DNA of 64,000 nucleotides. Origin: an uncultured Clostridia bacterium (GTDB taxonomy: Bacteria; Bacillota; Clostridia; Christensenellales; UBA1242). Shown here piece by piece: positions 1 through 64,000 of the stretch. Positions within the stretch are counted from its first letter, which is position 1; the number at the start of each line of letters is the position of its first letter. The notes under the pieces were generated by a model, which saw nothing but the letters and a program-made list of their open reading frames with translations, was not told the origin of the DNA and searched no databases. The DNA is taken from NCBI GenBank assembly GCA_944349515.1, contig CALVNE010000001.1, positions 87,232 through 151,231 on the forward strand, in the 5' to 3' direction. The position numbers and the translations under genes are program-made.

Positions 1-3000
1 GACGTCGTTTTCCTTGGCGACATTCCTTACATGACCGACGATTGCACTTTCATCATCAACGGCGTCGAAAGAGTTGTTGTCAATCAAATTATCAAGTCGC
101 CAAACTATTATCTTCTTCGCGACAAAAATCAAGACAACTCCACGCTTGTTGGGCAGATTATCCCAAAAAGAGGAATGTATATCGAGGTTAAGCAGGGCGC
201 AAACGAAGTTTTAAACATTGTGCTTGATAGGCGCAACCGCATAACGCTTGGCTTGTTCTTAAAGTGCTTTGGCTACACTGCTGACGAGATAAGTAAACTC
301 TTTGGCGACCATAGACTAGTGAAACACGTGCTGGAAAAAGAAACGCAACAAACCCAAGAAGAGGCGCTTTTGGAATTCGCTAGAAAAACAAGACCTGCCG
401 ACGTGCCTTCCGCAGAGACCACAAGAAATTATTTGAATCTTTGGTTCTTCTCTGACCAATATTACAACCTCTCTCGTGTTGGTAGATACAACTTAAACAA
501 AAAGTTATCCATCGCAACGCGTATAACTGGGCAGGTTTCGGCTGAGGACATCGTTACTGAGGACGGCGAAATTTTGGTAAGGACTGGTCAAGAGATTGAC
601 GCTGAAACGGCAAACAAGGTGAAGGCGAGCGGTATCAACGAAGTTTGGCTTCAACTTCCGGATAAAAAATACCTCGTTCGTGGCAATAACCGCGTGAGAC
701 TAAGCGACGTTTTCCCTTGCGACGAGAAGGAACTTGGCATTTTGGAGGAGGTTTACTATCCTGTTCTCAAACAAATTTTGAAGGACAATAAGTCCAAAGA
801 AAAGAGAATGCAAGTAATTCGTGAGCGCGCAAAGGACCTTATGATAACCACCCTCACCATGGACGATATTTTAGCTTCTATAAGTATGTATCTCGACGTA
901 CTAGAGGGCATTGCAAAGACGGATAAAATTGAGCACCTTTCTAATAAGAGAATAGCAACGTGCGGAGAACTCTTCTATGATCACTTCCGCTCGGGCATAA
1001 CAAAACTTGTTTCAAATGTTAGAGAAACCTTGCAAGGTAAGGAACTTTCCGAGGTAACTCCGCGTCAAATCGTCAACCCGAAGGCGGTAAATAGGGCGCT
1101 ACGCGATTTCGTGGCAACTTCGCAACTTTCGCAGTTTATGGACCAAGTGAATCCGCTTTCCGGTATCACACAAAAGCGCCGTGTTTCGGCTGTCGGTCCT
1201 GGCGGTATCAGAAAGGAAAGAGCGGACGCTGAAGTGCGCGATATTCACTACACCAACTACGGCCGTATCTGCCCTATTGAGACTCCAGAAGGTCAGGCAA
1301 TCGGACTTGTTAACACCATGACAAGTTACGCAAAAATTAACGAGTATGGCTTTCTTGAAACACCTTATCGAAAGGTGGATAAAGAGACTGGAAAGGTTTC
1401 GGATAAGTGCGAATATTATATGGCAGACATCGAAGACACGGCATATATCGCGCAAGCAACCGAGCCACTCGACGAAGAGGGAAGATTTGTCAACAAGAGA
1501 GTTATCTGTCGTCACAAGGACTATGTTGTTGATGTTCCGGCAAGACAGGTTGACTTTGTGGATGCTTCTCCGCGTCAATTCATCTCCGTTGCCACCTCGC
1601 TTATTCCTTTCCTTAACTCCAACGAGGCTAACCGTGCGTTGATGGGTGCAAACATGCAGAGGCAGGCAGTTCCTCTTCTAAGACCGGAAAGCCCGGTTGT
1701 GGGAACGGGTATGGAAGAGGTGGTAGCGCGTGATTCCGGCTACTGCACACTCGCTAAAAACGCCGGCGTTGTGGAATATGTAAGTGCTGACGAGGTTAGA
1801 GTGAAAAATAACGAGGGGACGGTTGATATTTATCCTCTCACAAAATTTGAAAAGACCAATGACGAAACTTGCATTAACCAAAAACCTTGCGTAAAGAAGG
1901 GCGAAAAGGTTAAGAAGGGCGATGTCATAATCGACGGGTATTCTTGCGAAAACGGCGAACTTGCGCTTGGTAAAAACGTGCTTGTTGGCTATATGAACTG
2001 GGAAGGGTACAACTTCGAGGACGCTATCATCATAAACGAGAGGCTGGTTAAAGACGATGTTTACACCTCTATCTGCCTCAAAGTGGAAGAACTTAAATGC
2101 CGAACCACCAAACTTGGCGACGAACAGATTACGCGTGACATTCCAAACCTTGGCGAAGAGGCACTTAAAAACCTCGACGAGAACGGCATTATCCGCGTGG
2201 GCGCCGAGGTTAGACCGGGTGATATCCTTGTTGGTAAGGTTTCACCTAAGGGCGAAACGGAACTTAGTCCTGAAGAGCGACTTCTTCGCGCTATCTTCGG
2301 CGAGAAAGCGAGAGAGGTTAGAGATACTTCCCTTCGCGTGCAACATGGTAAGGGCGGTATTGTTGTGGACGTTCAAGTGTTCTCGCGTAAGAATAAAGAC
2401 GAACTTGAACCGGGCGTCAACGAACTTGTGAAAGTTTTCATTGCACAAAAGAGAAAACTCTCCGTCGGCGACAAGATGAGCGGTCGTTACGGCAATAAGG
2501 GCGTTGTTTCCATTGTTTTGCCAGAGGCAGATATGCCGTTCATGGCGAACGGAAAACCGCTTGACATTGTGCTTAACCCGTTGGGCGTGCCGGCGCGTAT
2601 GAATTTAGGACAGGTACTAGAGGTGCATTTAGGGCTTGTTGCCGGAAGTTTAGGTTGGAAGGTGGCAACTCCGGCGTTCGACGGCGCAGATGTGAATTCC
2701 ATTAAGGAACTTTTGAAAGAAAACAACTTCCCAGAGGACGGCAAAGCGCAACTCTATGACGGTAGAACGGGCGAGCCTTTCGACAACAAAACGACCATTG
2801 GAATTAAGTATATGCTTAAACTTAACCACATGGTTGACAGCAAAGTGCACGCGCGTTCAATCGGACCTTACTCACTTATCACACAACAACCTCTCGGCGG
2901 TAAGGCGTTGTTCGGCGGTCAGAGATTCGGCGAAATGGAAGTTTGGGCGCTTGAGGCGTACGGCGCAAGCCATGTTCTTCAAGAAATGCTCACTGTGAAA

Positions 3001-3381
3001 TCCGACGATGTGACCGGGCGTGTTAGAACCTTCGAGGCAATCGTGAAGGGCGAACCGATATCCGAGCCGGGCATTCCAGAGTCCTTCAAAGTTTTGGTAA
3101 AAGAATTGCAAGCACTTGCGCTTGATGTGAAGATTTTAACCGAAAACGACGAGGAAATCGACTTGCCAGAACTCTCACAAGACGAACACGATAAACCTTC
3201 CATGGCTCAAGATGTTGAGAAAGACCTAAAGAACGTCACAATCGACCTAGACGAACTTATTAATAGTGACGGCGAGGAAGAAAAGAAGAGCGATATTGAA
3301 GAGGCTATCGACGAGCAAACGTCCACACAAGGCATTGATGATATTGATTTGTTCGATGATTTTGGGGACTTTGAAGAGTAA
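1..3381 (+). CDS. rpoB: DNA-directed RNA polymerase subunit beta (5' end lies outside the window)
   Basis: Frame 1 is open from nt 1 (DVVFLGDIPYMTDDCTFIINGVERVVV). RpoB hallmarks are present: GPGGIRKERA, NMQRQAVP, SGRYGNKGVVS, GGQRFGEMEVWALEAYGA. The C-terminal tail is acidic. Confidence 0.97.
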   Translation, partial: DVVFLGDIPYMTDDCTFIINGVERVVVNQIIKSPNYYLLRDKNQDNSTLVGQIIPKRGMYIEVKQGANEVLNIVLDRRNRITLGLFLKCFGYTADEISKLFGDHRLVKHVLEKETQQTQEEALLEFARKTRPADVPSAETTRNYLNLWFFSDQYYNLSRVGRYNLNKKLSIATRITGQVSAEDIVTEDGEILVRTGQEIDAETANKVKASGINEVWLQLPDKKYLVRGNNRVRLSDVFPCDEKELGILEEVYYPVLKQILKDNKSKEKRMQVIRERAKDLMITTLTMDDILASISMYLDVLEGIAKTDKIEHLSNKRIATCGELFYDHFRSGITKLVSNVRETLQGKELSEVTPRQIVNPKAVNRALRDFVATSQLSQFMDQVNPLSGITQKRRVSAVGPGGIRKERADAEVRDIHYTNYGRICPIETPEGQAIGLVNTMTSYAKINEYGFLETPYRKVDKETGKVSDKCEYYMADIEDTAYIAQATEPLDEEGRFVNKRVICRHKDYVVDVPARQVDFVDASPRQFISVATSLIPFLNSNEANRALMGANMQRQAVPLLRPESPVVGTGMEEVVARDSGYCTLAKNAGVVEYVSADEVRVKNNEGTVDIYPLTKFEKTNDETCINQKPCVKKGEKVKKGDVIIDGYSCENGELALGKNVLVGYMNWEGYNFEDAIIINERLVKDDVYTSICLKVEELKCRTTKLGDEQITRDIPNLGEEALKNLDENGIIRVGAEVRPGDILVGKVSPKGETELSPEERLLRAIFGEKAREVRDTSLRVQHGKGGIVVDVQVFSRKNKDELEPGVNELVKVFIAQKRKLSVGDKMSGRYGNKGVVSIVLPEADMPFMANGKPLDIVLNPLGVPARMNLGQVLEVHLGLVAGSLGWKVATPAFDGADVNSIKELLKENNFPEDGKAQLYDGRTGEPFDNKTTIGIKYMLKLNHMVDSKVHARSIGPYSLITQQPLGGKALFGGQRFGEMEVWALEAYGASHVLQEMLTVKSDDVTGRVRTFEAIVKGEPISEPGIPESFKVLVKELQALALDVKILTENDEEIDLPELSQDEHDKPSMAQDVEKDLKNVTIDLDELINSDGEEEKKSDIEEAIDEQTSTQGIDDIDLFDDFGDFEE

Positions 3382-3394
3382 TTAACTTTTCTAG

Positions 3395-3483
3395 TGTAGA
3401 AAAGCTACAAAAGACGCCGGGGAGTTTCGATTCTCCCCGGAGCCCCTGCAAACGACTTACTTTAAAAAAGTAAGCAAAAAGTG
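3395..3483 (+). repeat. Copy 1 of a ~90-nt three-hairpin module, in the rpoB 3' UTR
   Basis: Hairpin A: TGTAG-aaaag-CTACA (3395-3409). Hairpin B: CCGGGGAG-tttcgatt-CTCCCCGG (3417-3440). Hairpin C: CTTACTTT-aaa-AAAGTAAG (3456-3474). About 75 nt are near-identical to 3631-3706. Confidence 0.8.
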
Positions 3484-3558
3484 AGAAAATAAACTTATTG
3501 TTTAGATATAATCAACCTTTCAGTTTTAAGTTTTAAATTATAGGTTAAAATTTTAATA

Positions 3559-3587
3559 TTGACATTCAAAAATGTAGGGTATATAAT
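3559..3587 (+). promoter_or_regulatory. Sigma-A type promoter, TTGACA-17-TATAAT
   Basis: TTGACA at 3559-3564, an exact 17-nt spacer, and TATAAT at 3582-3587. It lies between the two module copies. Confidence 0.6.
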
Positions 3588-3613
3588 AAATGCAAGACTA
3601 AAATTTAAACTTT

Positions 3614-3707
3614 TGTAGCGCCCAAAAGTTACAAAAGACATTGGGGAGTTTCGATTCTCCCCGGAGCCCCTGCAAACGACTTACTTTAAAAAAGTAAGCA
3701 AAAGTGG
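3614..3707 (+). repeat. Copy 2 of the three-hairpin module, in the 5' UTR of the orphan ORF
   Basis: It has the same three hairpins as copy 1. In stem B, CC becomes TT, which still pairs as U.G with the 3' GG. In stem A, CTACA becomes TTACA, which pairs as G.U. Confidence 0.8.
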
Positions 3708-3909
3708 TGTTTTTAAATTAAGAAATTGTTAAAAACAAAAAAAATATATTAACTGTTTGTTGTGGCAAAAAAGGATAGGATTTATACAAGCAACCTACTT
3801 TTTAGAAAAGCAAGCAAAGCGGTTGGCTAAACTTAATTTTAAAAAACTTTTGTTTTTGAGAGTTTAAATGGGTTAGGTTGGAATTATTTTGAACAAAGGA
3901 GGATAGGTG

Positions 3910-4350
3910 ATGGAACTGAATTCGCATGATAAGGTTTTCATACGAGTTTTTGATGTTGAAAAGGGCCGGTGTTTTACCCATTACCACCCGCGCGACAAGG
4001 TGTTTACCTACTTTTCCTCCGACGATGTGTTTGAAGAGTTTAAAGAGAGCGAAGGTAAATCGTTCCTACCCTCCGAACACATGAAGCCTAAAAAGCAAAC
4101 CATGCAAACAATATACTGTAGCCAAAGAACAGAAGATTTTTTGAAAGACCGTTTTGATGAATATGTGGAAAATTATCCGTACTTCGGCAGTGAACTAAAG
4201 AAATATTTTCCAAATAAAGTGCCAATTTTTGGCGAGAATTATACCGAATATCAACTTATGCATTTCATGATGTTTGTGGAAACAGAGATTGACAAGTGCG
4301 AACGGCGCTCTCGCGAGGTGATTCTTAACGAAAACAGTCGCGTGCTGTGA
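3910..4350 (+). CDS. Hypothetical protein (146 aa) inserted between rpoB and rpoC
   Basis: AAGGAGG at 3896-3902 lies 7 nt before the ATG at 3910. The ORF is clean. I recognise no family. Confidence 0.6.
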   Translation: MELNSHDKVFIRVFDVEKGRCFTHYHPRDKVFTYFSSDDVFEEFKESEGKSFLPSEHMKPKKQTMQTIYCSQRTEDFLKDRFDEYVENYPYFGSELKKYFPNKVPIFGENYTEYQLMHFMMFVETEIDKCERRSREVILNENSRVL

Positions 4351-4450
4351 TATCAAAGGTTTAACCTTATGAAGATGTACTTTTAGAAAAAATTAGTTAA
4401 AACATTTGCACAAATGAGGATATATACAAATTTATTTTTAGGGGATTGTT

Positions 4451-7400
4451 ATGTTTGAACTTAATAACTTTGAAAAAATTAAAATTGGGCTTGCTTCGCC
4501 AGAGAAGATTAGAGAATGGTCTCATGGTGAGGTGACAAAGCCGGAAACTATCAACTATCGCACGCAAAAGCCAGAAAAGGACGGCTTGTTCTGCGAGAGA
4601 ATTTTCGGACCTAAGAAGGACTGGGAATGCCACTGCGGTAAGTATAAGAAAATTCGCTATCGTGGCGTTATCTGCGATAAGTGTGGCGTAGAGGTGACGC
4701 GTAGCAAGGTGCGCCGTGAAAGAATGGGGCATATTGAACTTGCTTGCCCAGTTACCCACCTTTGGTATTTCAGAACGGTGCCATCTCGCATTGGTATGCT
4801 TCTTGACCTTACTCCAAAAACCTTGGAGCAAGTGGTTTATTATATCAATTACATCGTAACAGACCCTAAATCTACCGACCTTGAATACAAACAAATTTTG
4901 AACGATAAAGAATATCGCGACGCCATTGAAAAATACGGTGCGGGCAGTTTTGAGGCTGGCATGGGCGCTGAGGCTATTAAGAAACTTCTTGGCGATGTTG
5001 ACCTTGAAAGAGAGGCGAAGGAGTTAAAAGAGGAACTTAAAAACTCTAAGGGTCAAAGAAAAATTAAGGCGGCTAAGAAACTTGATATCGTTGAGTCGTT
5101 TAGAAAGAGTGGAAACAACCCAACTTGGATGGTGCTTGATGTTATCCCTGTCCTTCCACCAGACCTTCGTCCTATGGTGCCACTCGACGGCGGAAGATAT
5201 GCCACAAGTGATTTGAACGACCTATACCGCAGAGTTATCAACAGAAATAACCGCTTGAAAAAACTTATCGAACTTGGCGCGCCAGATGTCATCTGCCGTA
5301 ACGAAAAAAGAATGCTTCAAGAGGCGGTTGACAATCTTATCGACAACGGTAAGCGCGGTAAGGCCGTTCAAGGCTCAAAGCAAAGAGATTTGAAGTCGCT
5401 TTCCGCTATGCTCAGCGGTAAGCAAGGGCGCTTCAGGCAAAACCTTCTTGGTAAGCGTGTCGACTACTCCGGCCGTTCGGTTATCGTGGTTGGACCAGAA
5501 CTTAAAATTTATCAGTGCGGACTTCCTAAAGAAATGGCACTTGAACTTTTCAAGCCTTTCATTATGAACAGACTTGTTGAAATGAATTTAACAAACAACA
5601 TCAAAACCGCAAAGCGCATGATTGAGCGCGAAAAACCGGTTGTTTGGGATATCCTTGCTGACGTCATAAAAGACCACCCAGTGCTTTTAAACCGCGCTCC
5701 GACTTTGCACCGTCTTTCTGTGCAAGCGTTCGAACCGGTGCTTGTTGAGGGCAAGGCGATAAAACTTCACCCGTCCGCGTGCGCCGCTTTCAACGCTGAC
5801 TTCGACGGCGACCAAATGCCTGTTCATATTCCACTTTCTATTGACGCTAGAACAGAGGCAAGAACTTTGATGCTTGCTTCGAATAACATCTTAAAACTTT
5901 CCGACGGCGAGGCGATTGTCAGCCCGTCGCAGGATATCGTGCTTGGCTGTTACTATTTGACTCTTGTGCGTCCGGGGGCTAAGGGCGAAGGGAGCATTTA
6001 TGCGTCTAGAAACGAGATGATTTATGCTTATCAAACCAAAAATCTTGACCTTCAAGCGGAGTGCACCGTTCGTCTTACCAAAACATATAATGGCAAGACC
6101 TACACCAAGCGCGTGACAACCACCGTGGGTAGGGTGCTATTTAACAACATTATTCCGCAAGACCTTGGCTATGTTGACAGAACAAAAGAGGAGAACATCT
6201 GCGAACTTGAAATCAACAAGCCGGTTATGAAGAATGAACTTAAAAACCTTGTCGGCGATGTATACGACAAGTTTGGCACCACCGCAACGGCGGAACTTGT
6301 TGATAACCTCAAAGAAATTGGATATAAATATTCCACACTCGCTTCTATCTCTGTCAACATTTATGACATAGAGGAGCCAAAAGAGAAAAAAGAGATTATG
6401 AAAGAGGCTGAGGACCAAGTACTTGAAAATGAAAAACTTTTGAACCGTGGTCTTATCACCTTGAACGAAAAATTGGATGCTAACATCGACATTTGGAAGC
6501 ATGCGGTTAATGAAGTACAAGATGCGGTTGTGAAGTCTCTCGACCAATTCAACCCATTTTCACTTATGGTGCTTTCTGGCGCGCGTGGTAACACAGTGCA
6601 GTTGAACAGTGACTGCGGTATGATTGGTATTAAATCAACGGCTTCCGGAACAAAGATTGACACACCTATCAAGTCCTCGTTTAGGCAAGGGCTTACTCCT
6701 ATTGAGTATTTCGTCAACTCTCGTGGTTCCAGAAAAGGTTTGTCCGACACGGCGCTTAAAACCGCTGACTCCGGTTATCTCACAAGAAGACTTGTTGATG
6801 TTGCGCAAGATGTTGTGATAACAAGTGAAGACTGCTTTGCAGAAACCGGCGAGAAGATTAAGGGCGTCACTGTCACTGACCTTGTAACCGACGGTTTCGT
6901 TCAAGAGACTTTGGCGGAGAGAATCTATGGCCGTGTTGCAGTTGAAGATATTGTAAACCCTAAGACGAAAGAGATTATCGTTCGCTCCAACGAGATGATA
7001 ACGAAAGAGCAAGCAAGTGCCATCACAAAGGCGGGCATTAAGGAAGTTCAAATCCGCTCGCTCATCACTTGCCGTTGCAAGCACGGCGTTTGTGCTAAGT
7101 GCTATGGCAGAAATATGGCTGGAAAGGATATTGTTTCGCTTGGTGAAGCGGTTGGTATCATTGCCGCTCAGTCTATCGGCGAACCGGGTACCCAACTTAC
7201 CATGAGAACCTTCCACACCGGTGGTTCCGCGGTGGCTGCCGACATCACTCAAGGTTTGCCGAGAGTTGAGGAAATCTTTGAGGCAAGAAAACCTAAGGGC
7301 GAGTGCTTGCTTTCCGAAGTGTCTGGTAAAGTTCATATCAGAGAGGACGCTAAAAATTACACCATTACCATTTTGACCGGCGAAGGCGACATTGATTACG

Positions 7401-7981
7401 AGGTTAGAAAGCCGGCAGTTTTGAAGGTGAAAGAGGGCGAGAGCGTTGAACCGGGCACGCAGTTAACAGGCGGCGCAATCAACCCAACCGACCTCTTGCG
7501 CACTAAGGGTCTTAAAGGACTTGAGCAATACCTCTTAAGCGAAGTTATTAAAGTTTATCGTGGGCAGGACGTTAAGGTTAACGATAAGCACATTGAAATT
7601 ATCATTCGTCAGATGCTGAAAAAAGTTAAGATTGAGGACTCTGGCGACACCAACTTGTTGACAGGCGAAATTGTTGACATCTCGCACTGCGACGAAGAGA
7701 ATGAGAGAGTGTTAAGAGAGGGTGGACGCCCAGCCATTGCAAGAAGAATGCTTCTCGGCATCACAAGGGCGGCGCTCATGACGGAATCTTTCCTATCTTC
7801 CTCTTCCTTCCAGGAGACATCAAGAGTGCTTACCGACGCGGCGCTTAAGGGCAAGGTGGATAACCTTGTTGGTATCAAAGAAAATGTCATCATCGGTAAA
7901 CTTATCCCAGCGGGTACCGGACTTAAAAAATATCGTTCGGTTGTGCCTGTTAAGGTGGATAGCGAAGAAACAGCAATTTAA
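4451..7981 (+). CDS. rpoC: DNA-directed RNA polymerase subunit beta'
   Basis: 1176 aa. It has a zinc-finger [23 protein letters not shown], the catalytic NADFDGDQM motif, and the conserved C-terminal GKLIPAGTG. Confidence 0.98.
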
Positions 7982-8026
7982 GATCACTCGTTAAATTAAA
8001 AAATAGTTTAATTTAGCAAAAACTTA

Positions 8027-8076
8027 AAAAAATAGCCATTTTTTACGATTTTTTCTTAAAATTTGGCTATTTTTTT
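8027..8076 (+). terminator. Possible rpoC terminator (large-loop hairpin plus T-run)
   Basis: AAAAAATAGCCA (8027-8038) pairs with TGGCTATTTTTT (8064-8076). The loop is long, so this call is weak. Confidence 0.35.
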
Positions 8077-8419
8077 ATTTATAAAGGATATTTTAGACAC
8101 ATTTTACATTGAAAGTTTTTTATTTTTATAACTTTTCGGCGTGATAAGTTTTGTATAATTTTGCTCTATTGTGCTTTATTCGCATATTTATTTTGAAAGT
8201 GTGTGATTTTCCGTCTAATTGAGTGCTAAAAGACCTCATTCTATAAAATGATACAAACTTTATAAAAAAATGGTAAAAATTTGATAAAATACTGAATTTT
8301 TTTGAAGTTTTATTTTTTTTAAACTTTTCGGCAAGTTAAATTTTTCATCAACTTTGCCAGGTATTGACAAAATTTGCGGAGGTGTGTTAAAATATAGATA
8401 GTTAGTTTTGGAGGGGCGT

Positions 8420-8842
8420 ATGGACTATATCAGTATGAAGAAAGATGATGACGTTTTGGAATTTCTCTATAAGGCAGTTAAAGAAAATCAGAAGTGCGCT
8501 ATCTACCTCACGCCGGATATGGCGGTAAAACTTCTCGACTATGCGCGCACAAGAAAGGCGTATTCTCCAGAAAATGACAAGATGATTGGCGATGACACCA
8601 TTTTAAGATGTTTTATGTTTGATGACGGTTTCGGAACCGCTGTGGAAGTGAACATCAGACAGAACTTCCAAGATAGATCGCGATATCTTTTGGATTTTTT
8701 CAAATATCACTCCGACGCTCACACCTTTAGTTATTCCTATAACAGGAACTATGAAAAGGCGCACGTGGTCACCGAAAGCGAATATTCCACGCGCAAAGAA
8801 GTCGTCATCGGCGATAAACCCTATGTGAAAGAGAAGAATTAA
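8420..8842 (+). CDS. Hypothetical protein (140 aa)
   Basis: GGAGG lies just upstream of the ATG at 8420. The promoter is TTGACA (8364) with an extended -10 TGtTAAAAT. I recognise no family. Confidence 0.55.
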   Translation: MDYISMKKDDDVLEFLYKAVKENQKCAIYLTPDMAVKLLDYARTRKAYSPENDKMIGDDTILRCFMFDDGFGTAVEVNIRQNFQDRSRYLLDFFKYHSDAHTFSYSYNRNYEKAHVVTESEYSTRKEVVIGDKPYVKEKN

Positions 8843-8850
8843 TTAAAAAA

Positions 8851-8879
8851 GTTGGCTTTAAATGTAGCCAACTTTTTTG
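8851..8879 (+). terminator. Rho-independent terminator
   Basis: GTTGGCT-ttaaatgt-AGCCAAC is followed by TTTTTT. Confidence 0.7.
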
Positions 8880-9082
8880 TGCTATCTAAAAAACTGCAAA
8901 TTATTTATACCATTATAGACATTAGCAATCAGATTATAGTATTTTTAAACATATTAACGGTCATTTGGCTATAAGCAATAAAAATTTATTTTAAGGATTG
9001 TTTATAAGCAATTAATTTAGGTGCGCAAGTTAAGAGTTTAAATATGCTTGCCCGGTGGCAATAAGTTTTTGCGTAATTTTGC

Positions 9083-10375
9083 CTACTTTTTATCCACCGG
9101 CACGATTACTTTCTTTCCACCCATGTATTTTTGAAGAACCTCTGGCACAAGCACGCTTCCGTCCGCTTGAAGGTTGTTTTCAAGTAATGCTATGAGTGCG
9201 CGGGTGGAGGCAAGCACGGTGTTATTGAGGGTGTGGGCGTAGTAGTTGCCCTTTTCGCCTTTCACTCTTATGCCAAGGCGCCTTGCCTGCGCGTCGCCAA
9301 GCGTGGAACAAGAGCCAACTTCAAAATACTTCCTTTGGCGCGGGCTCCAAGCCTCTACATCGCAACTTTTAACCTTCAAATCGGCTAAATCGCCACTGCA
9401 ACACTCCAGCGTGCGAACAGGTATGTTCATGTTGCGGAAAATTTCCACGGTGTAACTCCACATTTTGTTGTACCACTCCATGCTCTCTTCAGGCTTGCAG
9501 ATGACAATCATCTCTTGCTTTTCAAATTGGTGAACGCGATATATTCCGCGCTCCTCAATGCCGTGCGCTCCAACTTCCTTACGGAAACATGGACTGTATG
9601 AGGTCATAGTTATTGGCAATTCTTTTTCATTTATTATTTGATTTTTAAATTTGCCTATCATGCTATGTTCGCTTGTGCCGATTAAAAATAAGTCCTCTCC
9701 TTCAATCTTATACATCATGGCGTCCATCTCAGCAAAACTCATAACACCATTGACAACATCACTTCTAATCATAAATGGCGGTATGCAGTAGATAAAGCCC
9801 TTTTCAATCATATAGTCGCGGGCGTAGTTAATCATGGCGCTCACTAAGCGCGCCGGGTCACCCATGAGATAGTAAAAGCCATTACCGCTTGTTCTGCCCG
9901 CACTTTCCTTATCTAAACCATTAAATCTTTTCAATATGTCGGCGTGATATGGAATTTCAAAGTTTGGCACTTTCGGCTCGCCAAACCGCTCAATCTCCAC
10001 ATTTTCGCTGTCGTCCTTGCCGATTGGCACGCTCTTGTCGATGATGTTTGGAATGGTCATCATGATTTTTTTGATTTTTTCGCTGATAACCTCTTCTTCC
10101 TTTTCAATTTCGGCAATGCGTTCATTATTTTTCTTGACGGTTTCTTTAATTTTGTTTGCCTCGGTCACCTTTTTTTCGCGCATGAGTTTGCCTATTTGTT
10201 CGCTCAAACTGTTGCGGAAGGCGCGTAAGTTGTCGACCTCTTGTTTAAGGGCGCGGTTTTGCTTGTCTAAAGCCTCCACTTCGTCTACAAGTGGCAGTTT
10301 TTCATCTTGAAATTTCTTTTTGATATTCTCTTTCACAAGTTCTTTGTTTGTTCTAATAAGGTTTATGTCAATCAT
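9083..10375 (-). CDS. serS: Seryl-tRNA synthetase
   Basis: 430 aa with the N-terminal coiled-coil MIDINLIRTNKELVKENI and a class II core. The RBS is GAGGAG before the ATG. Confidence 0.93.
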   Translation of the reverse strand: MIDINLIRTNKELVKENIKKKFQDEKLPLVDEVEALDKQNRALKQEVDNLRAFRNSLSEQIGKLMREKKVTEANKIKETVKKNNERIAEIEKEEEVISEKIKKIMMTIPNIIDKSVPIGKDDSENVEIERFGEPKVPNFEIPYHADILKRFNGLDKESAGRTSGNGFYYLMGDPARLVSAMINYARDYMIEKGFIYCIPPFMIRSDVVNGVMSFAEMDAMMYKIEGEDLFLIGTSEHSMIGKFKNQIINEKELPITMTSYSPCFRKEVGAHGIEERGIYRVHQFEKQEMIVICKPEESMEWYNKMWSYTVEIFRNMNIPVRTLECCSGDLADLKVKSCDVEAWSPRQRKYFEVGSCSTLGDAQARRLGIRVKGEKGNYYAHTLNNTVLASTRALIALLENNLQADGSVLVPEVLQKYMGGKKVIVPVDKK

Positions 10376-10602
10376 ATTTTCTCCTCATATCTATTTTAGT
10401 CCTTTGCGCGTGAAAAAGCAAGTTTTTTGCGAAATTATATGAAAAACCTCTCTTTTCAGACTTTTTTTACTTAAAGTTGCCCAAAAAAATAAAATAAAGA
10501 GCAATTTTTACTAAAATTTCTTCAACAATTAACGTGTCACTTAAAATCTTTTGCATAAATATTGAAAAAAATTAATTTTTATAAATATTTTCATTTTTTT
10601 GT

Positions 10603-10631
10603 TTGACTTTTTTTATTTAAAACGATAGAAT
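10603..10631 (+). promoter_or_regulatory. Promoter, TTGACT-17-TAGAAT
   Basis: The box spacing is exact. It lies about 20 nt upstream of the ftsA start. Confidence 0.5.
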
Positions 10632-10649
10632 ATAGTTAAAAGAGGGGTT

Positions 10650-11768
10650 ATGGCAGAAAATTGTGTAACGGTTGTGGAAATAGGGTCGTCTAAACTGTCG
10701 TGCATGATTGCCGAACGGGGAGTGAATAACACCTTTAACATCAAGGCAAAGGCGTGCGTTGACTACGCCGGTTTTTTTGAGGGCGAATTCATCGAAAAAG
10801 CCTATCTTGATGATGCGGTCATGACGCTGCTTTCGCAAATAACCTCGGTTTACAAGAAGAAAATTAAAAAGGTCTATGTTGGCGTTCCGGCAGAGTTTTC
10901 TAAGGTTGTTACGGAAAATTATCAACTGAATTTTAAAAATCGCCACACCGTCACGCAAAAGGATATCGACACAATCTTCGCTAAGGTTTCTGAGCAAAAG
11001 TATATGGACGATATGGAAATAATTGCGATAAATCCAATTGAGTATTCCTTGGACGAAGCAAAAAATATTCAAAATCCGCTTAAACAAAAGTGCTATTTCA
11101 TATCCGCAGAGTTGTCGCTGGTGCTTGCTCAGTCTAGTTTTGTTAAGTTGTTTAATAAAATTTGGTCCAAACTTGGCATAGAACAAGTGGAGTACCTCAG
11201 CGAACCGCTCGCCGAAGGTCTTGGGGTACTGGAAGAGGAGGAAAGAGAGCGAACTTGCATTGTCATCGATGTGGGCGCGCGCTCCACAAGTGTGGCTTTC
11301 GTTAAGGGAAACGCCATGACGAATTTGACCTCTTTCTCCATGGGAGGCTCTTACATAACAAGCGATTTGTCAGAGGCTTGTGGGATTGGATATCAAGACG
11401 CGCGAAACCTAAAAAAGCAGATTGTCCTCTCCCTTAAAGGCGACAATGAGGACACCTACGAACTTGCAACACTGGGTGGCAAGGTGATGAAATTTCCGCT
11501 CAATTTTGTTAACGAGGCAGTGTGCTATAGGATAGGAATTATCGCTTCCACTATAAACGAGTGCATTCGCGTGTTTGCCAAAGAGTATGTGCCGTTCTAT
11601 CCAATTTACCTCTGTGGCGCGGGGCTGACTAAGATAAAGGGCGGGAAGGACTATTTGGCAAAATGCTTAAATAGAAATGTTTCGTACGGAGTTCCAAAAG
11701 TGCCGGGCGCGGACAAGCCAGAAAATGCCTCGCTGTATGGGCTGGTTGCACGGGCGCTTGATAGGTGA
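10650..11768 (+). CDS. ftsA: Cell division protein FtsA (actin-like ATPase)
   Basis: 372 aa. VVEIGSSKL and VIDVGARST are phosphate-binding motifs. It lies directly upstream of ftsZ. Confidence 0.8.
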   Translation: MAENCVTVVEIGSSKLSCMIAERGVNNTFNIKAKACVDYAGFFEGEFIEKAYLDDAVMTLLSQITSVYKKKIKKVYVGVPAEFSKVVTENYQLNFKNRHTVTQKDIDTIFAKVSEQKYMDDMEIIAINPIEYSLDEAKNIQNPLKQKCYFISAELSLVLAQSSFVKLFNKIWSKLGIEQVEYLSEPLAEGLGVLEEEERERTCIVIDVGARSTSVAFVKGNAMTNLTSFSMGGSYITSDLSEACGIGYQDARNLKKQIVLSLKGDNEDTYELATLGGKVMKFPLNFVNEAVCYRIGIIASTINECIRVFAKEYVPFYPIYLCGAGLTKIKGGKDYLAKCLNRNVSYGVPKVPGADKPENASLYGLVARALDR

Positions 11769-11857
11769 TTCTAATTAGTAAAGAGTTTTAGAAAAACCTC
11801 TAAAAAAGTTGCAAATGCTGTTAAAATAAGTTAAAATATATAAAAGGAGTTATTTTT

Positions 11858-13039
11858 ATGGAACAAGAAGATTTCAATTCAACATCGGTGGTGAAAATCA
11901 AGGTGCTTGGCGTTGGAGGTGGCGGAAATAATGCCGTCAACAGAATGATTGACGCCAACGTTTCGTCGGCGGAGTTTGTGGCTATCAACACCGACAAGCA
12001 GGCACTACTCATCTCAAAGGCACCTAAGCGTTTGCAAATTGGCGAAAGGTTAACCGGCGGTAAGGGCGCAGGTGGCATACCGGAAGTTGGCAGAAAGTCG
12101 GCGGAAGAAAGTAAAACCTCTATCACCGAGGTTTTGAAAGGTGCTGACCTTGTGTTTATCACTGCCGGAATGGGAGGTGGTACCGGCACTGGCGCGGCTC
12201 CTGTTATTGCGCAAATTGCTAAGGAACTTGGCATTCTCACCGTGGGCATTGTGACCAAGCCATTTGCTTTCGAAAATAGAAAGAGAATGGAAAACGCCGA
12301 AAAGGGGATTGCCGAACTTAAAAAGTATGTTGACACCATTGTTATCATTCCAAATGAGCGTCTCGCCACAATTTTGCCAGAGAAAATCACGCTTGTTGAC
12401 GCGTTTAGATATGCCGATGATGTTTTAAGGCAGGGTATTCAAGGCATAAGCGACCTTATCGTCTTCCCGGGCATGATTAATCTTGACTTTGCCGATGTGG
12501 AAACGGTTATGAAAAATCGCGGTCTTGCACACATGGGTATTGGCAGAGGCAAGGGCGAGAACAAAACCTTAGAGGCAGTGCGTCAAGCCGTGGCATCTCC
12601 GCTTATTGAAACCACAATCGAGGGGGCAACCGGAGTTGTTTTGAACATCAAGGGCGGAAGCGATATCACTCTTCGCGAGGTGACTGAGGCGGCTAACATG
12701 GTGAAAGAGGTTATCGACCCAAGTTGTAACCTTATCTTTGGTAGTAGCATAGACCCAGAGATGCACGACGAAGTGGAAATCACCATAATTGCCACCGGCT
12801 TTAAAGGTATGGACGAAAACGCTGAAGAGGAAAAGGAAGAGCCTGAGGCTGAAAATTTGGCGGAAGAAAAAGAGGAAGAGCCAGATTTTAAAAGTTTCAA
12901 TCCTTTTGGTTACACCGCACCTACGGGAGGCGATGAGGTTAAACTTGAACAGAACGAGCAGTCCTCTCGCGTTGACGTCAATCCAAGTTCCTCAATCCCA
13001 CCTTGGATAGAAAAAATTAGAAGCAAGTGGAAAAAGTAA
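11858..13039 (+). CDS. ftsZ: Cell division protein FtsZ
   Basis: It has the [13 protein letters not shown] and [13 protein letters not shown] tubulin signatures, a Glu-rich linker, and the C-terminal peptide IPPWIEKI. Confidence 0.97.
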
Positions 13040-13141
13040 AAAATTAAAACGGGCGATGTTTAATTAAAAATTTTCAATAGGCATTAATTTTTACGATAAA
13101 GTTTTCTATGAAATAAACAGTATAAAATAATGCAAAGACTT

Positions 13142-13186
13142 AAAAACCTTCTGCGGTATATCGAAATCACCATAGAAGGTTTTTTA
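13142..13186 (+). terminator. ftsZ terminator
   Basis: AAAACCTTCT pairs with AGAAGGTTTT and is followed by a T-run. Confidence 0.6.
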
Positions 13187-13187
13187 T

Positions 13188-13238
13188 TGCATACCACACA
13201 ATATGTGGTGTAGTATGATTGCATACTACCATGTATAT
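13188..13238. repeat. Palindromic interspersed element, copy A (three half-sites)
   Basis: The sequence is TGCATACCACACAATAT / ATGTGGTGTAGTATGA / TTGCATACTACCATGTAT. The half-site consensus is TGCATACTACACCATAT. Confidence 0.7.
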
Positions 13239-13480
13239 AGGTACTCGCAAAATGAGTTTTGTGTAAAAATTAGCAAAATATCTCGGGCAATTTTTGGTAC
13301 GGTTTCCTTATATTTACGCTTCATATTTTTTGCTTAATATTGTTCTAAATTTAAAAAATCTTTAAGATTCTGTTGCGTTAAACTTTTTGAGAGTTAATTT
13401 TTAAAATCACGTTATAAAAGCATTTTAAAATTAAACCTTTTTGCCTTCACAACATATATTTTCTTATTAAGGAGAAAGTT

Positions 13481-15190
13481 ATGTGTGGAATTTGTGGTTA
13501 CATAGGAAGTAGCAACGGCGTGAAAGAGGTTGTGCGCGGACTTAAAATTTTGGAATATCGCGGGTATGATTCTTGCGGTGTGGCTTTTGTAGAAAATGGG
13601 AAAATTGACATCGTTAAGACCGTTGGAGAAGTTGACAATCTTAAAAAATTAACAAAAAATATGAGTGCGAATGTTGTGATTGGGCATACGCGCTGGGCGA
13701 CGCACGGCGGGGTAAATGAAAGAAATGCGCACCCTCATCTCTCCACTTCCGGCAAACTTGCCATGGTGCATAACGGCATAATTGAAAACTATAAGGAACT
13801 GAAAGAAGAGTTTAACTTAAATAGTCTTTCCAACACTGATAGCGAAGTTTTTTTAAATTTGATAGATTGTGAAAAAGGAACTTTAATTAATAAGGTTATC
13901 AATGCTTCAAAAAAAGTGCAGGGAACTTTTGCGGTGTTGGTGCTTGGCAGTGACGGAGAGATGGTTTTAGGCAAGTGTGAAAGTCCGCTATATCTTTCAA
14001 AAGTGGAAAACGAGGTCTATATTGCGAGTGATGTTTTGGCGCTAAAAGGCGAAAATTATTTTGCTTTAAACGACCATGAATTTGCAAGTGTTAAAAATAG
14101 AAAAATAATTTTTTATAACAAAAATGGCGAAAAAATCACTAAAAAAAGCGAAAAAATTGAAAAAAATAGTGATTTTTCTAAAATTTTTTATAAAACACAC
14201 ATGGAAAGCGAAATTCTCGAAACGAAAGATGTGCTTAATAAAACACTAAAAAAATATAAGGAAGAAAACATTTTTCAAAATATCAAGTTGCCTAAAAAAC
14301 TAAATTCAATTTCGCTTATCGCTTGCGGGACGGCGTATCATGCCTCGCTTATGGGCGCAGAATTTTTCAAAAAGGTGGGCGTCGATGCGCGGGCATACCT
14401 CGCCAGCGAATTTCGTTATGGCAGAGAACTTTTAAACAAAAACACCCTTTACATTTTTGTTAGTCAAAGCGGTGAAACGGCGGACACGATTGCATCTGCG
14501 AAAATGGTAAAAGAAAGGAATTTGCCTATGCTGGCACTTACGAATATGGAGAACTGCTTACTTAACCGAATATGTGAAAATGTGCTTCCAACTTTTGCTG
14601 GGCGAGAGATTGCAGTGGCGTCCACCAAGGCGTATTCTTGTCAGGTGTGGTCGCTCTATCTTTTTTCGCTAATCCTAGCTAATAAAAGTTTGCCTAAGGA
14701 AGATTTTGTTAAAAATTTTGCTTTTGTTAACTATGACGATAAATTGGTAAAGGAAGTAGCAAGTTACAAAAAAGTGTTTTTTGTCGGGCGCGACCTTGAC
14801 TACATCACAGCCATGGAGGCAAGTTTGAAGTTGAAAGAGATTTCGTATATAAACTGTTTCGCCATTGCCTCGGGAGAACTTAAACATGGTACGCTGGCGC
14901 TCATCGATAGTGATGCGGTGGTGATTGCCATTTGCACGCAAGAAAAAATTAAGTCAAAACTAAAATCTAACCTTGAGGAAATTAAGGCGCGCGGAGGCAA
15001 GGTGATTGTTGTTAGCCAATTTGATGACTTTAAAGATTTTTCTTGTGTTAAGTTGTCAAAATTTGATGAATTATTCATGCCGATTGTCAGCGTCATACCA
15101 ATGCAATTTCTGGCACTTAAAATTTGTGAGCTTTTTGGATATAATCCAGATAAGCCTCGAAATTTGGCAAAGTCGGTAACGGTAGAGTAG
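13481..15190 (+). CDS. glmS: Glutamine--fructose-6-phosphate aminotransferase
   Basis: It starts MCGICGYIG, with the N-terminal Cys nucleophile. It has two SIS domains and the C-terminal KSVTVE. Confidence 0.95.
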   Translation: MCGICGYIGSSNGVKEVVRGLKILEYRGYDSCGVAFVENGKIDIVKTVGEVDNLKKLTKNMSANVVIGHTRWATHGGVNERNAHPHLSTSGKLAMVHNGIIENYKELKEEFNLNSLSNTDSEVFLNLIDCEKGTLINKVINASKKVQGTFAVLVLGSDGEMVLGKCESPLYLSKVENEVYIASDVLALKGENYFALNDHEFASVKNRKIIFYNKNGEKITKKSEKIEKNSDFSKIFYKTHMESEILETKDVLNKTLKKYKEENIFQNIKLPKKLNSISLIACGTAYHASLMGAEFFKKVGVDARAYLASEFRYGRELLNKNTLYIFVSQSGETADTIASAKMVKERNLPMLALTNMENCLLNRICENVLPTFAGREIAVASTKAYSCQVWSLYLFSLILANKSLPKEDFVKNFAFVNYDDKLVKEVASYKKVFFVGRDLDYITAMEASLKLKEISYINCFAIASGELKHGTLALIDSDAVVIAICTQEKIKSKLKSNLEEIKARGGKVIVVSQFDDFKDFSCVKLSKFDELFMPIVSVIPMQFLALKICELFGYNPDKPRNLAKSVTVE

Positions 15191-15380
15191 GCGAAAACTG
15201 CACGTTTGTTTTCGTTGTTGTGGGGTTCCCCGAAAGTGCGTGTCGCTTTTGGGGTGAATTAGCGACCAAATGAAATTTTTGAGGTGAGTGTTTTAAAATA
15301 TTCTTTTGAAAAGTTTTGCAATTCAATTTTTTTGATTAAAAAGTTGCTATCTAAACGAATTTTATTATTTAATTACTATA

Positions 15381-15409
15381 TTGACAATTAAAAAGGGTTA
15401 TGTTAAGAT
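15381..15409 (+). promoter_or_regulatory. Promoter, TTGACA-17-TAAGAT
   Basis: TTGACA at 15381-15386 and TAAGAT at 15404-15409. This placement favours the ATG at 15430 as the start codon. Confidence 0.45.
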
Positions 15410-15429
15410 ATACTAGAAAGGAAATTGCA

Positions 15430-18060
15430 ATGAAGGAAGAAGGAAAAATTAATGTTTGGGATAATTTGCCACCAGCTTTAACAAAGGAGCAGGACTTAGA
15501 GTTACTTAAAGAATATCACACCTACGGTGATAAGGCGGTCAGAGATAAACTTTTTGAAGGAAATCTTAGGTTTGTTGCCTATTTTGTAACAAAATATTGT
15601 GAAAAATATTTACATTTTCAGTCAAATGTCTATCCAGCAAAGGAAGATTTATTGCAAGAGGGTGCTTATGCTCTTGTCAAAGCAATTGAGAATTACAACA
15701 TAGAATATCCATTTTCTTTTGCAACATATTTAGGTAGAGTGATACATCGTACCATTCATAGATTTGTTGCTCATTCTGATAAATCAGTAAGGACAAAAAT
15801 AAGTCTAAATCAATTCGTTGCTTATGATGACGAAAAAGAAATTCAGGAATTTATTGAAGATGAGAGTGCAGATATCAAAAGTATTGATAGCAAGATTGAT
15901 TTAGATTATATTAAAGAAAAGATATTGCCAAAGCTTCCTGAAAGATACGCTGAAGTTTTTAGAGGATATTTCTTTGAGGGTAAAACTTTGCAATTTATGG
16001 CATACGAGAAAGATTTAACAAGAGAAGCAATGCGACAAAACCTAGAAAAAGCACGGGTAATGGTTAAACTAATCTATAATCAAGGTTTCAATCACAACAA
16101 TTTCGGTGATGAAGATATGATAGACTTTTTCGGAAATTACGTTGGCAAAAGAAAGATACGTAATAGGGCGATTATAAATAGGTATGGCAAAGACTTCTTT
16201 GAGAATTACTTTTTCCCTAGACTTTCTGATAAACAAAAACTTATCTTTGATGCTGTCTTTATGCAGGATAGTAGCGAAACGGTGTCTGACATTGCAAGAA
16301 GATTAAATATGGACGTGCAACCTTTTGCTGTCGGTTTGCAAGCAATTTATAGGAAGATTCAAAATAGTGCCGATAAAATGTATAAAAGATATATAGATGA
16401 AAAAGCAGGTATTAGAAAGCCTGATGAAAAGAAGACATATAAGGGTATTACTAAAAGGCAACAGGCAATAAACAGAGTGCATAGATTTATAGACGAGATA
16501 GGCGGTGCTGATTTTATTAGAAAATATTTTTATACCATCTTAAATGAAGATGAAAAAGTCGTCTTTGAAAATAGCATACTTGGTTATAATGGCGAAAGTT
16601 CAAAGGCTCTTATAAAGAAGTGTGGTATAAATGAACAGAGATATTATTACGCAAGACGAAAGGCGTTGGAAAAGTTGGAAAATACCGATTTTGAGTATTT
16701 GGTAAGTTTAGTCGATAATAGCGAATCATTAAAAACGCAGGAACATTTTGTTGCTAAAATGGAGACAAGAATCGGTGGGCTAAATAAGAGTAGAGATAAT
16801 CGTATAAGAAAGAATAGAGCCATTTTCAAACAGTATGACAGAGACTTTTTGGAGAATTATCTTCCATATAGACTCACTCCAAGCCAGAGGAAGATATATC
16901 AAGTTTACATCTTAGACTATAAAGGGCAAAAATTTAAGGATTTAAATGAAAAATATGGCATAAAAAGTCCATCTTATACCTCTTATACATTAGATAAAAT
17001 CGAAACTAAAATCGGAGAGTATTATCAGAGTTATTTGGCTGGAAAAGTTGATAAAGATAGCGAAAGAAGGAAAGCAACGATTAGTGTTTCTAAAACAAAA
17101 GCTAAAAAGCAAAAATATGCAAGTATAATAAGTAGTCTTGGTGGTGCTGAAGTTATTAGAAAATATTTTGAGCCTACACTAAACAAAAGAGAGGTTGATG
17201 TCTTAGAAAAGGGTGTGCTTAACTATAACGGAGAAAGTAGCGAGGAACTTGCTGAAAAATGCGAGGTGAGTGCGGCTTATTATAAAATTATTCTCTGTCA
17301 CGTCTTAAAGAAGTTGAGAACTGCCGATTTTGACGACTTGAAGGCAAAGATTGACAGAGGCGAGAAAGTGCAACCGGGAAGAGCGGACAGAGTGGCAAAT
17401 AAGGAAATTAACAAATTTATGCAAGATTATAGCGAAGAGTTTATGCGAAAATACTTTGCTCCAATTCTTCCAAATAAACAACAACAGTTTTTTGAAGAGT
17501 TTTATCTTGATAAGAAATTTGCATCATTGAAAGATTATGCGATAAGCAAGCAAAAAAATTTTAACTCAGTCTATATGCTTGAAAAGGTCATAGCAGAAAA
17601 ATTGAGAGATACGCCAAAAGAGGAACTTGTTGCAATAAACGAAAAGGCGGATAAGAAAACAGAAAAGGCTATGGCAAAAGAACCTAGGGTGTATAGCAAA
17701 TCGAAAAGACAAGAGATTATTGCAGAATATGGTGGAAGAGAATTCTTGGAAGATGTGTTTATTCCAACTTTGGGTATTCCAGCCTATCAAATCATATTTG
17801 AGGACTATGTTTTAAACAATAGGACTAAACAAGAAATTATCCAAAAACTTAAGTTAAACGAAAAGACGCACTATGTAGATAATGTTTATCAAATTCTGAA
17901 AGGTAAATTAAAAGAGTTTAAAGAGAGTTTTGGTAATTTTGAGGGAGCGGTTAAATATTACTATGCACAAAAGGAATTTGAAAAAGCTCACCCAGAGGAC
18001 TTTGAAAAACTAGCTTTAGGAATAAAATCGCAGTCTGAGCAAAAGGATAAAGAAAAATAA
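15430..18060 (+). CDS. Sigma-70-family (region 2 + region 4) protein with six extra tandem sigma-4-like HTH modules
   Basis: Residue numbers below follow the 886-aa track ORF that starts at 15400. The CDS could start at 15400 or, more likely, at 15430.
- Region 2 spans aa 45-125 (DKLFEGNLRFVAYFV, DLLQEGAYALVKAIENY, FATYLGRVIHRTI).
- Region 4 spans aa 170-225 (LPERYAEVFRGYFFEGKTLQFMA...REAMRQNLEKA).
- Six roughly 100-aa repeats follow, each ending in an L-x2-Q/E-x3-F...HTH...KL pattern. Confidence 0.75.
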   Translation: MKEEGKINVWDNLPPALTKEQDLELLKEYHTYGDKAVRDKLFEGNLRFVAYFVTKYCEKYLHFQSNVYPAKEDLLQEGAYALVKAIENYNIEYPFSFATYLGRVIHRTIHRFVAHSDKSVRTKISLNQFVAYDDEKEIQEFIEDESADIKSIDSKIDLDYIKEKILPKLPERYAEVFRGYFFEGKTLQFMAYEKDLTREAMRQNLEKARVMVKLIYNQGFNHNNFGDEDMIDFFGNYVGKRKIRNRAIINRYGKDFFENYFFPRLSDKQKLIFDAVFMQDSSETVSDIARRLNMDVQPFAVGLQAIYRKIQNSADKMYKRYIDEKAGIRKPDEKKTYKGITKRQQAINRVHRFIDEIGGADFIRKYFYTILNEDEKVVFENSILGYNGESSKALIKKCGINEQRYYYARRKALEKLENTDFEYLVSLVDNSESLKTQEHFVAKMETRIGGLNKSRDNRIRKNRAIFKQYDRDFLENYLPYRLTPSQRKIYQVYILDYKGQKFKDLNEKYGIKSPSYTSYTLDKIETKIGEYYQSYLAGKVDKDSERRKATISVSKTKAKKQKYASIISSLGGAEVIRKYFEPTLNKREVDVLEKGVLNYNGESSEELAEKCEVSAAYYKIILCHVLKKLRTADFDDLKAKIDRGEKVQPGRADRVANKEINKFMQDYSEEFMRKYFAPILPNKQQQFFEEFYLDKKFASLKDYAISKQKNFNSVYMLEKVIAEKLRDTPKEELVAINEKADKKTEKAMAKEPRVYSKSKRQEIIAEYGGREFLEDVFIPTLGIPAYQIIFEDYVLNNRTKQEIIQKLKLNEKTHYVDNVYQILKGKLKEFKESFGNFEGAVKYYYAQKEFEKAHPEDFEKLALGIKSQSEQKDKEK

Positions 18061-18080
18061 ATATTTTGTTTGCAAAATGC

Positions 18081-18109
18081 TTGACAAGAGGATGCGGAAT
18101 AGGTATAAT
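18081..18109 (+). promoter_or_regulatory. Perfect consensus promoter, TTGACA-17-TATAAT
   Basis: TTGACA at 18081-18086 and TATAAT at 18104-18109. Confidence 0.7.
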
Positions 18110-18265
18110 ATAAGCGTGTTTCGTTGTCGGAAGCATATGCTTATCTAAGCATAAACAAACAGCAGGTGATTTTTTGTTTATCATGTCACCGATTCGGGGC
18201 GGTTCGCTTTGAAGTCGAGTTTTCGATTGTGCTGTTCGTGTTTGCAAACTTAAAGCATATTTTTT

Positions 18266-18290
18266 GACGCGAAATTTCGCGTCTTTTTTT
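18266..18290 (+). terminator. Intrinsic terminator inside the rpsL leader
   Basis: GACGCGAAATTTCGCGTC is a 9-bp perfect palindrome followed by T7. It lies about 97 nt before the rpsL start. Confidence 0.75.
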
Positions 18291-18386
18291 AGAAACGCAA
18301 AAATTAGACGAGTGCTTTAAGCGTTTCTTATGACAAATCCCATTCATGATTTAAAACTGAAAATTTTGACTAAAAGGAGAATTAAG

Positions 18387-18761
18387 ATGCCTACATTTAA
18401 CCAATTAGTTAGAAAAGGTCGCAAAACTTTCGAGAAAAAGAAGAAGGCTCCACTCTTAGAGGAATGCCCTCAAAAGCGTGGCGTTTGCTTGTCCGTTAGA
18501 ACGGCAACACCTAAAAAGCCTAACTCCGCTCTTCGTAAGATTGCCAGAGTTAAACTTTCTAATGGTCAAGAAGGAACTTGCTACATTCCAGGAATCGGTC
18601 ACAACCTTCAAGAGCACAGCGTGGTGCTTGTTCGTGGCGGACGTGTTAAGGACCTTCCAGGTGTGAGATATCACATCATCCGTGGAACGCTTGACACCGC
18701 TGGCGTTGCAAACAGAAAACAGGGCCGTTCAAAATATGGCGCAAAAAGACCTAAAAAGTAA
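18387..18761 (+). CDS. rpsL: 30S ribosomal protein S12
   Basis: It starts [13 protein letters not shown] after the RBS AAAAGGAG. The upstream extension in the ORF track is spurious. Confidence 0.97.
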
Positions 18762-18775
18762 TTTTTGGGCGGGGT

Positions 18776-18863
18776 GGCAAAATCATCACAAAATTTTCGC
18801 TCGAAAATTTTGTTTCAAGTTTTCAAGGAAAACTTGAGTTTGCTCTGCAAACATGATTTTGCC
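18776..18863 (+). promoter_or_regulatory. Structured rpsL-rpsG intercistronic RNA (three-way junction)
   Basis: The outer stem pairs GGCAAAATCAT (18776-18786) with ATGATTTTGCC (18853-18863). It encloses hairpins ACAAAATTTTCG/CGAAAATTTTGT (18788-18813) and TCAAGTTTTC/GAAAACTTGA (18815-18837). Confidence 0.6.
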
Positions 18864-18903
18864 GAAGAGAAAAACAAAATATAGATTAAAAGGAGAGACT
18901 AAA

Positions 18904-19377
18904 ATGCCAAGAAGAAAATGTGCGGTTAAGAAAGACGTTTTGCCAGACCCAATTTACAACAACAAAGTGGTCACAAAACTCATTAACCAAGTTATGATGA
19001 ACGGCAAAAAGGGACTTGCACAAAGAATTGTTTATGGTGCATTCGACATAATTAAAGAAAAGACAAGTTTAGATAGCCTTGATGTTTGCCTCACAGCAAT
19101 CGAAAATGTTAAGCCTATGCTTGAAACAAAAGGTAGACGTGTGGGCGGTGCAACATACCAAGTTCCTATGGAGATTAGACCAGAGCGTCGTCAGACACTT
19201 GCTATTCGTTGGATTGTGAATAACGCAAGGAAAAGAACAGCAGAGCGCAATATGGATGCCAAACTTGCCGGCGAACTTATGGATGCCTACAATAACACTG
19301 GCGCTTCCATTAAGAAGAGAGACGAAATGCATAGAATGGCAGAGGCTAATAAAGCATTTGCTCATTATAAGTGGTAA
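18904..19377 (+). CDS. rpsG: 30S ribosomal protein S7
   Basis: It starts [19 protein letters not shown] after the RBS AAAGGAGAG. Confidence 0.97.
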
Positions 19378-19382
19378 GCGAT

Positions 19383-19544
19383 ATGTCTATGCGTAGTAAA
19401 CTTATGAAGGGCTACAACGAAAATGTGAAAAGGTGCGAAGAAAAGAATGCTGACAACAAATCGTTAGAAGCCCGAAAAAAGATGTATGCGGGAAAGCATA
19501 CAAGTGATCAAGAAAAAAAGAATAACATTGAATTAAGTAGATAA
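19383..19544 (+). CDS. Possible small Lys-rich ORF (53 aa) between rpsG and fusA
   Basis: It runs from ATG 19383 to TAA 19542-19544 and translates [53 protein letters not shown]. The RBS is weak or absent, and it is too short for the ORF track. Confidence 0.2.
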
Positions 19545-19578
19545 TATTTTTAATATAAATTTTAAAAAGGAGAAAAAT

Positions 19579-30410: not shown

Positions 30411-31775
30411 ATGATTGAAGATATCGTAAAGAATGCGCGCGAATATTTTAACACCGGCGCCACGCTTGATTATAAATTCAGAATTGAGGCGCTTAAAAAG
30501 TTAAAAAAGGCGATTGTAATGCATGAAAAAGACATCTTTGACGCTTTAAAAGCAGATTTGGGCAAAAGTGCCACGGAAAGTTATATGTGCGAAGTTGGTA
30601 TGGTGCTGAGCGAACTTAACTACGCCATAAAAAATTTGAAAAAGTGGATGAGGAACGAGAAGGTGCGAACGCCACTTGCCCAGTTTCCGTCCAAAAGTTT
30701 CATTGTGAAGGAACCGCTTGGGGTGGTGCTTGTTATGTCGCCGTGGAACTACCCTTTCATGCTTGCCATTGACCCTCTCATAGGGACGCTTGGCGCGGGA
30801 AATTGCGCCGTTATAAAGCCGGCAAGTTATGCCAAAAACACCTCGCTTGTTATAAAGAAGATTATAGGCGAGTGCTTTGAGGAGAGATATGTTTCGGTGG
30901 TTTTAGGCGGGCGCGAGGAAAACGCGACGCTACTTGAACAGCGCTTCGACCACATCTTTTTCACGGGCAGTGTGGGTGTAGGCAAATTTGTGGCGGAAAT
31001 GGCATCGAAAAATTTGACGCCGGTGACGCTGGAACTTGGCGGGAAAAGCCCTTGCGTGGTCGATAAAACGGCAAACTTAAAGATAAGCGCAAGGCGAGTT
31101 GCGTTTGGTAAGTTTTTAAACGTTGGGCAAACTTGCGTCGCGCCCGATTACCTTCTGATTGACAAAAGCGTAAAAGAGGAGTTTTTGGGATATTTAAAGG
31201 CGGAAATTGTGAAGATGTTCGGGGAAAATCCGCTTTCTAATGAAAATTATGGGAAAATAATCAACGAAAAACACTTTGCTCGCATAAAATTACTAATTGA
31301 CAGCGATAAGGTGGTGTTCGGCGGGAAGTTCGACGAAAAATCACTGAAATTGGAGCCGAGCATTCTCGACAATGTCACGCTTGACGACGCTTGCATGAAA
31401 GGGGAAATTTTTGCGCCCATTTTGCCGGTTCTGACCTTTACAACAGTGGACGAGGCGGAAAAAATTATAAAAAAATTCGAAAAACCGCTGGCGCTCTATC
31501 TTTTCTCTACCGACAAGCGCGTTATCAAGCATTTCCTTACCGCTGTGCCTTATGGCGGAGGGTGCATAAACGACACCATAATTCACCTCGCCACAACCAA
31601 AATGGGCTTTGGTGGAGTTGGATACAGCGGATACGGCTCATACCACGGCAAGCGCAGTTTTCTTCTGTTCTCGCATGAAAAAAGCATTGTGAAAAAGAGT
31701 CCGTCAGTGGACCTTCCAATTCGCTACCAGCCTTATTCAAAGTTGAAAGACAAACTTATTCGCAAATTTTTATAG
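30411..31775 (+). CDS. Aldehyde dehydrogenase, class-3 / fatty-aldehyde type
   Basis: 454 aa with ELGGKSP and the catalytic GQTCVAPDY. Confidence 0.88.
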   Translation: MIEDIVKNAREYFNTGATLDYKFRIEALKKLKKAIVMHEKDIFDALKADLGKSATESYMCEVGMVLSELNYAIKNLKKWMRNEKVRTPLAQFPSKSFIVKEPLGVVLVMSPWNYPFMLAIDPLIGTLGAGNCAVIKPASYAKNTSLVIKKIIGECFEERYVSVVLGGREENATLLEQRFDHIFFTGSVGVGKFVAEMASKNLTPVTLELGGKSPCVVDKTANLKISARRVAFGKFLNVGQTCVAPDYLLIDKSVKEEFLGYLKAEIVKMFGENPLSNENYGKIINEKHFARIKLLIDSDKVVFGGKFDEKSLKLEPSILDNVTLDDACMKGEIFAPILPVLTFTTVDEAEKIIKKFEKPLALYLFSTDKRVIKHFLTAVPYGGGCINDTIIHLATTKMGFGGVGYSGYGSYHGKRSFLLFSHEKSIVKKSPSVDLPIRYQPYSKLKDKLIRKFL

Positions 31776-31826
31776 GAAAATATAAGGTTCGAAATTTTCC
31801 ACTTAACAAAATTGCCATACTTAAAC

Positions 31827-31866
31827 AAAAGCCTCTAACTAATTTGGTTAAAGGCTTTTATCTTTT
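31827..31866 (+). terminator. Probable terminator after the ALDH gene
   Basis: AAAAGCCT pairs with AGGCTTTT and is followed by a T-rich tail. The loop is long. Confidence 0.4.
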
Positions 31867-32246
31867 GTGAATTAGCAAAAATCATCTTTTGTAATTTTAC
31901 ACCATTTTAAAGGAGTGGGTGCATTTTAGTACCTAGAATTTTGCCCTATCATGTAGCCAATTAATAACATGGTTAGGTCGTTGTTTTGACATCTGTCGCA
32001 TGGGCAAGATTGGCAAGGCGGAATGCACGGTTGACAAAAAGGAGGTGGACAACACGGGCGTAAGTTTACACAGTCGCCCTGACAGTACTTTGATGAATAC
32101 TTCATTTTGTGCCTCCATTATCAGTATATAAACTTTCTGCTGAAATGTTAACATTGTAGATTTATTTTTTTCCTTGCACGCTTATTCTAAGTTGCTTTTT
32201 GTTCTAAAAATAATTCCTTTTGCATATCATGATTTAGGAGAAGGTT

Positions 32247-32861
32247 ATGTTAGATTTTTTTGCGGAGAACTTTTCGGGGTGCGTCTTTTTGGCGGTGATT
32301 TTAATGGCGATGATACCAACGATTGAAAGTAAAATTGCCATACCTTTCGGGCTTTCCTATGCCATTTGGGGTGAGGCGACGCTTTCGCCGATTGCGAGTT
32401 TTGCATGTGCGTATGTTGGCTCAATGCTACCGAGTGTTTTAATAATTTTAATTGTCCGAAAATTGAAAAATAAGGCGAGCGGATTTGTGTGCGATAAGTT
32501 TATCAATGGCGCAGAAAGTAGATATCACAAAAAACTTGCCGAACTTTCGTCGAAGTCTAAGACCTTTTACAAACTTTCCACACTTGCGCTTTTTGTTGCC
32601 GTGCCTATTCCGCTCACAGGGGTGTACAGTGGAAGTTTGATTGCGGGGCTAAGCAATTTGAAAGTTTGGCAGGCGTTTATTGCGATTGCCGTTGGCGAGT
32701 TTATTTCCTGCCTTGCAGTGACGCTTTTGTGTATGCTATTTGAAAATTCCACGCTCTATATTTTGCTTATTTCGCTGGCGCTTGTGGTTATTTTCCTTCT
32801 TTCCGATATTGTCTTTATGCTTATAAAGAAGAAAAAGAAACGCACCATTGAAAATGTATAA
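32247..32861 (+). CDS. Small multi-TM membrane protein, COG2426 / 'small multidrug export'-like
   Basis: The N-terminal MIPTIESKIAIPFG resembles the family's P-x-(I/V)-E-x-(R/K)-x-(A/G)-IP motif. It has about five TM segments. Confidence 0.45.
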   Translation: MLDFFAENFSGCVFLAVILMAMIPTIESKIAIPFGLSYAIWGEATLSPIASFACAYVGSMLPSVLIILIVRKLKNKASGFVCDKFINGAESRYHKKLAELSSKSKTFYKLSTLALFVAVPIPLTGVYSGSLIAGLSNLKVWQAFIAIAVGEFISCLAVTLLCMLFENSTLYILLISLALVVIFLLSDIVFMLIKKKKKRTIENV

Positions 32862-32892
32862 TAAGAAAGAGAAGTGCACCGCTGAAAAATGC

Positions 32893-33020
32893 CTAAACAC
32901 CTCACTTAAAATGTTAAATATTGCATTTGAAATGCTATATATTCTGATAAAAAATCTAAAACAACTCGCTTAAAATAGTTAAAATTTTTTTGAAAATTGC
33001 TATATTACTTCATTTAAAAT
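32893..33020 (+). repeat. Two tandem ~63-bp AT-rich direct repeats
   Basis: CTAAACACCTCACTTAAAATGTTAAATATTGCATTTGAAATGCTATATATT (32893) matches CTAAAACAACTCGCTTAAAATAGTTAAAATTTTTTTGAAAATTGCTATATTA (32956). Confidence 0.55.
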
Positions 33021-33048
33021 ATTAATATTGAGAATATGCAAAAAGAAA

Positions 33049-33083
33049 ATATGGCGTAGTATGCATTGCATAATACACCATAT
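33049..33083. repeat. Palindromic interspersed element, copy B (cleanest 17-1-17 form)
   Basis: ATATGGCGTAGTATGCA-T-TGCATAATACACCATAT, with 15 of 17 arm positions complementary. Confidence 0.8.
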
Positions 33084-33282
33084 ATTGTGCTGTTTAGTTT
33101 TTTTGCAATTGCTATTACGATAATTTTAAATAGTGTTTTAATTAGTATTTAAAAATAAGTTTTCTTAGTTTAGTGGCAAAGTATTTCTTGCGTATTGTTT
33201 TTTAAAGTGAGTTTTAAACTTGTAAATTTTGTTTTTGTAAGTTGGTGTTTTTTCCACTTATTTGATAATCGCTTAACTAAAA

Positions 33283-34182
33283 TTAATGCGCAGTTGTGCT
33301 GTTTAGCCTTAAATCTTTACCCGAAAGGTTGATGGCAATGGAGGTGGAGCGGTCGACGATTCGCGAGAAAATTCGCTCGTCATAGCGGTCGCTAATTTCA
33401 CTGAGGGTGAGGTTGGAGGTTATGATTGTGCAGAGCTTTTTCATTTTGCGCTCGTTTATCACATGGAACAATAGTTCCACCGTTATGCCCTTATAGATAG
33501 TTTCCGTGCCGAGGTCATCAATGAAAAGAAATTCGCACGTTACATATTTATCCAAAATTTCCTCGTCATATTCAAAGCGGTATTTTTTAAAGTCACGGCT
33601 CATTTGAAAGGCGGTGACAAGTTTTACAATCCTTCCGTTTTCAATAAGTTCGCTAGCGATTGCCTTTGTTAGATAGGTCTTTCCCACGCCAACTTCGCCG
33701 GAAATGAAGATTAGGTTTTTCTTAAAATCGCCGTGGCACCATTCTTTCATTTTGTCGTAGAGTTTTTGGTACTCCTTTGGCGCCGTTTTTCGTGCTTCCT
33801 CAAAAGAAAACAACTCGCCGAAGTTGCTTTCGGAAAGCAGCAAATTTGATATCTCTTTTTTAAGGCACGCGCACATTTTGCCATCAATGTAAAGGGCGTC
33901 TTTGCACTTTGGGCAGGCGTAACTAATGCTAAGGTCGATATTTTTTTCAGCGAGGTATTTTTCTAACTTTTCTCTAAGAGTTTTCTCGCTTTTTTTATCC
34001 GCTTTCTCGCCATATGCTTCACTCTTAGCGTTTTCAATCATCAACTTTTTAAGTTTAAAGTTGAGGTCTTGAAAGGCATCGTCACTCCTCAGCAAGGTGA
34101 GATTTTTTTCCAAGTTTTCGTTTAATTTTTGGTGGCGTTTTCGAAGGTTCTCTTCCGCTTTTAAAACAATCGTTCTTTTCAT
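33283..34182 (-). CDS. dnaI: Helicase loader DnaI/DnaC-like AAA+ ATPase
   Basis: It has an N-terminal Cys cluster (CPKCKD...CAC), Walker A GEVGVGKT and Walker B LFIDDLG. It starts at the ATG after the GAGGTG RBS and is coupled to the upstream gene. Confidence 0.8.
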   Translation of the reverse strand: MKRTIVLKAEENLRKRHQKLNENLEKNLTLLRSDDAFQDLNFKLKKLMIENAKSEAYGEKADKKSEKTLREKLEKYLAEKNIDLSISYACPKCKDALYIDGKMCACLKKEISNLLLSESNFGELFSFEEARKTAPKEYQKLYDKMKEWCHGDFKKNLIFISGEVGVGKTYLTKAIASELIENGRIVKLVTAFQMSRDFKKYRFEYDEEILDKYVTCEFLFIDDLGTETIYKGITVELLFHVINERKMKKLCTIITSNLTLSEISDRYDERIFSRIVDRSTSIAINLSGKDLRLNSTTAH

Positions 34183-34183
34183 A

Positions 34184-35614
34184 TCACACCTCAATTTCGT
34201 CTATCGACTGAAAGAGCGCGTTCATCTCTTCGCGAGAATAATTTCGCTTATTCGCCATTTTTTCCTTCTTATTAACGGCGATATTGCCGGCGTTTTTGGC
34301 GTCGTCAAGCGTTTTGATGTTCTTATCGTGATAGGAGGAAAGCACCATGTTTAAATATTGCATCGGCTGTTCCTTGCCGAGGGCGAGGGTGCAGGCGTAA
34401 TCAATGACCTCGTCCGGCAAAAGCCAATTTTCCTTCCAAATTTTATATTTATCGCGGTCGAATTGATTGACATTTCGGCTGAGCCCGATGCTCTCAAGTA
34501 TGCCTTTAATTTTCTTGTCAACCGACAAAACGCTGTTAAAGTATTCGTTCAAACTTTCGGCGCTCAGTATGCCAAGTTTGTGAAATTTTTGTAAAATTCT
34601 ATCCATGCCGTCCAGCGTTCGGACGCTCGTTTTAAAGGCATAGTTGGCAACACGCTCTAACATCTCCACCGAAAAGCCCAAGTTGAACCATTTGTAGACA
34701 TAATTTTCTACCACTGGCTCCAAATTTTCGTAATAAAGCCCCAAATTTCGGGTGATTTTTTTTGCAATATCAAGCGACGCTTTTTTCTCGCTTTCAAAGT
34801 TTTCAATTTCCTCTTTGGTTAAAAGTTTTAAGGAGAAATATTTCTTTAAAAGGGCGTCTAAATATTCAAAATTCGACTTTTTTAAGTTTTTTGCGACATA
34901 TAAAATAACCTCATCGTCAAAGCCGAGTTCCCGCCAAGTCTTATACAGCGTGCGCTCACTGACAGAAGGCAAGCGCTTTAATTTTAGCGTTTTAAACACA
35001 TATTCTAAGCCGGTGTTTAGGGTTTCGAATTGAAGGATTTGATTTTCAATTTGTTTGGCGGTGAGTATTCCGCGGTTTGCCCAATCTTTCGCCACGGTGA
35101 CTATGTAGGAATAGCCGAGTTTTTCGTCGTTTTTGGCGTCCACGCAGTACTTTATCACCATGATGAGTGCCTCTTTTTCCATGTGCTTGTTTTCAATTAT
35201 GTTGTAATATTCCTCATATTCCTTCGGGGTAATCATGCGTCCAGCGAGAATCTCTTGCGCCTGCGTATTGAAGGTGGCGTATTTTTTGACATTGTACTTC
35301 TTTATGCCGTTTAGGGCGTTTGTTATGGGGAGATACCTCACTTCAAACGGAATAACTTCAAGTATCTGCACAAGCCCTTGCTCTTGCCAATAATAGAAGC
35401 AACTTTCCACTTCCTCCACGCTCATTTTAAGTTCGTTTGCAAAATTTTCCAGCGTGTTGTCTTTACTGCTAGCGTCTTGGCACTTGTATAGCCCATAAAG
35501 ATACACCTTCACGCACTCTTCGCTTGCGTACGGAAGATAGTTATTGATGAAAATGTTGTCAACGCTGGTGGTGTTATTTGCCACCGCGTCCACAGAAAGC
35601 CGACAAAACGCCAT
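34184..35614 (-). CDS. DnaD/DnaB(Bacillus-type) replication initiation and membrane attachment protein
   Basis: 476 aa with repeated DnaD-like (DnaB_2) modules, for example YIVTVAKDWANRGILTAKQIENQI. It lies in an operon with dnaI, as in the Bacillus dnaB-dnaI arrangement. Confidence 0.7.
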   Translation of the reverse strand: MAFCRLSVDAVANNTTSVDNIFINNYLPYASEECVKVYLYGLYKCQDASSKDNTLENFANELKMSVEEVESCFYYWQEQGLVQILEVIPFEVRYLPITNALNGIKKYNVKKYATFNTQAQEILAGRMITPKEYEEYYNIIENKHMEKEALIMVIKYCVDAKNDEKLGYSYIVTVAKDWANRGILTAKQIENQILQFETLNTGLEYVFKTLKLKRLPSVSERTLYKTWRELGFDDEVILYVAKNLKKSNFEYLDALLKKYFSLKLLTKEEIENFESEKKASLDIAKKITRNLGLYYENLEPVVENYVYKWFNLGFSVEMLERVANYAFKTSVRTLDGMDRILQKFHKLGILSAESLNEYFNSVLSVDKKIKGILESIGLSRNVNQFDRDKYKIWKENWLLPDEVIDYACTLALGKEQPMQYLNMVLSSYHDKNIKTLDDAKNAGNIAVNKKEKMANKRNYSREEMNALFQSIDEIEV

Positions 35615-35706
35615 AATTTTCTCCTTTGCGGATAAATTGTAGCATAACGCAGGAAAATTTACAACTTTTTCGTTATTTTTTGAGGAAAATTATAATAAAA
35701 TATGGC

Positions 35707-37167
35707 ATGAAAAAGATTTCGCTATTATTTGTTTTGATATTTGCTCTTCTATTTTTTCTTGTGGGCTGTAATTTTTCTAGCGACGGTAAACTTAACTCTT
35801 ACACCCTTGATTGCCACTATGACAGCGCCTCTCATACCTTGTCAGGCAAGGAGGAGGTTGTTTTTTATAACGACTATGACAACGCGATTGACGAACTTAA
35901 ATTTTTCCTCTATCCTAACTCCTTTAACGAGGGTAAGGAGGCGGTGAGTGACAGTTATTTCAACCGAGCCTATCCAACCGGCGAGGAAAGTTTTGGCGAT
36001 ATCACCATTGAAAGCGTTTTTTGTAATGGCGAAAGTTTGCCGTATTCCATTAACGATGAGGGCAGTATTTTAACAACCTCGCTAGTGAGCGAAATATATC
36101 CCGACGAAACCGTCACGGTGGAAATTGCTTTTACGGTCAACCTTGCAAATATCAATCACAGGCTGGGCTACGGCGAAAACACCGTCAATTTTGGCAACTT
36201 TTACCCGATTTTGTGCGTTTACGAAAACGGCTTTGTTTTAAACAGTTTTGCCTCGAATGGCGACCCTTTTTACAGCGAGGTGGCAAACTATGATGTGACG
36301 CTTTCGTTTGACGATAGTTTTACGCTGGCAAGCACCGGCGATGTGGTTAGTGAAAGCATAGATAATGGTGTTAAAACGGTGAAAATTTCCGCTTTAAAGG
36401 TGCGCGATTTTGCTTTCACACTGTCTGAAAACTTCGAGGTGGTTTCAAGTAGCGTCGGCGATATAACTGTCAACTATTTTTACTATGACGAGGAAAACTT
36501 CGAGGAAAATCTACTTGTGGCGTGCGAAGCAATGGAGTATTTTTCGGACCTTTTTGGCGAGTATCCATATAAGACGATAAATGTTGCCAAAACCAACTTT
36601 TGCTTTGGTGGCATGGAATATCCAAACCTTGTTTTTATCTCTGACGAGGTCGCGGACGCCGTCACATATAAGTATGTCATTGTGCACGAACTTGCGCACC
36701 AATGGTGGTATTCGCTTGTTGGAAATAACGAATATACCGAGGCGTGGCTAGATGAGAGTTTAACGGAATATAGCACCGCGCTTTTCTTTGAAGAATACGA
36801 AAAGTATGGCATGAAGTACACTGACATCATCGACGGCGCGCTTAATTCCTATCAACTTTTTGTTTCCACCTATGAAAGCATTTTGGGCGATATCGACGAA
36901 AGCATGAACAGAAATTTAGGCGAATTTAGCACCGAGCCGGAATATGTCAACTGCGTCTACACCAAGGGCGTTTTAATGTTTGATAGCATTCGTGACACTT
37001 TGGGCGACAACAAGTTTTTTAAGTGCCTTAAAAACTATTTTGAAGATTATGCCTACAAAATTTCCACTCAAAACGATATCATTCAAAGTTTTTCAAAATC
37101 TGCGCACATGGACCTAACAAATTTCTTTTTGGCGTGGCTAAACGGCGAGGTTGTGCTTGGCAATTAG
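35707..37167 (+). CDS. M1-family (gluzincin) metallopeptidase, lipoprotein
   Basis: The lipobox signal is MKKISLLFVLIFALLFFLVGC. It has HELAHQWW with the downstream WLDESLTEY. Confidence 0.8.
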   Translation: MKKISLLFVLIFALLFFLVGCNFSSDGKLNSYTLDCHYDSASHTLSGKEEVVFYNDYDNAIDELKFFLYPNSFNEGKEAVSDSYFNRAYPTGEESFGDITIESVFCNGESLPYSINDEGSILTTSLVSEIYPDETVTVEIAFTVNLANINHRLGYGENTVNFGNFYPILCVYENGFVLNSFASNGDPFYSEVANYDVTLSFDDSFTLASTGDVVSESIDNGVKTVKISALKVRDFAFTLSENFEVVSSSVGDITVNYFYYDEENFEENLLVACEAMEYFSDLFGEYPYKTINVAKTNFCFGGMEYPNLVFISDEVADAVTYKYVIVHELAHQWWYSLVGNNEYTEAWLDESLTEYSTALFFEEYEKYGMKYTDIIDGALNSYQLFVSTYESILGDIDESMNRNLGEFSTEPEYVNCVYTKGVLMFDSIRDTLGDNKFFKCLKNYFEDYAYKISTQNDIIQSFSKSAHMDLTNFFLAWLNGEVVLGN

Positions 37168-37327
37168 TTTGCTATGCCCTTTAAAATTTAAGCACAAGCG
37201 TTATTAATTTTGATTAGATAATTCCTTTGCCCATGCTAAAACGCAACTTTCGGCGTCGGCGTACTTAAATGACACATCTTTGAAAACAACATAGCCCTTT
37301 GCTTTGGTTGCCTCAATGTTTTTATTT

Positions 37328-37711
37328 TTAAATGCGATGTAGTTCAAAATTATATTTTTCTAAAAGCGACCCATTAATTATATGCGAGTCGTCAATTACC
37401 GCATCACAGCCTTTAATTGCCCATTCAATTTTGGCATTGACATCATTTCCTTCAATGGGCAAAAATTCGTCGAAATCTTTTTGGCACTGCAAAATGTTTT
37501 TATAGTGGAAGGCAAACATACATTTTGTGGTCTTTCGCTCTTCCTTAATCATTCTGCTAGCCGAAAGCGAGGCGAGGTTGTTGGAGATAAAATAGAAGAA
37601 TTTAAAGTCATCATCAAACAAACCCTTCAATACCTTCCTTAATTTCTTCGATTCGTCACCAATTTTATTCAACAACACAAGACAACATTTATTTTTATTC
37701 AAATTTTTCAT
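37328..37711 (-). CDS. Hypothetical protein (127 aa)
   Basis: The RBS AGGAAAAGG precedes ATG 37711. I recognise no family. It is divergent from the XRE gene. Confidence 0.5.
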   Translation of the reverse strand: MKNLNKNKCCLVLLNKIGDESKKLRKVLKGLFDDDFKFFYFISNNLASLSASRMIKEERKTTKCMFAFHYKNILQCQKDFDEFLPIEGNDVNAKIEWAIKGCDAVIDDSHIINGSLLEKYNFELHRI

Positions 37712-37862
37712 ACCTTTTCCTTTTAATTTGTGAATAATAGTAGATAAATACACTCACAGTATATATTATAGCACAAAAATACGGAATGTAAAGTAATTTT
37801 GATAACATTAGTAGTTATTTTTATAAAAATTTCAAGTAAAATTTTTATATAAGAGAGTGTGT

Positions 37863-38186
37863 ATGGAAAACGAAATGACTGAAAGACGAAAAAATCTCAT
37901 CAACCGCGTGGGCTATTTTAGAACAAAAGCAAGGCTCAGTGCGCGTGATTTATCGCTTAGAATGGGTAAGTCGCCGGGATATATAACCAAATTTGAGGCG
38001 GGCGGAATCAATTTGCCCATGGACGTCCTTTTCGACATCATGGAAATTTTGGGTGTGTCTGAGGAGGAATTCTTCTCTTGTGACCCAGAAAAATATGCGC
38101 GAGATAAAAAATTTTTAATGAAATATCGAAATCTTTCAAAAGAAAATCAAGATTTAGTTTTTAATATAATGGAAAGTTTAAAGTGA
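37863..38186 (+). CDS. XRE-family helix-turn-helix transcriptional regulator
   Basis: The HTH_3 pattern is LSARDLSLRMGKSPGYITKFEAGGINLPMDVLFDIMEILGVS. Confidence 0.8.
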   Translation: MENEMTERRKNLINRVGYFRTKARLSARDLSLRMGKSPGYITKFEAGGINLPMDVLFDIMEILGVSEEEFFSCDPEKYARDKKFLMKYRNLSKENQDLVFNIMESLK

Positions 38187-38191
38187 TTTAC

Positions 38192-38221
38192 TTGACAAGG
38201 GCTCGTCCCGGGTGCTAAAAT
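38192..38221 (+). promoter_or_regulatory. Promoter, TTGACA-18-TGcTAAAAT (extended -10)
   Basis: It lies only about 18 nt before the trpS ATG. That leaves no room for a T-box leader. Confidence 0.55.
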
Positions 38222-38238
38222 TACCTCGGGAGTAAATC

Positions 38239-39225
38239 ATGAAAAGATTTGTGACGGGTATTAAGCCGACCGGTTACGCCCATATAGGCAACTACTTTGG
38301 CGCAATCAAGCCGGCAATTGAACTTAGTAGGGGAAAGGAGTATGAGTGCTTCTATTTTATCGCAGACTATCATGCGCTCACCACGCTGAACAGTAAGGCG
38401 GAAATGAAAGAGTATTTTTACAACATCGCTTGCACATGGCTTGCCTGTGGACTCGACCCCGAAAAGGTGGTTTTTTACCGTCAATCGGATATCAAAGAGG
38501 ACTTTGAACTTAATTGGATACTTTGCAATGTCACGCCTAAGGGGCTTATGAACAGGGCACACGCGTATAAGGCGTGTGTGGAAAAAAACGAGGCAAATGG
38601 ACTAGATAGAGATGACGGCGTCAATATGGGGCTTTATAACTATCCAATTTTGATGAGTGCTGACATCATGCTTTTTGATGCCGACTATGTGCCTGTCGGG
38701 CTCGACCAAAAACAACATATTGAAATTGCACGAGATATTGCTCATAATTTTAATGTAAAATACGGCGAAACTTTGAAAGAGCCAATGGAGTTTATCGACA
38801 AAAATAACAACACGCTTGTGGGGCTTGACGGACGTAAGATGAGTAAAAGTTATAATAACACCATTAAACTATTCAGTGAAGAGAAGGAATTAAAAAAGAG
38901 CATTTTCAGAGTGGTCACCGATAGCCGTCTGCCGGGCGAACCTAAGGACACGGATTGCACTGTGAATAAACTTTACAAGTTGTTTGTGAGTGAAAGTGAG
39001 GCAAAGGCGTTTGAAGAGGACCTCTTAAAAGGCCTTGGTTGGGGTGACGCCAAAAAGCGTCTTTTTGAGGTGGCAAATAGTTATATCTCTCCGATGAGAG
39101 AAAAGTTTAACTACTATATGGCGCATAAGGACGAGGTTGACAAGATTTTGGACGCAGGCGCTGTGAAGGCGCGTGTGGTAGCGAAAGAGGTGCTAGATAG
39201 AGTTAGAAAGGCAATCGGCGTGTAA
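38239..39225 (+). CDS. trpS: Tryptophanyl-tRNA synthetase
   Basis: 328 aa. GIKPTGYAHIGNY is a HIGH-like motif, and KMSKS is present. Confidence 0.92.
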   Translation: MKRFVTGIKPTGYAHIGNYFGAIKPAIELSRGKEYECFYFIADYHALTTLNSKAEMKEYFYNIACTWLACGLDPEKVVFYRQSDIKEDFELNWILCNVTPKGLMNRAHAYKACVEKNEANGLDRDDGVNMGLYNYPILMSADIMLFDADYVPVGLDQKQHIEIARDIAHNFNVKYGETLKEPMEFIDKNNNTLVGLDGRKMSKSYNNTIKLFSEEKELKKSIFRVVTDSRLPGEPKDTDCTVNKLYKLFVSESEAKAFEEDLLKGLGWGDAKKRLFEVANSYISPMREKFNYYMAHKDEVDKILDAGAVKARVVAKEVLDRVRKAIGV

Positions 39226-39372
39226 GCGGGCGGGCGCAAGGCAAGCGCGGGCTAACCGCGCTTGCGCTCGCCGAATGGCGAGCCTTCTTCCCGCGCGGAA
39301 GGGCAAGGCGAAGAGGCGCTAAAAAAATCTGTGGTGCGCGGGAAGGACTTGCGCCCGCCAAAGGCGCTCACC
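39226..39372 (+). ncRNA. GC-rich multi-hairpin element between trpS and alaS (unclassified)
   Basis: A 12-bp closing stem pairs GGCGGGCGCAAG (39229-39240) with CTTGCGCCCGCC (39348-39359). Inside are GCAAGCGCGG-gctaa-CCGCGCTTGC (39241-39265), GCTCGCC-gaat-GGCGAGC (39266-39283) and further GC stems. Confidence 0.6.
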
Positions 39373-39444
39373 GGAACCCGTTTCCTAAGAGGAAATAATA
39401 ATTAAAACAACAACTTTTGTAAGTTAATAGGAGTTAGATAAAAG

Positions 39445-41262
39445 ATGATAAGCGATATAGAAATAAAAAACAAATGGTTTGAATTTTTTGAAAGCAAGGG
39501 CTTTAAGAGGATAGATAGTTATTCTATCATTCCGGAGAATGACCCGACCGTGCTATTCACCACCGCTGGTATGCACCCACTTGTGCCATACCTACTTGGC
39601 GAAAAGCACCCAAAAGGCAACAAGATATGTAACATTCAGCGTTGCATACGCACCACCGACATCGACGAAGTGGGCGATGACAGTCACCTCACCTTTTTTG
39701 AAATGCTGGGCAACTGGTTTTTGGGCGAGTGCGACAAAAAGAAGATGATTGAATATTCTTACGAATTTATCACAAGCCCAAAATATTTGGGGATTGATAA
39801 GTCACGCGTGGCAACCACGGTTTTTGCCGGCGACGAACATGCTCCGCGCGACGAGTTTGCATATAACACTTGGAAGGCGTGCGGAATTGAAAACGTCTAT
39901 TATTTAGACAAAAAGCACAATTGGTGGGCGCTTGGTGGCGGTGTTGGACCTTGCGGACCTGACACCGAGATGTTCCTTGACACCGGCAAAGAGAAGTGTT
40001 CGGAAAGTTGCTCGCCGGCGTGCGACTGCGGGAAATACTTAGAGTTTTGGAACGATGTTTTCATGCAATATGTAGTGGAGAAAGAGGGCGACCAAGTGAA
40101 GCCTCTTTCTAAGCCGAACATCGACACCGGCATGGGCTTAGAGCGCGCCATGGTGGTGATAAATGGACTTAGTTCCGTCTATGATTACGGCGTTTTGAAA
40201 AATGCCATCGACCTTATTGAGTCCCGCGCAGGTGTGAAATACCTTGAAAGCGAAAAATCAAAGCGTTCCTATCGAATTATAGCCGACCATATCCGCTCTG
40301 CCCTTTTCATTTTGGGCGATGAAAGAGGGGTTGTGCCAAGTAACGTTGGGCAAGGTTATATTTTGAGGCGACTTATTAGGCGCGCGGTCAACTGCGCAAG
40401 AGATATCAAACTTGACACCAAGTATTTTTCGAACCTTATCGACATCTACGTTGACAGGCACGGTGAGGACTACGCGGACATCAAGAAAAATCGCGAATTT
40501 GCAAAAACCGAACTTCAAAAGGAAGTGGAAAAATTCTCAAAGGCGCTGGAAGAAGGCCACAAGGAATTTGACAAGGTGATTGCCGGCATTGAAAAGCATA
40601 AGGAGTTTGCCTTAAAAAACGGCGAAATTGTACCGTCGGTTATCTCGGGCAAGGCATGTTTTAGGCTTTACGACACCTTTGGTTTTCCTTTTGAACTGAC
40701 AAAGGAACTTGCGAAAGAGATAGGCTTTAGCGTCGACGAAGAAGGCTACAAAAAGGCTTATGCTGAGCACCAAGAGAAGAGTAGATCTGCCTCTGCGGGC
40801 ACTTTCAAGGGCGGGCTTGCTGATACGTCCGAAAAAAGCGCCTATCTTCACACGGCAACACACCTACTTATGGCAGGACTGAGAAAGATGTTCGGCGCGG
40901 GCGTTATGCAGAAGGGCTCGAACATCACGCCGGAGCGCATGAGGCTGGACTTTAACGTTGACCACAAACTCACTGCGGAAGAGTTAAAAACACTTGAAGA
41001 TTTTGTCAATGACAACATAAAACGCGAAATCCCTGTCACCTTTGAAGAGATGTCGCTTGACGAGGCGAAAAAAAGCGGCGCAGTTGGCGTGTTTGAAAGT
41101 AAGTACGGCGAAAAGGTGAAAGTTTACACAATTGGCGATGTTTCCAAGGAAATCTGTGGCGGACCGCACGCTAAGAACACCAAAGACCTTCATCATTTCA
41201 AAATTGTGAAAGAGGAAAGTTCGTCGGCGGGCATAAGACGAATAAAGGCGATTTTAGATTAA
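39445..41262 (+). CDS. alaS: Alanyl-tRNA synthetase, short form (605 aa, no C-Ala domain)
   Basis: It has the class II core FTTAGMHP...FFEMLGNW. The editing-domain motifs HTATHLL and CGGPH lie near the C-terminus, and the protein ends right after the editing domain. Confidence 0.88.
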   Translation: MISDIEIKNKWFEFFESKGFKRIDSYSIIPENDPTVLFTTAGMHPLVPYLLGEKHPKGNKICNIQRCIRTTDIDEVGDDSHLTFFEMLGNWFLGECDKKKMIEYSYEFITSPKYLGIDKSRVATTVFAGDEHAPRDEFAYNTWKACGIENVYYLDKKHNWWALGGGVGPCGPDTEMFLDTGKEKCSESCSPACDCGKYLEFWNDVFMQYVVEKEGDQVKPLSKPNIDTGMGLERAMVVINGLSSVYDYGVLKNAIDLIESRAGVKYLESEKSKRSYRIIADHIRSALFILGDERGVVPSNVGQGYILRRLIRRAVNCARDIKLDTKYFSNLIDIYVDRHGEDYADIKKNREFAKTELQKEVEKFSKALEEGHKEFDKVIAGIEKHKEFALKNGEIVPSVISGKACFRLYDTFGFPFELTKELAKEIGFSVDEEGYKKAYAEHQEKSRSASAGTFKGGLADTSEKSAYLHTATHLLMAGLRKMFGAGVMQKGSNITPERMRLDFNVDHKLTAEELKTLEDFVNDNIKREIPVTFEEMSLDEAKKSGAVGVFESKYGEKVKVYTIGDVSKEICGGPHAKNTKDLHHFKIVKEESSSAGIRRIKAILD

Positions 41263-41267
41263 ATGCC

Positions 41268-41296
41268 TTGACAAGGGCGTTTAAGATTGTTAGAAT
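41268..41296 (+). promoter_or_regulatory. Promoter, TTGACA-17-TAGAAT
   Basis: The box spacing is exact. It lies upstream of the 41402 gene. Confidence 0.5.
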
Positions 41297-41401
41297 AGAA
41301 ATGTAAACATACTGACGAAAGTTACTTGAAAATTAAAGAACAACAGCAAGTTAAGGTCTAAGTCGGGTTTAGTTTTATTAAAATTATTTATAGGAGGTAA
41401 C

Positions 41402-42940
41402 ATGGCGCAGGGAGGTATAAGAAAGGGATTTTTCTTCTATTTCGGGCTTTTTGTACTTTTGCTTATTGCCATATTTTTGGTGATTTTGGTCATTCTTTTC
41501 TTCAATCCGGGTAAGACTATATGCTGGCTACAATACTTTAATAAGGGCGAAACCGTACAACTGCAAATGACCACCGACGACAGCGAAACGCCGATTAATT
41601 TGACGGACGGAAGTATCGACCGAATTGTGGTGGATTGCTCGTACGCCAATGTCTATGTGCAAGTTAATGAGGAAATTGGCAAAAGTTGCGTGCAGATTGT
41701 CAACGAGGCGTCTGGGTTCGCCACATACGTGCAAGCGCGACCATTTGAATACTCGGTTGTGTACGATGAGCAGGCCCCTTCCACACTTCGCATAAGCGTC
41801 ACTGAGCCAGTGGGCTTTATCTATCTTTCAAAGAACATCTCAATCACAATTAACATTCGCGCAAGTTACTCGCAAGGCAACGGCGTGGTCACCGACGGCG
41901 ACTTTTCGAATGTTGATTTTGAAATCACCACCACCGACGGAAATATCTTCCTTGGCACCTCTCAAGCGCTTTCGCATGAGATTCGCCCGGGCAATATAAC
42001 GGCGAAAACGGGAAGCGGAAATATTTACCTTTCAAGGAACTTGGAACTAGATAACACAAGGTCGCTCTCGCTTACCACAGGAAGCGGGGATATAACCACT
42101 GATAACTACAACATCTCGCTCGACGATTCTGGCAATCTCGACACTGGCGATAATGCCAATCTCAACGCGAAAGGCATTGTTATGACCATGGGAAGTAGCC
42201 TCACTTTGTCCACCAACACTGGGCAAATGGACTTCGACCTCGTTAGCATTCTGGGCATGGGCAACCTTCGTATGGAAAATGAAAATGGCAATATCACCAT
42301 TGACCAAATTAATGTTAGCGCTATAGAATTAGACGCCTACGAGGGTAACTACTATTTCGGCACCGTCACCGCCGATGAGGTTTCCTTCACGCCGTCTGAG
42401 GATAGAATTATGTCGCCAAACATTAGAATTGGCACGCTGAGAGGAAATATATTTATCTCTTCCTCACGCACCAACGCTTCGCCAGATGTCACCGTCGACC
42501 ACCTTTTTGGCAGGTTGTCTGTTACAAACACAAATGGCACATATAACATTGGAGAGATTAGTGGAGTTATTGTTTTTGATTCTAACAGCGGAACGTTAAA
42601 CGCCACGCTAGCAGATAATAGAATTTTATCGCAGGCTGACACCATTGAAACCGAGAGCGGAAATATCACCTTGACCTATGCGGGCACTTTCAATAACACC
42701 ATGAACATAACCACCAACAGCGGGCGAGTGAGGATAAATATCTCTGATTCCACTGGGTTTACTTCCACAGCGAAAGACACTAACGGCGAAAACTTGCCAA
42801 GCGACTCAAATCGAATATCCGTCAATATCGGCACCAACGAGGCGGTCAAAAATCCGCTCACCGTTCCGGGCGATGGAACGCGTAGTGGTACTATCATTAT
42901 AACCACCGGCGGGAATGTGGAATATTTGAAGATTGATTAA
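41402..42940 (+). CDS. Membrane-anchored DUF4097-like (putative adhesin / beta-helix repeat) protein
   Basis: It has an N-terminal TM segment. Recurrent xGSGNIxL, TGSGDITT, ENGNITI, SGNITLT and NSGRVRINIS strands follow. Confidence 0.55.
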   Translation: MAQGGIRKGFFFYFGLFVLLLIAIFLVILVILFFNPGKTICWLQYFNKGETVQLQMTTDDSETPINLTDGSIDRIVVDCSYANVYVQVNEEIGKSCVQIVNEASGFATYVQARPFEYSVVYDEQAPSTLRISVTEPVGFIYLSKNISITINIRASYSQGNGVVTDGDFSNVDFEITTTDGNIFLGTSQALSHEIRPGNITAKTGSGNIYLSRNLELDNTRSLSLTTGSGDITTDNYNISLDDSGNLDTGDNANLNAKGIVMTMGSSLTLSTNTGQMDFDLVSILGMGNLRMENENGNITIDQINVSAIELDAYEGNYYFGTVTADEVSFTPSEDRIMSPNIRIGTLRGNIFISSSRTNASPDVTVDHLFGRLSVTNTNGTYNIGEISGVIVFDSNSGTLNATLADNRILSQADTIETESGNITLTYAGTFNNTMNITTNSGRVRINISDSTGFTSTAKDTNGENLPSDSNRISVNIGTNEAVKNPLTVPGDGTRSGTIIITTGGNVEYLKID

Positions 42941-42947
42941 AATTATT

Positions 42948-42989
42948 AAAACCTTTTGTGCTAATTTTGTAAGTCGCAAAAGGTTTTTT
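42948..42989 (+). terminator. Rho-independent terminator
   Basis: AAAACCTTTTG pairs with GCAAAAGGTTTT and is followed by Ts. Confidence 0.7.
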
Positions 42990-43367
42990 ATCGCGATAGA
43001 CAAAGATTTTAAATTTTATTTTCCTTTTAAAAATATTCACATTAAAAAAGAAGCGCAGTTTGTGTTTTTTGCAAAAAATTAAGATTTTAGGAATTTTTAG
43101 CCTATTTTTTATGTGAAAATTACGAATAGATAAATATTTTGCGAAAATATTTGGAAAAATAGGAGTAAATATGTTATTAATATAATATATGACTTACTAT
43201 TTCTTACATATTTAAGATTTTCTTTTAAGTGAAGTTTTCTTATAAAAGATAAGCACAATTTACCAAATTTTTGTGGCAAAACATTAGATATTTTTATTAA
43301 AAGTCAAAGCACTTAAGAAATTTTAACAACTTATTCACACTTCACGGCGTGAATTAGAGAGGGGGAA

Positions 43368-45935
43368 ATGAAAAAAACTTTTAAAATTTCAATTCTATCT
43401 ATCTTAACATTTCTTGCAGTTTGCGGAATCTTACTTTTTTCGTTGCCTAAAACATTTTCGTCAAGCGCTTTGATTGTTGAACAAAATGCCGATGTGGAAA
43501 TAGGGTCGGCAAGTGAACTTGTTGATTTTGTCAATAGATACTCGTCAGTCAACTCTGCCACGACCATTGCTTTGACAAGCGACATCACGCTTGCCGACTC
43601 CGACATTCTTACGGGGACGATTGGCACGCAAGAAAATCCGTTCACCGGCACTTTCGACGGAAACGGACATACTATCAGTAATCTCAACTTTTCCTTTACT
43701 AGCGTGACGAATGATGTTCCGAATTACATCGGGCTTTTTGGTGTGACAAGTGGCGCAACAATAAGGGATTTACAAATTGCCGGCACCACAACGGTGACTG
43801 TCAAGTCTTCGCCGAACACGCTTAACCTTGGTATCCTTGCTGGGCAGACAAATAATCGCATTGTCACGGAAGATGTTAATGGCGTAAGTGTGACACGCTC
43901 AGTGCAAACGCTTGTTGAAAATTGCATAATAACTTCCAATTTAAATTACATAGACAATGAGGTTTCAACTGAAAGTGTTTCAAGTGGCATAAAAACGCTT
44001 GATATGGGCGGATATGTTGGCGATATGAAAAATACCACCATTCAAAATTCCTTCTATAGACCAAGCGGAACCACTTCTTTTGAACTTGATAATATTTATG
44101 GGCGATATGTGAAGATTGGCGGTATCGCGGGCGCCATGGAAAACTCCACTGCGCTTTTTGTGGTCAGCGCACCTACCATAAGCGTCCAAGCAAGCGAAAG
44201 TTATGTTGGAACGGTATATTTGGGCGGAATTTTCGGCACAATTGGGCAAAGCAATTCGGGCGTTATCAACTCAATCTCAGAACCTACTTTTAATGTGGTG
44301 AATAACTCGGATAGCACCTTCCACATCGGCGCGGTAGGCGGATATATCCTTCAATCGACAAGTGAAATTTCGTATGTGTATTACAATTCCGATAACATCA
44401 ACTCCGGTGACTCCACCTATTATTACACCGCCTTTGCAAACAGCACCGATTCGGCGAATGGAAATGTTGTGGCAAAGGTTTCCGACACCATAATCAGCCA
44501 CTCGGGCGGAGCGAGGGACTATTTTGACAGTAAAGATTGGAATGGACTATATGGCGACCATTGGGATTTTGCCAACATCTTTTTAATTCAAAATAACAAC
44601 ATCTCCTTGCAAGCGTTTCGCGGTGAATTTTTGGTTGGGCTTAGCACATCTAGCACTAGCGTGGGCGGAAATATCATTGAGATATTAGAAGAGAATAATG
44701 TTGTAAATAACGAATTTGAGGTTGAGGCGGACTATAACGACGTGGTGCAAATATCCTTCAAGTTCAAGTTTAACGATGCGATAAACGAACAGATTGGGCA
44801 GTATTATAGGCTATCCAACCTCACACTTCGAAGTGGCGAAACAAGGTCGGTTGCTTCTTTCAGTAGGCGCACAAGCGAAAGCGGGCAAGACTATTACATT
44901 TTAAATCCGCTGGAAGATTTTGAAAGACTGAGCATGACCTATGATGAGGAAGAGGGTATTTATACTCTTATTATCGCGGGTGTTACAAATAACTATTCTG
45001 GTCAATATCAACTCAATATCTCAGCAAATCAGTTTGTTGGAAGATTTGAATATCACCTTTATTCTGAGGACGATAACGGCAATGAATTTGAAGTTGTGGA
45101 ACAACCTAAAACCGAGTGCTATGTCTTTAACAGGTCGGGAGGCGTTCAAAATTCGCCAGACTACACCGTGCCCGATGTCACTTACAACGGGAATTATACC
45201 GTTTCCACTCAAGCAAACTCAAGGTCGATTTATGAGTTTAAAGGTTGGTATTTGATGACGGGCGACGAGGCAAACCCGGCGAACGATATCTTATTAAGTG
45301 CGCCTGACGCAAACGAGGACGGAACAAGCGGCGATACCTTTTCAAACGCTGACCTAACTTTCACTTTCCCAACTATCACCACCGCACAAGGCGAGCAAAT
45401 TACACTTATCGACGACTTCGTTATTTATGCAAGGTATGTTGACAATGCTTGCTCACTGACCTTCCTTTTGAATGAAGGGGTAGAGCGAGTAGTAATTTCC
45501 ACAGATGCCAATACCATAACTGAAACCGACACCACAATTCAAGTTCGCAAGCAAGATGATTTCAAGTTGGAACTATATTTAAACGACAACTACACCTTTG
45601 ATGTGGATACCTTTGTTGAGCAGTTTAACACCATGACCGGCTTTTGTGAGTATGCCGTAAATAGTTCCAATTCGCAATACTTTGAATTCTATTTCGACCT
45701 AACTCAACTTAATGACCCTACATACGAGGATACGCTGACCCTCAACTTCAATGGCTTTATCACCGAGGACGAACCTGAAACCGATTGGACACTTATTTGG
45801 ATAATTGTCGGCTCTATATTAGGTGGACTTGCTTTGATTGCTGTTATTGTTATCATCATTGTGGTGGTAAGACGCAAGAAAGGCGGTGGTGGTGGTGGAC
45901 GCCGAAAGATGTCCTATAGAAATATGTATTATTAA
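43368..45935 (+). CDS. Large secreted/surface protein with a C-terminal TM anchor
   Basis: It has a signal peptide, a NPFTGTFDGNGHTISNL beta-helix-type motif, and YEFKGWY (Listeria-Bacteroides-repeat-like). The C-terminal TM segment is followed by an RRKKGGGGGRRK tail. Confidence 0.7.
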   Translation: MKKTFKISILSILTFLAVCGILLFSLPKTFSSSALIVEQNADVEIGSASELVDFVNRYSSVNSATTIALTSDITLADSDILTGTIGTQENPFTGTFDGNGHTISNLNFSFTSVTNDVPNYIGLFGVTSGATIRDLQIAGTTTVTVKSSPNTLNLGILAGQTNNRIVTEDVNGVSVTRSVQTLVENCIITSNLNYIDNEVSTESVSSGIKTLDMGGYVGDMKNTTIQNSFYRPSGTTSFELDNIYGRYVKIGGIAGAMENSTALFVVSAPTISVQASESYVGTVYLGGIFGTIGQSNSGVINSISEPTFNVVNNSDSTFHIGAVGGYILQSTSEISYVYYNSDNINSGDSTYYYTAFANSTDSANGNVVAKVSDTIISHSGGARDYFDSKDWNGLYGDHWDFANIFLIQNNNISLQAFRGEFLVGLSTSSTSVGGNIIEILEENNVVNNEFEVEADYNDVVQISFKFKFNDAINEQIGQYYRLSNLTLRSGETRSVASFSRRTSESGQDYYILNPLEDFERLSMTYDEEEGIYTLIIAGVTNNYSGQYQLNISANQFVGRFEYHLYSEDDNGNEFEVVEQPKTECYVFNRSGGVQNSPDYTVPDVTYNGNYTVSTQANSRSIYEFKGWYLMTGDEANPANDILLSAPDANEDGTSGDTFSNADLTFTFPTITTAQGEQITLIDDFVIYARYVDNACSLTFLLNEGVERVVISTDANTITETDTTIQVRKQDDFKLELYLNDNYTFDVDTFVEQFNTMTGFCEYAVNSSNSQYFEFYFDLTQLNDPTYEDTLTLNFNGFITEDEPETDWTLIWIIVGSILGGLALIAVIVIIIVVVRRKKGGGGGGRRKMSYRNMYY

Positions 45936-46075
45936 TATTAAAAATTTAAGTTTTGTAAATAAATATGCTATAATTGTTTTAGCGCAAAATTTTGTCAGCA
46001 TAATTTGAATGAATATTAGTCTCGTTCAAATAAACAAAAATTCGTTTATGCTTTGGGGCGTCTGCTCAAAAAAAT

Positions 46076-46127
46076 AGTATTATGCAACAAGATATGGTGT
46101 AGTATGCAAGAATGCTACACCGTGTAT
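46076..46127. repeat. Palindromic interspersed element, copy C
   Basis: AGTATTATGCAA..ATATGGTGTAGTATGCA-agaa-TGCTACACCGTGTAT. Confidence 0.7.
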
Positions 46128-46349
46128 TTTTAATGTTGTTTTGGAAATTTTAGGATTTTGTTCGCCTATTTTTATTTTCTTTGCGCGAAACAATGAAAAT
46201 TTTAGTTTAGGATTTTAGTTAATTTTTTGAGGACTATCGCTTTTTTTAGGAAAAATATTTTATAAGCAGGTCAATGCTTTCGCTGATTCCTTTAAAAGTG
46301 CTTTTAAATTTTAGGATTAGATAAAAATTTGCAAAGTGTTAGTTACACT

Positions 46350-46973
46350 TTAAATAACCAAAATAACTCTGCCGTTGAGGAGGTACAATAGGAGCGTCTC
46401 GGCGAGGTTTAAAACAAGAAGGATAATAAGCCCCAAAAGTAGAAACAAAAGGCGGTTACATTCGGCTTTGGCGTAGCGCTTGCAGTTACCGTTGATTTTG
46501 CTAGAGATAAAGTAGAACATGATAAGCGCAAAGAGCATTAAAAGTTGGCATGGCAAAATGACAACTATGGCTGTCAAACTTCCGCCAATGCCGTATAAGA
46601 TAAAAATAAGCGTGAAATTTAGTCCGAATAGATAGGCGCGGTAGACAATCAGTATCTCCGCCACGGGAAATAGTATTGGCAGAAAGGAACAGCCAAACAA
46701 AATTAAAATATTTATGGAAAGCGAAAGCATTCGAGAGAAAAATGCCGACGACGAACCAGCAAACCCACTTTCAAAGTCGTCGAGTGAAATCTCTTGAAGG
46801 CGAGACAGGTTGGCGCTTCCCGAGTATTTTATTGCCACAAAAATTCCAGCAGAGAGCGAAATTAAAACCAAAATTATTGTGATGATAAACTTGATTCGAT
46901 TTTCCTTCAAAGTCTGCGTGCAGGAAAACCGAAGTCCGTTTATAAACGAATGAGATTTATATGACTTTATCAT
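46350..46973 (-). CDS. Stage II sporulation protein M-like (DUF95) membrane protein
   Basis: 207 aa with SpoIIM-like topology and an ILPCQLLMLFA motif (compare VLPQNLLIIPA). The RBS is weak. Confidence 0.45.
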   Translation of the reverse strand: MIKSYKSHSFINGLRFSCTQTLKENRIKFIITIILVLISLSAGIFVAIKYSGSANLSRLQEISLDDFESGFAGSSSAFFSRMLSLSINILILFGCSFLPILFPVAEILIVYRAYLFGLNFTLIFILYGIGGSLTAIVVILPCQLLMLFALIMFYFISSKINGNCKRYAKAECNRLLFLLLGLIILLVLNLAETLLLYLLNGRVILVI

Positions 46974-47156
46974 AGTTTATGATATTAATTTTTTTGGCGA
47001 AAAAGAACATTTTGTTTGTTTTTAGAGTAAATAATGAATGTTTGACGATTGAAATGTTAAAAATGTGTGCGGTGTTTGCATTAATGCGTTTTAATAAAGG
47101 TTTTTTGTTTGACTTTTTAAGGCGAGCGGTGTAAAATGCAAGGTAGAGGTGAAAAA

Positions 47157-47765
47157 ATGAGGCTTATAGGCGATATCTATGAGAGCAATGTGTTTATAAC
47201 GGATAATGCTTTAATCGTTGACGCAGGTGCGAACTTAAACAAAGTTACTGGTGCCGTGAAAAACAAAAAAATTGACGGAGTTCTTCTCACACATGGGCAT
47301 TTTGACCACGCGTATTTTGCCATGGACTATGCTCAAAAATATGGTGTGAAGATATATGCCAGCGCTAAGATTGAAGAGTATCTTCGCGAGCCTAAAAAGA
47401 ACTATTCCACTGATTTTGAAGGTATGGAATTGAAGATTGACGATTTTTCAAATTTTGTTTTATTGCACGGCGACGGAGAATTTTCCGTTCAAAATGTGAA
47501 AGTAAAATATTTTCAACTCGGCGGGCACAGCAAAAGTGATATGTGCTTTTTGGTGGGCGATGACCTCTATGTTGGCGACACGATTGTAGGGCGTGGCATT
47601 GGCAGAATGGATTTGTATGGCGGGAACAAACAGGATATGCTGGAAAGTTTAAAGAAAATTTCCACTTTATCATATAAGACCATGCACTGCGGACACGGCG
47701 AGGATTTAACTAAAGATATGGCAGATAAGGTGATTGCCACATATATAAGATTTATGTCGCGCTAG
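47157..47765 (+). CDS. MBL-fold metallo-hydrolase
   Basis: It has LLTHGHFDHA (HxHxDH). The RBS is GGTAGAGGTG. Confidence 0.8.
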   Translation: MRLIGDIYESNVFITDNALIVDAGANLNKVTGAVKNKKIDGVLLTHGHFDHAYFAMDYAQKYGVKIYASAKIEEYLREPKKNYSTDFEGMELKIDDFSNFVLLHGDGEFSVQNVKVKYFQLGGHSKSDMCFLVGDDLYVGDTIVGRGIGRMDLYGGNKQDMLESLKKISTLSYKTMHCGHGEDLTKDMADKVIATYIRFMSR

Positions 47766-48121
47766 TCAAGTTGAAATTGTGGCACGCAGTAAAAACTTTG
47801 CAAATAATAAACAATTTATAAAATTTTTTTAAACAAAAATTTTGGGATTTTGAAAGTAAAAATGAGTGTGTTTTATGTTGGTATAGGAATTGAATAAGAC
47901 AAAAAGTTAGAAGAACGAAAGGTGGTGGCTTATTTACACCATCTTTTATTTTCTATTTTCACTATCTTTATTTTCACTATTTTTTAATTAGATTTTTTGA
48001 ATTTGTCTTTTTCTATTTATCTTTTATAATTTCAAAAACTTTTAATTAAACTAAAAATTATTTAAGCAAAATTTTTATCCTTTATATATCAAAATTTGGC
48101 GCTTTTTTCATATATATTTCT

Positions 48122-48835
48122 ATGAAAAATGTGTTATTAATTGACAGCGGTTCGGGCGGGGTGAATATTTTAAAAGAGTGCGTCAAGGTCTGCCCTTACT
48201 CTAACTATCTTCTATATTGCGACCATGAAAATTTGCCTTATGGCGAAAAAAGCAAGGCGGAATTATTAGAGTTAACCGAAAAAAATTTGCAAAAAATACA
48301 CAGTTTTTTTAAGTTTAACATTGTGATTTTTGCTTGCAACACCTTAACCGCCACGGTCATCGATGAGATGCGCGAAAAATATAAAAACATAACTTTCATT
48401 GGCACTGTTCCTGCTATAAAGCCTGCGCTAAATGAGTTTGAAGAGAAGGACATCCTTTTAATCGCCACAAAAACAACGATTAAAAACAACAAACTTATCG
48501 GCAAGTATCGAAATAGCGAAATTAAATTTAAGGCATTGAATCGACTTGCGCCACTTATAGACGAGCATTTGGATGAGTTAGATTTGATTTATCCATATCT
48601 AAAAAGGCAGTTAAGTGGCGATTTTAAGGCACTTGTTTTAGGTTGCACGCACTATAAGGCAGTGGAAAAGATAATCAAAGAAATTAAGCCGAATGTCAAA
48701 ATCTTCGACAGCGCAAACGGCGTTGCAAGGCGCCTGCTCTCTTTCATTCAAGACAGAACCTTTGGCTACCAGGTGCAAATCTACTGCGAAAACAGTGAAC
48801 TCCGCGCCAAGTTTTGGTGGTTCTATTTAAACTAA
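48122..48835 (+). CDS. murI: Glutamate racemase
   Basis: It has LLIDSGSGG, ACNTLTA and LGCTHY motifs. Confidence 0.85.
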   Translation: MKNVLLIDSGSGGVNILKECVKVCPYSNYLLYCDHENLPYGEKSKAELLELTEKNLQKIHSFFKFNIVIFACNTLTATVIDEMREKYKNITFIGTVPAIKPALNEFEEKDILLIATKTTIKNNKLIGKYRNSEIKFKALNRLAPLIDEHLDELDLIYPYLKRQLSGDFKALVLGCTHYKAVEKIIKEIKPNVKIFDSANGVARRLLSFIQDRTFGYQVQIYCENSELRAKFWWFYLN

Positions 48836-48917
48836 AAAAGGAAGAAACTATCTTCCTTTAATTTTTTTAATATACATGATTTTTATGTATTTTTTATTAT
48901 TTTTTTATATTTATTAA

Positions 48918-50417
48918 TCAATACTCGAAAAGGTTGTTGCTAGTAAAGACTGGGTCGCAGGTGATGTTGATGCCGAGTTTTTTGAGAGTGGTCTCTTCGC
49001 TGGATGGCAGAATGTAGGTGGCATGGGCTTCACAACCGTGAAGCTCAGGGAGGCAAGCTAGTGCTTTCTTTGCTTTTTCGTTTTTGGCTGAGCATATTGA
49101 GAGCGCCACAAGGATGTCATCCACGGTCAGCAGAGTGCAATGTGATTTTAAGATGTTTGTGCGATAGGACACAATTGGAAGAAGGATATCATCGGTGATT
49201 ATGTCGTAGTCATCTCCGAGTCCTGCAAGCGTTCTTAGTGCGTTCAAGACAACTGCACCACTTGCTGTGATGACTTTTTTGGACTTGCCTGTGACAACTT
49301 TTCCGTCTGGAAGTTCCAGTGCGACAGTTGGGTAGCCATAGTCTTTGGCGGTCTGGCGTGCCACACCGATAACTTTGAAGATGTCATCCTTAACGCCAAC
49401 TTCGCTGACAAGAGATTTGTTGCGTTCTAAATTATCAAAGGTGATTTGACCTTTTTTGTAGTCACATTCGGCGCGGTAATATCTTCGGAGTATTTCCTTT
49501 TTAGCGGAAAGTTGAGCGAGTTTGTCATCGGTTATTGCGTCTTTAAGCATATTGACACCCATGTCGGTTGGGGATTTATACACTTCCTTTCCTGTGATTT
49601 TATGTAATATGTTTTGTAAGATTGGGAAAACTGCGATGTCGCGGTTATAGTTTATCGCAAGCGTGCCATAGGCGTTGAAGTGGAATGGGTCGATTTGGTT
49701 GACATCGTTAAGGTCCGCGGTGGCAGCTTCATAGGCGATGTTGACAGGGTGTTTAAGTGGCAAGTTCCAAACAGGGAAGGTTTCAAACTTTGCATAGCCC
49801 GCTTTCACTCCGCGCTTATGCTCATGATAGAGTTGGCTCAGGCAGGTTGCAAGTTTACCGCTTGACGGCCCCGGCGCAGTGACCACAACGAGTGGGCGAG
49901 TGGTTTCGATATACGGATTTGCGCCATAGCCTTCATCACTGACAATCGTCTCCACATCGTTTGGATAGCCCTTGGTGTAGTGATGAAAATACACCTTTTC
50001 TCCACGCTGTTCAAGTTTTTGAGCGAACTTTTGTGCGCTTGACTGACCTTTGAAAAGGGTGATAACAAAGGAGGAAACATATAGGTTAAGTTCGCGCATA
50101 TTGTCGACAAGTCTTAAAACCTCGTCGGCGTAGTTGAGTCCTAAGTCAGCGCGAATTCTGTTCTTTTCAATGTCGTTGGCGCTTATGCACAAAACAATTT
50201 CCACCTTATCTTTCATCTTTTGAAGGAGTTTGATTTTGATGTTAGGGTCAAAGCCTGGAAGCACGCGTGCGGCATGAAGGTCATCAAAAATCTTTCCGCC
50301 GAGTTCAAGATAGAGTTTGTTGTTAAACTTTTTAATTCTTTTATTGATGTTTTCGCTTTGAAGTTTAAGGTATAGTTCATTATCAAAGCAAGTTTTGTTC
50401 ATTTCTTTCTTTTTCAT
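48918..50417 (-). CDS. UPF0371 / DUF1846 family protein
   Basis: 499 aa. LYLELGGKIFDDLHAARVLPGFDPNIKIKLL is typical of this family. The RBS is AGGAGA. Confidence 0.7.
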   Translation of the reverse strand: MKKKEMNKTCFDNELYLKLQSENINKRIKKFNNKLYLELGGKIFDDLHAARVLPGFDPNIKIKLLQKMKDKVEIVLCISANDIEKNRIRADLGLNYADEVLRLVDNMRELNLYVSSFVITLFKGQSSAQKFAQKLEQRGEKVYFHHYTKGYPNDVETIVSDEGYGANPYIETTRPLVVVTAPGPSSGKLATCLSQLYHEHKRGVKAGYAKFETFPVWNLPLKHPVNIAYEAATADLNDVNQIDPFHFNAYGTLAINYNRDIAVFPILQNILHKITGKEVYKSPTDMGVNMLKDAITDDKLAQLSAKKEILRRYYRAECDYKKGQITFDNLERNKSLVSEVGVKDDIFKVIGVARQTAKDYGYPTVALELPDGKVVTGKSKKVITASGAVVLNALRTLAGLGDDYDIITDDILLPIVSYRTNILKSHCTLLTVDDILVALSICSAKNEKAKKALACLPELHGCEAHATYILPSSEETTLKKLGINITCDPVFTSNNLFEY

Positions 50418-50500
50418 ATCATTTCTCCTAATAAATAGTATAACCTATTCGTCAAAAATTTCATAACGAATTTGAAAACTTTTCGCATTTTTATTGGAAA

Positions 50501-51073
50501 ATGAAGCAAATTAATTTTATGGATATCAAAACTTCGCTACTTTTAATAATACCAGCGGTTGTGATAATTTTGCTAATATTTCCTATCTTTTTAGAGGTTA
50601 AAATTTCCTTTAATCCTTTAAAAAATCGTGGGGTGGTGGCACTTTTTTTATTTAAGAAAAAGTTGATTTACTACTATGTCGAGATGCACGGCAAATACAT
50701 AACCCTTGTAAACGACACGGAGACCAAGCAAGAGGAACTTGAATTTGATAGCCCTAAGTTTGCGGTTATTGAAGAGTTTATTAAGCAGGTTAAGGACAAA
50801 GTGAGATTGAAATATCTTTTTATTTACTATAACATAGGTCTTGGCGATGCTTTTCGCTCTGCCATGTGCGCAGCGAGCGTCAATCAACTTTTAAATTTTA
50901 TCTTTATCAATCTTAAAAGCAAAAAGCCGACTGCGTCCTTTTGCATATATGACACAGTTTCCTATAATCGCACCATCTTTGAAATGGCGGGTAGAATGAA
51001 AATTTCAATTTCTCTTTTCGATTTGGTATATTCTTTTATCTATTCAACCATAATATCAAAGAACAAAATGTAA
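50501..51073 (+). CDS. DUF2953 (YtfI-like) sporulation-associated membrane protein
   Basis: It has an N-terminal TM segment, and its size and position directly upstream of ytfJ match the Bacillus ytfIJ arrangement. Confidence 0.45.
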   Translation: MKQINFMDIKTSLLLIIPAVVIILLIFPIFLEVKISFNPLKNRGVVALFLFKKKLIYYYVEMHGKYITLVNDTETKQEELEFDSPKFAVIEEFIKQVKDKVRLKYLFIYYNIGLGDAFRSAMCAASVNQLLNFIFINLKSKKPTASFCIYDTVSYNRTIFEMAGRMKISISLFDLVYSFIYSTIISKNKM

Positions 51074-51078
51074 ACTAT

Positions 51079-51118
51079 TTATGGTGTATTATGCATTGCA
51101 TACTACACCACATATGGT
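51079..51118. repeat. Palindromic interspersed element, copy D
   Basis: TTATGGTGTATTATGCA-T-TGCATACTACACCACAT, then ATGGT. It sits 17 nt upstream of the ytfJ ATG. Confidence 0.8.
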
Positions 51119-51134
51119 ATATAAAGGAGAGATT

Positions 51135-51542
51135 ATGAAACATTATCAAACAGAAAGTTCGGTAAGCGACTTAATTGAAAGCGCCTTTGAAAAAATTAAA
51201 ACGATTGTTGACACTGGCACGATTGTCGGCGAAAAGTTGGAGACAAGTGACGGCACTGTGATTATTCCTATCTCAAAGGTGACTGTCGGCTATGTTGTTG
51301 GCGGTGGCGAGTATGCCGATTTGTCGGCTAGGCGTGTTGCCAATCACTATCCACTTTCTGGCGGTTCTGGTGGCGGTATGAGTGTGACACCTGTCGGCTT
51401 TTTGATTGAAAGCGAAGGGCAGTTTTCCTTTATCAATGTGGAGAATAAGGACCTATATCAAACTGTTTTAAACATGTTCAATGCATTTTTGGCGGAAATT
51501 CAAAGAAAGGACAAGGAAAAAGATGAAGAGAGCAAAAAGTAA
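51135..51542 (+). CDS. ytfJ: Sporulation protein YtfJ/GerW
   Basis: It has the RBS AAAGGAGAG, TIVGEKLETSDGTVIIPISKV and SGGSGGGMSVTPVGFL. The track's 51081 start is translated palindrome sequence. Confidence 0.85.
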   Translation: MKHYQTESSVSDLIESAFEKIKTIVDTGTIVGEKLETSDGTVIIPISKVTVGYVVGGGEYADLSARRVANHYPLSGGSGGGMSVTPVGFLIESEGQFSFINVENKDLYQTVLNMFNAFLAEIQRKDKEKDEESKK

Positions 51543-52674
51543 GAAAATTTTGATTTCTTTTATCGCCTTCGTTTTGCTTGCTGGCATACTTTTATCCTCT
51601 CTATCCCTACTTTTAATCAATGTGGTAAATGCCGAGATGTACACCTCTGGACTTGCTGGATGTGTGCTTGAAACATCGTCGGGAAGGGTGCTGTATTCCA
51701 AAAATAAGGATAAAAAGTTAGCAATGGCAAGCACAACAAAGATTATGACCGCGATAACCGCCATTGAAAATTGCGCTAATTTGGATGAAAAGTTTGAAAT
51801 ATCGCCTAAGGCAGTGGGCATTGAGGGCACTTCGCTCTATTTACGAAAGGACGATGTTTTTTCCACGCGCGATTTGCTTTATGCACTTATGCTTATCTCT
51901 GGAAATGACGCTTCGGTGGCGATTGCCGAACATGTGGGCGGTTCAACAAGCGAATTTGTTACCATGATGAACGACTTAGCGAAAAAAATCGGCGCAAAAA
52001 ATACGCATTTTGCTAACACTCATGGCTTAGATGCGGACGGACACTACACAACTGCCTATGACCTTGCGCTTATAACTGCTTACGCGCTTGAAAATGAGAC
52101 TTTCAAAGAGATTGTTTCCACTAAAAACATAAAAATTACGAACGGCGAAGGCGAGAATAGGTATTTGAAGAATAAAAACAAACTTTTGTTTAGGCTTGAC
52201 GGTTGTATCGGCGTGAAAACTGGCTTCACTAATGACGCTGGACGCTGTCTAGTTTCCGCAATCGAGCGTGACGGAGTGCGATTTGTGTGCGTGGTTCTCA
52301 ACTGCGGACCGATGTTTGAAGAGAGCGAAACACTTTTAAACACCTGCGCGAATACCTACAAACTCTACGACTTAACAAAAATTTACGACTACAAAAAACT
52401 CTTGCCTGTCTATGACGGAAGAAAGGACAATGTGAAGATTGGCACGAACGAAAGTTTTATCTATCCGCTTTCGGAGTGGGAGAAAAACAACTTGAAGATT
52501 GAGTATAACCTTGTTGACCATGTGGACGCACCACTCAAAAAGGGTAGCGAAGTTGGCGAAATCAAAATATTTTTGGGCAAAGACTTGCTATTTTCCGAAA
52601 AAGTTTATACAATAGAAGAGGTTAAACCAAAGACAATCTTCCAACGCTTTAAGGAGTTTGCTGGAAACTGGTAA
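51523..52674 (+). CDS. D-alanyl-D-alanine carboxypeptidase (S11, PBP5-type)
   Basis: It has a signal/TM segment and the SxxK (ASTTKIMT), SGND and KTGFT motifs. It overlaps the ytfJ 3' end. Confidence 0.88.
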   Translation: MKRAKSKKILISFIAFVLLAGILLSSLSLLLINVVNAEMYTSGLAGCVLETSSGRVLYSKNKDKKLAMASTTKIMTAITAIENCANLDEKFEISPKAVGIEGTSLYLRKDDVFSTRDLLYALMLISGNDASVAIAEHVGGSTSEFVTMMNDLAKKIGAKNTHFANTHGLDADGHYTTAYDLALITAYALENETFKEIVSTKNIKITNGEGENRYLKNKNKLLFRLDGCIGVKTGFTNDAGRCLVSAIERDGVRFVCVVLNCGPMFEESETLLNTCANTYKLYDLTKIYDYKKLLPVYDGRKDNVKIGTNESFIYPLSEWEKNNLKIEYNLVDHVDAPLKKGSEVGEIKIFLGKDLLFSEKVYTIEEVKPKTIFQRFKEFAGNW

Positions 52675-52690
52675 CCTTTTAAGGATAGTT

Positions 52691-53389
52691 ATGCGTATAA
52701 ACAAATTTTTAAGCACGGCGGGCGTGGCTTCACGAAGAAAGTGCGATGAACTTATTAAAAACGGCAAAATTTTCGTCAATGGCAAAGTGGTGACAAGTTT
52801 TGTCGATATAGACGAGAAGAAAGATGTTGTGGAATATAACGGAGAAAGGCTGACCTTGCCTTCCTCTTTTATATATCTAAAAATGAACAAGCCAAAGGGT
52901 TATGCTTGCACGGCGAGTGACGAAAAGGGCAGAAAGACAATCTTCGACTTACTTGACGATAAGAGCGTTAGGTTTTTCAATGTGGGCAGGCTTGACTATG
53001 ACACCGAGGGGCTTATCTTTCTCACTAATGACGGCGACTTTGCTAACCGCATCATCCATCCAAAATTTGAGATTGATAAGGAATACATTGTAACCGTTGA
53101 GGGCAAGATGCAAGAGAGCGAGTTTGCAGTTCTAAGAAATGGCGTTGTGGTGAACGGCGAAAGGATGCCAGAGGCGCGAGTGAAACCTATCTCTTTTGAC
53201 GGCAAATTCACCAAACTTTCGGTTGTTATAAATGAAGGGCAAAACCATCAAGTTAGGCGTATGTTTGAGGCGATAGGTCGCGACATCAAACTTTTGAAGC
53301 GCGTGCGCATTGGGAGTGTGAAACTTGGCAATCTCTATCGCGGAAAGGTTAAACCTATGACCGAAGAAGAGATTGAAAGTTTTAAGTGA
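52691..53389 (+). CDS. rluB: RsuA/RluB-family pseudouridine synthase
   Basis: It starts with the S4 domain MRINKFLSTAGVASRRKCDELI. It also has GRLDYDTEGL and NHQVRRM. Confidence 0.85.
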   Translation: MRINKFLSTAGVASRRKCDELIKNGKIFVNGKVVTSFVDIDEKKDVVEYNGERLTLPSSFIYLKMNKPKGYACTASDEKGRKTIFDLLDDKSVRFFNVGRLDYDTEGLIFLTNDGDFANRIIHPKFEIDKEYIVTVEGKMQESEFAVLRNGVVVNGERMPEARVKPISFDGKFTKLSVVINEGQNHQVRRMFEAIGRDIKLLKRVRIGSVKLGNLYRGKVKPMTEEEIESFK

Positions 53390-53404
53390 GAACAAGGAGA
53401 AAGT

Positions 53405-53983
53405 ATGATACTCTATCATGGAACACAAGATAAAAATTTGAAAAAACTTGTCACAAATCATAACACTGGACGCGGTGGCGACACAGAAAATATATATTTA
53501 ACAGACAGTTACGCATGTGCCTTTATGTATGCGGCATCGACAATGAGATTTTTTCAATTTGATAAGAAAACGGACACTTTATGGGTTATGGAAAAAGCGC
53601 CTAATGCTTTTGAGAAGATGTATAAAGGGCATGGATGCTTGATTTTTAAGATTGAAATTGAAAATCCTAAGAAAGTGGAGCATCCGACCGGTCATGTATT
53701 TTCGTATAACAAAGACATCGTTTTGGATAAAGAAAATTGCGATGTGATTGATGATTGCTATGAGAAACTACTTGAACTTGAAAAGGAAGGCAAGGTTAAA
53801 CTACAACGCTGGACCGATTACACAAAAGAAGAGCAAGAAAACGTTAAAAACAACTTTATCAGTCGATTTAAACCATATATGGAAGATGAAAAGAAAAGAT
53901 TTCCAGAAGAGTATAAACTGCTTGTGTCTTTCTATCCAGAATTGAAGGTTGAAGAGAAGGAAGATAAAAAAGAGGCGAAATGA
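53405..53983 (+). CDS. Hypothetical protein with an N-terminal LYHGT motif (possible ART-fold)
   Basis: It starts MILYHGTQDK...ENIYLTDSYACAFMYA and has an acidic, Lys-rich C-terminus. This is a motif-level resemblance only. Confidence 0.5.
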   Translation: MILYHGTQDKNLKKLVTNHNTGRGGDTENIYLTDSYACAFMYAASTMRFFQFDKKTDTLWVMEKAPNAFEKMYKGHGCLIFKIEIENPKKVEHPTGHVFSYNKDIVLDKENCDVIDDCYEKLLELEKEGKVKLQRWTDYTKEEQENVKNNFISRFKPYMEDEKKRFPEEYKLLVSFYPELKVEEKEDKKEAK

Positions 53984-55191
53984 AAGTTGCGATAATCGGT
54001 GCGGGTGCGTCTGGGTTAATGCTAGGCGGACTGCTTGTTAAAAAGGGCTTTGATGTGACGATTTTTGACCACAACGAAAAGGCGGGCAAAAAATTATTTA
54101 TCACTGGCAAGGGCAGATGCAACATAACCAACCTTTGCGATGAAACGGAATTTTTGAAAAATGTGGTGCGAGGCGGTAAGTTTTTAACGAGCGCGCTATA
54201 CTCTTTCAATTCCTATGACACTGTGGAGTTTTTTAATAATCTTCATTTGAAAACCAAGGTGGAAAGAGGCAATAGAGTTTTTCCAGAGAGCGACAAGTCA
54301 AGCGATGTTATCAAAGCACTTTTAAAGCACTGCGAGGGCGTGAACTTCCTCTATAACCAGAATGTCACCGATGTCAAAGTGGCGAAAAGTGTAGAAAACG
54401 AACAAAAGTTGGTGGTCACTGCAAGCGGGAAGGAGTATGTTTTTGACAAAGTGGTCATCGCAACAGGCGGAGCGAGTTACAAGACGACTGGCAGTGACGG
54501 AAGCGGATATAAATTTGCCGAAAGTTTTGGGCACAGAGTGGAGAAGATTGTGCCAGCGCTTTGTCCGATTAAACTTAATGATGATGTCCACGCGCTTATG
54601 GGGCTAAGCCTAAAAAATGCCACTTTGAAGGCAAAGTTTGACGGCAAAAATAAGGAATTTTTCGGCGAGATGATGTTCACTGGTGACGGCATAACAGGGC
54701 CGATAGTGCTTTCCTTGTCAAGTTACATAAACAGGGCAAAAAGCGTGGAACTTTCACTTGATTTAAAGCCAGCACTGACGCTTGAACAACTAGACGCACG
54801 CCTACTACGCGATTTTGAAGAGAATAAAAACAAAAACATTTCATATATATTTAAAGGGCTTATGCCGTCATCACTTGTGCCATTCTTTGCGAAAAAGTGC
54901 GGGGTGGATGAGAGTAAAAAGGTGCATGATATATTAAAGGAGGAGCGAAGAAAAATCTCTGAAACTTTAAAAAATCTTCCGCTTTCGTTTAATTCGCTCT
55001 ATCCACTTGACGCTGGCATAATCACAAGCGGTGGGGTGGCTCTTGATGAAATCAATCCAAAGACCTTTGAGAGCAAACTTGTTAAAAATCTCTACTTCAT
55101 CGGCGAAGTTTTGGATATAGACGCATTAACCGGTGGCTTTAACCTTCAAATCGCCTTTTCAACGGCATTTTTAACAGCAAAAAATATGTAA
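53980..55191 (+). CDS. HI0933/YhiN-family FAD-dependent oxidoreductase
   Basis: It has MKVAIIGAGASGL and GKKLFITGKGRCNITN. Confidence 0.8.
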   Translation: MKVAIIGAGASGLMLGGLLVKKGFDVTIFDHNEKAGKKLFITGKGRCNITNLCDETEFLKNVVRGGKFLTSALYSFNSYDTVEFFNNLHLKTKVERGNRVFPESDKSSDVIKALLKHCEGVNFLYNQNVTDVKVAKSVENEQKLVVTASGKEYVFDKVVIATGGASYKTTGSDGSGYKFAESFGHRVEKIVPALCPIKLNDDVHALMGLSLKNATLKAKFDGKNKEFFGEMMFTGDGITGPIVLSLSSYINRAKSVELSLDLKPALTLEQLDARLLRDFEENKNKNISYIFKGLMPSSLVPFFAKKCGVDESKKVHDILKEERRKISETLKNLPLSFNSLYPLDAGIITSGGVALDEINPKTFESKLVKNLYFIGEVLDIDALTGGFNLQIAFSTAFLTAKNM

Positions 55192-55303
55192 ACATTTGAC
55201 AATTTAAGAAAAACTTTATATCATACTATTAATTATTAAAATTTATGATTTTTAGTTAGTGTAATAATTTAAAAATAAAACAACGTTTCAAAAGGAGTTT
55301 AAT

Positions 55304-55921
55304 ATGTTACTTTGGCTGGTAAGAATATTACTTTGGATACCGCTTTCCATTCTTCATCCAACATATATCTATGGAAGAAAAAATCGTCCTAAGGGTAAGG
55401 CGATACTATGTTCGAATCATCGTTCAAATTGGGACATTGTCAACTATCTTCTTCACACCAAGGAAAAGGTTGTGATTTTGGCAAAAAAAGAACTTGCAAA
55501 AAACAAGTTTTTCGGTTTTATCTTAAAGCATTTAGGAGCAATTTTCATCGACCGTGAGGGGAACGATATAAATGCAATTAAAGAGTGCATGAAGGCATTA
55601 AAGGCGGGCAAGAAACTGTTTATCTTTCCAGAAGGCACAAGGCTTAAAGACGAAAGTGCGGTTCTCGGCGAAGTGAAAAGCGGACTTGCGCTTATCGCCA
55701 TCAAAACAAAAACACCGATAGTTCCTATGTGGGTGGTGAGTAAGCCAAAAGCGTTTAGAAAATCAAAAATCATAATCGGCGAGCCTTATGAACTCTCTGA
55801 TTTCTACGGCAAAAAACTTGATGATATAGCACTTGAAGAAGCAAATGAGATAGTAAAGGACAAAATGCTCCAATTAAAATATGATTATGACAAAAAGTTG
55901 CAAACGAAGAAGAATAAATAA
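55304..55921 (+). CDS. plsC: 1-acyl-sn-glycerol-3-phosphate acyltransferase
   Basis: It has NHRSNWD (HxxxxD) and FPEGTR. Confidence 0.85.
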   Translation: MLLWLVRILLWIPLSILHPTYIYGRKNRPKGKAILCSNHRSNWDIVNYLLHTKEKVVILAKKELAKNKFFGFILKHLGAIFIDREGNDINAIKECMKALKAGKKLFIFPEGTRLKDESAVLGEVKSGLALIAIKTKTPIVPMWVVSKPKAFRKSKIIIGEPYELSDFYGKKLDDIALEEANEIVKDKMLQLKYDYDKKLQTKKNK

Positions 55922-55955
55922 GTTAAGAGTGAAAAGTGAAGAGTGAAAAGTTGAG
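55921..55955 (+). repeat. Five contiguous AGTGAAG-type heptads
   Basis: AGTTAAG AGTGAAA AGTGAAG AGTGAAA AGTTGAG, starting at the last base of the plsC stop codon. Confidence 0.8.
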
Positions 55956-55975
55956 GATAGTTTTTATCGATTATC

Positions 55976-56003
55976 AAAAAGATTAGGGCGACTTAATCTT
56001 TTT
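55976..56003 (+). terminator. plsC terminator (module copy 1)
   Basis: AAGATTA-gggcgact-TAATCTT followed by TTT. It is near-identical to 57508-57536. Confidence 0.7.
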
Positions 56004-56127
56004 ATCGTTTAGGCGGTTTGGTGGCAAATAAGATAGATTTAATTTCAATAAAAAGTGCAATGTAATTTTTTCGCAAAAAATAATGTAATGTATAGTTAAG
56101 GAATGGTGTAATGTTTACAAAAAAAGG

Positions 56128-56156
56128 TTGAAATTTGGTTGGGCTTATGTTACAAT
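56128..56156 (+). promoter_or_regulatory. Promoter, TTGAAA-17-TACAAT
   Basis: The box spacing is exact. It is followed by the strong RBS AAGGAGGGAGG. Confidence 0.55.
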
Positions 56157-56184
56157 CAGACTAGATGCTAAGGAGGGAGGCAAA

Positions 56185-57327
56185 ATGGAAAATTATATTG
56201 ATAACATAATAAAAGCGATAAGGCAAGATAGAAATGCGCAAGATAAACTTATCAACTATCTAAAATCAACCGGCGACACTGAGTTGTTTACCGATCTTTC
56301 TTCTTCCGGGAAAATGCTACTAGAAGTTGCAGCGGGAGAAAAACTGAAATTGTTCATTTTAGAGAATTATCCAGAACTTGCGCGGGTTCAAAATAAGAAG
56401 GGCAACACTATTTTGTTTGATACAACTGAGAAGGTGCACTGTAAGGCGCTAGAAGTGGACCCAAGCCTTGCGCGTATTCAAAATGAGGACGGTGAAACAT
56501 TTTTACATATATGTAATAGATTTTACATGGCGCCAAACATGGCACCAATTTTAGCCCTAGAAATTGACCCGACTCTTGCGCGGATACAGGATAAAAGAGG
56601 TAGAACGTTTGTTCATGGGTCTGATGCCGAAGTAATGCTTAAAGCGTTAGAGGTAGACCCAAGTCTTGCACGCATTCAGGATAATGACGGTCAAACATTT
56701 TTGTTTTTTTACAGTTTGTATAAACGCTCAAAAGATGTTGTACTTAAAGCATTAGAGGTGGACGCGAGCCTTGCGCAGATTAAGGATAACGACGGAGAAA
56801 CATTTTTGCACAACATCACAATCATAAAATATCCGCCGGTGGCAAGCGTGGATACTGCAATGGCTGTGCTAAAGGCATATCCAGAACTTGCAAGAATTAA
56901 AGACAGTGAAGGTAACACCTTTCTGCACTACGCGAATACTAGAAGTTTTGAAGATGTGATTGTGGAGGCACTAAAAATCGACCCAATCCTTGCGGAAATT
57001 CAAAATAAACAAGGCGACACATTTTTGCACACCTTCTTTGACGGGCCAGACATGTTTCAACTTCCTTACACTAAGTTATTGACAGCATTAAAATCTCACC
57101 CAAATCTTGCGCGAATTCAAAATGCGGACGGCGATACGTATTTGCATTATGCTGCCAAATTTGGGCATAAAAACATCAAGGAGTTTGCCGAAAGTTTGGA
57201 CCCGAGCCTTGCCGAAATTCGAAACGAAAACGGGCAAACATACCTTGATTTGTTCCCTAAAAAAAGTGTTGAAGAGTTAAAAATTTCCCTCGACGAAGTT
57301 TTGGATGAAAGAAGAAGAGAACTTTAA
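56185..57327 (+). CDS. Ankyrin-like repeat protein (~9 degenerate repeats)
   Basis: The recurrent unit is ALEVDPSLARIQ(D/N)xDG(E/Q)TFLH. This fits the ankyrin G-x-T-x-LH core. Confidence 0.7.
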   Translation: MENYIDNIIKAIRQDRNAQDKLINYLKSTGDTELFTDLSSSGKMLLEVAAGEKLKLFILENYPELARVQNKKGNTILFDTTEKVHCKALEVDPSLARIQNEDGETFLHICNRFYMAPNMAPILALEIDPTLARIQDKRGRTFVHGSDAEVMLKALEVDPSLARIQDNDGQTFLFFYSLYKRSKDVVLKALEVDASLAQIKDNDGETFLHNITIIKYPPVASVDTAMAVLKAYPELARIKDSEGNTFLHYANTRSFEDVIVEALKIDPILAEIQNKQGDTFLHTFFDGPDMFQLPYTKLLTALKSHPNLARIQNADGDTYLHYAAKFGHKNIKEFAESLDPSLAEIRNENGQTYLDLFPKKSVEELKISLDEVLDERRREL

Positions 57328-57507
57328 AAATAGGCGCATTCGGTGAACAAGCGTAGAGTGGTTAAATAAAAAATGAAAAGTTAGCGATAGTTTTTAGATT
57401 ATTCCAATTAAATTTGCTTTAAAATGTTAAAAATCAATATATGAGAGCATACGAAAGACACAATAAGAATTTAAAAAAGAATATTAAAACGTTTTAAAAA
57501 TTTGTAT

Positions 57508-57536
57508 GAAAAGATTAGGGCAACTTAATCTTTTTT
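57508..57536 (+). terminator. Terminator (module copy 2)
   Basis: AAGATTA-gggcaact-TAATCTT followed by TTTT. Confidence 0.7.
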
Positions 57537-57651
57537 ATCGTTTAGGAGTGTAATGGTGGAAAAATTGTTATAAAATTTTTAATTTTCTTTGACAAACTAT
57601 TGTTATTTTTGCTATTCTACTATTAGATTTAACATTTTACAAGGAAAAACT

Positions 57652-58692
57652 ATGAGCGAAGAATTTAATTTAGATTTAATTGATAAAACTTTCACAACCT
57701 ACAAAAAAGGACAAGTTTTCGACGGCGTGGTGTTGCTTAAGCGCGAGGACGGAGTGATTTTCAATATTGGCGGAAAGAATGATGCCTTTATTCCGTCAAG
57801 CGATTTTGATAATTTTGATGATGTTAAGATTGGCGACAGATTTTCGGTGATTATCACAAAGCAGAAAAATGAAGAGGGCTTGATTGAGGCAAGTATGAGG
57901 CTTGCGCGCGATTTGAAAATTGCCAACCAAAATGCGCAATCTCTCCGCCTTGGAAGTAAGTTCACCTTTGTTGTGACAAGTGTGAACAACGGCGGACTTC
58001 ATTCGAAACTTGGCGACTACACAGTGTTTGTGCCGGCGGGCGAGGCGTCACTTAAATATGTGAGAGATTTAAAGAGTTTTGTCGGCAAGCAGTTAGAGGT
58101 GATTGTCACTGAAATTGACCATGAGAAAAAGAGTATCGTGGCAAGTGCGAAACTTCTGCAAGAGCAGATTAGGGTGGCAACCGAAAATAACTTTTGGAAC
58201 TCCATATTTATCAACAAAATTGTGACTGGCAAAGTTAAAAAGAATATGCCGTATGGTGCGTTTGTTGAAGTGGATGGCGTGGATTGTTTCCTTCACATTT
58301 CAAACATCTCCTATGACAAACTTGAAAATGTCAGTGATGCTATTCATGAGGGCGAAACTTACACCTTTAAGGTGATAGGGCTTGATAGAGAGAATAAAAA
58401 GGTGGAACTTTCCCTTAAAGCGCTTTTGCCGGACCCTAAGATTGAACGCATAAAAGAACTTCAAGTGGGCGAAGTTTATACTGGCAAGGTGGTTAAACTT
58501 TTAAGATTTGGCGCGATTGTTAAAGTGCCAAATGGCGCAACTGGGCTTCTTCACATACAAAACTGCACAGAGAACCGAACAAAAAATATCTACGAACTTG
58601 TTAAAGTTGATGATGAGATTGAAGTTGAGGTTATAAGCAAAGACGAAGAAGAGGGCAAGGTTTCGTTTAAGCTCAAAAATATGATTAACTAA
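57652..58692 (+). CDS. rpsA: S1 RNA-binding domain protein (four S1 domains; ribosomal protein S1 homolog)
   Basis: It has four S1 motifs: GQVFDGVV, G..FTFVVT, VTGKVKKNMPYGAFVEV and YTGKVVKLLRFGAIVKV. Confidence 0.75.
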   Translation: MSEEFNLDLIDKTFTTYKKGQVFDGVVLLKREDGVIFNIGGKNDAFIPSSDFDNFDDVKIGDRFSVIITKQKNEEGLIEASMRLARDLKIANQNAQSLRLGSKFTFVVTSVNNGGLHSKLGDYTVFVPAGEASLKYVRDLKSFVGKQLEVIVTEIDHEKKSIVASAKLLQEQIRVATENNFWNSIFINKIVTGKVKKNMPYGAFVEVDGVDCFLHISNISYDKLENVSDAIHEGETYTFKVIGLDRENKKVELSLKALLPDPKIERIKELQVGEVYTGKVVKLLRFGAIVKVPNGATGLLHIQNCTENRTKNIYELVKVDDEIEVEVISKDEEEGKVSFKLKNMIN

Positions 58693-58820
58693 AATTTAGT
58701 GCGGACACCAACTACGCTTAACGCGGGTACGAAAAATAAATTTTCCTAATTGTTACTCAATTGTTTTAACAGCCCATAAGTTTGTATTGTTAACAAATTT
58801 AAAATTTATTTAAAATTTAG

Positions 58821-58849
58821 GTGACAAAAATTTGTTAGTTTGTTATAAT
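58821..58849 (+). promoter_or_regulatory. Promoter, GTGACA-17-TATAAT, driving the metK leader
   Basis: The box spacing is exact. Confidence 0.55.
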
Positions 58850-58856
58850 GTTAATA

Positions 58857-58982
58857 TATCCATAGAGAGTGTGCGAGGGACAGCCCCTTTGACCACACAG
58901 CAACCTACATTTTGCAAGGTGCTAATGGCTGACCGATGGTGCTTTAAAAATTTATTTAACCATCGGAAACGATGGTTTTTTC
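58857..58982 (+). promoter_or_regulatory. SAM-I (S-box) riboswitch with terminator
   Basis: The aptamer reads CCATAGAGAGTGTGCGAGGGACAGCCCCTTTGACCACACAGCAACC...AGGTGCTAATGG...CGATGG. The terminator AACCATCG-gaaa-CGATGGTT plus T-run lies at 58958-58981. It sits upstream of metK. Confidence 0.9.
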
Positions 58983-59105
58983 TTACTCTCTTTGGCTTAA
59001 AAGGAGGAGAGTATGTGGTGAAAAGAAGTATTAAATATACAAATTTGTGGTTTCAATAAAACTTACTTTGATAAATATATAAAATAATAAAAAGGAGAGA
59101 AAAAA

Positions 59106-60227
59106 ATGAAAAAGATAGTTACAAGTGAAAGTGTAAACATCGGGCATCCAGATAAAACCTGCGATTATATCGCCGATTGCTTTCTTGATGAGGCATTAAA
59201 GCAGGATAAATTTAGTCAAATGGCGGTGGAGTGCGCCATAAAAAACAACAAACTTTTCATATACGGCGAGGCGACAACCAGCGCAAAGTTAGACTATGAA
59301 AAGATTGCCTTAAAAGCACTTAGAGAAATTGGTTATAAGGAAGATTTTGAGATAATAAAAGAAATTAGCGAGCAAAGCGCGGAGTTAAACCGAGCGGTGG
59401 TCAAAGATAAACTTTGCGCCAACGACCAAGGCTTAGTGTTTGGATACGCCACAAATGAAACGCCGGAGTTTATGCCTCTGCCAATTATGGTAGCACATAA
59501 GTTGATGATGAACTATGATGAATTTAGGCGTAAAGATGAAAATTTCTTTTTTGATGCAAAAAGTCAAGTTTCAGTTTTATATGAAGATGATAAGCCTAAG
59601 TATATCACAAACATCTTAGTAAGTGTGTCACATAGCGAAGATATTTCAAACGAAGAGATTTGTAAAAGAATATTAGAAAATGTCGTTTTAAAAACACTTG
59701 CAGAATATGAAAATTATTATAACGATAAAACTAAGATTATGATAAATCCAAGTGGTAGATTTACTATATATGGAAGCTACGGCGATTCGGGTTGCGTGGG
59801 CAGAAAGATTGTTGTGGATAGTTACGGCGGAGTGGCGCGTGTTGGAGGCGGGTGTTTCTCTTCTAAAAATGCCACCAAAGTGGATAGAAGTGGGGCATAT
59901 TATGCACGATACGTGGCAAAAAATATTGTGGCGAATAATCTTGCTGAACGTTGCGAGGTGGAAGCGGACTATGCGATTGGGCTTGAGAATGCACTCAATA
60001 TCAACATTGACTGCTTTGGAACGAACAAATTGCCAATGGAAGAGATTTATGAGATTGTGAAAAGTAATTTTGATTTTTCCCTTCAAAATATCATAACAGA
60101 ACTTGACCTTTTAAAGCCAATTTATAAAAATACGGCATGCTTTGGGCATTTTGGAAGGGAAGAATTTAGTTGGGAGAAGGTTAAGGCGAACCTTCGGTTC
60201 GCAGTGAAGCAAACGCAAAGCGTTTGA
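59106..60227 (+). CDS. metK: S-adenosylmethionine synthetase (divergent, 373 aa)
   Basis: It has SESVNIGHPDKTCD, NDQGLVFGYA, GRKIVVDSYGG and KVDRSGAYYARY. Its last ~15 codons overlap the hairpin array. Confidence 0.9.
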   Translation: MKKIVTSESVNIGHPDKTCDYIADCFLDEALKQDKFSQMAVECAIKNNKLFIYGEATTSAKLDYEKIALKALREIGYKEDFEIIKEISEQSAELNRAVVKDKLCANDQGLVFGYATNETPEFMPLPIMVAHKLMMNYDEFRRKDENFFFDAKSQVSVLYEDDKPKYITNILVSVSHSEDISNEEICKRILENVVLKTLAEYENYYNDKTKIMINPSGRFTIYGSYGDSGCVGRKIVVDSYGGVARVGGGCFSSKNATKVDRSGAYYARYVAKNIVANNLAERCEVEADYAIGLENALNINIDCFGTNKLPMEEIYEIVKSNFDFSLQNIITELDLLKPIYKNTACFGHFGREEFSWEKVKANLRFAVKQTQSV

Positions 60228-60330
60228 GTGAAGGGAAGGCGGAGCCTTCCAGTGAAGGAGCACTAAAGTGTTCAGTGAAGAGAAATCTTGCGATTTCTAG
60301 TGAAGGCAAACCTTGCGGTTTGCAGTTGTG
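60178..60330 (+). repeat. Array of six unrelated 7-bp-stem hairpins separated by the invariant heptamer AGTGAAG
   Basis: The hairpins lie at 60186-60202, 60210-60226, 60234-60250, 60258-60273, 60281-60298 and 60306-60323. AGTGAAG starts at 60203, 60227, 60251, 60274 and 60299. Confidence 0.9.
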
Positions 60331-60344
60331 GAAAATTTTAAAGA

Positions 60345-60366
60345 CAAACGCTAGCCCGTTTTTTTC
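60345..60366 (+). terminator. Weak candidate metK terminator
   Basis: AAACG-ctagcc-CGTTT followed by T-run. The stem is only 5 bp. Confidence 0.3.
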
Positions 60367-60457
60367 CTTCACTCTTCACTCTTCACTTTCTAAATTTATC
60401 AAAAACTCTTCACTGCGAGCCAATGGCTCGCCTTCACTTTATTCTCTTCACTTTTTT
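60367..60457 (-). repeat. Six AGTGAAG heptads in inverted orientation (CTTCACT on +), one flanked hairpin
   Basis: CTTCACT starts at 60367, 60374, 60381, 60408, 60432 and 60446. The hairpin GCGAGCC-aat-GGCTCGC lies at 60415-60431. The last heptad is followed by T6. Confidence 0.85.
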
Positions 60458-60558
60458 AGTTAAGTTAAAGAAATATATTGATTTCTTTGACTTATTTTTT
60501 TATATTTGTTAAAATATTTTTGCAAGGATTTGCAAAATCTTTTATTTTGGAGAGAAAT

Positions 60559-61563
60559 ATGAAAGTTGTTGTGGACGCTTTTGGTGGCGATAATGCTCCT
60601 AAGGAAGTGGTGGAAGGCGCCATTATGGCGGTAAATCAAAATAAAGGCCTCACCGTTGTTTTAACCGGCGACGAGAAGAAGATTAAAGAGGTTTTAAACA
60701 GCAGAAATGAGCGTATTGAAATTGTGCACTCAAGCGAGGTCATCACAAATGACGACACGCCGACGGTTGCGATAAGGCAGAAGAAGGACTCTTCGCTTGT
60801 TAAGGCGTTTGACCTTTTGAAAGAAGATAAGGATGTTATCGGGCTGGTGTCTGCGGGTAGCACGGGCGCCATACTTTCTGGCGCAATTATGAAGATAGGG
60901 CGCATTAAGGGCATATCGCGCCCAGCACTTGGACCTATTCTTCCAACTAAAAAGGGAAGCGATGTGATAATTATCGACAGCGGTGCGAATGTTGACTGCA
61001 AGAGCATAAACCTACTCCACTTTGCCATTATGGGCAGCGCGTATTACTCGATTGTGGAAGGTGTGGAGCATCCGCGCATTGCGCTACTCAACAACGGAAC
61101 GGAAGAGCATAAGGGCAACGAACTTGTGAAAGAAACCTACCCTCTTATGAAGAAACTGCCGATAAACTTTGTTGGCAATGTGGAAGGCAAGGAAGTTATG
61201 TCTGGCAATGTCGATGTTATAGTCACTGACGGCTTTGCTGGAAATGCGCTTTTGAAAGGTGTGGAGGGCACTGCAAGCGCGATTCTTTCGGTATTAAAAA
61301 GTGAGATAAAATCTAGACCTATGTCTATGATAGGCGCGCTTTTCATGAAAAAGACTTTTAAATCACTTAAAACCAAACTTGACGCCAACAAGCACGGCGG
61401 TGCACCATTCTTGGGCGTTAAAAAACTTATTGTGAAGAACCACGGCTCATGCGGTCGCGACAATATACTAGCGTCTATCAATCAGGTTGTCAAACTTCAT
61501 GAAAACAACCTTATTGAAAAAATTGAAAAGATGATTGGAGATATGAACATTGAAGAAAATTGA
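60559..61563 (+). CDS. plsX: Phosphate acyltransferase PlsX
   Basis: It starts MKVVVDAFGGDNAP after the RBS GGAGAG. The track's upstream extension is spurious. Confidence 0.92.
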   Translation: MKVVVDAFGGDNAPKEVVEGAIMAVNQNKGLTVVLTGDEKKIKEVLNSRNERIEIVHSSEVITNDDTPTVAIRQKKDSSLVKAFDLLKEDKDVIGLVSAGSTGAILSGAIMKIGRIKGISRPALGPILPTKKGSDVIIIDSGANVDCKSINLLHFAIMGSAYYSIVEGVEHPRIALLNNGTEEHKGNELVKETYPLMKKLPINFVGNVEGKEVMSGNVDVIVTDGFAGNALLKGVEGTASAILSVLKSEIKSRPMSMIGALFMKKTFKSLKTKLDANKHGGAPFLGVKKLIVKNHGSCGRDNILASINQVVKLHENNLIEKIEKMIGDMNIEEN

Positions 61564-62179
61564 TGAAAAATTAGGCGTGGAGTTTAAAAACAGAAAGTAT
61601 ATCGACGAGGCGCTCACTCATCCGTCCAAATCTAAAAATAACTATCAGCGTTTGGAGTTTTTGGGCGACAGCATTTTAGACTTTTTGGTCGGCGAATATC
61701 TCTTTTTAAACTCCAATAAGTCAGAGGGCGATTTAACGGTGCTTCGCGCCCACTTTGTCTCCGAGGAATATCTTTCTGAGTGTTTCGATAAACTTGACGT
61801 AGAGAGCGAGTTAAATTTAGGCAAAAGTTTGCAAGGTAAGGTGACACGCGCCATTAAGGGCGATATTTTTGAGGCGATAATAGGCGCGATATACCTTGAA
61901 AAAGGCATTGAGTTTACAAGAAATTTCATAATCGAAAAATTGAATTTAGAGAACTTTGAAAATGTTGAGGACGATAACTATAAATCGCAACTTCAAGAAC
62001 TTGTGCAGGCGAATTTTAAATGCACAATGAAGTATGTGACCGAGCGCGAGGGCGACAACTTTGTTTCCAAATTTTACATGGACGAGGACCTAATTTCCAC
62101 CGGCTATGGCAAGGACAAAATTAGTGCCGAGCAGAACGCCGCCTTTGTTGCCATCAAAAAACTTTTTAAAGACGAGTGA
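61550..62179 (+). CDS. rnc: Ribonuclease III
   Basis: It has ERLEFLGDSILDF-type signature (QRLEFLGDSILDFLV) and a C-terminal dsRBD. The TTG start lies 9 nt after GGAG and overlaps the plsX stop. Confidence 0.88.
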   Translation: MKKIDEKLGVEFKNRKYIDEALTHPSKSKNNYQRLEFLGDSILDFLVGEYLFLNSNKSEGDLTVLRAHFVSEEYLSECFDKLDVESELNLGKSLQGKVTRAIKGDIFEAIIGAIYLEKGIEFTRNFIIEKLNLENFENVEDDNYKSQLQELVQANFKCTMKYVTEREGDNFVSKFYMDEDLISTGYGKDKISAEQNAAFVAIKKLFKDE

Positions 62180-62294
62180 TTTTAGTTTCTAATTAAAAAA
62201 ATTTAAGCCGAAAAATTTGTAAAATATTAAAAATCTTTTTGAATGCTAGGCGAGATGTGATAAAATATTTTTAGTTTAATTTAAGGATAAAGTT

Positions 62295-64000
62295 ATGTAT
62301 TTTAAGAAAATTGAGATGATTGGATTTAAGTCGTTTGCGGATAAGACCACCATTGAATTTAATGGCGGATTTACTGCTATTGTCGGACCTAACGGTTGCG
62401 GAAAGAGCAATGTTTCCGACGCTATCCGCTGGGTTTTGGGCGAGCAGAGCGCGAAGTCGCTTCGTGGCGACAATATGCAGGATGTCATCTTTAAAGGCAC
62501 GGAAAAGCGAAGAAGCCTATCATACTGCGAGGTGACATTGACTTTTGATAACACTGACAGATTTTTCAACATCTCATATGATGAGTTAAGTATAACAAGA
62601 AAACTTTATCGCTCTGGCGAAAGTGAATACCAAATCAACAAAAACACATGTAGGTTGAAGGACATCACCGACCTACTTTTTGACAGCGGTATCGGCAAAA
62701 ACGGCTATTCTGTTATCGGACAGGGTAAGGTCAGCGAGATTGTCGACGAAAAGCCAGAAGAGCGCCGAGCGATGTTTGAAGAGGCGGCAGGTATTGCCAA
62801 ATTTAAAAGCCGAAAGGATGAGGCGGAAAGAAAACTCCAACGCACGCGTGAAAATTTGGTGAGAATTGACGATATCGTTGCCGAAATTGAAAGGCAGATG
62901 GGACCACTTAAAAAGCAGGCTGAGGACGCCAAAAAATATTTGGAGTATAAAGGGCAACTTAAAGATTTAGAGGTCAACGCATACATCTATTCCTATGAAA
63001 ACGCGCACAATGTTAAGGCGGAGATTAACCAAAGACTGCAAGGTCTTGCCGAAGAACTCTTTAATCGTCAGGCGGAACTTGAAGATACCTCGAAAAAATA
63101 CGACGAAACGCTTGCCAAAATGGATAAGTTTGATAAGGAAATTTCTCATCTCAACGAGGAACTTCTTCGCGTCACCGTGGAAATTGAAAAGCAAGAGGGC
63201 GAAGTTAAGGTCATTCGCGAGAAAATCAACTACACGCAAAGAGAGAACGATAGACTCCACCTTGATTTATCCAATGCCAAAACCGTTTTAGAGAACTGCG
63301 AAGAGGCGCGCGTTGAGAAAAAGGCGGAGTTAGATAAACTTTCTGAGCGACTTGAAACACTGAAAAAGACCTATGCGGGCTTGTCTAATAAACATCTTGA
63401 AATTGTTGATGAGATGACGGCGAGTGAAAACGAGGCAGGGTTATCTCAACAAAAGTTTATCGACACCTTGGGTTCACTTGCCGATGTTAAAAGTAATGCG
63501 TCGCGCTATGAGGCAGAGAAGAACATTTTAAAGGAAAATTTAGAGAATTTAACAAAGAACTTAAACGAAGCGCAAGGAAAGGTAGAAAGTTTAAGAAAAT
63601 TGAACGCCGACACCTCCAAAAATGTCGAACTTCTTTCTAAGTCCTTTGAAGAAATCAAGGAAAATTGCAAAGATGTTGCCAGCAAAAACTTTATCTCCAC
63701 CAAAAAATTGCGAGATTTAGAGAACGATAAGGCGAACCTCGCCACACAGATTAAGGTGTATGAGAATAGACGCAAACTCCTTCTTGAAATGCAGGCAGAG
63801 TTTGAAGGCTATGCCTATGCGGTTAAAAAGATTTTAAAGGACAGCGAAAGAAACAGTGCGCTCAAAAGCAAAATGGTGGGCGTGCTTGCCTCTCTTATTA
63901 AAGTGCCTGCGCAGTTTGAAACGGCAGTTGAGGTGGCACTCGGCGCGGCAGTTCAAAACATCGTCACCTTCAACGAAAATGGAGCAAAGGACCTCATTGC
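62295..64000 (+). CDS. smc: Chromosome partition protein Smc (3' end lies outside the window)
   Basis: It is not in the ORF track because it is open-ended. It starts MYFKKIEMIGFKSFADKTTIEFNGGFTAIVGPNGCGKSNVSDAIRWVLGEQSAK, and a coiled-coil follows. The antisense ORFs listed in this span are shadows. Confidence 0.93.
   Translation, partial: MYFKKIEMIGFKSFADKTTIEFNGGFTAIVGPNGCGKSNVSDAIRWVLGEQSAKSLRGDNMQDVIFKGTEKRRSLSYCEVTLTFDNTDRFFNISYDELSITRKLYRSGESEYQINKNTCRLKDITDLLFDSGIGKNGYSVIGQGKVSEIVDEKPEERRAMFEEAAGIAKFKSRKDEAERKLQRTRENLVRIDDIVAEIERQMGPLKKQAEDAKKYLEYKGQLKDLEVNAYIYSYENAHNVKAEINQRLQGLAEELFNRQAELEDTSKKYDETLAKMDKFDKEISHLNEELLRVTVEIEKQEGEVKVIREKINYTQRENDRLHLDLSNAKTVLENCEEARVEKKAELDKLSERLETLKKTYAGLSNKHLEIVDEMTASENEAGLSQQKFIDTLGSLADVKSNASRYEAEKNILKENLENLTKNLNEAQGKVESLRKLNADTSKNVELLSKSFEEIKENCKDVASKNFISTKKLRDLENDKANLATQIKVYENRRKLLLEMQAEFEGYAYAVKKILKDSERNSALKSKMVGVLASLIKVPAQFETAVEVALGAAVQNIVTFNENGAKDLI

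Follow-up and report, generated by a model that had tools for sequence, protein, structure and literature searches.

A duplicated three-hairpin module directly downstream of rpoB in an uncultured Clostridia bacterium belongs to an undescribed family whose general kind, the conserved structured intergenic element, is already known. Unusual for such elements are its pseudoknot, its apparent punctuation of operons, its sharing between phages and hosts, and its strain-level mosaicism. The best explanation, to which we assign a probability of roughly 0.4, is that the module is a co-transcribed, sense-strand RNA element that would punctuate operons for mRNA processing or stability. This reading is based on a loop-tail pseudoknot with compensatory changes and unpaired nucleotides that are invariant in sequences from 30% to 60% GC, on the location of the module immediately past stop codons and in sense orientation at 9 of 10 independent positions (1 antisense), and on its placement between genes that need to be co-transcribed (rpoB-rpoC, dnaK-dnaJ, and phage head genes).

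The module pair between rpoB and rpoC

A repeat search of the window, the 64-kb stretch of DNA analyzed here, delimits two 96-nt copies at 3384-3479 and 3608-3703 that are 91% identical and start 224 nt apart, with similarity extending to about 3485/3709 and including a 1-nt indel. A sequence-only reading of the window had located the same pair at coordinates falling within these limits (3395-3483 and 3614-3707) and described it as a duplicated three-hairpin module; this observation is confirmed, except that its spacing of 219 to 224 nt is replaced by a true spacing of 224 nt. The predicted fold of either copy contains three hairpins (z about -3.5 and -3.7). Shuffles lead one to expect zero occurrences of a 38-nt core that the window contains exactly twice. 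With a covariance model, the copies reach 94 and 91 bits, the next match reaches 18 bits, and there is no third copy within 64 kb. With two adjacent copies in 64 kb, a high-copy dispersed repeat is ruled out for the window.

Copy 1 occupies the 3' UTR of rpoB (31-3381, plus strand; stop codon 3379-3381), as had been proposed, and its hairpin A (3384-3406; 5' arm 3384-3393, loop GTG 3394-3396, 3' arm 3397-3406) begins 2 nt past the stop codon. A C at 3405, specific to the window strain, creates an A.C mismatch in this stem. Hairpin A is followed by an unpaired linker, ACAAAAGAC (3407-3415), which is invariant across all bacterial copies and, together with the preceding U (UACAAAAGAC), is similar to the tail ahead of hairpin C. 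The GC-rich hairpin B (3417-3440) consists of CC-GGGGAG, the loop TTTCGATT (3425-3432), and CTCCCC-GG, and precedes a C-rich tail, AGCCCCTGC plus AAACGA (3441-3455). The CGA of this tail (3453-3455) is proposed to pair with UCG in the loop of hairpin B (3427-3429), forming a pseudoknot. Hairpin C (3456-3474; CTTACTTT-AAA-AAAGTAAG) ends the module and is followed by CAAAA. The same order is repeated on the plus strand in copy 2 (3608-3698), which comprises hairpin A2 (3608-3630), with its eighth pair swapped to G-C and a 7-nt loop, the linker (3631-3639), hairpin B2 (3641-3664), with UU facing GG, the tail (3665-3679), and hairpin C2 (3680-3698). The repeat search also recovered a degenerate extra block of tail and hairpin C at 3785-3819 on the plus strand (TACAAGCAAC-CTACTTTTTAGAAAAGCAAG-CAAAG). 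Second blocks of this type are likewise present 100 to 300 nt 3' of the module in L015 (an exact 30-nt repeat), L014, L034, and L035.

The AT-rich spacer between the copies (3480-3607), for which a similarity search found no similar sequence elsewhere, carries a sigma-70-type promoter. This is a perfect TTGACA-17-TATAAT at 3559-3587 on the plus strand (-35 at 3559-3564, -10 at 3582-3587), with an expected start site at about 3594. Copy 2 begins about 13 nt further downstream; both the consensus promoter and the assignment of copy 2 to the leader of an orphan open reading frame (ORF) hold as originally described. The ORF encodes 146 amino acids (aa) (3910-4350, plus strand; Shine-Dalgarno AAAGGAGG at 3895-3902) and lies 3' of the modules, ahead of rpoC (4451-7981, plus strand). 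A minus-strand promoter-like site at 3537-3565 (10/12) overlaps the -35 box of the perfect promoter and is aimed into copy 1; it may be a chance match in the AT-rich spacer. A second perfect consensus promoter is present in the window at 18081-18109 (plus strand).

Recurrence in Clostridia and phages

When 185,579 species genomes were scanned with a degenerate pattern, six matches emerged from five Clostridia MAGs, with one or two exact-pattern matches per MAG; Candidatus Caccovivens faecavium is among the five. All six begin 0 to 10 nt past the stop codon of a same-strand gene, namely rpoB (L014), dnaK (L013, L015, and L017), tex (L012), or a class A PBP gene (L016). Further copies after dnaK and rpoB are present in a strain contig (L005) and in metagenome contigs (L018 and L019), and the host range comprises several uncultured Clostridia (Candidatus Caccovivens and relatives). 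The distance of 0 to 10 nt from a stop codon holds for every bacterial copy. The 70-nt core is 86% to 96% identical across species, compared to 74% to 83% for the upstream coding sequences and about 50% for the next 100 nt. The six closest relatives with the same rpoB C-terminal tail lack the module and have rpoB-rpoC spacers of just 17 to 71 nt, which rules out an ancestral rpoB-rpoC regulator. The module at rpoB is a lineage-specific gain and also a recombination hot spot. A miniature inverted-repeat transposable element (MITE) was also rejected as a candidate; the inverted repeats are internal hairpins only, and the flanks of eight loci share no duplication, with a weak A-N-T preference ahead of AAC.

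Scans of viral contigs revealed GC-rich versions of the module in gaps between phage head genes. These have an outer stem (CCCAGAGGG/CCCUCUGG or CCUAGGGGAG/CUCCCCUAGG, the two forms covarying) that carries an apical hairpin B with the same loop, followed by a C-rich strand, (U/G)(A/G)CAAA(C/U)GACC, and a GC-rich hairpin C. The sites in L026, L029, and L055 are located between head-region genes, with the element in sense orientation throughout. In L029 they come after ORFs of 145, 466, and 148 aa and after the major head gene. PHROG matches identify portal and major head genes in L026 only, and the roles of the other ORFs were guessed from size and order. Contig L027 contains a sense copy with an inverted copy 180 nt from it, as well as a half copy that diverges past TTTCGATTCT. 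The repeats of this contig (400-470, 3787, 3970, and 835-963) also include an inverted repeat of about 65 bp, formed by left halves of the module, around a primase/helicase block, and three 64-nt tandem repeats that are possible iterons. In L028 (11-61) and L031 (525-574) the same outer stem (CCCAGAGGGGGCUG...CAGCCCCCUCUGGAC) encloses a different apical sequence, and the outer stem may thus be a separate, reusable block.

Searches of the window and of the bacterial and phage loci against Rfam 15 at permissive thresholds produced only noise, in agreement with the sequence-only reading, in which the motif had not been recognized. The best match on the module, to the leu/phe leader, scores 20.5 bits against a gathering score of 70 and is on the opposite strand, and the phage copies have no Rfam match. 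ARAGORN called no tRNA, tmRNA, or tRNA-like structure on the module. A resemblance to a tRNA T-arm was rejected, since the loop has 8 nt versus the 7 nt of UUCRANY and its positions 3 to 5 form Watson-Crick pairs with the tail in place of a T-loop/D-loop contact. Neither GenBank phages nor PLSDB plasmids gave a BLAST match to the bacterial or the phage versions, and a literature search for the core sequences found nothing.

Pairing, tandem units, and mosaic alleles

The sequence-only reading had staked its interpretation on homologs that show covariation; both were found, and that interpretation is partly supported. Covariation supports all three hairpins. Pairing holds in 98% of cells across 20 distinct bacterial sequences, and two-sided changes are present in hairpins A and B. 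The eighth pair of hairpin A switches between C-G and G-C (a split of 9 to 8 sequences), the outer pairs of hairpin B covary between CG and UA via UG intermediates, and the loop-closing pairs of hairpin B covary in the phage copies. The supported form of stem A is AACUUUU(C/G)...(G/C)AAAAGUU; the change of C to U opposite G that had been read in this stem relied on a GUAG/CUAC pairing that lacks support in the family. Hairpin C always starts directly past AAACG(A/C), while its sequence varies greatly, with other sequences substituted in L012, L013, L016, and every phage copy.

The pseudoknot joins the hairpin B loop, U1 U2 N3 C4 R5 A6 U7 U8 (UUNCRAUU), to the tail, A1 A2 A3 Y4 G5 N6 (AAAYGN), via the core pairs N3-N6, C4-G5, and R5-Y4 and the flanking pairs U7-A2 and U8-A1. 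We counted pairs in 14 distinct loop/tail combinations, with the two segments concatenated and the linker removed. The N3-N6 pair is UA in 10 combinations, GC in 2, and CG in 1, and the remaining combination has it broken; 13 combinations have CG at C4-G5, which is broken in the other; and R5-Y4 is divided between GC (11) and AU (3). Pairing holds in 97% of all cells, and two of the three core pairs have compensatory changes (four sequence types), compared to zero two-sided changes in control registers slid by 1 to 3 columns. Compensatory cases are UUGCGAUU with AAACGC (L013 and L016), UUUCAAUU with AAAUGA (L029 at 932, and L053), and UUCCAAUU with AAAUGG (L029 at 2992). L055a, from the same phage subfamily, has nonetheless kept G with C, and the pseudoknot is broken in two variants (L017, and L008/L011).

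Because the compensatory pairs are all Watson-Crick, they do not identify the strand, and both strands of the module fold. Sense G.U pairs are present in hairpin B of copy 2, in L026a, in L053, in the outer stem of L029_5402, and in hairpin C of L019, while sense A.C mismatches are present in hairpin A of copy 1, in the outer stem of L027, and possibly in L055a; these counts would at most weakly favor the sense strand. The substitution that places UU opposite GG in stem B of copy 2 is real, although its use as an argument for RNA-level selection is weak, since recombination between two module types can yield such pairs and A.C cases occur on the plus strand as well. A GU-rich antisense helix (UGUAGGGG/GUCUUUUGUA) predicted by RNAalifold was discarded as a family feature, its partner strand being missing in the phage copies.

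Same-species contigs (99% identical), fetched through the protein cluster of the orphan ORF, show that the module and its promoter-bearing spacer form a 224-bp tandem unit with an assembled copy number of 1 to 3 among near-identical strains. There is one unit between rpoB and the ORF in L009, two in the window, L001, L006, and L007, and three in L002 and L008, and every additional unit carries its own promoter copy. Two module types are present, one with hairpin A CUAGNGUAG and GCC...GGAG around hairpin B and the other with hairpin A GUAGCGCCC and AUU...AAA around hairpin B, along with recombinants of the two. Copy 2 of the window looks like such a recombinant, with a left half of the AUU...AAA type and a right half of the GCC...GGAG type. 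This would explain its UU-opposite-GG pairs without stepwise compensatory change, and these wobble pairs may therefore have come from recombination. The single-copy contig L009 may be due to short-read collapse. L005, in which hrcA-grpE-dnaK is joined directly to module-ORF-rpoC (1-3441), is probably an assembly chimera through the shared repeat; as possible assembly artefacts, neither contig is firm evidence, although L005 nonetheless shows a module directly after dnaK in the window species.

Strains similar to Ca. Caccovivens faecavium have at least three mosaic alleles of the rpoB-ORF spacer. One allele has an intact module followed by a 61-aa ORF; in L035 this ORF (1190-1375) has its own Shine-Dalgarno sequence, lies between the intact module and the second hairpin C block, and looks like a small inserted cassette. 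Two others retain hairpin A, the linker, and GGGGAGTTTCGATT and then change to a hairpin-rich segment of about 250 nt (L034-L047). The same segment is present at the dnaK site of L018 (220-468, reverse strand), which is otherwise 99% identical to L015, where the module is intact, and in L019 (495-720). In one and the same organism, the segment thereby takes the place of the module's right half at rpoB as well as at dnaK. The segment consists of GGCGAAAAC...GUUUUCGCC with a variable inner hairpin, GCGACCAAACGAAAUCGC, CCUAAAAAUG...CAUUUUUAGG, and the palindrome GTCGCGAC, and its junctions recur at CGATT. It has no match in Rfam, and its identification as a phage or mobile element was rejected, the sole viral match being a chance one inside a coding region. 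The variable 224-bp tandem repeat, the recurrence after dnaK, tex, and the PBP gene and in phages, the pseudoknot, and the absence from the nearest rpoB relatives were all missing from the sequence-only reading.

Candidate functions

As a punctuation element, the module would cut a long operon mRNA into separately stabilized messages. An endonuclease, or the RNA itself, would cleave in or near the conserved single-stranded "A-rich...G-AC" stretches such as the linker. Hairpin A would then cap the 3' end of the upstream message and hairpin B or C the 5' end of the downstream one, so that neighboring cistrons would have separate stabilities. The preferred cleavage site of RNase Y lies after a G in single-stranded, A/U-rich RNA beside a hairpin. 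The arrangement of a hairpin, a single-stranded A-rich stretch ending in G-AC, and another hairpin occurs twice in the bacterial version, with UACAAAAGAC before hairpin B and UACAAACGAC, the end of the C-rich tail, before hairpin C, and this repeated anatomy is suggestive of a processing cassette. At rpoB, copy 1 would act as the 3' UTR of rpoB and copy 2 as the leader of a promoter-driven ORF-rpoC transcript, with the number of 224-bp units shifting by unequal recombination.

Transcription has to read through the module, given that no promoter lies between the module and rpoC or dnaJ in L014, L017, and L019 and that there is no sense U-tract. On the plus strand the hairpins are followed by GGAGCCCC or CAAAA and never by a U-run, so they are not simple intrinsic terminators, as had been noted from the window. 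Canonical terminators are used elsewhere in this genome, for example after rpoC (8043) and at 18266-18283 (plus strand). Several findings count against punctuation. Hairpin B and the tail are replaced in most of the Ca. Caccovivens faecavium-like contigs, which implies that the module is dispensable at the rpoB locus; breakpoints cluster at the hairpin B loop, as at a DNA recombination site; among the phage copies, one is inverted; the pseudoknot is disrupted in two variants; none of the six nearest rpoB relatives carries the element; and the antisense hairpins B and C each precede a conserved GUC(G/U)UUUGUA with a terminator-like score.

Known systems share parts of this picture. The REP and BIME elements of enterobacteria are likewise hairpin-rich, extragenic, co-transcribed with the upstream gene, and located after stop codons or between cistrons, and they also vary between strains as mosaic combinations of blocks; the module has the same 3' location and mosaic arrangement. 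REPs protect upstream mRNA from 3' exonucleases, and REP/BIME elements have an associated RAYT (TnpA-REP) gene. In contrast to REP/BIME, which are present in tens to hundreds of copies per genome, there are two modules in 64 kb, and the module is longer, with three hairpins, invariant unpaired linkers, and a loop-tail pseudoknot, and also occurs in phages. Intercistronic processing sites, such as those of RNase III in T7 and of RNase Y in cggR-gapA of B. subtilis and sae of S. aureus, are similarly located between co-transcribed genes (in phages, past highly expressed ones) and combine a single-stranded cut site next to a hairpin with hairpins that stabilize the products. Such sites are not known to have a pseudoknot or to be conserved in sequence between unrelated genes, whereas the same sequence of about 75 nt is reused at unrelated loci by the module.

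The main rival, which we consider possible though not probable, places the function in the DNA. Hairpin B would be a recombinase or hairpin-nicking (HUH) site with inverted arms of 6 to 9 bp around the 8-bp asymmetric spacer TTTCGATT, the modules would be ends or scars of a small mobile or cassette-like element, conservation would reflect enzyme recognition, and the sense orientation would be a bias relative to replication. This would account for the lineage-specific insertion of module and orphan ORF where relatives have 17 to 71 nt, for the assembled copy number of 1 to 3, and for the occurrence of the element in phages and hosts alike. Mosaic and half copies (L018, L019, L034-L047, and L027 at 457) are alike up to ...TTTCGATT and then diverge, CGATT recurs at further block junctions, and the dnaK and rpoB copies of one genome share a variant, suggesting concerted change. 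Tyrosine recombinase core sites (dif, lox, and att in tRNA T-loops) resemble the module in their inverted arms and asymmetric spacer of 6 to 8 bp, in variant alleles that diverge at the spacer edge, and in the T-loop-like loop (UUCGAUU with an extra U); half copies of the module diverge directly past CGATT, with partner arms unlike CTCCCC. Hairpins A and C and the pseudoknot, however, have no known role at such sites, and double-stranded DNA would not readily account for a loop-tail pseudoknot with compensatory changes. Terminal inverted repeats and target duplications are absent, and no recombinase or transposase gene was seen adjoining any copy. Low copy number and orthologous positions after dnaK and rpoB in species with 77% to 92% gene identity also speak against a DNA-level element, and ordinary homologous recombination between repeats would equally place breakpoints at the edge of the conserved block.

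The remaining readings retain a function in RNA. That the hairpin, the loop-tail pseudoknot, and the second hairpin form the catalytic core of a new class of self-cleaving ribozyme, cutting mRNA without protein, is doubtful. The topology resembles that of pistol (RF02679), in which a hairpin loop is pseudoknotted with a downstream strand and a second helix follows; pistol is small, has conserved unpaired nucleotides, and occurs in Firmicutes and phage-like contexts. The invariance of unpaired nucleotides from 30% to 60% GC is consistent with catalysis, as are multiple copies in phage operons and intergenic positions in bacteria, which are frequent for known small ribozymes. The likeness to pistol is nevertheless one of form, with a shorter pseudoknot (3 core pairs, or 5 with the flanking A-U pairs) and other conserved nucleotides, and even at E<=10 there is no match to any known ribozyme model, pistol included. 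Many conserved motifs with a pseudoknot are non-catalytic, and cleavage here is a prediction. At a similarly low level of expectation, the module could be a small self-cleaving ribozyme of a new class, or else be targeted specifically by a dedicated RNase, and punctuate polycistronic mRNAs of gut Clostridia and their phages past stop codons, in the manner of tRNA punctuation of mitochondrial transcripts; as a portable processing cassette, it would spread from locus to locus and pass between phage and host. Quite doubtful, too, is a set of intrinsic terminators in the antisense direction that would insulate against transcription into the upstream gene and be neutral to sense transcription. Read on the minus strand, hairpin B' leads into GUCUUUUGU and hairpin C' into UCGUUUGU, with the terminator pattern in the window, L014, L017, and L026 (hairpin B' is flagged, and in phage also hairpin C'; these are predictions with interrupted U-tracts), and in L016 the adjoining gene is convergent. 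Most sites are, however, between co-directional genes with no antisense gene, both U-tracts (GUCUUUUGU and UCGUUUGU) are interrupted, and terminators would not need 90% conservation, a conserved hairpin A, or a pseudoknot. Decidedly unlikely is a trans-acting sRNA with a C-rich seed of the LhrC/RoxS type that pairs with G-rich ribosome-binding sites and derives from the promoter of copy 2 or from 3' UTR processing. The perfect promoter about 13 nt before copy 2 and each extra copy, the unpaired CCCC of the tail, and the AGGGGA Shine-Dalgarno of rpoC in relatives would suit an sRNA, but the tail is partly engaged in the pseudoknot, copies in other species and phages lack a promoter of their own, and there is no sense terminator from 3608 to the ORF. 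A multicopy sRNA was rejected on the same grounds, the promoter serving only the extra copies in this species.

Should its role be in RNA processing or stability, the module would be a portable cassette, reused by phages between head genes, that uncouples neighbors within the central rpoB-rpoC and dnaK-dnaJ operons. It would also offer a compact motif of about 75 nt, with a testable pseudoknot, for studies of mRNA punctuation in uncultured gut Clostridia, and the module is in addition a candidate new ribozyme class. The recombination hot spot directly upstream of rpoC is a source of strain-level variation that includes promoter gain.

The orphan ORF, which has a strong Shine-Dalgarno sequence and is missing from the nearest relatives, forms a single near-identical protein cluster among 5.8 billion sequences. 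A distant homologous family (33% identity; "hypothetical protein IAC38_02835") is present in Ca. Caccovivens faecavium with the same synteny (L019, 801-1226, and L034-L048), for a total of two protein clusters in that collection, and there is no Pfam or PHROG match. The ORF could encode a lineage-specific RNA polymerase-associated protein, or it could be cargo brought in with the module. Other RNA features of the window are a SAM riboswitch at 58857-58942 (plus strand) and a tRNA-Thr(CGU) gene at 25965-26040 (minus strand).

Follow-up and report, generated by a model that had tools for sequence, protein, structure and literature searches.

What kind of element is the strongly GC-rich, multi-stemmed sequence that lies between two aminoacyl-tRNA synthetase genes in an uncultured Clostridia bacterium, and what does it do there? 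The DNA analysed was a single 64-kb stretch (64,000 nt), referred to below as the window. The upstream gene, trpS (38239-39225, + strand; 328 aa; stop codon TAA at 39223-39225), encodes a class I Trp/Tyr-type synthetase (PF00579, E 8e-56) that was taken as the tryptophanyl-tRNA synthetase, TrpRS. The downstream gene, alaS (39445-41262, + strand), encodes a short, 605-aa form of alanyl-tRNA synthetase, AlaRS (PF01411, E 5e-120, and PF07973). AlaRS has this short form (600-607 aa) across the whole group of relatives, and Pfam matches are confined to its catalytic and SAD domains; the enzyme thus appears to lack the C-terminal part found in the usual, longer bacterial form. No T-box leader precedes trpS or alaS. 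The gap between the two genes holds a 131-base GC-rich element (39229-39359, + strand), which begins 3 nt past the trpS stop codon. The earlier note on this DNA had described a switch to GC-rich sequence immediately after that codon, and this was borne out: the highest GC content of any 60-nt segment in the whole window, 0.75 compared to 0.40 overall, was found at 39200-39324, and a second GC peak lies close by at 39326-39393. Its description of the genome as AT-rich is correct only in part, GC content being 40% over the window, about 45-50% in coding DNA and about 20% in intergenic DNA.

The minimum free energy (MFE) fold of 39228-39359 is a closed four-way junction of -89.7 kcal/mol. Dinucleotide shuffles of the same segment gave a mean of -60.2 ± 3.8 kcal/mol (z -7.8), and none of the 200 shuffles was equally stable. 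The junction is closed by a perfect 12-bp stem, P1, in which the 5' strand GGCGGGCGCAAG (39229-39240, + strand) pairs with its exact reverse complement CTTGCGCCCGCC (39348-39359, + strand). Within P1, all on the + strand, lie hairpin A (39241-39265; 10 bp with the 5-nt loop GCTAA), hairpin B (39266-39283; GCTCGCC-GAAT-GGCGAGC, 7 bp with the loop GAAT) and arm C, whose 13-bp stem, including two G·U pairs, joins 39285-39297 to 39335-39347 and carries a 37-nt, A-rich, weakly paired apical region (39298-39334). The helices P1, A, B and C abut with at most one unpaired base, hence the description as a closed four-way junction. The three perfect stems P1, A and B had been predicted before and all hold. 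The window sequence does allow a further pairing predicted at that time, CCTTCTTCC with GAAGAGG, but this differs from the MFE pairing and is not conserved as such across the other clades. In a census of the other perfect GC-rich hairpins of at least 7 bp in the window, one was a canonical terminator, one lay within trpS and one in a tRNA-like repeat, and the rest belonged to an array that follows metK, which marks the element out as unusual in the window. Past P1, a linker (39360-39444, + strand) becomes increasingly AT-rich towards alaS, carries the alaS Shine-Dalgarno sequence AGGAG (39429-39433, + strand) and is not conserved between clades.

A consensus scan for promoters and a scan for terminators were used to place the element within its transcript. 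The only strong + strand promoter ahead of position 41268 is predicted at 38192-38221, upstream of trpS (TTGACA-18-TAAAAT with an upstream TG; 11/12 matches to the consensus), and a further strong sigma-70-type promoter with an extended -10 TG lies just past alaS (41268-41296, + strand). The consensus scan found no + strand sigma-70-like promoter between the element and alaS, and none close to the trpS 3' end; the terminator scan found no hairpin followed by a U-run at or past the element and before alaS. These findings agree with the earlier note, which had reported neither a U-run nor an obvious promoter before alaS and had judged the element to be probably internal to a co-transcript. Since promoters lie only outside the gene pair and there is no U-tract terminator between the genes, trpS, the element and alaS would most simply form one bicistronic RNA, with the element internal to it. 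The regions of the two flanking promoters resemble each other over 37 nt (38166-38202 and 41242-41278; 73% identity, ending in CTTGACAAGGGC), and the promoters that bracket trpS-alaS are thus related in sequence.

Judged by its TrpRS relatives, the window belongs with Candidatus Caccovivens-like metagenome-assembled genomes of uncultured gut Clostridia/Christensenellales; the TrpS and AlaS clusters at 90% have 137 and 115 members, respectively. The earlier note had proposed looking for the element at the trpS-alaS junction of relatives and had counted its absence from all of them among the signs against it. It was found at this same junction in four related clades, comprising the window clade (L180-L183, L197 and L198), L001/L184/L189, L003/L027 and L004/L192/L195/L139, and in every copy it starts between -1 and +6 nt relative to the trpS stop codon. 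Two lineages have trpS next to alaS and no element: L002/L204, with an AT-rich 63-nt spacer (z -1.3), and L199, with an unrelated 215-nt spacer. A replacement structure in the L199 spacer was rejected on its z of -0.46. By both AlaRS and TrpRS identity L002 is nested among the element carriers. The simplest history would be that the element arose once, in the ancestor of the trpS-alaS clade, and was later lost twice; it is dispensable in L002/L204 and in L199. Further out, relatives whose TrpRS is at most 85% identical have no element and carry a U-tract terminator after trpS, followed by other genes. In relatives with 82-83% AlaRS identity, alaS follows clpX or an ABC transporter and has its own ordinary terminator and promoter, again with no element. 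This ruled out a leader that travels with alaS, and the element therefore belongs to the trpS-alaS junction within the trpS-alaS clade.

The trpS 3' end shows signs of rearrangement in one set of loci. L205 (1126-1366), L206 (1137-1169) and L204 (2517-2579) encode the same TrpRS, with 99.8% nucleotide identity in trpS, and the sequence of L204 diverges from that of L205 and L206 directly past TAGAGATTTAAAAA. L204 runs on into alaS, whereas L205 continues with an apparent 3' end of another coding sequence, after which AGAGATTTAAAAA appears for a second time, followed by a gene for a membrane protein. From the position of this divergence, the trpS 3' junction appears to be a rearrangement breakpoint in L204-L206; alternatively, these contigs, which are of low coverage, may be chimeric.

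How far the fold has been kept was judged against the divergence of the surrounding sequence. Four-fold degenerate sites of alaS are 36-52% identical for most pairs of clades (63% for L001-L004) and the linker past the element is unalignable between clades, so neutral sequence has been largely randomised. Every orthologue folds into the same four-way junction, with z-scores from -3.6 to -7.8 over all clades and free energies from -50 to -90 kcal/mol. In a model-fitted alignment of 13 sequences (12 distinct rows), in which covariation covers only about four or five independent lineages, 94.1% of the pair cells form standard pairs compared to 84.0% after column shuffling, and none of 500 shuffles reached the observed value. 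Sliding the 3' partner by one to three columns reduced pairing to 28-55%. Over the same four or five lineages, both partners have changed in 13 pairs. Among the apparent swaps of G-C to C-G in P1, some reflect a register shift between GGGCGGGC and GGGCGC; P1 also changes from G-C to A-U in L003/L027 and has a G·U pair in L139, and within the L004 clade a T·T mismatch in L004 and L192 corresponds to an A-T pair in L195 and L139. In the lower part of arm C, one position is U-A, G-C or A-U across three clades, and adjoining positions alternate, some of them C-G or G-C and others C-G or U-A. A further arm C position is C-G in the window, U-A in L027 and a C·A mismatch in L003, as would be expected of an intermediate of compensatory change.

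Hairpins A and B behave differently from P1 and arm C. The lower six base pairs of hairpin A, GCAAGC/GCTTGC, are invariant in all clades except for one C-to-U change, giving G·U, in L001/L189, where the hairpin has two G·U pairs. A seventh pair, G-C, is usually added, and beyond this core the loop is 4-6 nt long in the other clades. The stem core of hairpin B, CTCGC/GCGAG, is invariant, and its basal pair is G-C except in the L004 clade, where it is A-U. The loops of hairpin B are free to vary (GAAT, GGCA, GAA, GAAG, GCGA, GTGA, GATGG). Likewise, the loop of hairpin A and the arm C tip differ in sequence and length from clade to clade and also inside clades, even within species, although many of the loops are of the GNRA type or similarly stable. 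Within the window clade, all five variable sites fall outside the 84 core-paired bases (one in loop A, three in loop B and one at the arm C tip). Changes to the core stems within the L004 clade are C-to-U changes that give G·U, plus the T·T/A-T site in P1. No unpaired nucleotide of the junction, loops or bulges is conserved across clades, and together with the free loops this is the pattern expected if stability alone were under selection. Collectively, the comparison of orthologues indicates that the fold is a real, selected structure and not a product of chance.

The same comparison points to the strand on which selection acts. G·U cells outnumber A·C cells by 34 to 3, many of the G·U in weak apical pairs. 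In each clade tested, the + strand fold is 2-9 kcal/mol more stable than that of the - strand, and C-to-U changes inside clades keep the pairing on the + strand only. Together these three observations argue that the mRNA-sense RNA is the selected molecule; single-stranded + strand DNA is a much less plausible candidate.

The Rfam scan proposed in the earlier note was run on the window and the orthologues, and no family reached its gathering score at the element. The note had also stated that the element is not a T-box, and we agree: no T-box matched at gathering score in the window, none was found at E up to 10 in 39100-39500 and none was found in four orthologous loci. The one notable sub-threshold Rfam match at the element was c-di-GMP-I (23.2 bits, E 0.019; cut-off 35 bits). 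It was ruled out, as the match requires large model deletions, extends into the trpS coding sequence and contradicts the covariation-supported P1; it is also absent from L001, L003, L004 and L027. Like it, matches to DUF1874 RNA, nuoG and BSnc150, obtained in a permissive-E Rfam search of the element and four orthologous loci, were at chance level. Neither ARAGORN, which called only a tRNA-Thr (25965-26040) in the window, nor the Rfam tRNA model found a tRNA at the element. A tRNA-like element was ruled out by arms of 12, 10, 7 and 13 bp and the lack of a conserved 3' tail, and no mimicry of tRNA features such as G3·U70 or CCA was found in the element. An intrinsic (Rho-independent) terminator was rejected because no clade has a U-run after P1, the bases directly past P1 in four clades being AAAGGCGC, GTGGCAGA, GCATAGC and GTATAAC. 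The alaS ribosome-binding site lies 40-85 nt downstream of the element and is not paired with it in any clade. With this site free and no terminator or antiterminator present, a switch acting on the alaS start and a T-box-type platform were ruled out; a generic metabolite riboswitch was excluded by the lack of both a conserved unpaired pocket and an expression platform. The genome-wide ncRNA discovery surveys that were compared mention no alaS- or trpS-associated motif. The element is thus a lineage-restricted structured RNA that Rfam does not contain, seen at a single locus in a single genus-level clade of gut Clostridia.

For its function, we infer that the element is an intercistronic stability, processing or insulator structure of the trpS-alaS mRNA, a reading to which we give a probability of roughly 45%. 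Taken undivided, the three roles offered in the earlier note (processing, stability or regulation) are still the best reading. What suggests a stability roadblock is the combination of covarying GC stems, free loops, a closed domain directly past a stop codon, no U-tract and an AU-rich stretch thereafter. The presence of an RNase III gene in the window also speaks for this reading. According to this model, an endonuclease would cut the AU-rich linker just downstream of the element and the four-way junction would block 3'-to-5' exonucleases, so that the trpS segment would gain a half-life of its own. Alternatively to this effect on trpS, the junction may protect one of the two halves after the linker has been cleaved. 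It may also insulate the initiation of alaS from ribosomes that are finishing trpS; as P1 starts within a few nucleotides of the stop codon, ribosomes terminating at trpS would have to melt it. Cleavage, protection and insulation together would set the TrpRS:AlaRS ratio.

The closest known systems are the stem-loops of selective RNA processing and stabilisation (SRPS). In Clostridium operons, SRPS stem-loops at 3' ends set the stoichiometry of transcripts and subunits through their free energy and shield the upstream segment after endonucleolytic cleavage (PMC4423207, PMC8219983); their processing sites or abundance skew come from differential RNA-seq or Northern data (PMC4423207). The trpS-alaS element is likewise a stable structure within a predicted operon that follows the upstream gene just past its stop codon, with no terminator tail and with an AU-rich single-stranded stretch after it. 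In contrast to the single stem-loop of an SRPS, it is a closed four-way junction of about 130 nt and -50 to -90 kcal/mol, and it occurs at one locus in one genus-level clade. Other classical intercistronic stabilising structures are those of the puf operon and the REP stabilisers. Several points count against a stability role. The four-way architecture is more complex than an exonuclease block needs, for which one hairpin is enough. The stems of A and B are invariant in sequence while P1 and arm C covary, which suggests a more specific role, for example one that involves a protein partner. To stabilise trpS over alaS is the opposite of the naive expectation, under which AlaRS would be the enzyme needed in larger amounts. 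Finally, two related lineages, L002/L204 and L199, do without the element.

Because of the needless complexity, the invariant A and B stems and the two lineages that lack the element, a specific protein-binding role is kept alive as the main rival. The element would then be a specific regulatory RNA, a platform that binds a small ligand or a protein (such as either synthetase, a ribosomal protein or some other RNA-binding protein) and controls alaS in a lineage without T-boxes on its aminoacyl-tRNA synthetase genes. We consider this unlikely overall, although a four-way junction more elaborate than a stability hairpin requires, A and B stems that stay invariant where P1 and arm C changed on both sides, and a position between two aminoacyl-tRNA synthetase genes in a window with no T-box anywhere all speak for it. 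It is opposed by the lack of conserved unpaired nucleotides, with loops that vary even inside species, by an alaS ribosome-binding site that is 40-85 nt away and never sequestered, and by the absence of a terminator or antiterminator. Mimicry of G3·U70 or CCA is absent, ARAGORN calls no tRNA at the element, the sub-threshold c-di-GMP-I match is not reproduced in orthologues, and more distant relatives have no element upstream of alaS. A bolder version makes the element the first representative of a new class of RNAs, four-way junctions that act in cis. A specific protein would read the invariant A and B stems, and the element would set or regulate the output of AlaRS and TrpRS in a Clostridia lineage that has given up T-box control of the two genes; this version appears improbable.

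The EAR (eps-associated RNA) of Bacillales and the put RNAs of phage HK022 are marked by conserved unpaired nucleotides or pseudoknots, and their targets are downstream terminators. The element resembles them in being a conserved, structured RNA of some 100-130 nt that separates genes of a single operon, and a cis action on its own transcript is proposed for it; unlike them, it has no Rfam match, no conserved single-stranded positions and no terminator to override. Like T-box leaders and the ThrRS operator it lies just ahead of a gene for an aminoacyl-tRNA synthetase in a genome of the Firmicutes type, but it lacks a specifier loop, a T-box sequence, a terminator/antiterminator, tRNA-like identity and contact with the ribosome-binding site.

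A second rival is that the element is a selfish or mobile GC-rich palindrome, similar to MITE, REP, ERIC or Correia elements or to yeast mitochondrial GC clusters, that landed once and brings the host no benefit. REP/BIME, ERIC and Correia (NEMIS) elements are multi-copy and often have target-site duplications or a dedicated transposase, and some elements of these kinds alter mRNA stability or are cut by RNase III. The likeness of the trpS-alaS element to these families and to the GC clusters lies in its GC-rich nested palindromes (here with P1 as a terminal inverted repeat), a composition foreign to the surrounding intergenic DNA, a place in transcribed intergenic sequence, and presence or absence at orthologous sites among close relatives, as in L002/L204 and L199; the apparent breakpoint at the junction in L205/L206 would also fit. 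However, no second copy was found in the 64-kb window (repeat search and covariance model) or in the related loci scanned (blastn, which the earlier note had proposed as a search for further copies, and covariance-model searches), and blastn gave no match to the element in phages or plasmids. The core pattern of hairpins A and B has at least 120 matches in metagenome contigs, mostly chance matches in GC-rich soil contigs. L139 is the only true orthologue among the metagenome matches listed, and among these matches the pattern occurs only once in the 235-kb contig behind L139; three matches in viral contigs were taken as chance. The best flank matches in eight orthologues are 4-5 nt long, with p of 0.19-0.93 against shuffles, and so give no target-site duplication; a flank similarity between GCAGAATAG and GCAGATAAC that was seen by eye also failed the shuffle test. 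All copies are orthologous, and the groups formed by element similarity track those formed by alaS similarity (L001 with L004), so that inheritance looks vertical. Over a divergence at which synonymous sites are close to saturation, a neutral GC-rich palindrome should have decayed, whereas here the pairing has persisted, the changes being compensatory or limited to G·U and specific to one strand. The inserted miniature element that had been offered as an alternative in the earlier note thus loses ground to the stability, processing or insulator reading, and we regard a mobile origin without host benefit as a poor explanation.

The element might also be a transcription pause or partial terminator without a U-tract that lowers read-through from trpS into alaS. 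It is a very stable GC-rich structure directly past the stop codon, at the place where distant relatives carry an ordinary terminator after trpS. No clade, however, has a U-run after P1, whereas the canonical terminators of the window genome and its relatives do have U-tracts; moreover, as alaS has no promoter of its own, efficient termination at the element would starve an essential gene, and this explanation is very unlikely. Least probable of all is a role at the DNA level (a cruciform or single-stranded DNA, a recombination or protein site) or a separate or antisense small RNA gene, since the perfect palindromes A and B, invariant like dimeric DNA-binding sites, the rearrangements at the trpS 3' junction and a weak - strand promoter-like site (39423-39395) are set against G·U over A·C and an energy difference that point to a + strand transcript, compensatory changes in P1 and arm C that binding to duplex DNA leaves unexplained, a - strand promoter that matches at only 9/12 positions in AT-rich DNA of an unconserved linker, and no + strand promoter near the trpS 3' end.

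If the stability, processing or insulator reading is true, the element would be a clean natural case of an RNA fold selected for stability alone, between two essential genes, and the element-free L002/L204 and L199 would be natural knock-outs in which an effect on operon stoichiometry is directly testable. GC-rich islands in intergenic DNA can thus reveal lineage-restricted structured RNAs that are absent from Rfam, although the reach of the present case is limited to one locus and one genus-level clade.

Kinship had been suggested between the element and hairpin-plus-CTTCACT units at 60408-60438. Hairpin B followed by CTTCTTC in the window does resemble GCGAGCC-AAT-GGCTCGC-CTTCACT. CTTCTTC, however, is the 5' strand of arm C, and in other clades its counterpart is CTTTTGG, TTTCTAG or deleted. 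An AGUGAA-like string is found at the arm C tip of the L001 and L004 clades and is not conserved in the window, L003, L027 or L195. Of 20 window matches to AGTGAAG/CTTCACT, 11 fall in the metK-plsX spacer and the rest are at chance level. There is thus no support for a common origin or a shared function of the element and the array at 60.2-60.45 kb. That array (60177-60455) extends from the metK 3' end to the plsX promoter and begins inside the end of metK (59106-60227), which is preceded by a SAM riboswitch (58857-58942). At 60186-60320 it has five or six short hairpins of differing, mostly GC-rich sequence, each followed by AGUGAAG, and it continues with a weak terminator-like hairpin, six CUUCACU units and one more GC hairpin. 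For the segment 60160-60470 the fold has a free energy of -116.5 kcal/mol (z -8.1) and is comb-like, with AGUGAAG units paired to CUUCACU units. L207 has an almost identical array. In the window the array precedes plsX-rnc(RNase III)-smc-ftsY and for that reason might be an RNase III target; the RNase III gene (61550-62179) was assigned by synteny with the gene annotated in L207.

Several other repeats were seen in the window. In a 96-nt direct repeat (3384-3479 and 3608-3703; 91% identical), a hairpin that resembles a T arm, CCGGGGAGTTTCGATTCTCCCCGG, precedes one that resembles a terminator; ARAGORN calls no tRNA in the repeat, which looks like duplicated 3' halves of tRNAs, for example attachment-site remnants. 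An exact 35-nt duplication (25733-25767 and 25961-25995) covers one end of the tRNA-Thr on the - strand (25965-26040); the second copy, 228 nt away and with no called tRNA, may be a tRNA fragment left by integration. A palindromic motif of about 40 nt, similar to TATGGTGTAGTATGCATTGCATACTACACCATA, occurs four times (33049-33088, 51074-51118, 13198-13238 and 46087-46128) and looks like a candidate operator or other protein-binding site common to several promoters. A 75-nt coding repeat, present at 56431-57027 as five diverged copies in tandem (61-79% identical) with spacings of 90-219 nt, indicates a repeat-domain protein.

Follow-up and report, generated by a model that had tools for sequence, protein, structure and literature searches.

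An array of short hairpins at the 3′ end of metK, found in a 64,000-nucleotide stretch of DNA from an uncultured Clostridia bacterium (hereafter the window), is the left arm of a quasi-palindromic modular repeat element of about 280 bp (60179-60457). The element occupies the whole spacer between metK and plsX, where it has taken the place of metK's native 3′ end, and it belongs to a multi-copy intergenic family in uncultured, spore-forming Clostridia, probably gut organisms. The window-type family is most likely a divergent relative of the orphan motif Gut-1 (RF01706). The best explanation, of moderate confidence, is that the element would act as a structure in the 3′ UTR of the metK transcript and that its family has the anatomy of Gut-1.

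Organization of the element at metK

Six hairpins of 6-7 bp, with five identical AGTGAAG heptamers between them, lie on the plus strand at 60179-60323. They overlap the end of the metK coding sequence (59106-60227, plus strand), which was assigned from its open reading frame and from the Pfam S-AdoMet synthetase domains of near-identical homologues. The array opens with a variant heptamer read from the sequence, GGTTAAG (60179-60185). The repeat finder returned five perfect 7-bp inverted repeats, namely hairpins 1 (GCGAACC-ttc-GGTTCGC, 60186-60202), 2 (CAAACGC-aaa-GCGTTTG, 60210-60226), 3 (GGAAGGC-gga-GCCTTCC, 60234-60250), 5 (AGAAATC-ttgc-GATTTCT, 60281-60298) and 6 (GCAAACC-ttgc-GGTTTGC, 60306-60323); hairpin 4 (GAGCAC-taaa-GTGTTC, 60258-60273) has 6 bp including one G.T pair. 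The stems of hairpins 1 and 3 also occur in locus L108 of another Clostridia genome, and each arm of unit 6 departs from that of unit 1 at a single base. The linkers, located by motif count, occupy 60203-60209, 60227-60233, 60251-60257, 60274-60280 and 60299-60305, so that their starts are spaced by 24, 24, 23 and 25 nt. The array closes with a conserved tail, AGTTGTGGAAAATTTTAAAG (60324-60343, plus strand), which opens with AGTTGTG and is also present in related loci. The sequence-only reading had described six hairpins with an invariant linker, a period of 23-25 nt and a start about 45 nt before the metK stop codon; the sequence, the repeat finder and the shuffles bear out the first, the measured spacings the second, and the measured distance is 47 nt.

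Absent from that reading was the right arm (60367-60452), which has, on the opposite strand, a seventh hairpin and six copies of CTTCACT. A short centre without assigned strand (60344-60366) separates the convergent arms. Beyond it lie three tandem minus-strand heptamers (60367-60387), read on the plus strand as CTTCACT three times and predicted to pair with the plus-strand linkers, then the minus-strand unit AGTGAAG GCGAGCC-att-GGCTCGC AGTGAAG (60408-60438), the stem of which is also found in L039 and L119, and finally, as read from the sequence, an outermost minus-strand heptamer followed by TTTTT on the plus strand (60446-60457). A promoter-like site of plsX (60487-60515, plus strand) lies just beyond the element and is given as context only. 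The heptamer AGTGAAG occurs 20 times in the window, as compared with 6.4 ± 2.4 in shuffled sequences, and 11 of the 20 copies fall within 60203-60452. Heptamer-hairpin-heptamer units number five in the window vs. 0-1 in 20 shuffles. A covariance model of the unit matches the window only at 60179-60452 and, weakly, at 55921-55941, the best match being the minus-strand unit at 60408-60438 (49 bits).

The metK stop codon TGA (60225-60227) is made of the final two bases of hairpin 2 and the first A of the next heptamer; it and the final ~13 codons (ANLRFAVKQTQSV) come from array sequence. This C-terminal tail is restricted to the strains that carry the element and is missing from other MetK homologues, which end ...SWEKIK... 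A comparison of orthologous sites in relatives, which had been proposed at the outset, reveals that unit number differs: relatives at 90% identity retain the ancestral MetK end and contain no more than a hairpin-free remnant. At metK the element substitutes for sequence and is not a simple insertion. An identical 281-nt element is present in five independent assemblies of the species from which the window comes, and some assemblies break within the array. In four strains it is 280-281/281 identical, with metK and plsX about 6% different; this identity is uninformative and was dropped as proof of selection, because divergence in the species is mosaic and the same strains have further zero-difference blocks of more than 1 kb. 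Practically no credence can be given to the array being due to chance, an artefact of assembly or the decayed relic of an in-frame coding repeat. The metK ORF does run 47 nt into the array, but the periods of the array are out of frame and the tail that it encodes occurs only with the element; shuffles yield at most one unit, and five independent assemblies contain the sequence. The coding and artefact explanations, both raised in the sequence-only reading, are thus refuted together with chance.

Stem covariation, related loci and the Gut-1 RNA

The pattern of a constant linker with variable paired stems stands, and the stems are kept by compensated changes. Paired cells amount to 95.8%, as compared with 68.9% in shuffles and no more than 45% when partners are slid. 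Watson-Crick pairs account for 138 of 144 positions (about 96%, with very few wobbles), vs. 74 ± 6 after arms are swapped between units, and six of the seven stem pairs differ on both sides. The 5′ arms fit the degenerate consensus G-N-R-A-R-N-C, and the heptamer part GTGAAG itself fits G-N-R-A-R-N, i.e., resembles the 5′ arms. A search for stem matches elsewhere found identical 7-mers in other genomes (seven pairs between genomes vs. 0.06 expected). Since they fit a consensus and recur, the stems are conserved modules rather than spacer-like novelties; the earlier statement that they share no sequence was overstated, and the description of the array as the inverse of CRISPR is an analogy at most. 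A constant segment does alternate with a variable one as in CRISPR, but the repeat has 7 nt instead of 23-47, the "spacers" are palindromes from a small conserved repertoire common to several genomes, and window-type arrays are scattered in many short copies. No cas genes are present in the 64,000-nt window.

Two possible indicators of the functional strand were set aside. The ratio of G.U to A.C pairs is 5:1 for window-type and 3:3 for Gut-1-type stems, counts that are too small and conflict between the two types. On the AGTGAAG strand the loops show a bias towards T...C, equivalent to GNA/GNRA on the opposite strand; the bias is real, yet it contradicts the wobble evidence.

The locus is not a one-off: at least three further genomes of uncultured Clostridia share its modular design, present there in several copies, and the carriers are labelled as Clostridia MAGs. 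Arrays of head, units and tail lie at L039 (three sites) and L108 in MAG E10__bin241, at L051 in BRZ_PH__bin59, and on three contigs of assembly ERZ1643251 (L119, L120 twice, L121). The plan of the family is a head, 0-6 units of AGTGAAG with or without a hairpin, and the tail AGTTGTGGAAA. Heads such as AAGTAAG, ACGAAG and GTTAAG open arrays in L039, L051, L119 and L120, and the tail (AGTTGTGGAAAR..TTTTA) closes those in L039, L051, L108, L119, L120 and L121. Neighbouring genes are housekeeping ones, e.g., tsf, ftsY, yidC, spo0A, uvrD and ychF, and AGTGAAG is oriented as the adjacent gene in 8 of 10 solitary or first arrays. Convergent second arrays are often present in the family, with an antisense partner in only about 3 of 9 window-type loci; the window, L039 and L051 have convergent arms that terminate in inverted AAGTAAGAGTGAAG...CTTCACTCTTACTT, with cores of 40, ~130 and ~290 nt. 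Several arrays sit in divergent-promoter regions with no U-run after them. Linkers vary across lineages (GUGAAAU, GUGAUAU, AGTGAAGTT, AGTGAAG). A search of viral contigs for the same pattern gave 117 matches; the hairpin type was not among them, and a phage origin was rejected.

The hairpin-free heptads beside plsC, which had been linked to the array on sight, do belong to the same family. This member (GTTAAG AGTGAAA AGTGAAG AGTGAAA AGTTGAGGATAG, 55922-55960, plus strand) lies directly 3′ of the stop codon of a plsC-like acyltransferase gene, and the site has three heptads in the window and L239 vs. five in strains L248 and L249. The mixed arrays of L051, L108, L119, L120 and L121, which combine hairpin-bearing with bare heptads, are members of the family too. 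One hairpin of L051 is half-deleted, which argues that palindromes may be lost as well as gained.

The earlier statement that the array matches no known repeat class holds only in part: its anatomy matches that of Rfam Gut-1, although the RF01706 model misses it. Weinberg et al. (2010; PMC2864571) rated Gut-1 as an RNA with 18 covarying positions, and a literature search for Gut-1, RF01706, the linkers and the repeats returned that paper only and, within the literature covered, no follow-up on Gut-1 since. In both types, a conserved linker, rich in purines and with GUGAA as its core (GUGAAAU in the Gut-1 consensus), connects consecutive short hairpins whose stems covary, a second array is antisense, and several copies per genome occur in uncultured Clostridia. 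The Gut-1-type loci come from rumen, caecum or faecal MAGs. With six hairpins and five AGTGAAG linkers, the window has at least three consecutive covarying hairpins with a GUGAA-containing linker. Arrays of AGTGAAG(TT) and hairpins from MAGs of Oscillospiraceae, Acutalibacteraceae and Clostridia reach 51-60 bits with the RF01706 model, above its gathering threshold of 50 bits, and have exactly that linker. In Christensenella loci, Gut-1-like linkers occur together with a tail of the window type, and lineages with the GUGAUAU linker have AUAUCAC in the second half.

The two types differ in several respects. The Gut-1 model has no match at E ≤ 10 in window positions 59900-60600 or in window-type or Christensenella loci, and no Rfam family at all matches the array at this cut-off; the window array is therefore classed as a variant of the Gut-1 kind. 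The ends of the Gut-1 linker pair (A-U, U.G), which leaves only GAA free, whereas all 7 nt of the window linker are unpaired, the bases flanking the stems being G and A, which cannot pair. In Gut-1-type elements the plan is fixed, at about 175 nt, and the hairpins are position-specific, whereas the window type has 0-6 interchangeable units and its own head and tail. Gut-1-type elements also contain an invariant tandem G.A, U.G/G.U wobbles and a covariation from TTTGCC:GGCAAA to TTCGCC:GGCGAA, on a single strand throughout.

Possible modes of action

As a structure in the metK transcript, the element would work as follows. During transcription of metK the hairpins would fold and leave the heptamers single-stranded, and the downstream CUUCACU copies would then zip onto them, producing a branched stem of about −115 kcal/mol with a U-run after it. 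This structure would terminate and protect the metK mRNA and set it apart from the plsX promoter, and unit number would shift via slippage or recombination between heptamers. The predicted minimum free energy is −114.7 kcal/mol vs. −67.6 kcal/mol when only local pairs are allowed, and the predicted probabilities of heptamer:anti-heptamer pairs are 0.4-0.99. Further points in favour are the AUAUCAC second halves of the GUGAUAU lineages, for the long-range pairing, and, for a role in RNA, the orientation of 8 of 10 arrays with the adjacent gene and the strand-specific wobbles and covariation of Gut-1-type elements. No intrinsic terminator was found between metK and the element, and the order 3′ of metK is element, U5 (60453-60457), plsX promoter-like site. 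The only site that the terminator scan picks out is 60415-60431, where the tail is weak, and none of the six hairpins has a U-run. Since an antisense partner is present at only about 3 of 9 window-type loci and several arrays have no U-run after them, a role as terminator or stabiliser cannot be general.

A selfish DNA element of the MITE or REP/BIME kind, with the convergent arrays as terminal inverted repeats or REPIN-like doublets and any RNA effects incidental, is a possible though doubtful explanation. The hairpins would then matter in single-stranded DNA, read by a putative transposase or recombinase, or template switching within quasi-palindromes would keep them perfect. In favour of this, the elements have many copies, lie strictly between genes and differ in presence among close relatives, and a selfish element would account for the overwritten 3′ end of a gene, the convergent pairs bounded by inverted repeats (terminal inverted repeats as in a MITE) and the assemblies that break within the array. 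The near-pure Watson-Crick stems, which also lack a G.U excess in the Gut-1 type, fit DNA-level palindromes at least as well as RNA, and the heptamer-like 5′ arms are what inverted duplication of heptads would yield. However, no direct repeats indicative of target-site duplication flank the L039 or L051 pairs, the metK site has undergone replacement, and among the ~15 flanking genes scanned there is no transposase or RAYT gene and no autonomous related transposon. Furthermore, the hairpins are too varied for sequence-specific recognition, hairpin-type arrays are absent from the viral-contig matches, and the strand-specific wobbles and invariant tandem G.A of Gut-1-type elements speak against a DNA function. 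REP/BIME sequences of enterobacteria are intergenic multi-copy clusters of palindromes with conserved short linkers, often at gene 3′ ends, and REP hairpins in RNA can stabilise upstream mRNA or attenuate transcription. The window family is likewise intergenic, multi-copy and built of palindromic units with conserved linkers. A REP is an imperfect palindrome of ~35 nt with one conserved sequence per class, a GTAG motif and a RAYT transposase; the palindromes of the window element are perfect, 17-18 nt long and of several classes, the linker is the conserved part, and no RAYT gene lies among the flanking genes scanned. BOX elements of Streptococcus pneumoniae (boxA-boxB(n)-boxC) have a variable number of internal modules and, together with MITE-like palindromic repeats such as Correia and ERIC, share with the window element modularity, terminal inverted symmetry, extensive predicted RNA folding and a position at gene ends. 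Their modules are 45-60 nt long with conserved sequence, and none of them is known to alternate a 7-nt invariant linker with covarying mini-hairpins.

It is unlikely that the array works, in cis or as a sponge, as an RNA with multiple protein-binding sites, where a putative oligomeric protein reads single-stranded AGUGAAG. The hairpins would be loop-outs that need only pair and that keep consecutive heptamers side by side, and bare heptad runs would be equivalent to hairpin-bearing arrays. Consistent with this, the linker is invariant and the stems covary, stems adjoin heptamers with zero spare bases, hairpin-free (AGTGAAR)n runs share head, tail and family, and Gut-1 has been classed as a stand-alone sRNA. 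In the CsrB/RsmZ sponges, GGA motifs are presented to CsrA, and TRAP recognises triplets spaced along its RNA. As in these systems, many copies of a short single-stranded motif lie along one RNA, between or on hairpins, a likeness that concerns a possible working mode under protein binding only; the window motif is neither GGA nor the GAG/UAG triplet, and an antisense arm is present. That arm would sequester the heptamers, no candidate protein is known, and a binding protein would have to co-vary, since linker variants differ by lineage. Very improbable is the use of the heptamers as iteron- or operator-like sites in double-stranded DNA for a regulator of metK or plsX. They are direct repeats, and the inverted copies of the right arm lie just upstream of the plsX promoter, but their spacings of 7, 14 and 23-25 bp are out of helical phase, the same arrays occur beside unrelated genes in any position, and compensated spacer changes serve no role in recognition of duplex DNA. 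Several further identities lacked support and were discarded: integron attC sites, a core in the tail that resembles a DnaA box (TTTTCCACA, minus strand), Rex/CRP half-sites, and K-turn or loop-E motifs. A functional reading of the TGA that three tandem heptads place in all three frames was likewise dropped as unsupported.

Significance of the family

It is possible, though less likely, that the heptamer-hairpin arrays and Gut-1 together constitute one superfamily of modular nucleic-acid elements, not recognised before, which would have its own mechanism. Its members may be RNA scaffolds in which the antisense arm zips the linkers into a ladder of multi-way junctions, they may display AGUGAAG multivalently for a dedicated oligomeric protein, or they may be the ends of a new mobile element whose hairpin modules derive from inverted duplication of heptads. 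The comparison suggests that Gut-1 is half of a quasi-palindromic multi-copy element and a branch of a wider family with lineage-specific linkers. Constraint in the family is split, with sequence conserved in the linker and pairing in the stem. For genome annotation, these elements rewrite the 3′ ends of genes, here the C-terminus of MetK, vary between strains and break metagenome assemblies.

Anatomy of the array and of the element around it

The array at the 3′ end of metK (59106..60227, plus strand) matches what had been described from the sequence alone: a head, GGTTAAG (from 60179), is followed on the same strand by six hairpins, with five identical AGTGAAG linkers (starts 60203, 60227, 60251, 60274, and 60299) in between, up to a terminal AGTTGTG. 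Five of the six hairpins are perfect 7-bp stems with loops of 3-4 nt. The statement that each stem has exactly 7 bp holds for these five but not for hairpin 4 (60258-60273), which has 6 bp, one pair being G.T. The window contains 20 copies of AGTGAAG, 11 of these within 60203-60452, as compared to 6.4 ± 2.4 in shuffles; heptamer-hairpin-heptamer units number five vs. 0-1 per shuffled window. Since the metK ORF ends at 60227, the array encodes the last ~13 residues of MetK (ANLRFAVKQTQSV) and the stop codon. Other MetK homologues end in ...SWEKIK(x) without the array-encoded tail. A coding repeat is ruled out by the heptamer periods (24, 24, 23, and 25), and an assembly artefact by the identical element in five conspecific assemblies that are independent of one another.

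Downstream of the array lie six copies of the heptamer complement CTTCACT (60367, 60374, 60381, 60408, 60432, and 60446), and repeat finding located a seventh hairpin, GCGAGCC-aat-GGCTCGC, between two of them. The array is therefore part of a ~280-bp quasi-palindromic element (60179-60457), in which two convergent arrays flank a short centre and which occupies the spacer between metK and plsX as far as the promoter-like site of plsX (60487-60515). When the element is folded as one RNA, the linkers are predicted to pair with the CUUCACU copies (pair probabilities 0.4-0.99), leaving the hairpins as protruding branches, with an MFE of -114.7 kcal/mol (z = -9.2) and -67.6 kcal/mol for local pairs alone. 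The minus strand is predicted to fold equally well. In the tandem heptads (55922-55955 and 60367-60387), three copies put a stop in all three sense frames and none on the opposite strand, because AGTGAAG contains TGA and recurs with period 7.

Other features were noted in the window. Upstream of metK are a SAM-I riboswitch (49 bits) with its terminator-like hairpin (58857-58977) and a promoter-like site (58821-58849). A GC-rich multi-branched structure is predicted at 39222-39400 (plus strand; MFE -100.1 kcal/mol, z = -6.2), between a trpS-like ORF (38239-39225) and the next gene; it matched no Rfam family at threshold, the c-di-GMP-I match being weak (23 bits vs. 35).

Stem pairing and the family across genomes

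The comparison of 17-24 units from four genomes gives the 5′-arm consensus G-N-R-A-R-N-C. The 7-mers GCGAACC, GCGAGCC, GGAAGGC, and GAAAACC are common to different genomes, and identical 7-mer pairs between genomes number 7 vs. 0.06 expected, so the sequence-only reading that the six stems share no sequence is overstated. Paired cells amount to 95.8% vs. 68.9% in shuffles and ≤45% when partners are slid, and six of the seven stem pairs show both-sided change. The pattern is that of a diverged tandem unit, its linker constrained in sequence and its stem in pairing. GTGAAG itself fits the 5′-arm consensus, and the consensus is compatible with an origin of the stems by inverted duplication of heptads.

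A scan of the genome collection for three spaced heptamers returned at least 118 loci. Among the matches listed, the majority are coding repeats or simple tandem repeats. Heptamer-hairpin arrays account for about 29 of the listed matches, from Clostridia MAGs (gut or rumen) plus one Akkermansia MAG; three of these arrays, two in the same MAG (L039 and L108) and the third being L051, have the window's exact design. A metagenome scan with the tail in the query added L119-L121, three contigs from a single additional assembly. The covariance model of the unit recovered all window-type units in other loci (E 1e-6 to 1e-10) and no additional copies in the 64-kb window. The array is thus not a one-off, as window-type arrays exist in other Clostridia genomes. 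The AGTGAAG-hairpin array on the Akkermansia contig (L007, 2975-3056) would extend the design beyond Bacillota, provided that the contig is binned correctly.

The family plan comprises a head (AAGTAAG, ACGAAG, or GTTAAG), a body of 0-6 AGTGAAG units with or without a hairpin, and a tail, AGTTGTGGAAAR..TTTTA. The hairpin-free run 3′ of the plsC-like gene (55922-55960) follows the same head-heptad-tail plan, with three heptads in the window and five in other strains, which bears out the proposed tie to the array. Arrays adjoin housekeeping genes, namely tsf, ftsY, yidC, spo0A, uvrD, ppx, ychF, and SRP RNA. Convergent window-type arrays with inverted outer ends (AAGTAAGAGTGAAG / CTTCACTCTTACTT) occur in L051 (7490-7890, core ~290 nt) and L039 (7470-7740, core ~130 nt), the cores themselves being highly structured.

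Relation to the orphan Gut-1 RNA

Arrays of Oscillospiraceae, Acutalibacteraceae, and Clostridia with the linker AGTGAAGTT score 51-60 bits against the RF01706 (Gut-1) threshold of 50. The Gut-1 consensus consists of three hairpins of variable sequence with GUGAAAU joints. Gut-1 was reported solely from human-gut metagenomes and rated an RNA, its function not given (Weinberg et al. 2010, PMC2864571); we found no later work on it in the literature searched. In the loci found here, Gut-1 is the 5′ half of a ~175-nt element, the 3′ half of which consists of hairpins linked by AACUUCACU. Some lineages of the published seed alignment have a GUGAUAU linker, and these carry AUAUCAC in the downstream half, which shows that the halves co-vary; some copies in the alignment are tandem, every 240 nt (contig BAAZ01000130) (Weinberg et al. 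2010, PMC2864571). Three features of Gut-1-type elements, all read on the Rfam sense strand, point to RNA: U.G and G.U wobbles, covariation of the 5′ end with the centre (TTTGCC:GGCAAA to TTCGCC:GGCGAA), and an invariant tandem G.A hairpin. Several of them (L018 497-1050; L092, L094, and L111) precede, by ~20 nt, a small gene from PF05635, the 23S rRNA-intervening-sequence protein family, and in L018 two elements flank 2.4 kb of sequence in which an HTH-T5orf172 protein is also encoded.

In Christensenella loci, linkers like those of Gut-1 occur together with a tail and anti-tail that resemble the window's. Even at E ≤ 10, the Rfam Gut-1 model does not match the window type, and Gut-1 linkers form closing pairs, which the window linkers are unable to do. 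For these reasons, we file the element as a probable variant of the Gut-1 kind and not as a member. The earlier view that it fits no known repeat class is partly wrong, given its Gut-1-like anatomy.

Evolution at metK and possible function

Strains whose MetK is ~96% identical have the same element at metK. The 90% relatives (L244 and L252) keep the ancestral C-terminus ..EKIKVLKK* and only a hairpin-free remnant, agtaag..agttaag..agttgtgttttaa..agtgaaa; the 95% relatives (L242 and L243) have a differing metK 3′ end. From this comparison of orthologous 3′ regions, the element appears to expand, decay, and remodel gene ends over short evolutionary distances. In L244 (3085-3115) and L252, the database protein P0014 (376 aa) continues past an in-frame TAG, read as Q, at which its sibling P0013 (364 aa) ends; either the gene call is odd or this lineage shows a hint of stop-codon recoding. 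The independent Logan contigs L240 and L241 both end inside the array at ...GATTTCTAGTG, and contigs L242 and L243 stop 40 nt after their metK, an indication that assemblies are interrupted here by repeats or strain variation. Perfect between-strain identity was dropped as a sign of selection because divergence within the species is strongly mosaic: against L239, window 49340-64000 has zero-difference blocks >1 kb (56000-57200) beside blocks with 10-15% differences, and ~600 nt near 53400-54000 are unalignable.

The element is one of a family that maintains stem pairing and has complementary arms, which vary in concert from lineage to lineage; its Gut-1-type relatives carry strand-specific RNA signals, and of 10 arrays that are solitary or first, 8 have the same reading direction as the adjacent gene. 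In the metK transcript, the hairpins would fold first, the CUUCACU arm would next zip onto the unpaired linkers, and the branched stem with U5 would end and protect the metK mRNA and insulate plsX. From metK to the plsX promoter, no terminator-like site was found besides that of the element. Against this model, the majority of the family have no partner arm or U-run, the stems are ~96% Watson-Crick with wobble nearly absent, and the loops are biased to GNA/GNRA on the opposite strand. The scarce wobble and the opposite-strand loop bias keep alive a DNA-level explanation, in which the element is MITE/REP-like or template switching has perfected the hairpins. Against it, the convergent L039 and L051 pairs showed no target-site duplication, the flanking genes scanned included no transposase, and the viral-contig matches included no hairpin-type array. 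The heptamers could also be a candidate multivalent protein-binding tract, the hairpins being loop-outs that would keep the heptamers adjacent by pairing; this would account for the coexistence of bare heptad runs and hairpin-bearing arrays.

The unusual anatomy now has comparative support, whereas the transcript mechanism is a proposed one. The element is real, non-random, conserved, and not CRISPR-like; as a variant of an orphan structured-repeat class, it had not been described before.

Follow-up and report, generated by a model that had tools for sequence, protein, structure and literature searches.

REP/BIME repeats are known to have side effects on mRNA, namely 3′-end stabilisation and termination. 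The BOX elements of Streptococcus pneumoniae, which are dispersed and intergenic, combine end modules with variable internal repeats, and their complementary ends give a long transcript fold. The omega sites of pSM19035 are built from a heptad with the consensus WATCACW. Gut-1 (Rfam RF01706) was introduced as an sRNA of 77 nt and three hairpins with no known function, and was rated certainly an RNA by its discoverers, in an account that contains neither a composite inverted architecture nor a dispersed nature (Weinberg et al. 2010, PMC2864571). Literature searches by the name and accession of Gut-1 returned the original description only, and nothing relevant was found on the heptad or on tandem-hairpin repeats in Ruminococcaceae.

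Here we analyse an array of heptads and hairpins between metK and plsX in a 64-kb stretch of DNA from an uncultured Clostridia bacterium (hereafter, the window). The family to which this array belongs is distantly related in structure to the Gut-1 RNA motif. Each consists of short hairpins in tandem, variable and covarying in sequence, with a conserved purine-rich linker (GUGAAAU, GUGAUAU or GUGAAGU in Gut-1, AGUGAAG in the window), both are found in uncultured gut Clostridia, and the inverted downstream array of the window is also seen in the flanks of the Gut-1 seed and in loci that pass the Gut-1 threshold. With six hairpins and five AGTGAAG linkers, the window copy has the three or more tandem covarying hairpins and the GUGAAAU-like linker that define the Gut-1 architecture. 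Unlike those of Gut-1, the window hairpins abut the heptad without a UU spacer and have uniform 7-bp stems; the window element also has its own end motif (AGTTGTGGAA), sits in the 3′ end of a gene and is hypervariable among congeneric species.

The REP, BIME and REPIN repeats of Enterobacteria and Pseudomonas share with the window short palindromic units that are extragenic, mostly follow genes and are clustered in alternating orientation, with linker motifs and a strain-variable mosaic structure. Direct and inverted unit clusters whose mosaic composition varies between genomes were likewise found here. However, the window units (17 nt) are much shorter, their stems are highly diverse within one array whereas the 7-nt linker is invariant, their hosts are Firmicutes, and no RAYT was identified for window-type arrays. 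BOX resembles the window element in being modular, dispersed and intergenic with mutually complementary ends, but its modules are 45–60 nt long and conserved in sequence, have no hypervariable hairpins between 7-nt linkers and show no sequence similarity to the window. The reading that we favour, and to which we give about an even chance of being correct, is that the locus is a clade-specific modular REP/BIME- or BOX-like repeat that provides the tail and stop codon of MetK, a 3′ UTR rich in hairpins and probably a terminator.

Anatomy of the metK–plsX element

The preliminary description of this DNA had listed six CTTCACT, the AGTGAAG heptads, a GC hairpin and a final T6, and all of these elements are present where it placed them, with five exact AGTGAAG (Table 1). 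Its convergent, direct-then-inverted layout is also real and recurs in the family, in the window, L060, L079, L241 and at least about 23 distant loci. Exact heptads number 20 in the whole window, whereas dinucleotide shuffles contain 6.4 ± 2.4 (maximum 14; none of 100 shuffles reached 20), and 11 of the 20 fall within one stretch of 250 bp at this locus. The heptad-and-hairpin arrangement at 60186–60452 is far beyond chance.

Table 1 Features of the window around the heptad-and-hairpin element
Feature	Position	Strand	Detail
Second family copy	55921–55960	+	AGTTAAG AGTGAAA AGTGAAG AGTGAAA AGTTGAGGATAG, without hairpins
Terminator downstream of second copy	55976–56005
SAM riboswitch (S-box), leader of metK	58857–58942	+	Rfam RF00162, 49.3 bits, above gathering score
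Terminator-like hairpin, 3′ of the riboswitch	58958–58977
metK ORF	59106–60227	+	stop TGA 60225–60227
Left edge of element	60179–60185	+	degenerate outer heptad GGTTAAG
Forward (F) array	60186–60323	+	six hairpins of differing sequence (60186–202, 60210–26, 60234–50, 60258–73, 60281–98, 60306–23) and five exact AGTGAAG (60203, 60227, 60251, 60274, 60299)
Inner terminal motif	60324–60335	+	AGTTGTGGAAAA; closes F arrays of the clade
Weak 5-bp hairpin, then T run	60346–60365	+	AAACG/CGTTT; stem region 60346–60361
Inverted (R) array	60367–60452	+	CTTCACT at 60367, 60374, 60381 (tandem trio), 60408, 60432, 60446; palindrome GCGAGCC-aat-GGCTCGC at 60415–60431; spacer ttattct 60439–60445
Probable intrinsic terminator of metK transcript	60415–60458	+	7-bp stem (6 GC pairs), CUUCACUUUAUUCUCUUCACU, U6
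T6, directly 3′ of last CTTCACT	60453–60458
plsX promoter-like site	60487–60515	+	TTGACT-17-TAAAAT; outside and downstream of element
plsX start	60559		outside element

The F array runs from GGTTAAG and a first hairpin through five repeats of AGTGAAG plus hairpin to the closing motif, so that the row of exact heptads is bordered by two degenerate copies, GGTTAAG and, at 60324, AGTTGTG; in other copies the outer ends read AGTAAG or AGTTAAG. All six spacers on this side are perfect or near-perfect hairpins of 6–7 bp, and every sequence is different. The inner motif also terminates arrays in L060 (twice) and L241, with a variant form in L079 and at window position 55949, and its inverse, CCACAACT, stands before the R arrays of L060 and L079. 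Thirty nucleotides, which include the weak hairpin, separate the end of the F arm from the R arm. The latter is ordered as three CTTCACT, a 20-nt AT spacer, CTTCACT, the hairpin GCGAGCCaatGGCTCGC, CTTCACT, ttattct and a last CTTCACT, and ends in CTTCACTTTTTT. The R array is identical in a second sample (L001), and the contigs L001, L242 and L243 each begin inside the R arm. The second family copy of the window lies directly 3′ of the stop codon of an acyltransferase gene.

The repeat encodes the last ~15 codons of MetK (VKANLRFAVKQTQSV) and the TGA stop codon. Consistent with this, the Pfam S-AdoMet_synt_C domain stops at residue 358 of 373, and homology between the window and its relative L240 breaks directly after ...FSWEK of MetK. 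An exact-protein look-up found the window MetK not on record, as expected for a protein whose tail is repeat-encoded. Judged by these comparisons, the element has evidently replaced the native metK end and spacer and now encodes the last 15 MetK residues and the stop codon. The genes flanking it are metK, plsX and rnc, and the plsX promoter-like stretch is conserved in L240 and L241, whereas the element is not. The SAM riboswitch is the real regulator of metK; the array between metK and plsX is neither a metK-specific regulator nor a repressor-binding site. MetJ-type metboxes were rejected on the same riboswitch and on the wrong phylum.

A terminator scan found the GC hairpin at 60415–31, with its U-rich tail, as the sole terminator-like site after metK; across 5.5 kb, however, the scan returned 5 sites against 4.2 expected, so a match alone is weak evidence. 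The tail that directly follows this stem, CUUCACUUUA, satisfies the scan rule of 5 T in 8, and the U6 lies 21 nt further downstream. In the clade, a T-rich tract is always found 3′ of R arrays. The R-arm hairpin with its U-rich tail is thus a candidate that probably terminates the metK transcript. The weak hairpin and T run between the arms were missed by the scan and may form a leaky terminator.

The preliminary description had also likened the convergent heptads to the sites of ribbon-helix-helix (RHH) repressors and centromere-binding proteins. A double-stranded heptad operator or centromere for an omega-, ParG- or CopG-like protein would account for the contiguous heptads (three at 60367–87 and four to five at 55921–55), for the presence of direct and inverted orientations, and for the TCAC(T) that CTTCACT shares with the omega heptad. 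The omega operators and parS of pSM19035 are indeed similar to the window in having 7-bp repeats, direct and inverted, with a partial TCAC core, but omega sites are contiguous and lie in plasmid promoters beside the omega and delta genes, whereas the window heptads are mostly interrupted by hairpins, chromosomal, multi-copy and located after genes. Only 3 of the 11 heptads of the metK–plsX element are contiguous. Most stand 16–20 bp apart with covarying stems between them, which points to a single-stranded structure and not to a contiguous dsDNA operator. Moreover, the chromosomal genes whose 3′ ends carry copies are unrelated to one another, and the copies differ between close relatives. The array itself begins within metK and lies before the plsX −35 box, its neighbours include no RHH or partition (ParA) gene, and plasmids and phages gave no matches. 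We therefore abandon the comparison made earlier and give an RHH operator or centromere only a very slim chance.

Turnover among relatives and distribution in gut Clostridia

We compared the window with L240 and L241, which together with it represent three species of one genus (PlsX identity of 91–95% in amino acids and 83–87% in nucleotides). L240 has the riboswitch and metK with no array between metK and plsX, and its homology to the window resumes ~20 nt before the plsX promoter region. L241 is without metK and carries only an R arm at the orthologous place upstream of plsX, which reads CCACAGTT CTTCACT GAACGCCaacGGCGTTC CTTCACT TTTCACT CTTAC T7 and whose hairpin (GAACGCCaacGGCGTTC) differs from that of the window. 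A second L241 R arm lies between two genes that in the window are 112 nt apart and have no array between them. A repeat of ~170 nt, X, stands before each of the L241 R arms; it has at least three copies in 16 kb and an F-like end that is purine-rich and degenerate, and it gave no match in an Rfam scan. The array 3′ of the acyltransferase gene is present in all three genomes and differs by whole units, with no insert in the window, one of 10 nt in L241 and two hairpins in L240. One hairpin module, GCGAGCC-RTT-GGCTCGC, is common to the R arm of the window, an L241 R arm at a different locus and an F arm of L060.

Copy counts, made on 7–64 kb of sequence per genome, gave 2 loci in the window. In 16 kb of L241 we counted at least 5 copies or fragments, and in 8 kb of L060 we counted 2; some 100 kb from more distant relatives (PlsX identity 84–88%) contained no arrays. 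F-only, R-only and F+R composites all exist, with unit insertions and deletions at orthologous sites. On these comparisons, the element is probably a dispersed, rapidly reshuffled intergenic repeat of uncultured gut Clostridia.

To place the family more widely, we scanned one genome per species from 185,579 species for the pattern AGTGAAG-N15–19-AGTGAAG-N15–19-AGTGAAG. At least 119 loci matched, against ~7 expected by chance according to our own estimate. Among the matches listed, most are coding or simple tandem repeats, and at least about 40 of the 119 listed share the grammar of the window: GTGAAG, usually TT, and a variable GC hairpin, in 3–5 repeats. Nearly all of these are in metagenome-assembled genomes (MAGs) of gut or rumen Clostridia, including Oscillospiraceae, Acutalibacteraceae, Christensenella, Scatosoma, Faecousia and Ruminococcus. 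At least about 23 of the ~40 loci carry, 3′ of the forward array, an inverted array (hairpin, AA, CTTCAC, three times) and an extra hairpin. The arrays are always intergenic, and mostly follow a co-directional gene or lie between convergent genes. All-against-all clustering of the ORFs around 40 arrays yielded no family present in more than 4 loci and none consistently linked; a four-helix protein of the 23S-rRNA-IVS type, considered as an array-linked gene, has true members at L003 and L019 only.

A phage or plasmid origin was dropped, as no copies were found on the viral contigs, plasmids and phages searched. On viral contigs, 0 of 119 matches to the three-heptad pattern were of the hairpin type, and a viral match to AGTGAAGAGTTGTGGAA is a chance match in a coding region; BLAST searches of plasmids with the window element, and of plasmids and phages with the L087 element, gave no match. 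Several other identities were rejected. A MITE is contradicted by the lack of a target-site duplication at the window, L060 and L079, and by copies that are only ~72% alike; the outer ends of L079 are nevertheless inverted (AGTAAGAGTGAAG / CTTCACTCTTACT). CRISPR arrays have repeats of at least 23 nt and unique spacers, whereas the conserved part here is only 7 nt long and the would-be spacers are palindromic. Type III toxin–antitoxin loci have near-identical 30–45-nt repeats and a toxin gene, and the gene downstream here is plsX. A coding repeat is contradicted by periods of 23, 24 and 25, which break the reading frame. The end motif GTTRRRG resembles the GTTRRRY of integron attC sites but fails at the last position, and the defining features of 6S RNA and retron ncRNA are absent.

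The Gut-1 covariance model, with its gathering score of 50 bits as the cut-off for membership, gave no match to window positions 60100–60560 even at E ≤ 10, nor to the closest relatives L060 and L079. Three surveyed loci scored above the cut-off and served as positive controls (L087, 57.4 bits; L044, 54.2; L119, 52.3), and five scored between 26 and 44 bits (L003, L024, L055, L016 and L006). Both arms of L087 match the model, each when read in its GUGAAG sense. When the window and 24 related loci were scanned with Rfam, the sole matches were Gut-1 (in the distant relatives), the SAM riboswitch, tRNA, tmRNA and T-box. In the published Gut-1 seed alignment, the flanks contain a GUGAUAU-linker variant followed by an inverted AUAUCAC array, so that the convergent layout and lineage-specific linkers are both traits of the family.

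Rfam assigns the Oscillospiraceae-type arrays to Gut-1. These have a conserved unit order, often lie near a tRNA terminator, and have −10-like boxes upstream and terminator hairpins downstream. In this type, the segment that follows the final forward heptad (TTAAGTTTGCCC, or AAGTGTTCCGC in another subfamily) is complementary to the far end, where the segment is GGGCAAACTTAG or GCGGAACACTT and covaries with its partner between subfamilies. Oscillospiraceae-type arrays look more like a genuine sRNA gene than junk, and their conserved order, tRNA terminator and −10-like boxes imply that the superfamily may have a dedicated RNA function, shared by the window copy.

Such a function could be that of a Gut-1-like sRNA or 3′-UTR-derived RNA whose single-stranded AGUGAAG linkers titrate an RNA-binding protein, as in a sponge of the CsrB/RsmZ type. 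The grammar is that of Gut-1, which its discoverers were certain is an RNA; linkers are invariant where stems covary; arrays mostly lie in mRNA sense after genes; and the Oscillospiraceae-type copies have the boxes and hairpins just described. Against this stand the failure of the Gut-1 model at the window copy and a unit number that changes freely from one close relative to the next, with no hairpins at all at 55921. A candidate binding protein is lacking, and CUUCACU in the same transcript would mask the linkers. The stems, described below, show no excess of G·U, which is unusual for a selected RNA. Taken together, we consider a sponge RNA improbable.

Stem constraints and predicted folding

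Within the clade of the window, twelve 17-nt units are 97.6% paired, and both-sided changes occur in 6 of their 7 pairs. Their covariation score is 0.773 against 0.236 in shuffles (none of 500 reached it), and a shift of the partner by a single column destroys the pairing. Across 137 hairpins from the 40 loci and the window, 754 of the 766 stem pairs are Watson–Crick, 7 are G·T and 5 are A·C. The stems show no RNA-type tolerance of G·U, and an attempt to assign the strand by G·U wobble was given up for want of asymmetry between these two counts. The linkers, in contrast, are invariant whereas the stems covary.

The loops are strongly polar. Counted in the GTGAAG sense, TTC occurs 22 times and GAA never, TAC 10 times and GTA once, and TGC 9 times and GCA once, and the polarity relative to the heptad is the same for units of both orientations. 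When we re-tabulated the 125 hairpins with Watson–Crick-only stems, 81 had triloops and 93 had a 5′C–G3′ closing pair, such that loops read C(TNC)G in the heptad sense and C(GNA)G on the CTTCAC strand. The latter is the loop of the extra-stable DNA mini-hairpin. Loops of such strict polarity imply a strand-specific constraint, which a purely selfish model does not explain.

These properties would suit an element that acts as single-stranded DNA, in which hairpin and heptad form the site of an HUH/RAYT-like or other ssDNA-binding enzyme that mobilises or reshuffles units, comparable to REPINs and the ends of IS200/IS605. Watson–Crick-only stems with G·T about equal to A·C, C(GNA)G loops on the CTTCAC strand in both orientations, hairpins gained and lost precisely between heptads, and an inverted doublet that resembles REPINs all speak for this possibility. 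However, no Y1/HUH gene was seen adjoining any of the 40 arrays, and the hairpin sequences are far more diverse than the REPs of one genome. We give an ssDNA-enzyme site a small chance; it is compatible with our preferred REP/BIME-like reading, for which it would be the mechanism of mobility.

We then folded positions 60178–60459 as one RNA. The minimum free energy is −108.1 kcal/mol, against −67.6 kcal/mol when pairing is limited to a 30-nt span and only local hairpins form, and the heptad-to-heptad zipper thus contributes about −40 kcal/mol in silico. Local-only folding recovers every F-array hairpin. In the full ensemble the pairing probabilities are 0.99 for F1–R4, 0.79 for F2–R3 and 0.60 for F3–R2, with F4 and F5 sharing R1, and the folding z-scores are −7.7 on the + strand and −9.2 on the − strand. 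Related composites likewise fold into rods in silico. Pairing between heptads is therefore predicted to be strongly favoured thermodynamically if one transcript spans both arms. The rod proposed in the preliminary description is in this respect borne out by the computed fold, except at its tip: the last two CUUCACU, including the neighbour of U6, are unzipped in the predicted ensemble, so the fold does not predict a giant intrinsic terminator that is closed beside U6.

Zippering could itself be the function of the element. The F and R arms of one RNA would pair linker to linker into a rod of stacked multi-way junctions with protruding variable hairpins, which would serve as a very strong, possibly bidirectional, terminator or insulator, or as a 3′ end resistant to RNase III or exonucleases. 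The energy gain of the fold, its high rung probabilities and its z-scores are consistent with such a role, as is the recurrence of the inverted-arm layout, which in L241 appears twice with a degenerate purine-rich F arm. Furthermore, the GUGAUAU linker of the Weinberg seeds is matched by AUAUCAC in the inverted arm, and Watson–Crick-only stems are expected of a structure needed on both strands. On the other hand, inverted duplication would equally produce linkers that are complementary between the arms. F arrays also stand alone at window position 55921, L240, L241, L060 and many Christensenella-type loci, and the numbers and spacings of F and R heptads mismatch (5 versus 6 here, 4–5 versus 3 elsewhere). 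The U6-adjacent heptad is left unpaired, and a weak terminator lies between the arms. A functional zipper is in our judgement possible but unlikely.

A proposed modular repeat and its implications

We return to the REP/BIME- or BOX-like repeat as the preferred explanation. Its modules are the 7-nt linker AGTGAAG, short GC hairpins that belong to a common repertoire, the inner end motif AGTTGTGGAA and a purine-rich outer end, each of which also occurs inverted. At metK–plsX, two inverted arms around a variable centre form the composite. Turnover would take place at the DNA level, with units gained and lost precisely at heptads, presumably via slippage or recombination between the 7-nt direct repeats; whole modules would move between sites, and selection would keep each hairpin paired. 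Neither a transposase or RAYT nor a target-site duplication turned up, and this mobility is deduced only from the distribution of the element.

In the metK mRNA, the F arm would fold into six independent hairpins that form the 3′ UTR. Transcripts that pass 60346–65 would end at the GC hairpin and U-rich tail of the R arm, upstream of the plsX promoter. The AGUGAAG–CUUCACU pairing, a thermodynamic prediction that the inverted-arm design entails, may strengthen the structure at the transcript end.

A broader and more speculative proposal, which we regard as rather unlikely, is that heptad-and-hairpin arrays including Gut-1 constitute a widespread, undescribed class of prokaryotic element. Here an invariant 7-nt linker would serve for recognition or pairing, and the hairpins would be free to vary if they stay Watson–Crick with a C(GNA)G-type loop on one strand. 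Inverted arms would zip into a rod of stacked junctions that insulates or terminates transcription in both directions, or that is the ssDNA on which a dedicated unit-shuffling enzyme acts. If this were true, Gut-1 would be one arm of an element and not a free-standing sRNA.

For annotation, the locus is a warning that such arrays can rewrite the 3′ ends of genes, as they have here with the tail and stop codon of MetK, and that short-read assemblies can break at them, as in the three contigs whose first bases lie within the R arm. Since 2010 Gut-1 has remained an orphan motif with human-gut metagenomes as its only known source, and Gut-1-like arrays occur in many cultured-genome-poor lineages of Clostridia. 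Four aspects of these arrays appear to be new: they usually come as two inverted arms, their linkers are lineage-specific, they can be dispersed and hypervariable, and they have Watson–Crick-only stems with polar C(TNC)G / C(GNA)G loops. The question of what Gut-1 is thereby becomes concrete: RNA or ssDNA, zipper or free linkers, and terminator activity.

Heptad arrays beside PF05635, tRNA and tmRNA genes

In two loci numbered in our genome scan for heptad-hairpin arrays, L003 and L019, a gene for a PF05635 protein starts 15-190 nt from the array and is divergent from its forward (AGTGAAG) arm. The opposite side of the array is occupied by a tRNA in L003 and a tmRNA in L019, which share a predicted bidirectional terminator with it. 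Five further loci (L041, L074, L075, L095 and L100) have the same arrangement, with an array, then a terminator, then a convergent tRNA.

A second array in the window lies behind an acyltransferase gene, and here the heptads are without intervening hairpins. Orthologues are found in two species of the same genus (L240, 1300-1370, and L241, 7728-7765), with differing inserts. The nearby ankyrin-repeat ORF, which also has a short TPR_11 match close to its C-terminus, is unusual in bacteria, and its surroundings are otherwise housekeeping genes.

Coordinates of the features (window positions unless a locus is named)
Feature	Location	Remark
PF05635 gene (23S-rRNA-intervening-sequence four-helix-bundle protein)	L003 237-596	near array
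PF05635 gene (same protein type)	L019 516-869	near array
Second heptad array	55921-55960	immediately 3′ of acyltransferase gene stop codon
Predicted terminator behind second array	55976-56005	
Ankyrin-repeat ORF	56185-57327	Pfam Ank_2, Ank_4, Ank_5
Composite copies, ~155 nt	L030 495-681 and 3094-3280; L069 5315-5507	
Repeat X, ~170 nt	L241 23-127, 6800-6980, 9580-9790	
tttttgcaaggatttgcaaaatctttt, two TTGCAAA-type repeats	60516-60545; equivalent place in L240, L241	between plsX promoter and start codon

Duplicated composites and repeat X

In L030, two direct copies of the composite, which also occurs in L069, lie at either side of a 2.4-kb stretch that contains small genes. On the 5′ side of every copy is a common conserved sequence of ~70 nt, with a -35/-10-like pair that ends ~7 nt ahead of the first GTGAAG. 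The terminal long hairpins carry many compensatory changes between copies. Repeat X, present in at least three copies within 16 kb of L241, is positioned upstream of forward or inverted (CTTCACT) arrays and forms an 18-bp stem capped by GGGCaaaGCCC, followed 3′ by a degenerate purine-rich stretch resembling the forward arm and by GTTGTGAGAAAA. It has no copy in the window and no match in Rfam.

The region upstream of plsX

Comparison of the window with L241 (9542-10001) and with more distant relatives (L244-L249) reveals that the riboswitch-metK cassette (58700-60230) is an indel among same-genus species. In the window and in L240, the cassette has the S1-domain gene on one side and plsX on the other; L241 lacks it. 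In the more distant relatives, rpmF lies immediately 5′ of plsX. Two of these relatives, L244 and L246, have TTGCAAA clusters 3′ of rnc. The three short-read contigs L001, L242 and L243, which are independent of one another and stem from other samples, all begin within the inverted arm directly 5′ of plsX, which suggests that heptad arrays break assemblies.

Between the plsX promoter and start codon, the three species (the window, L240 and L241) share tttttgcaaggatttgcaaaatctttt unchanged, whereas the sequence upstream of it is not conserved. This element may be an operator for the control of fatty-acid or phospholipid genes.
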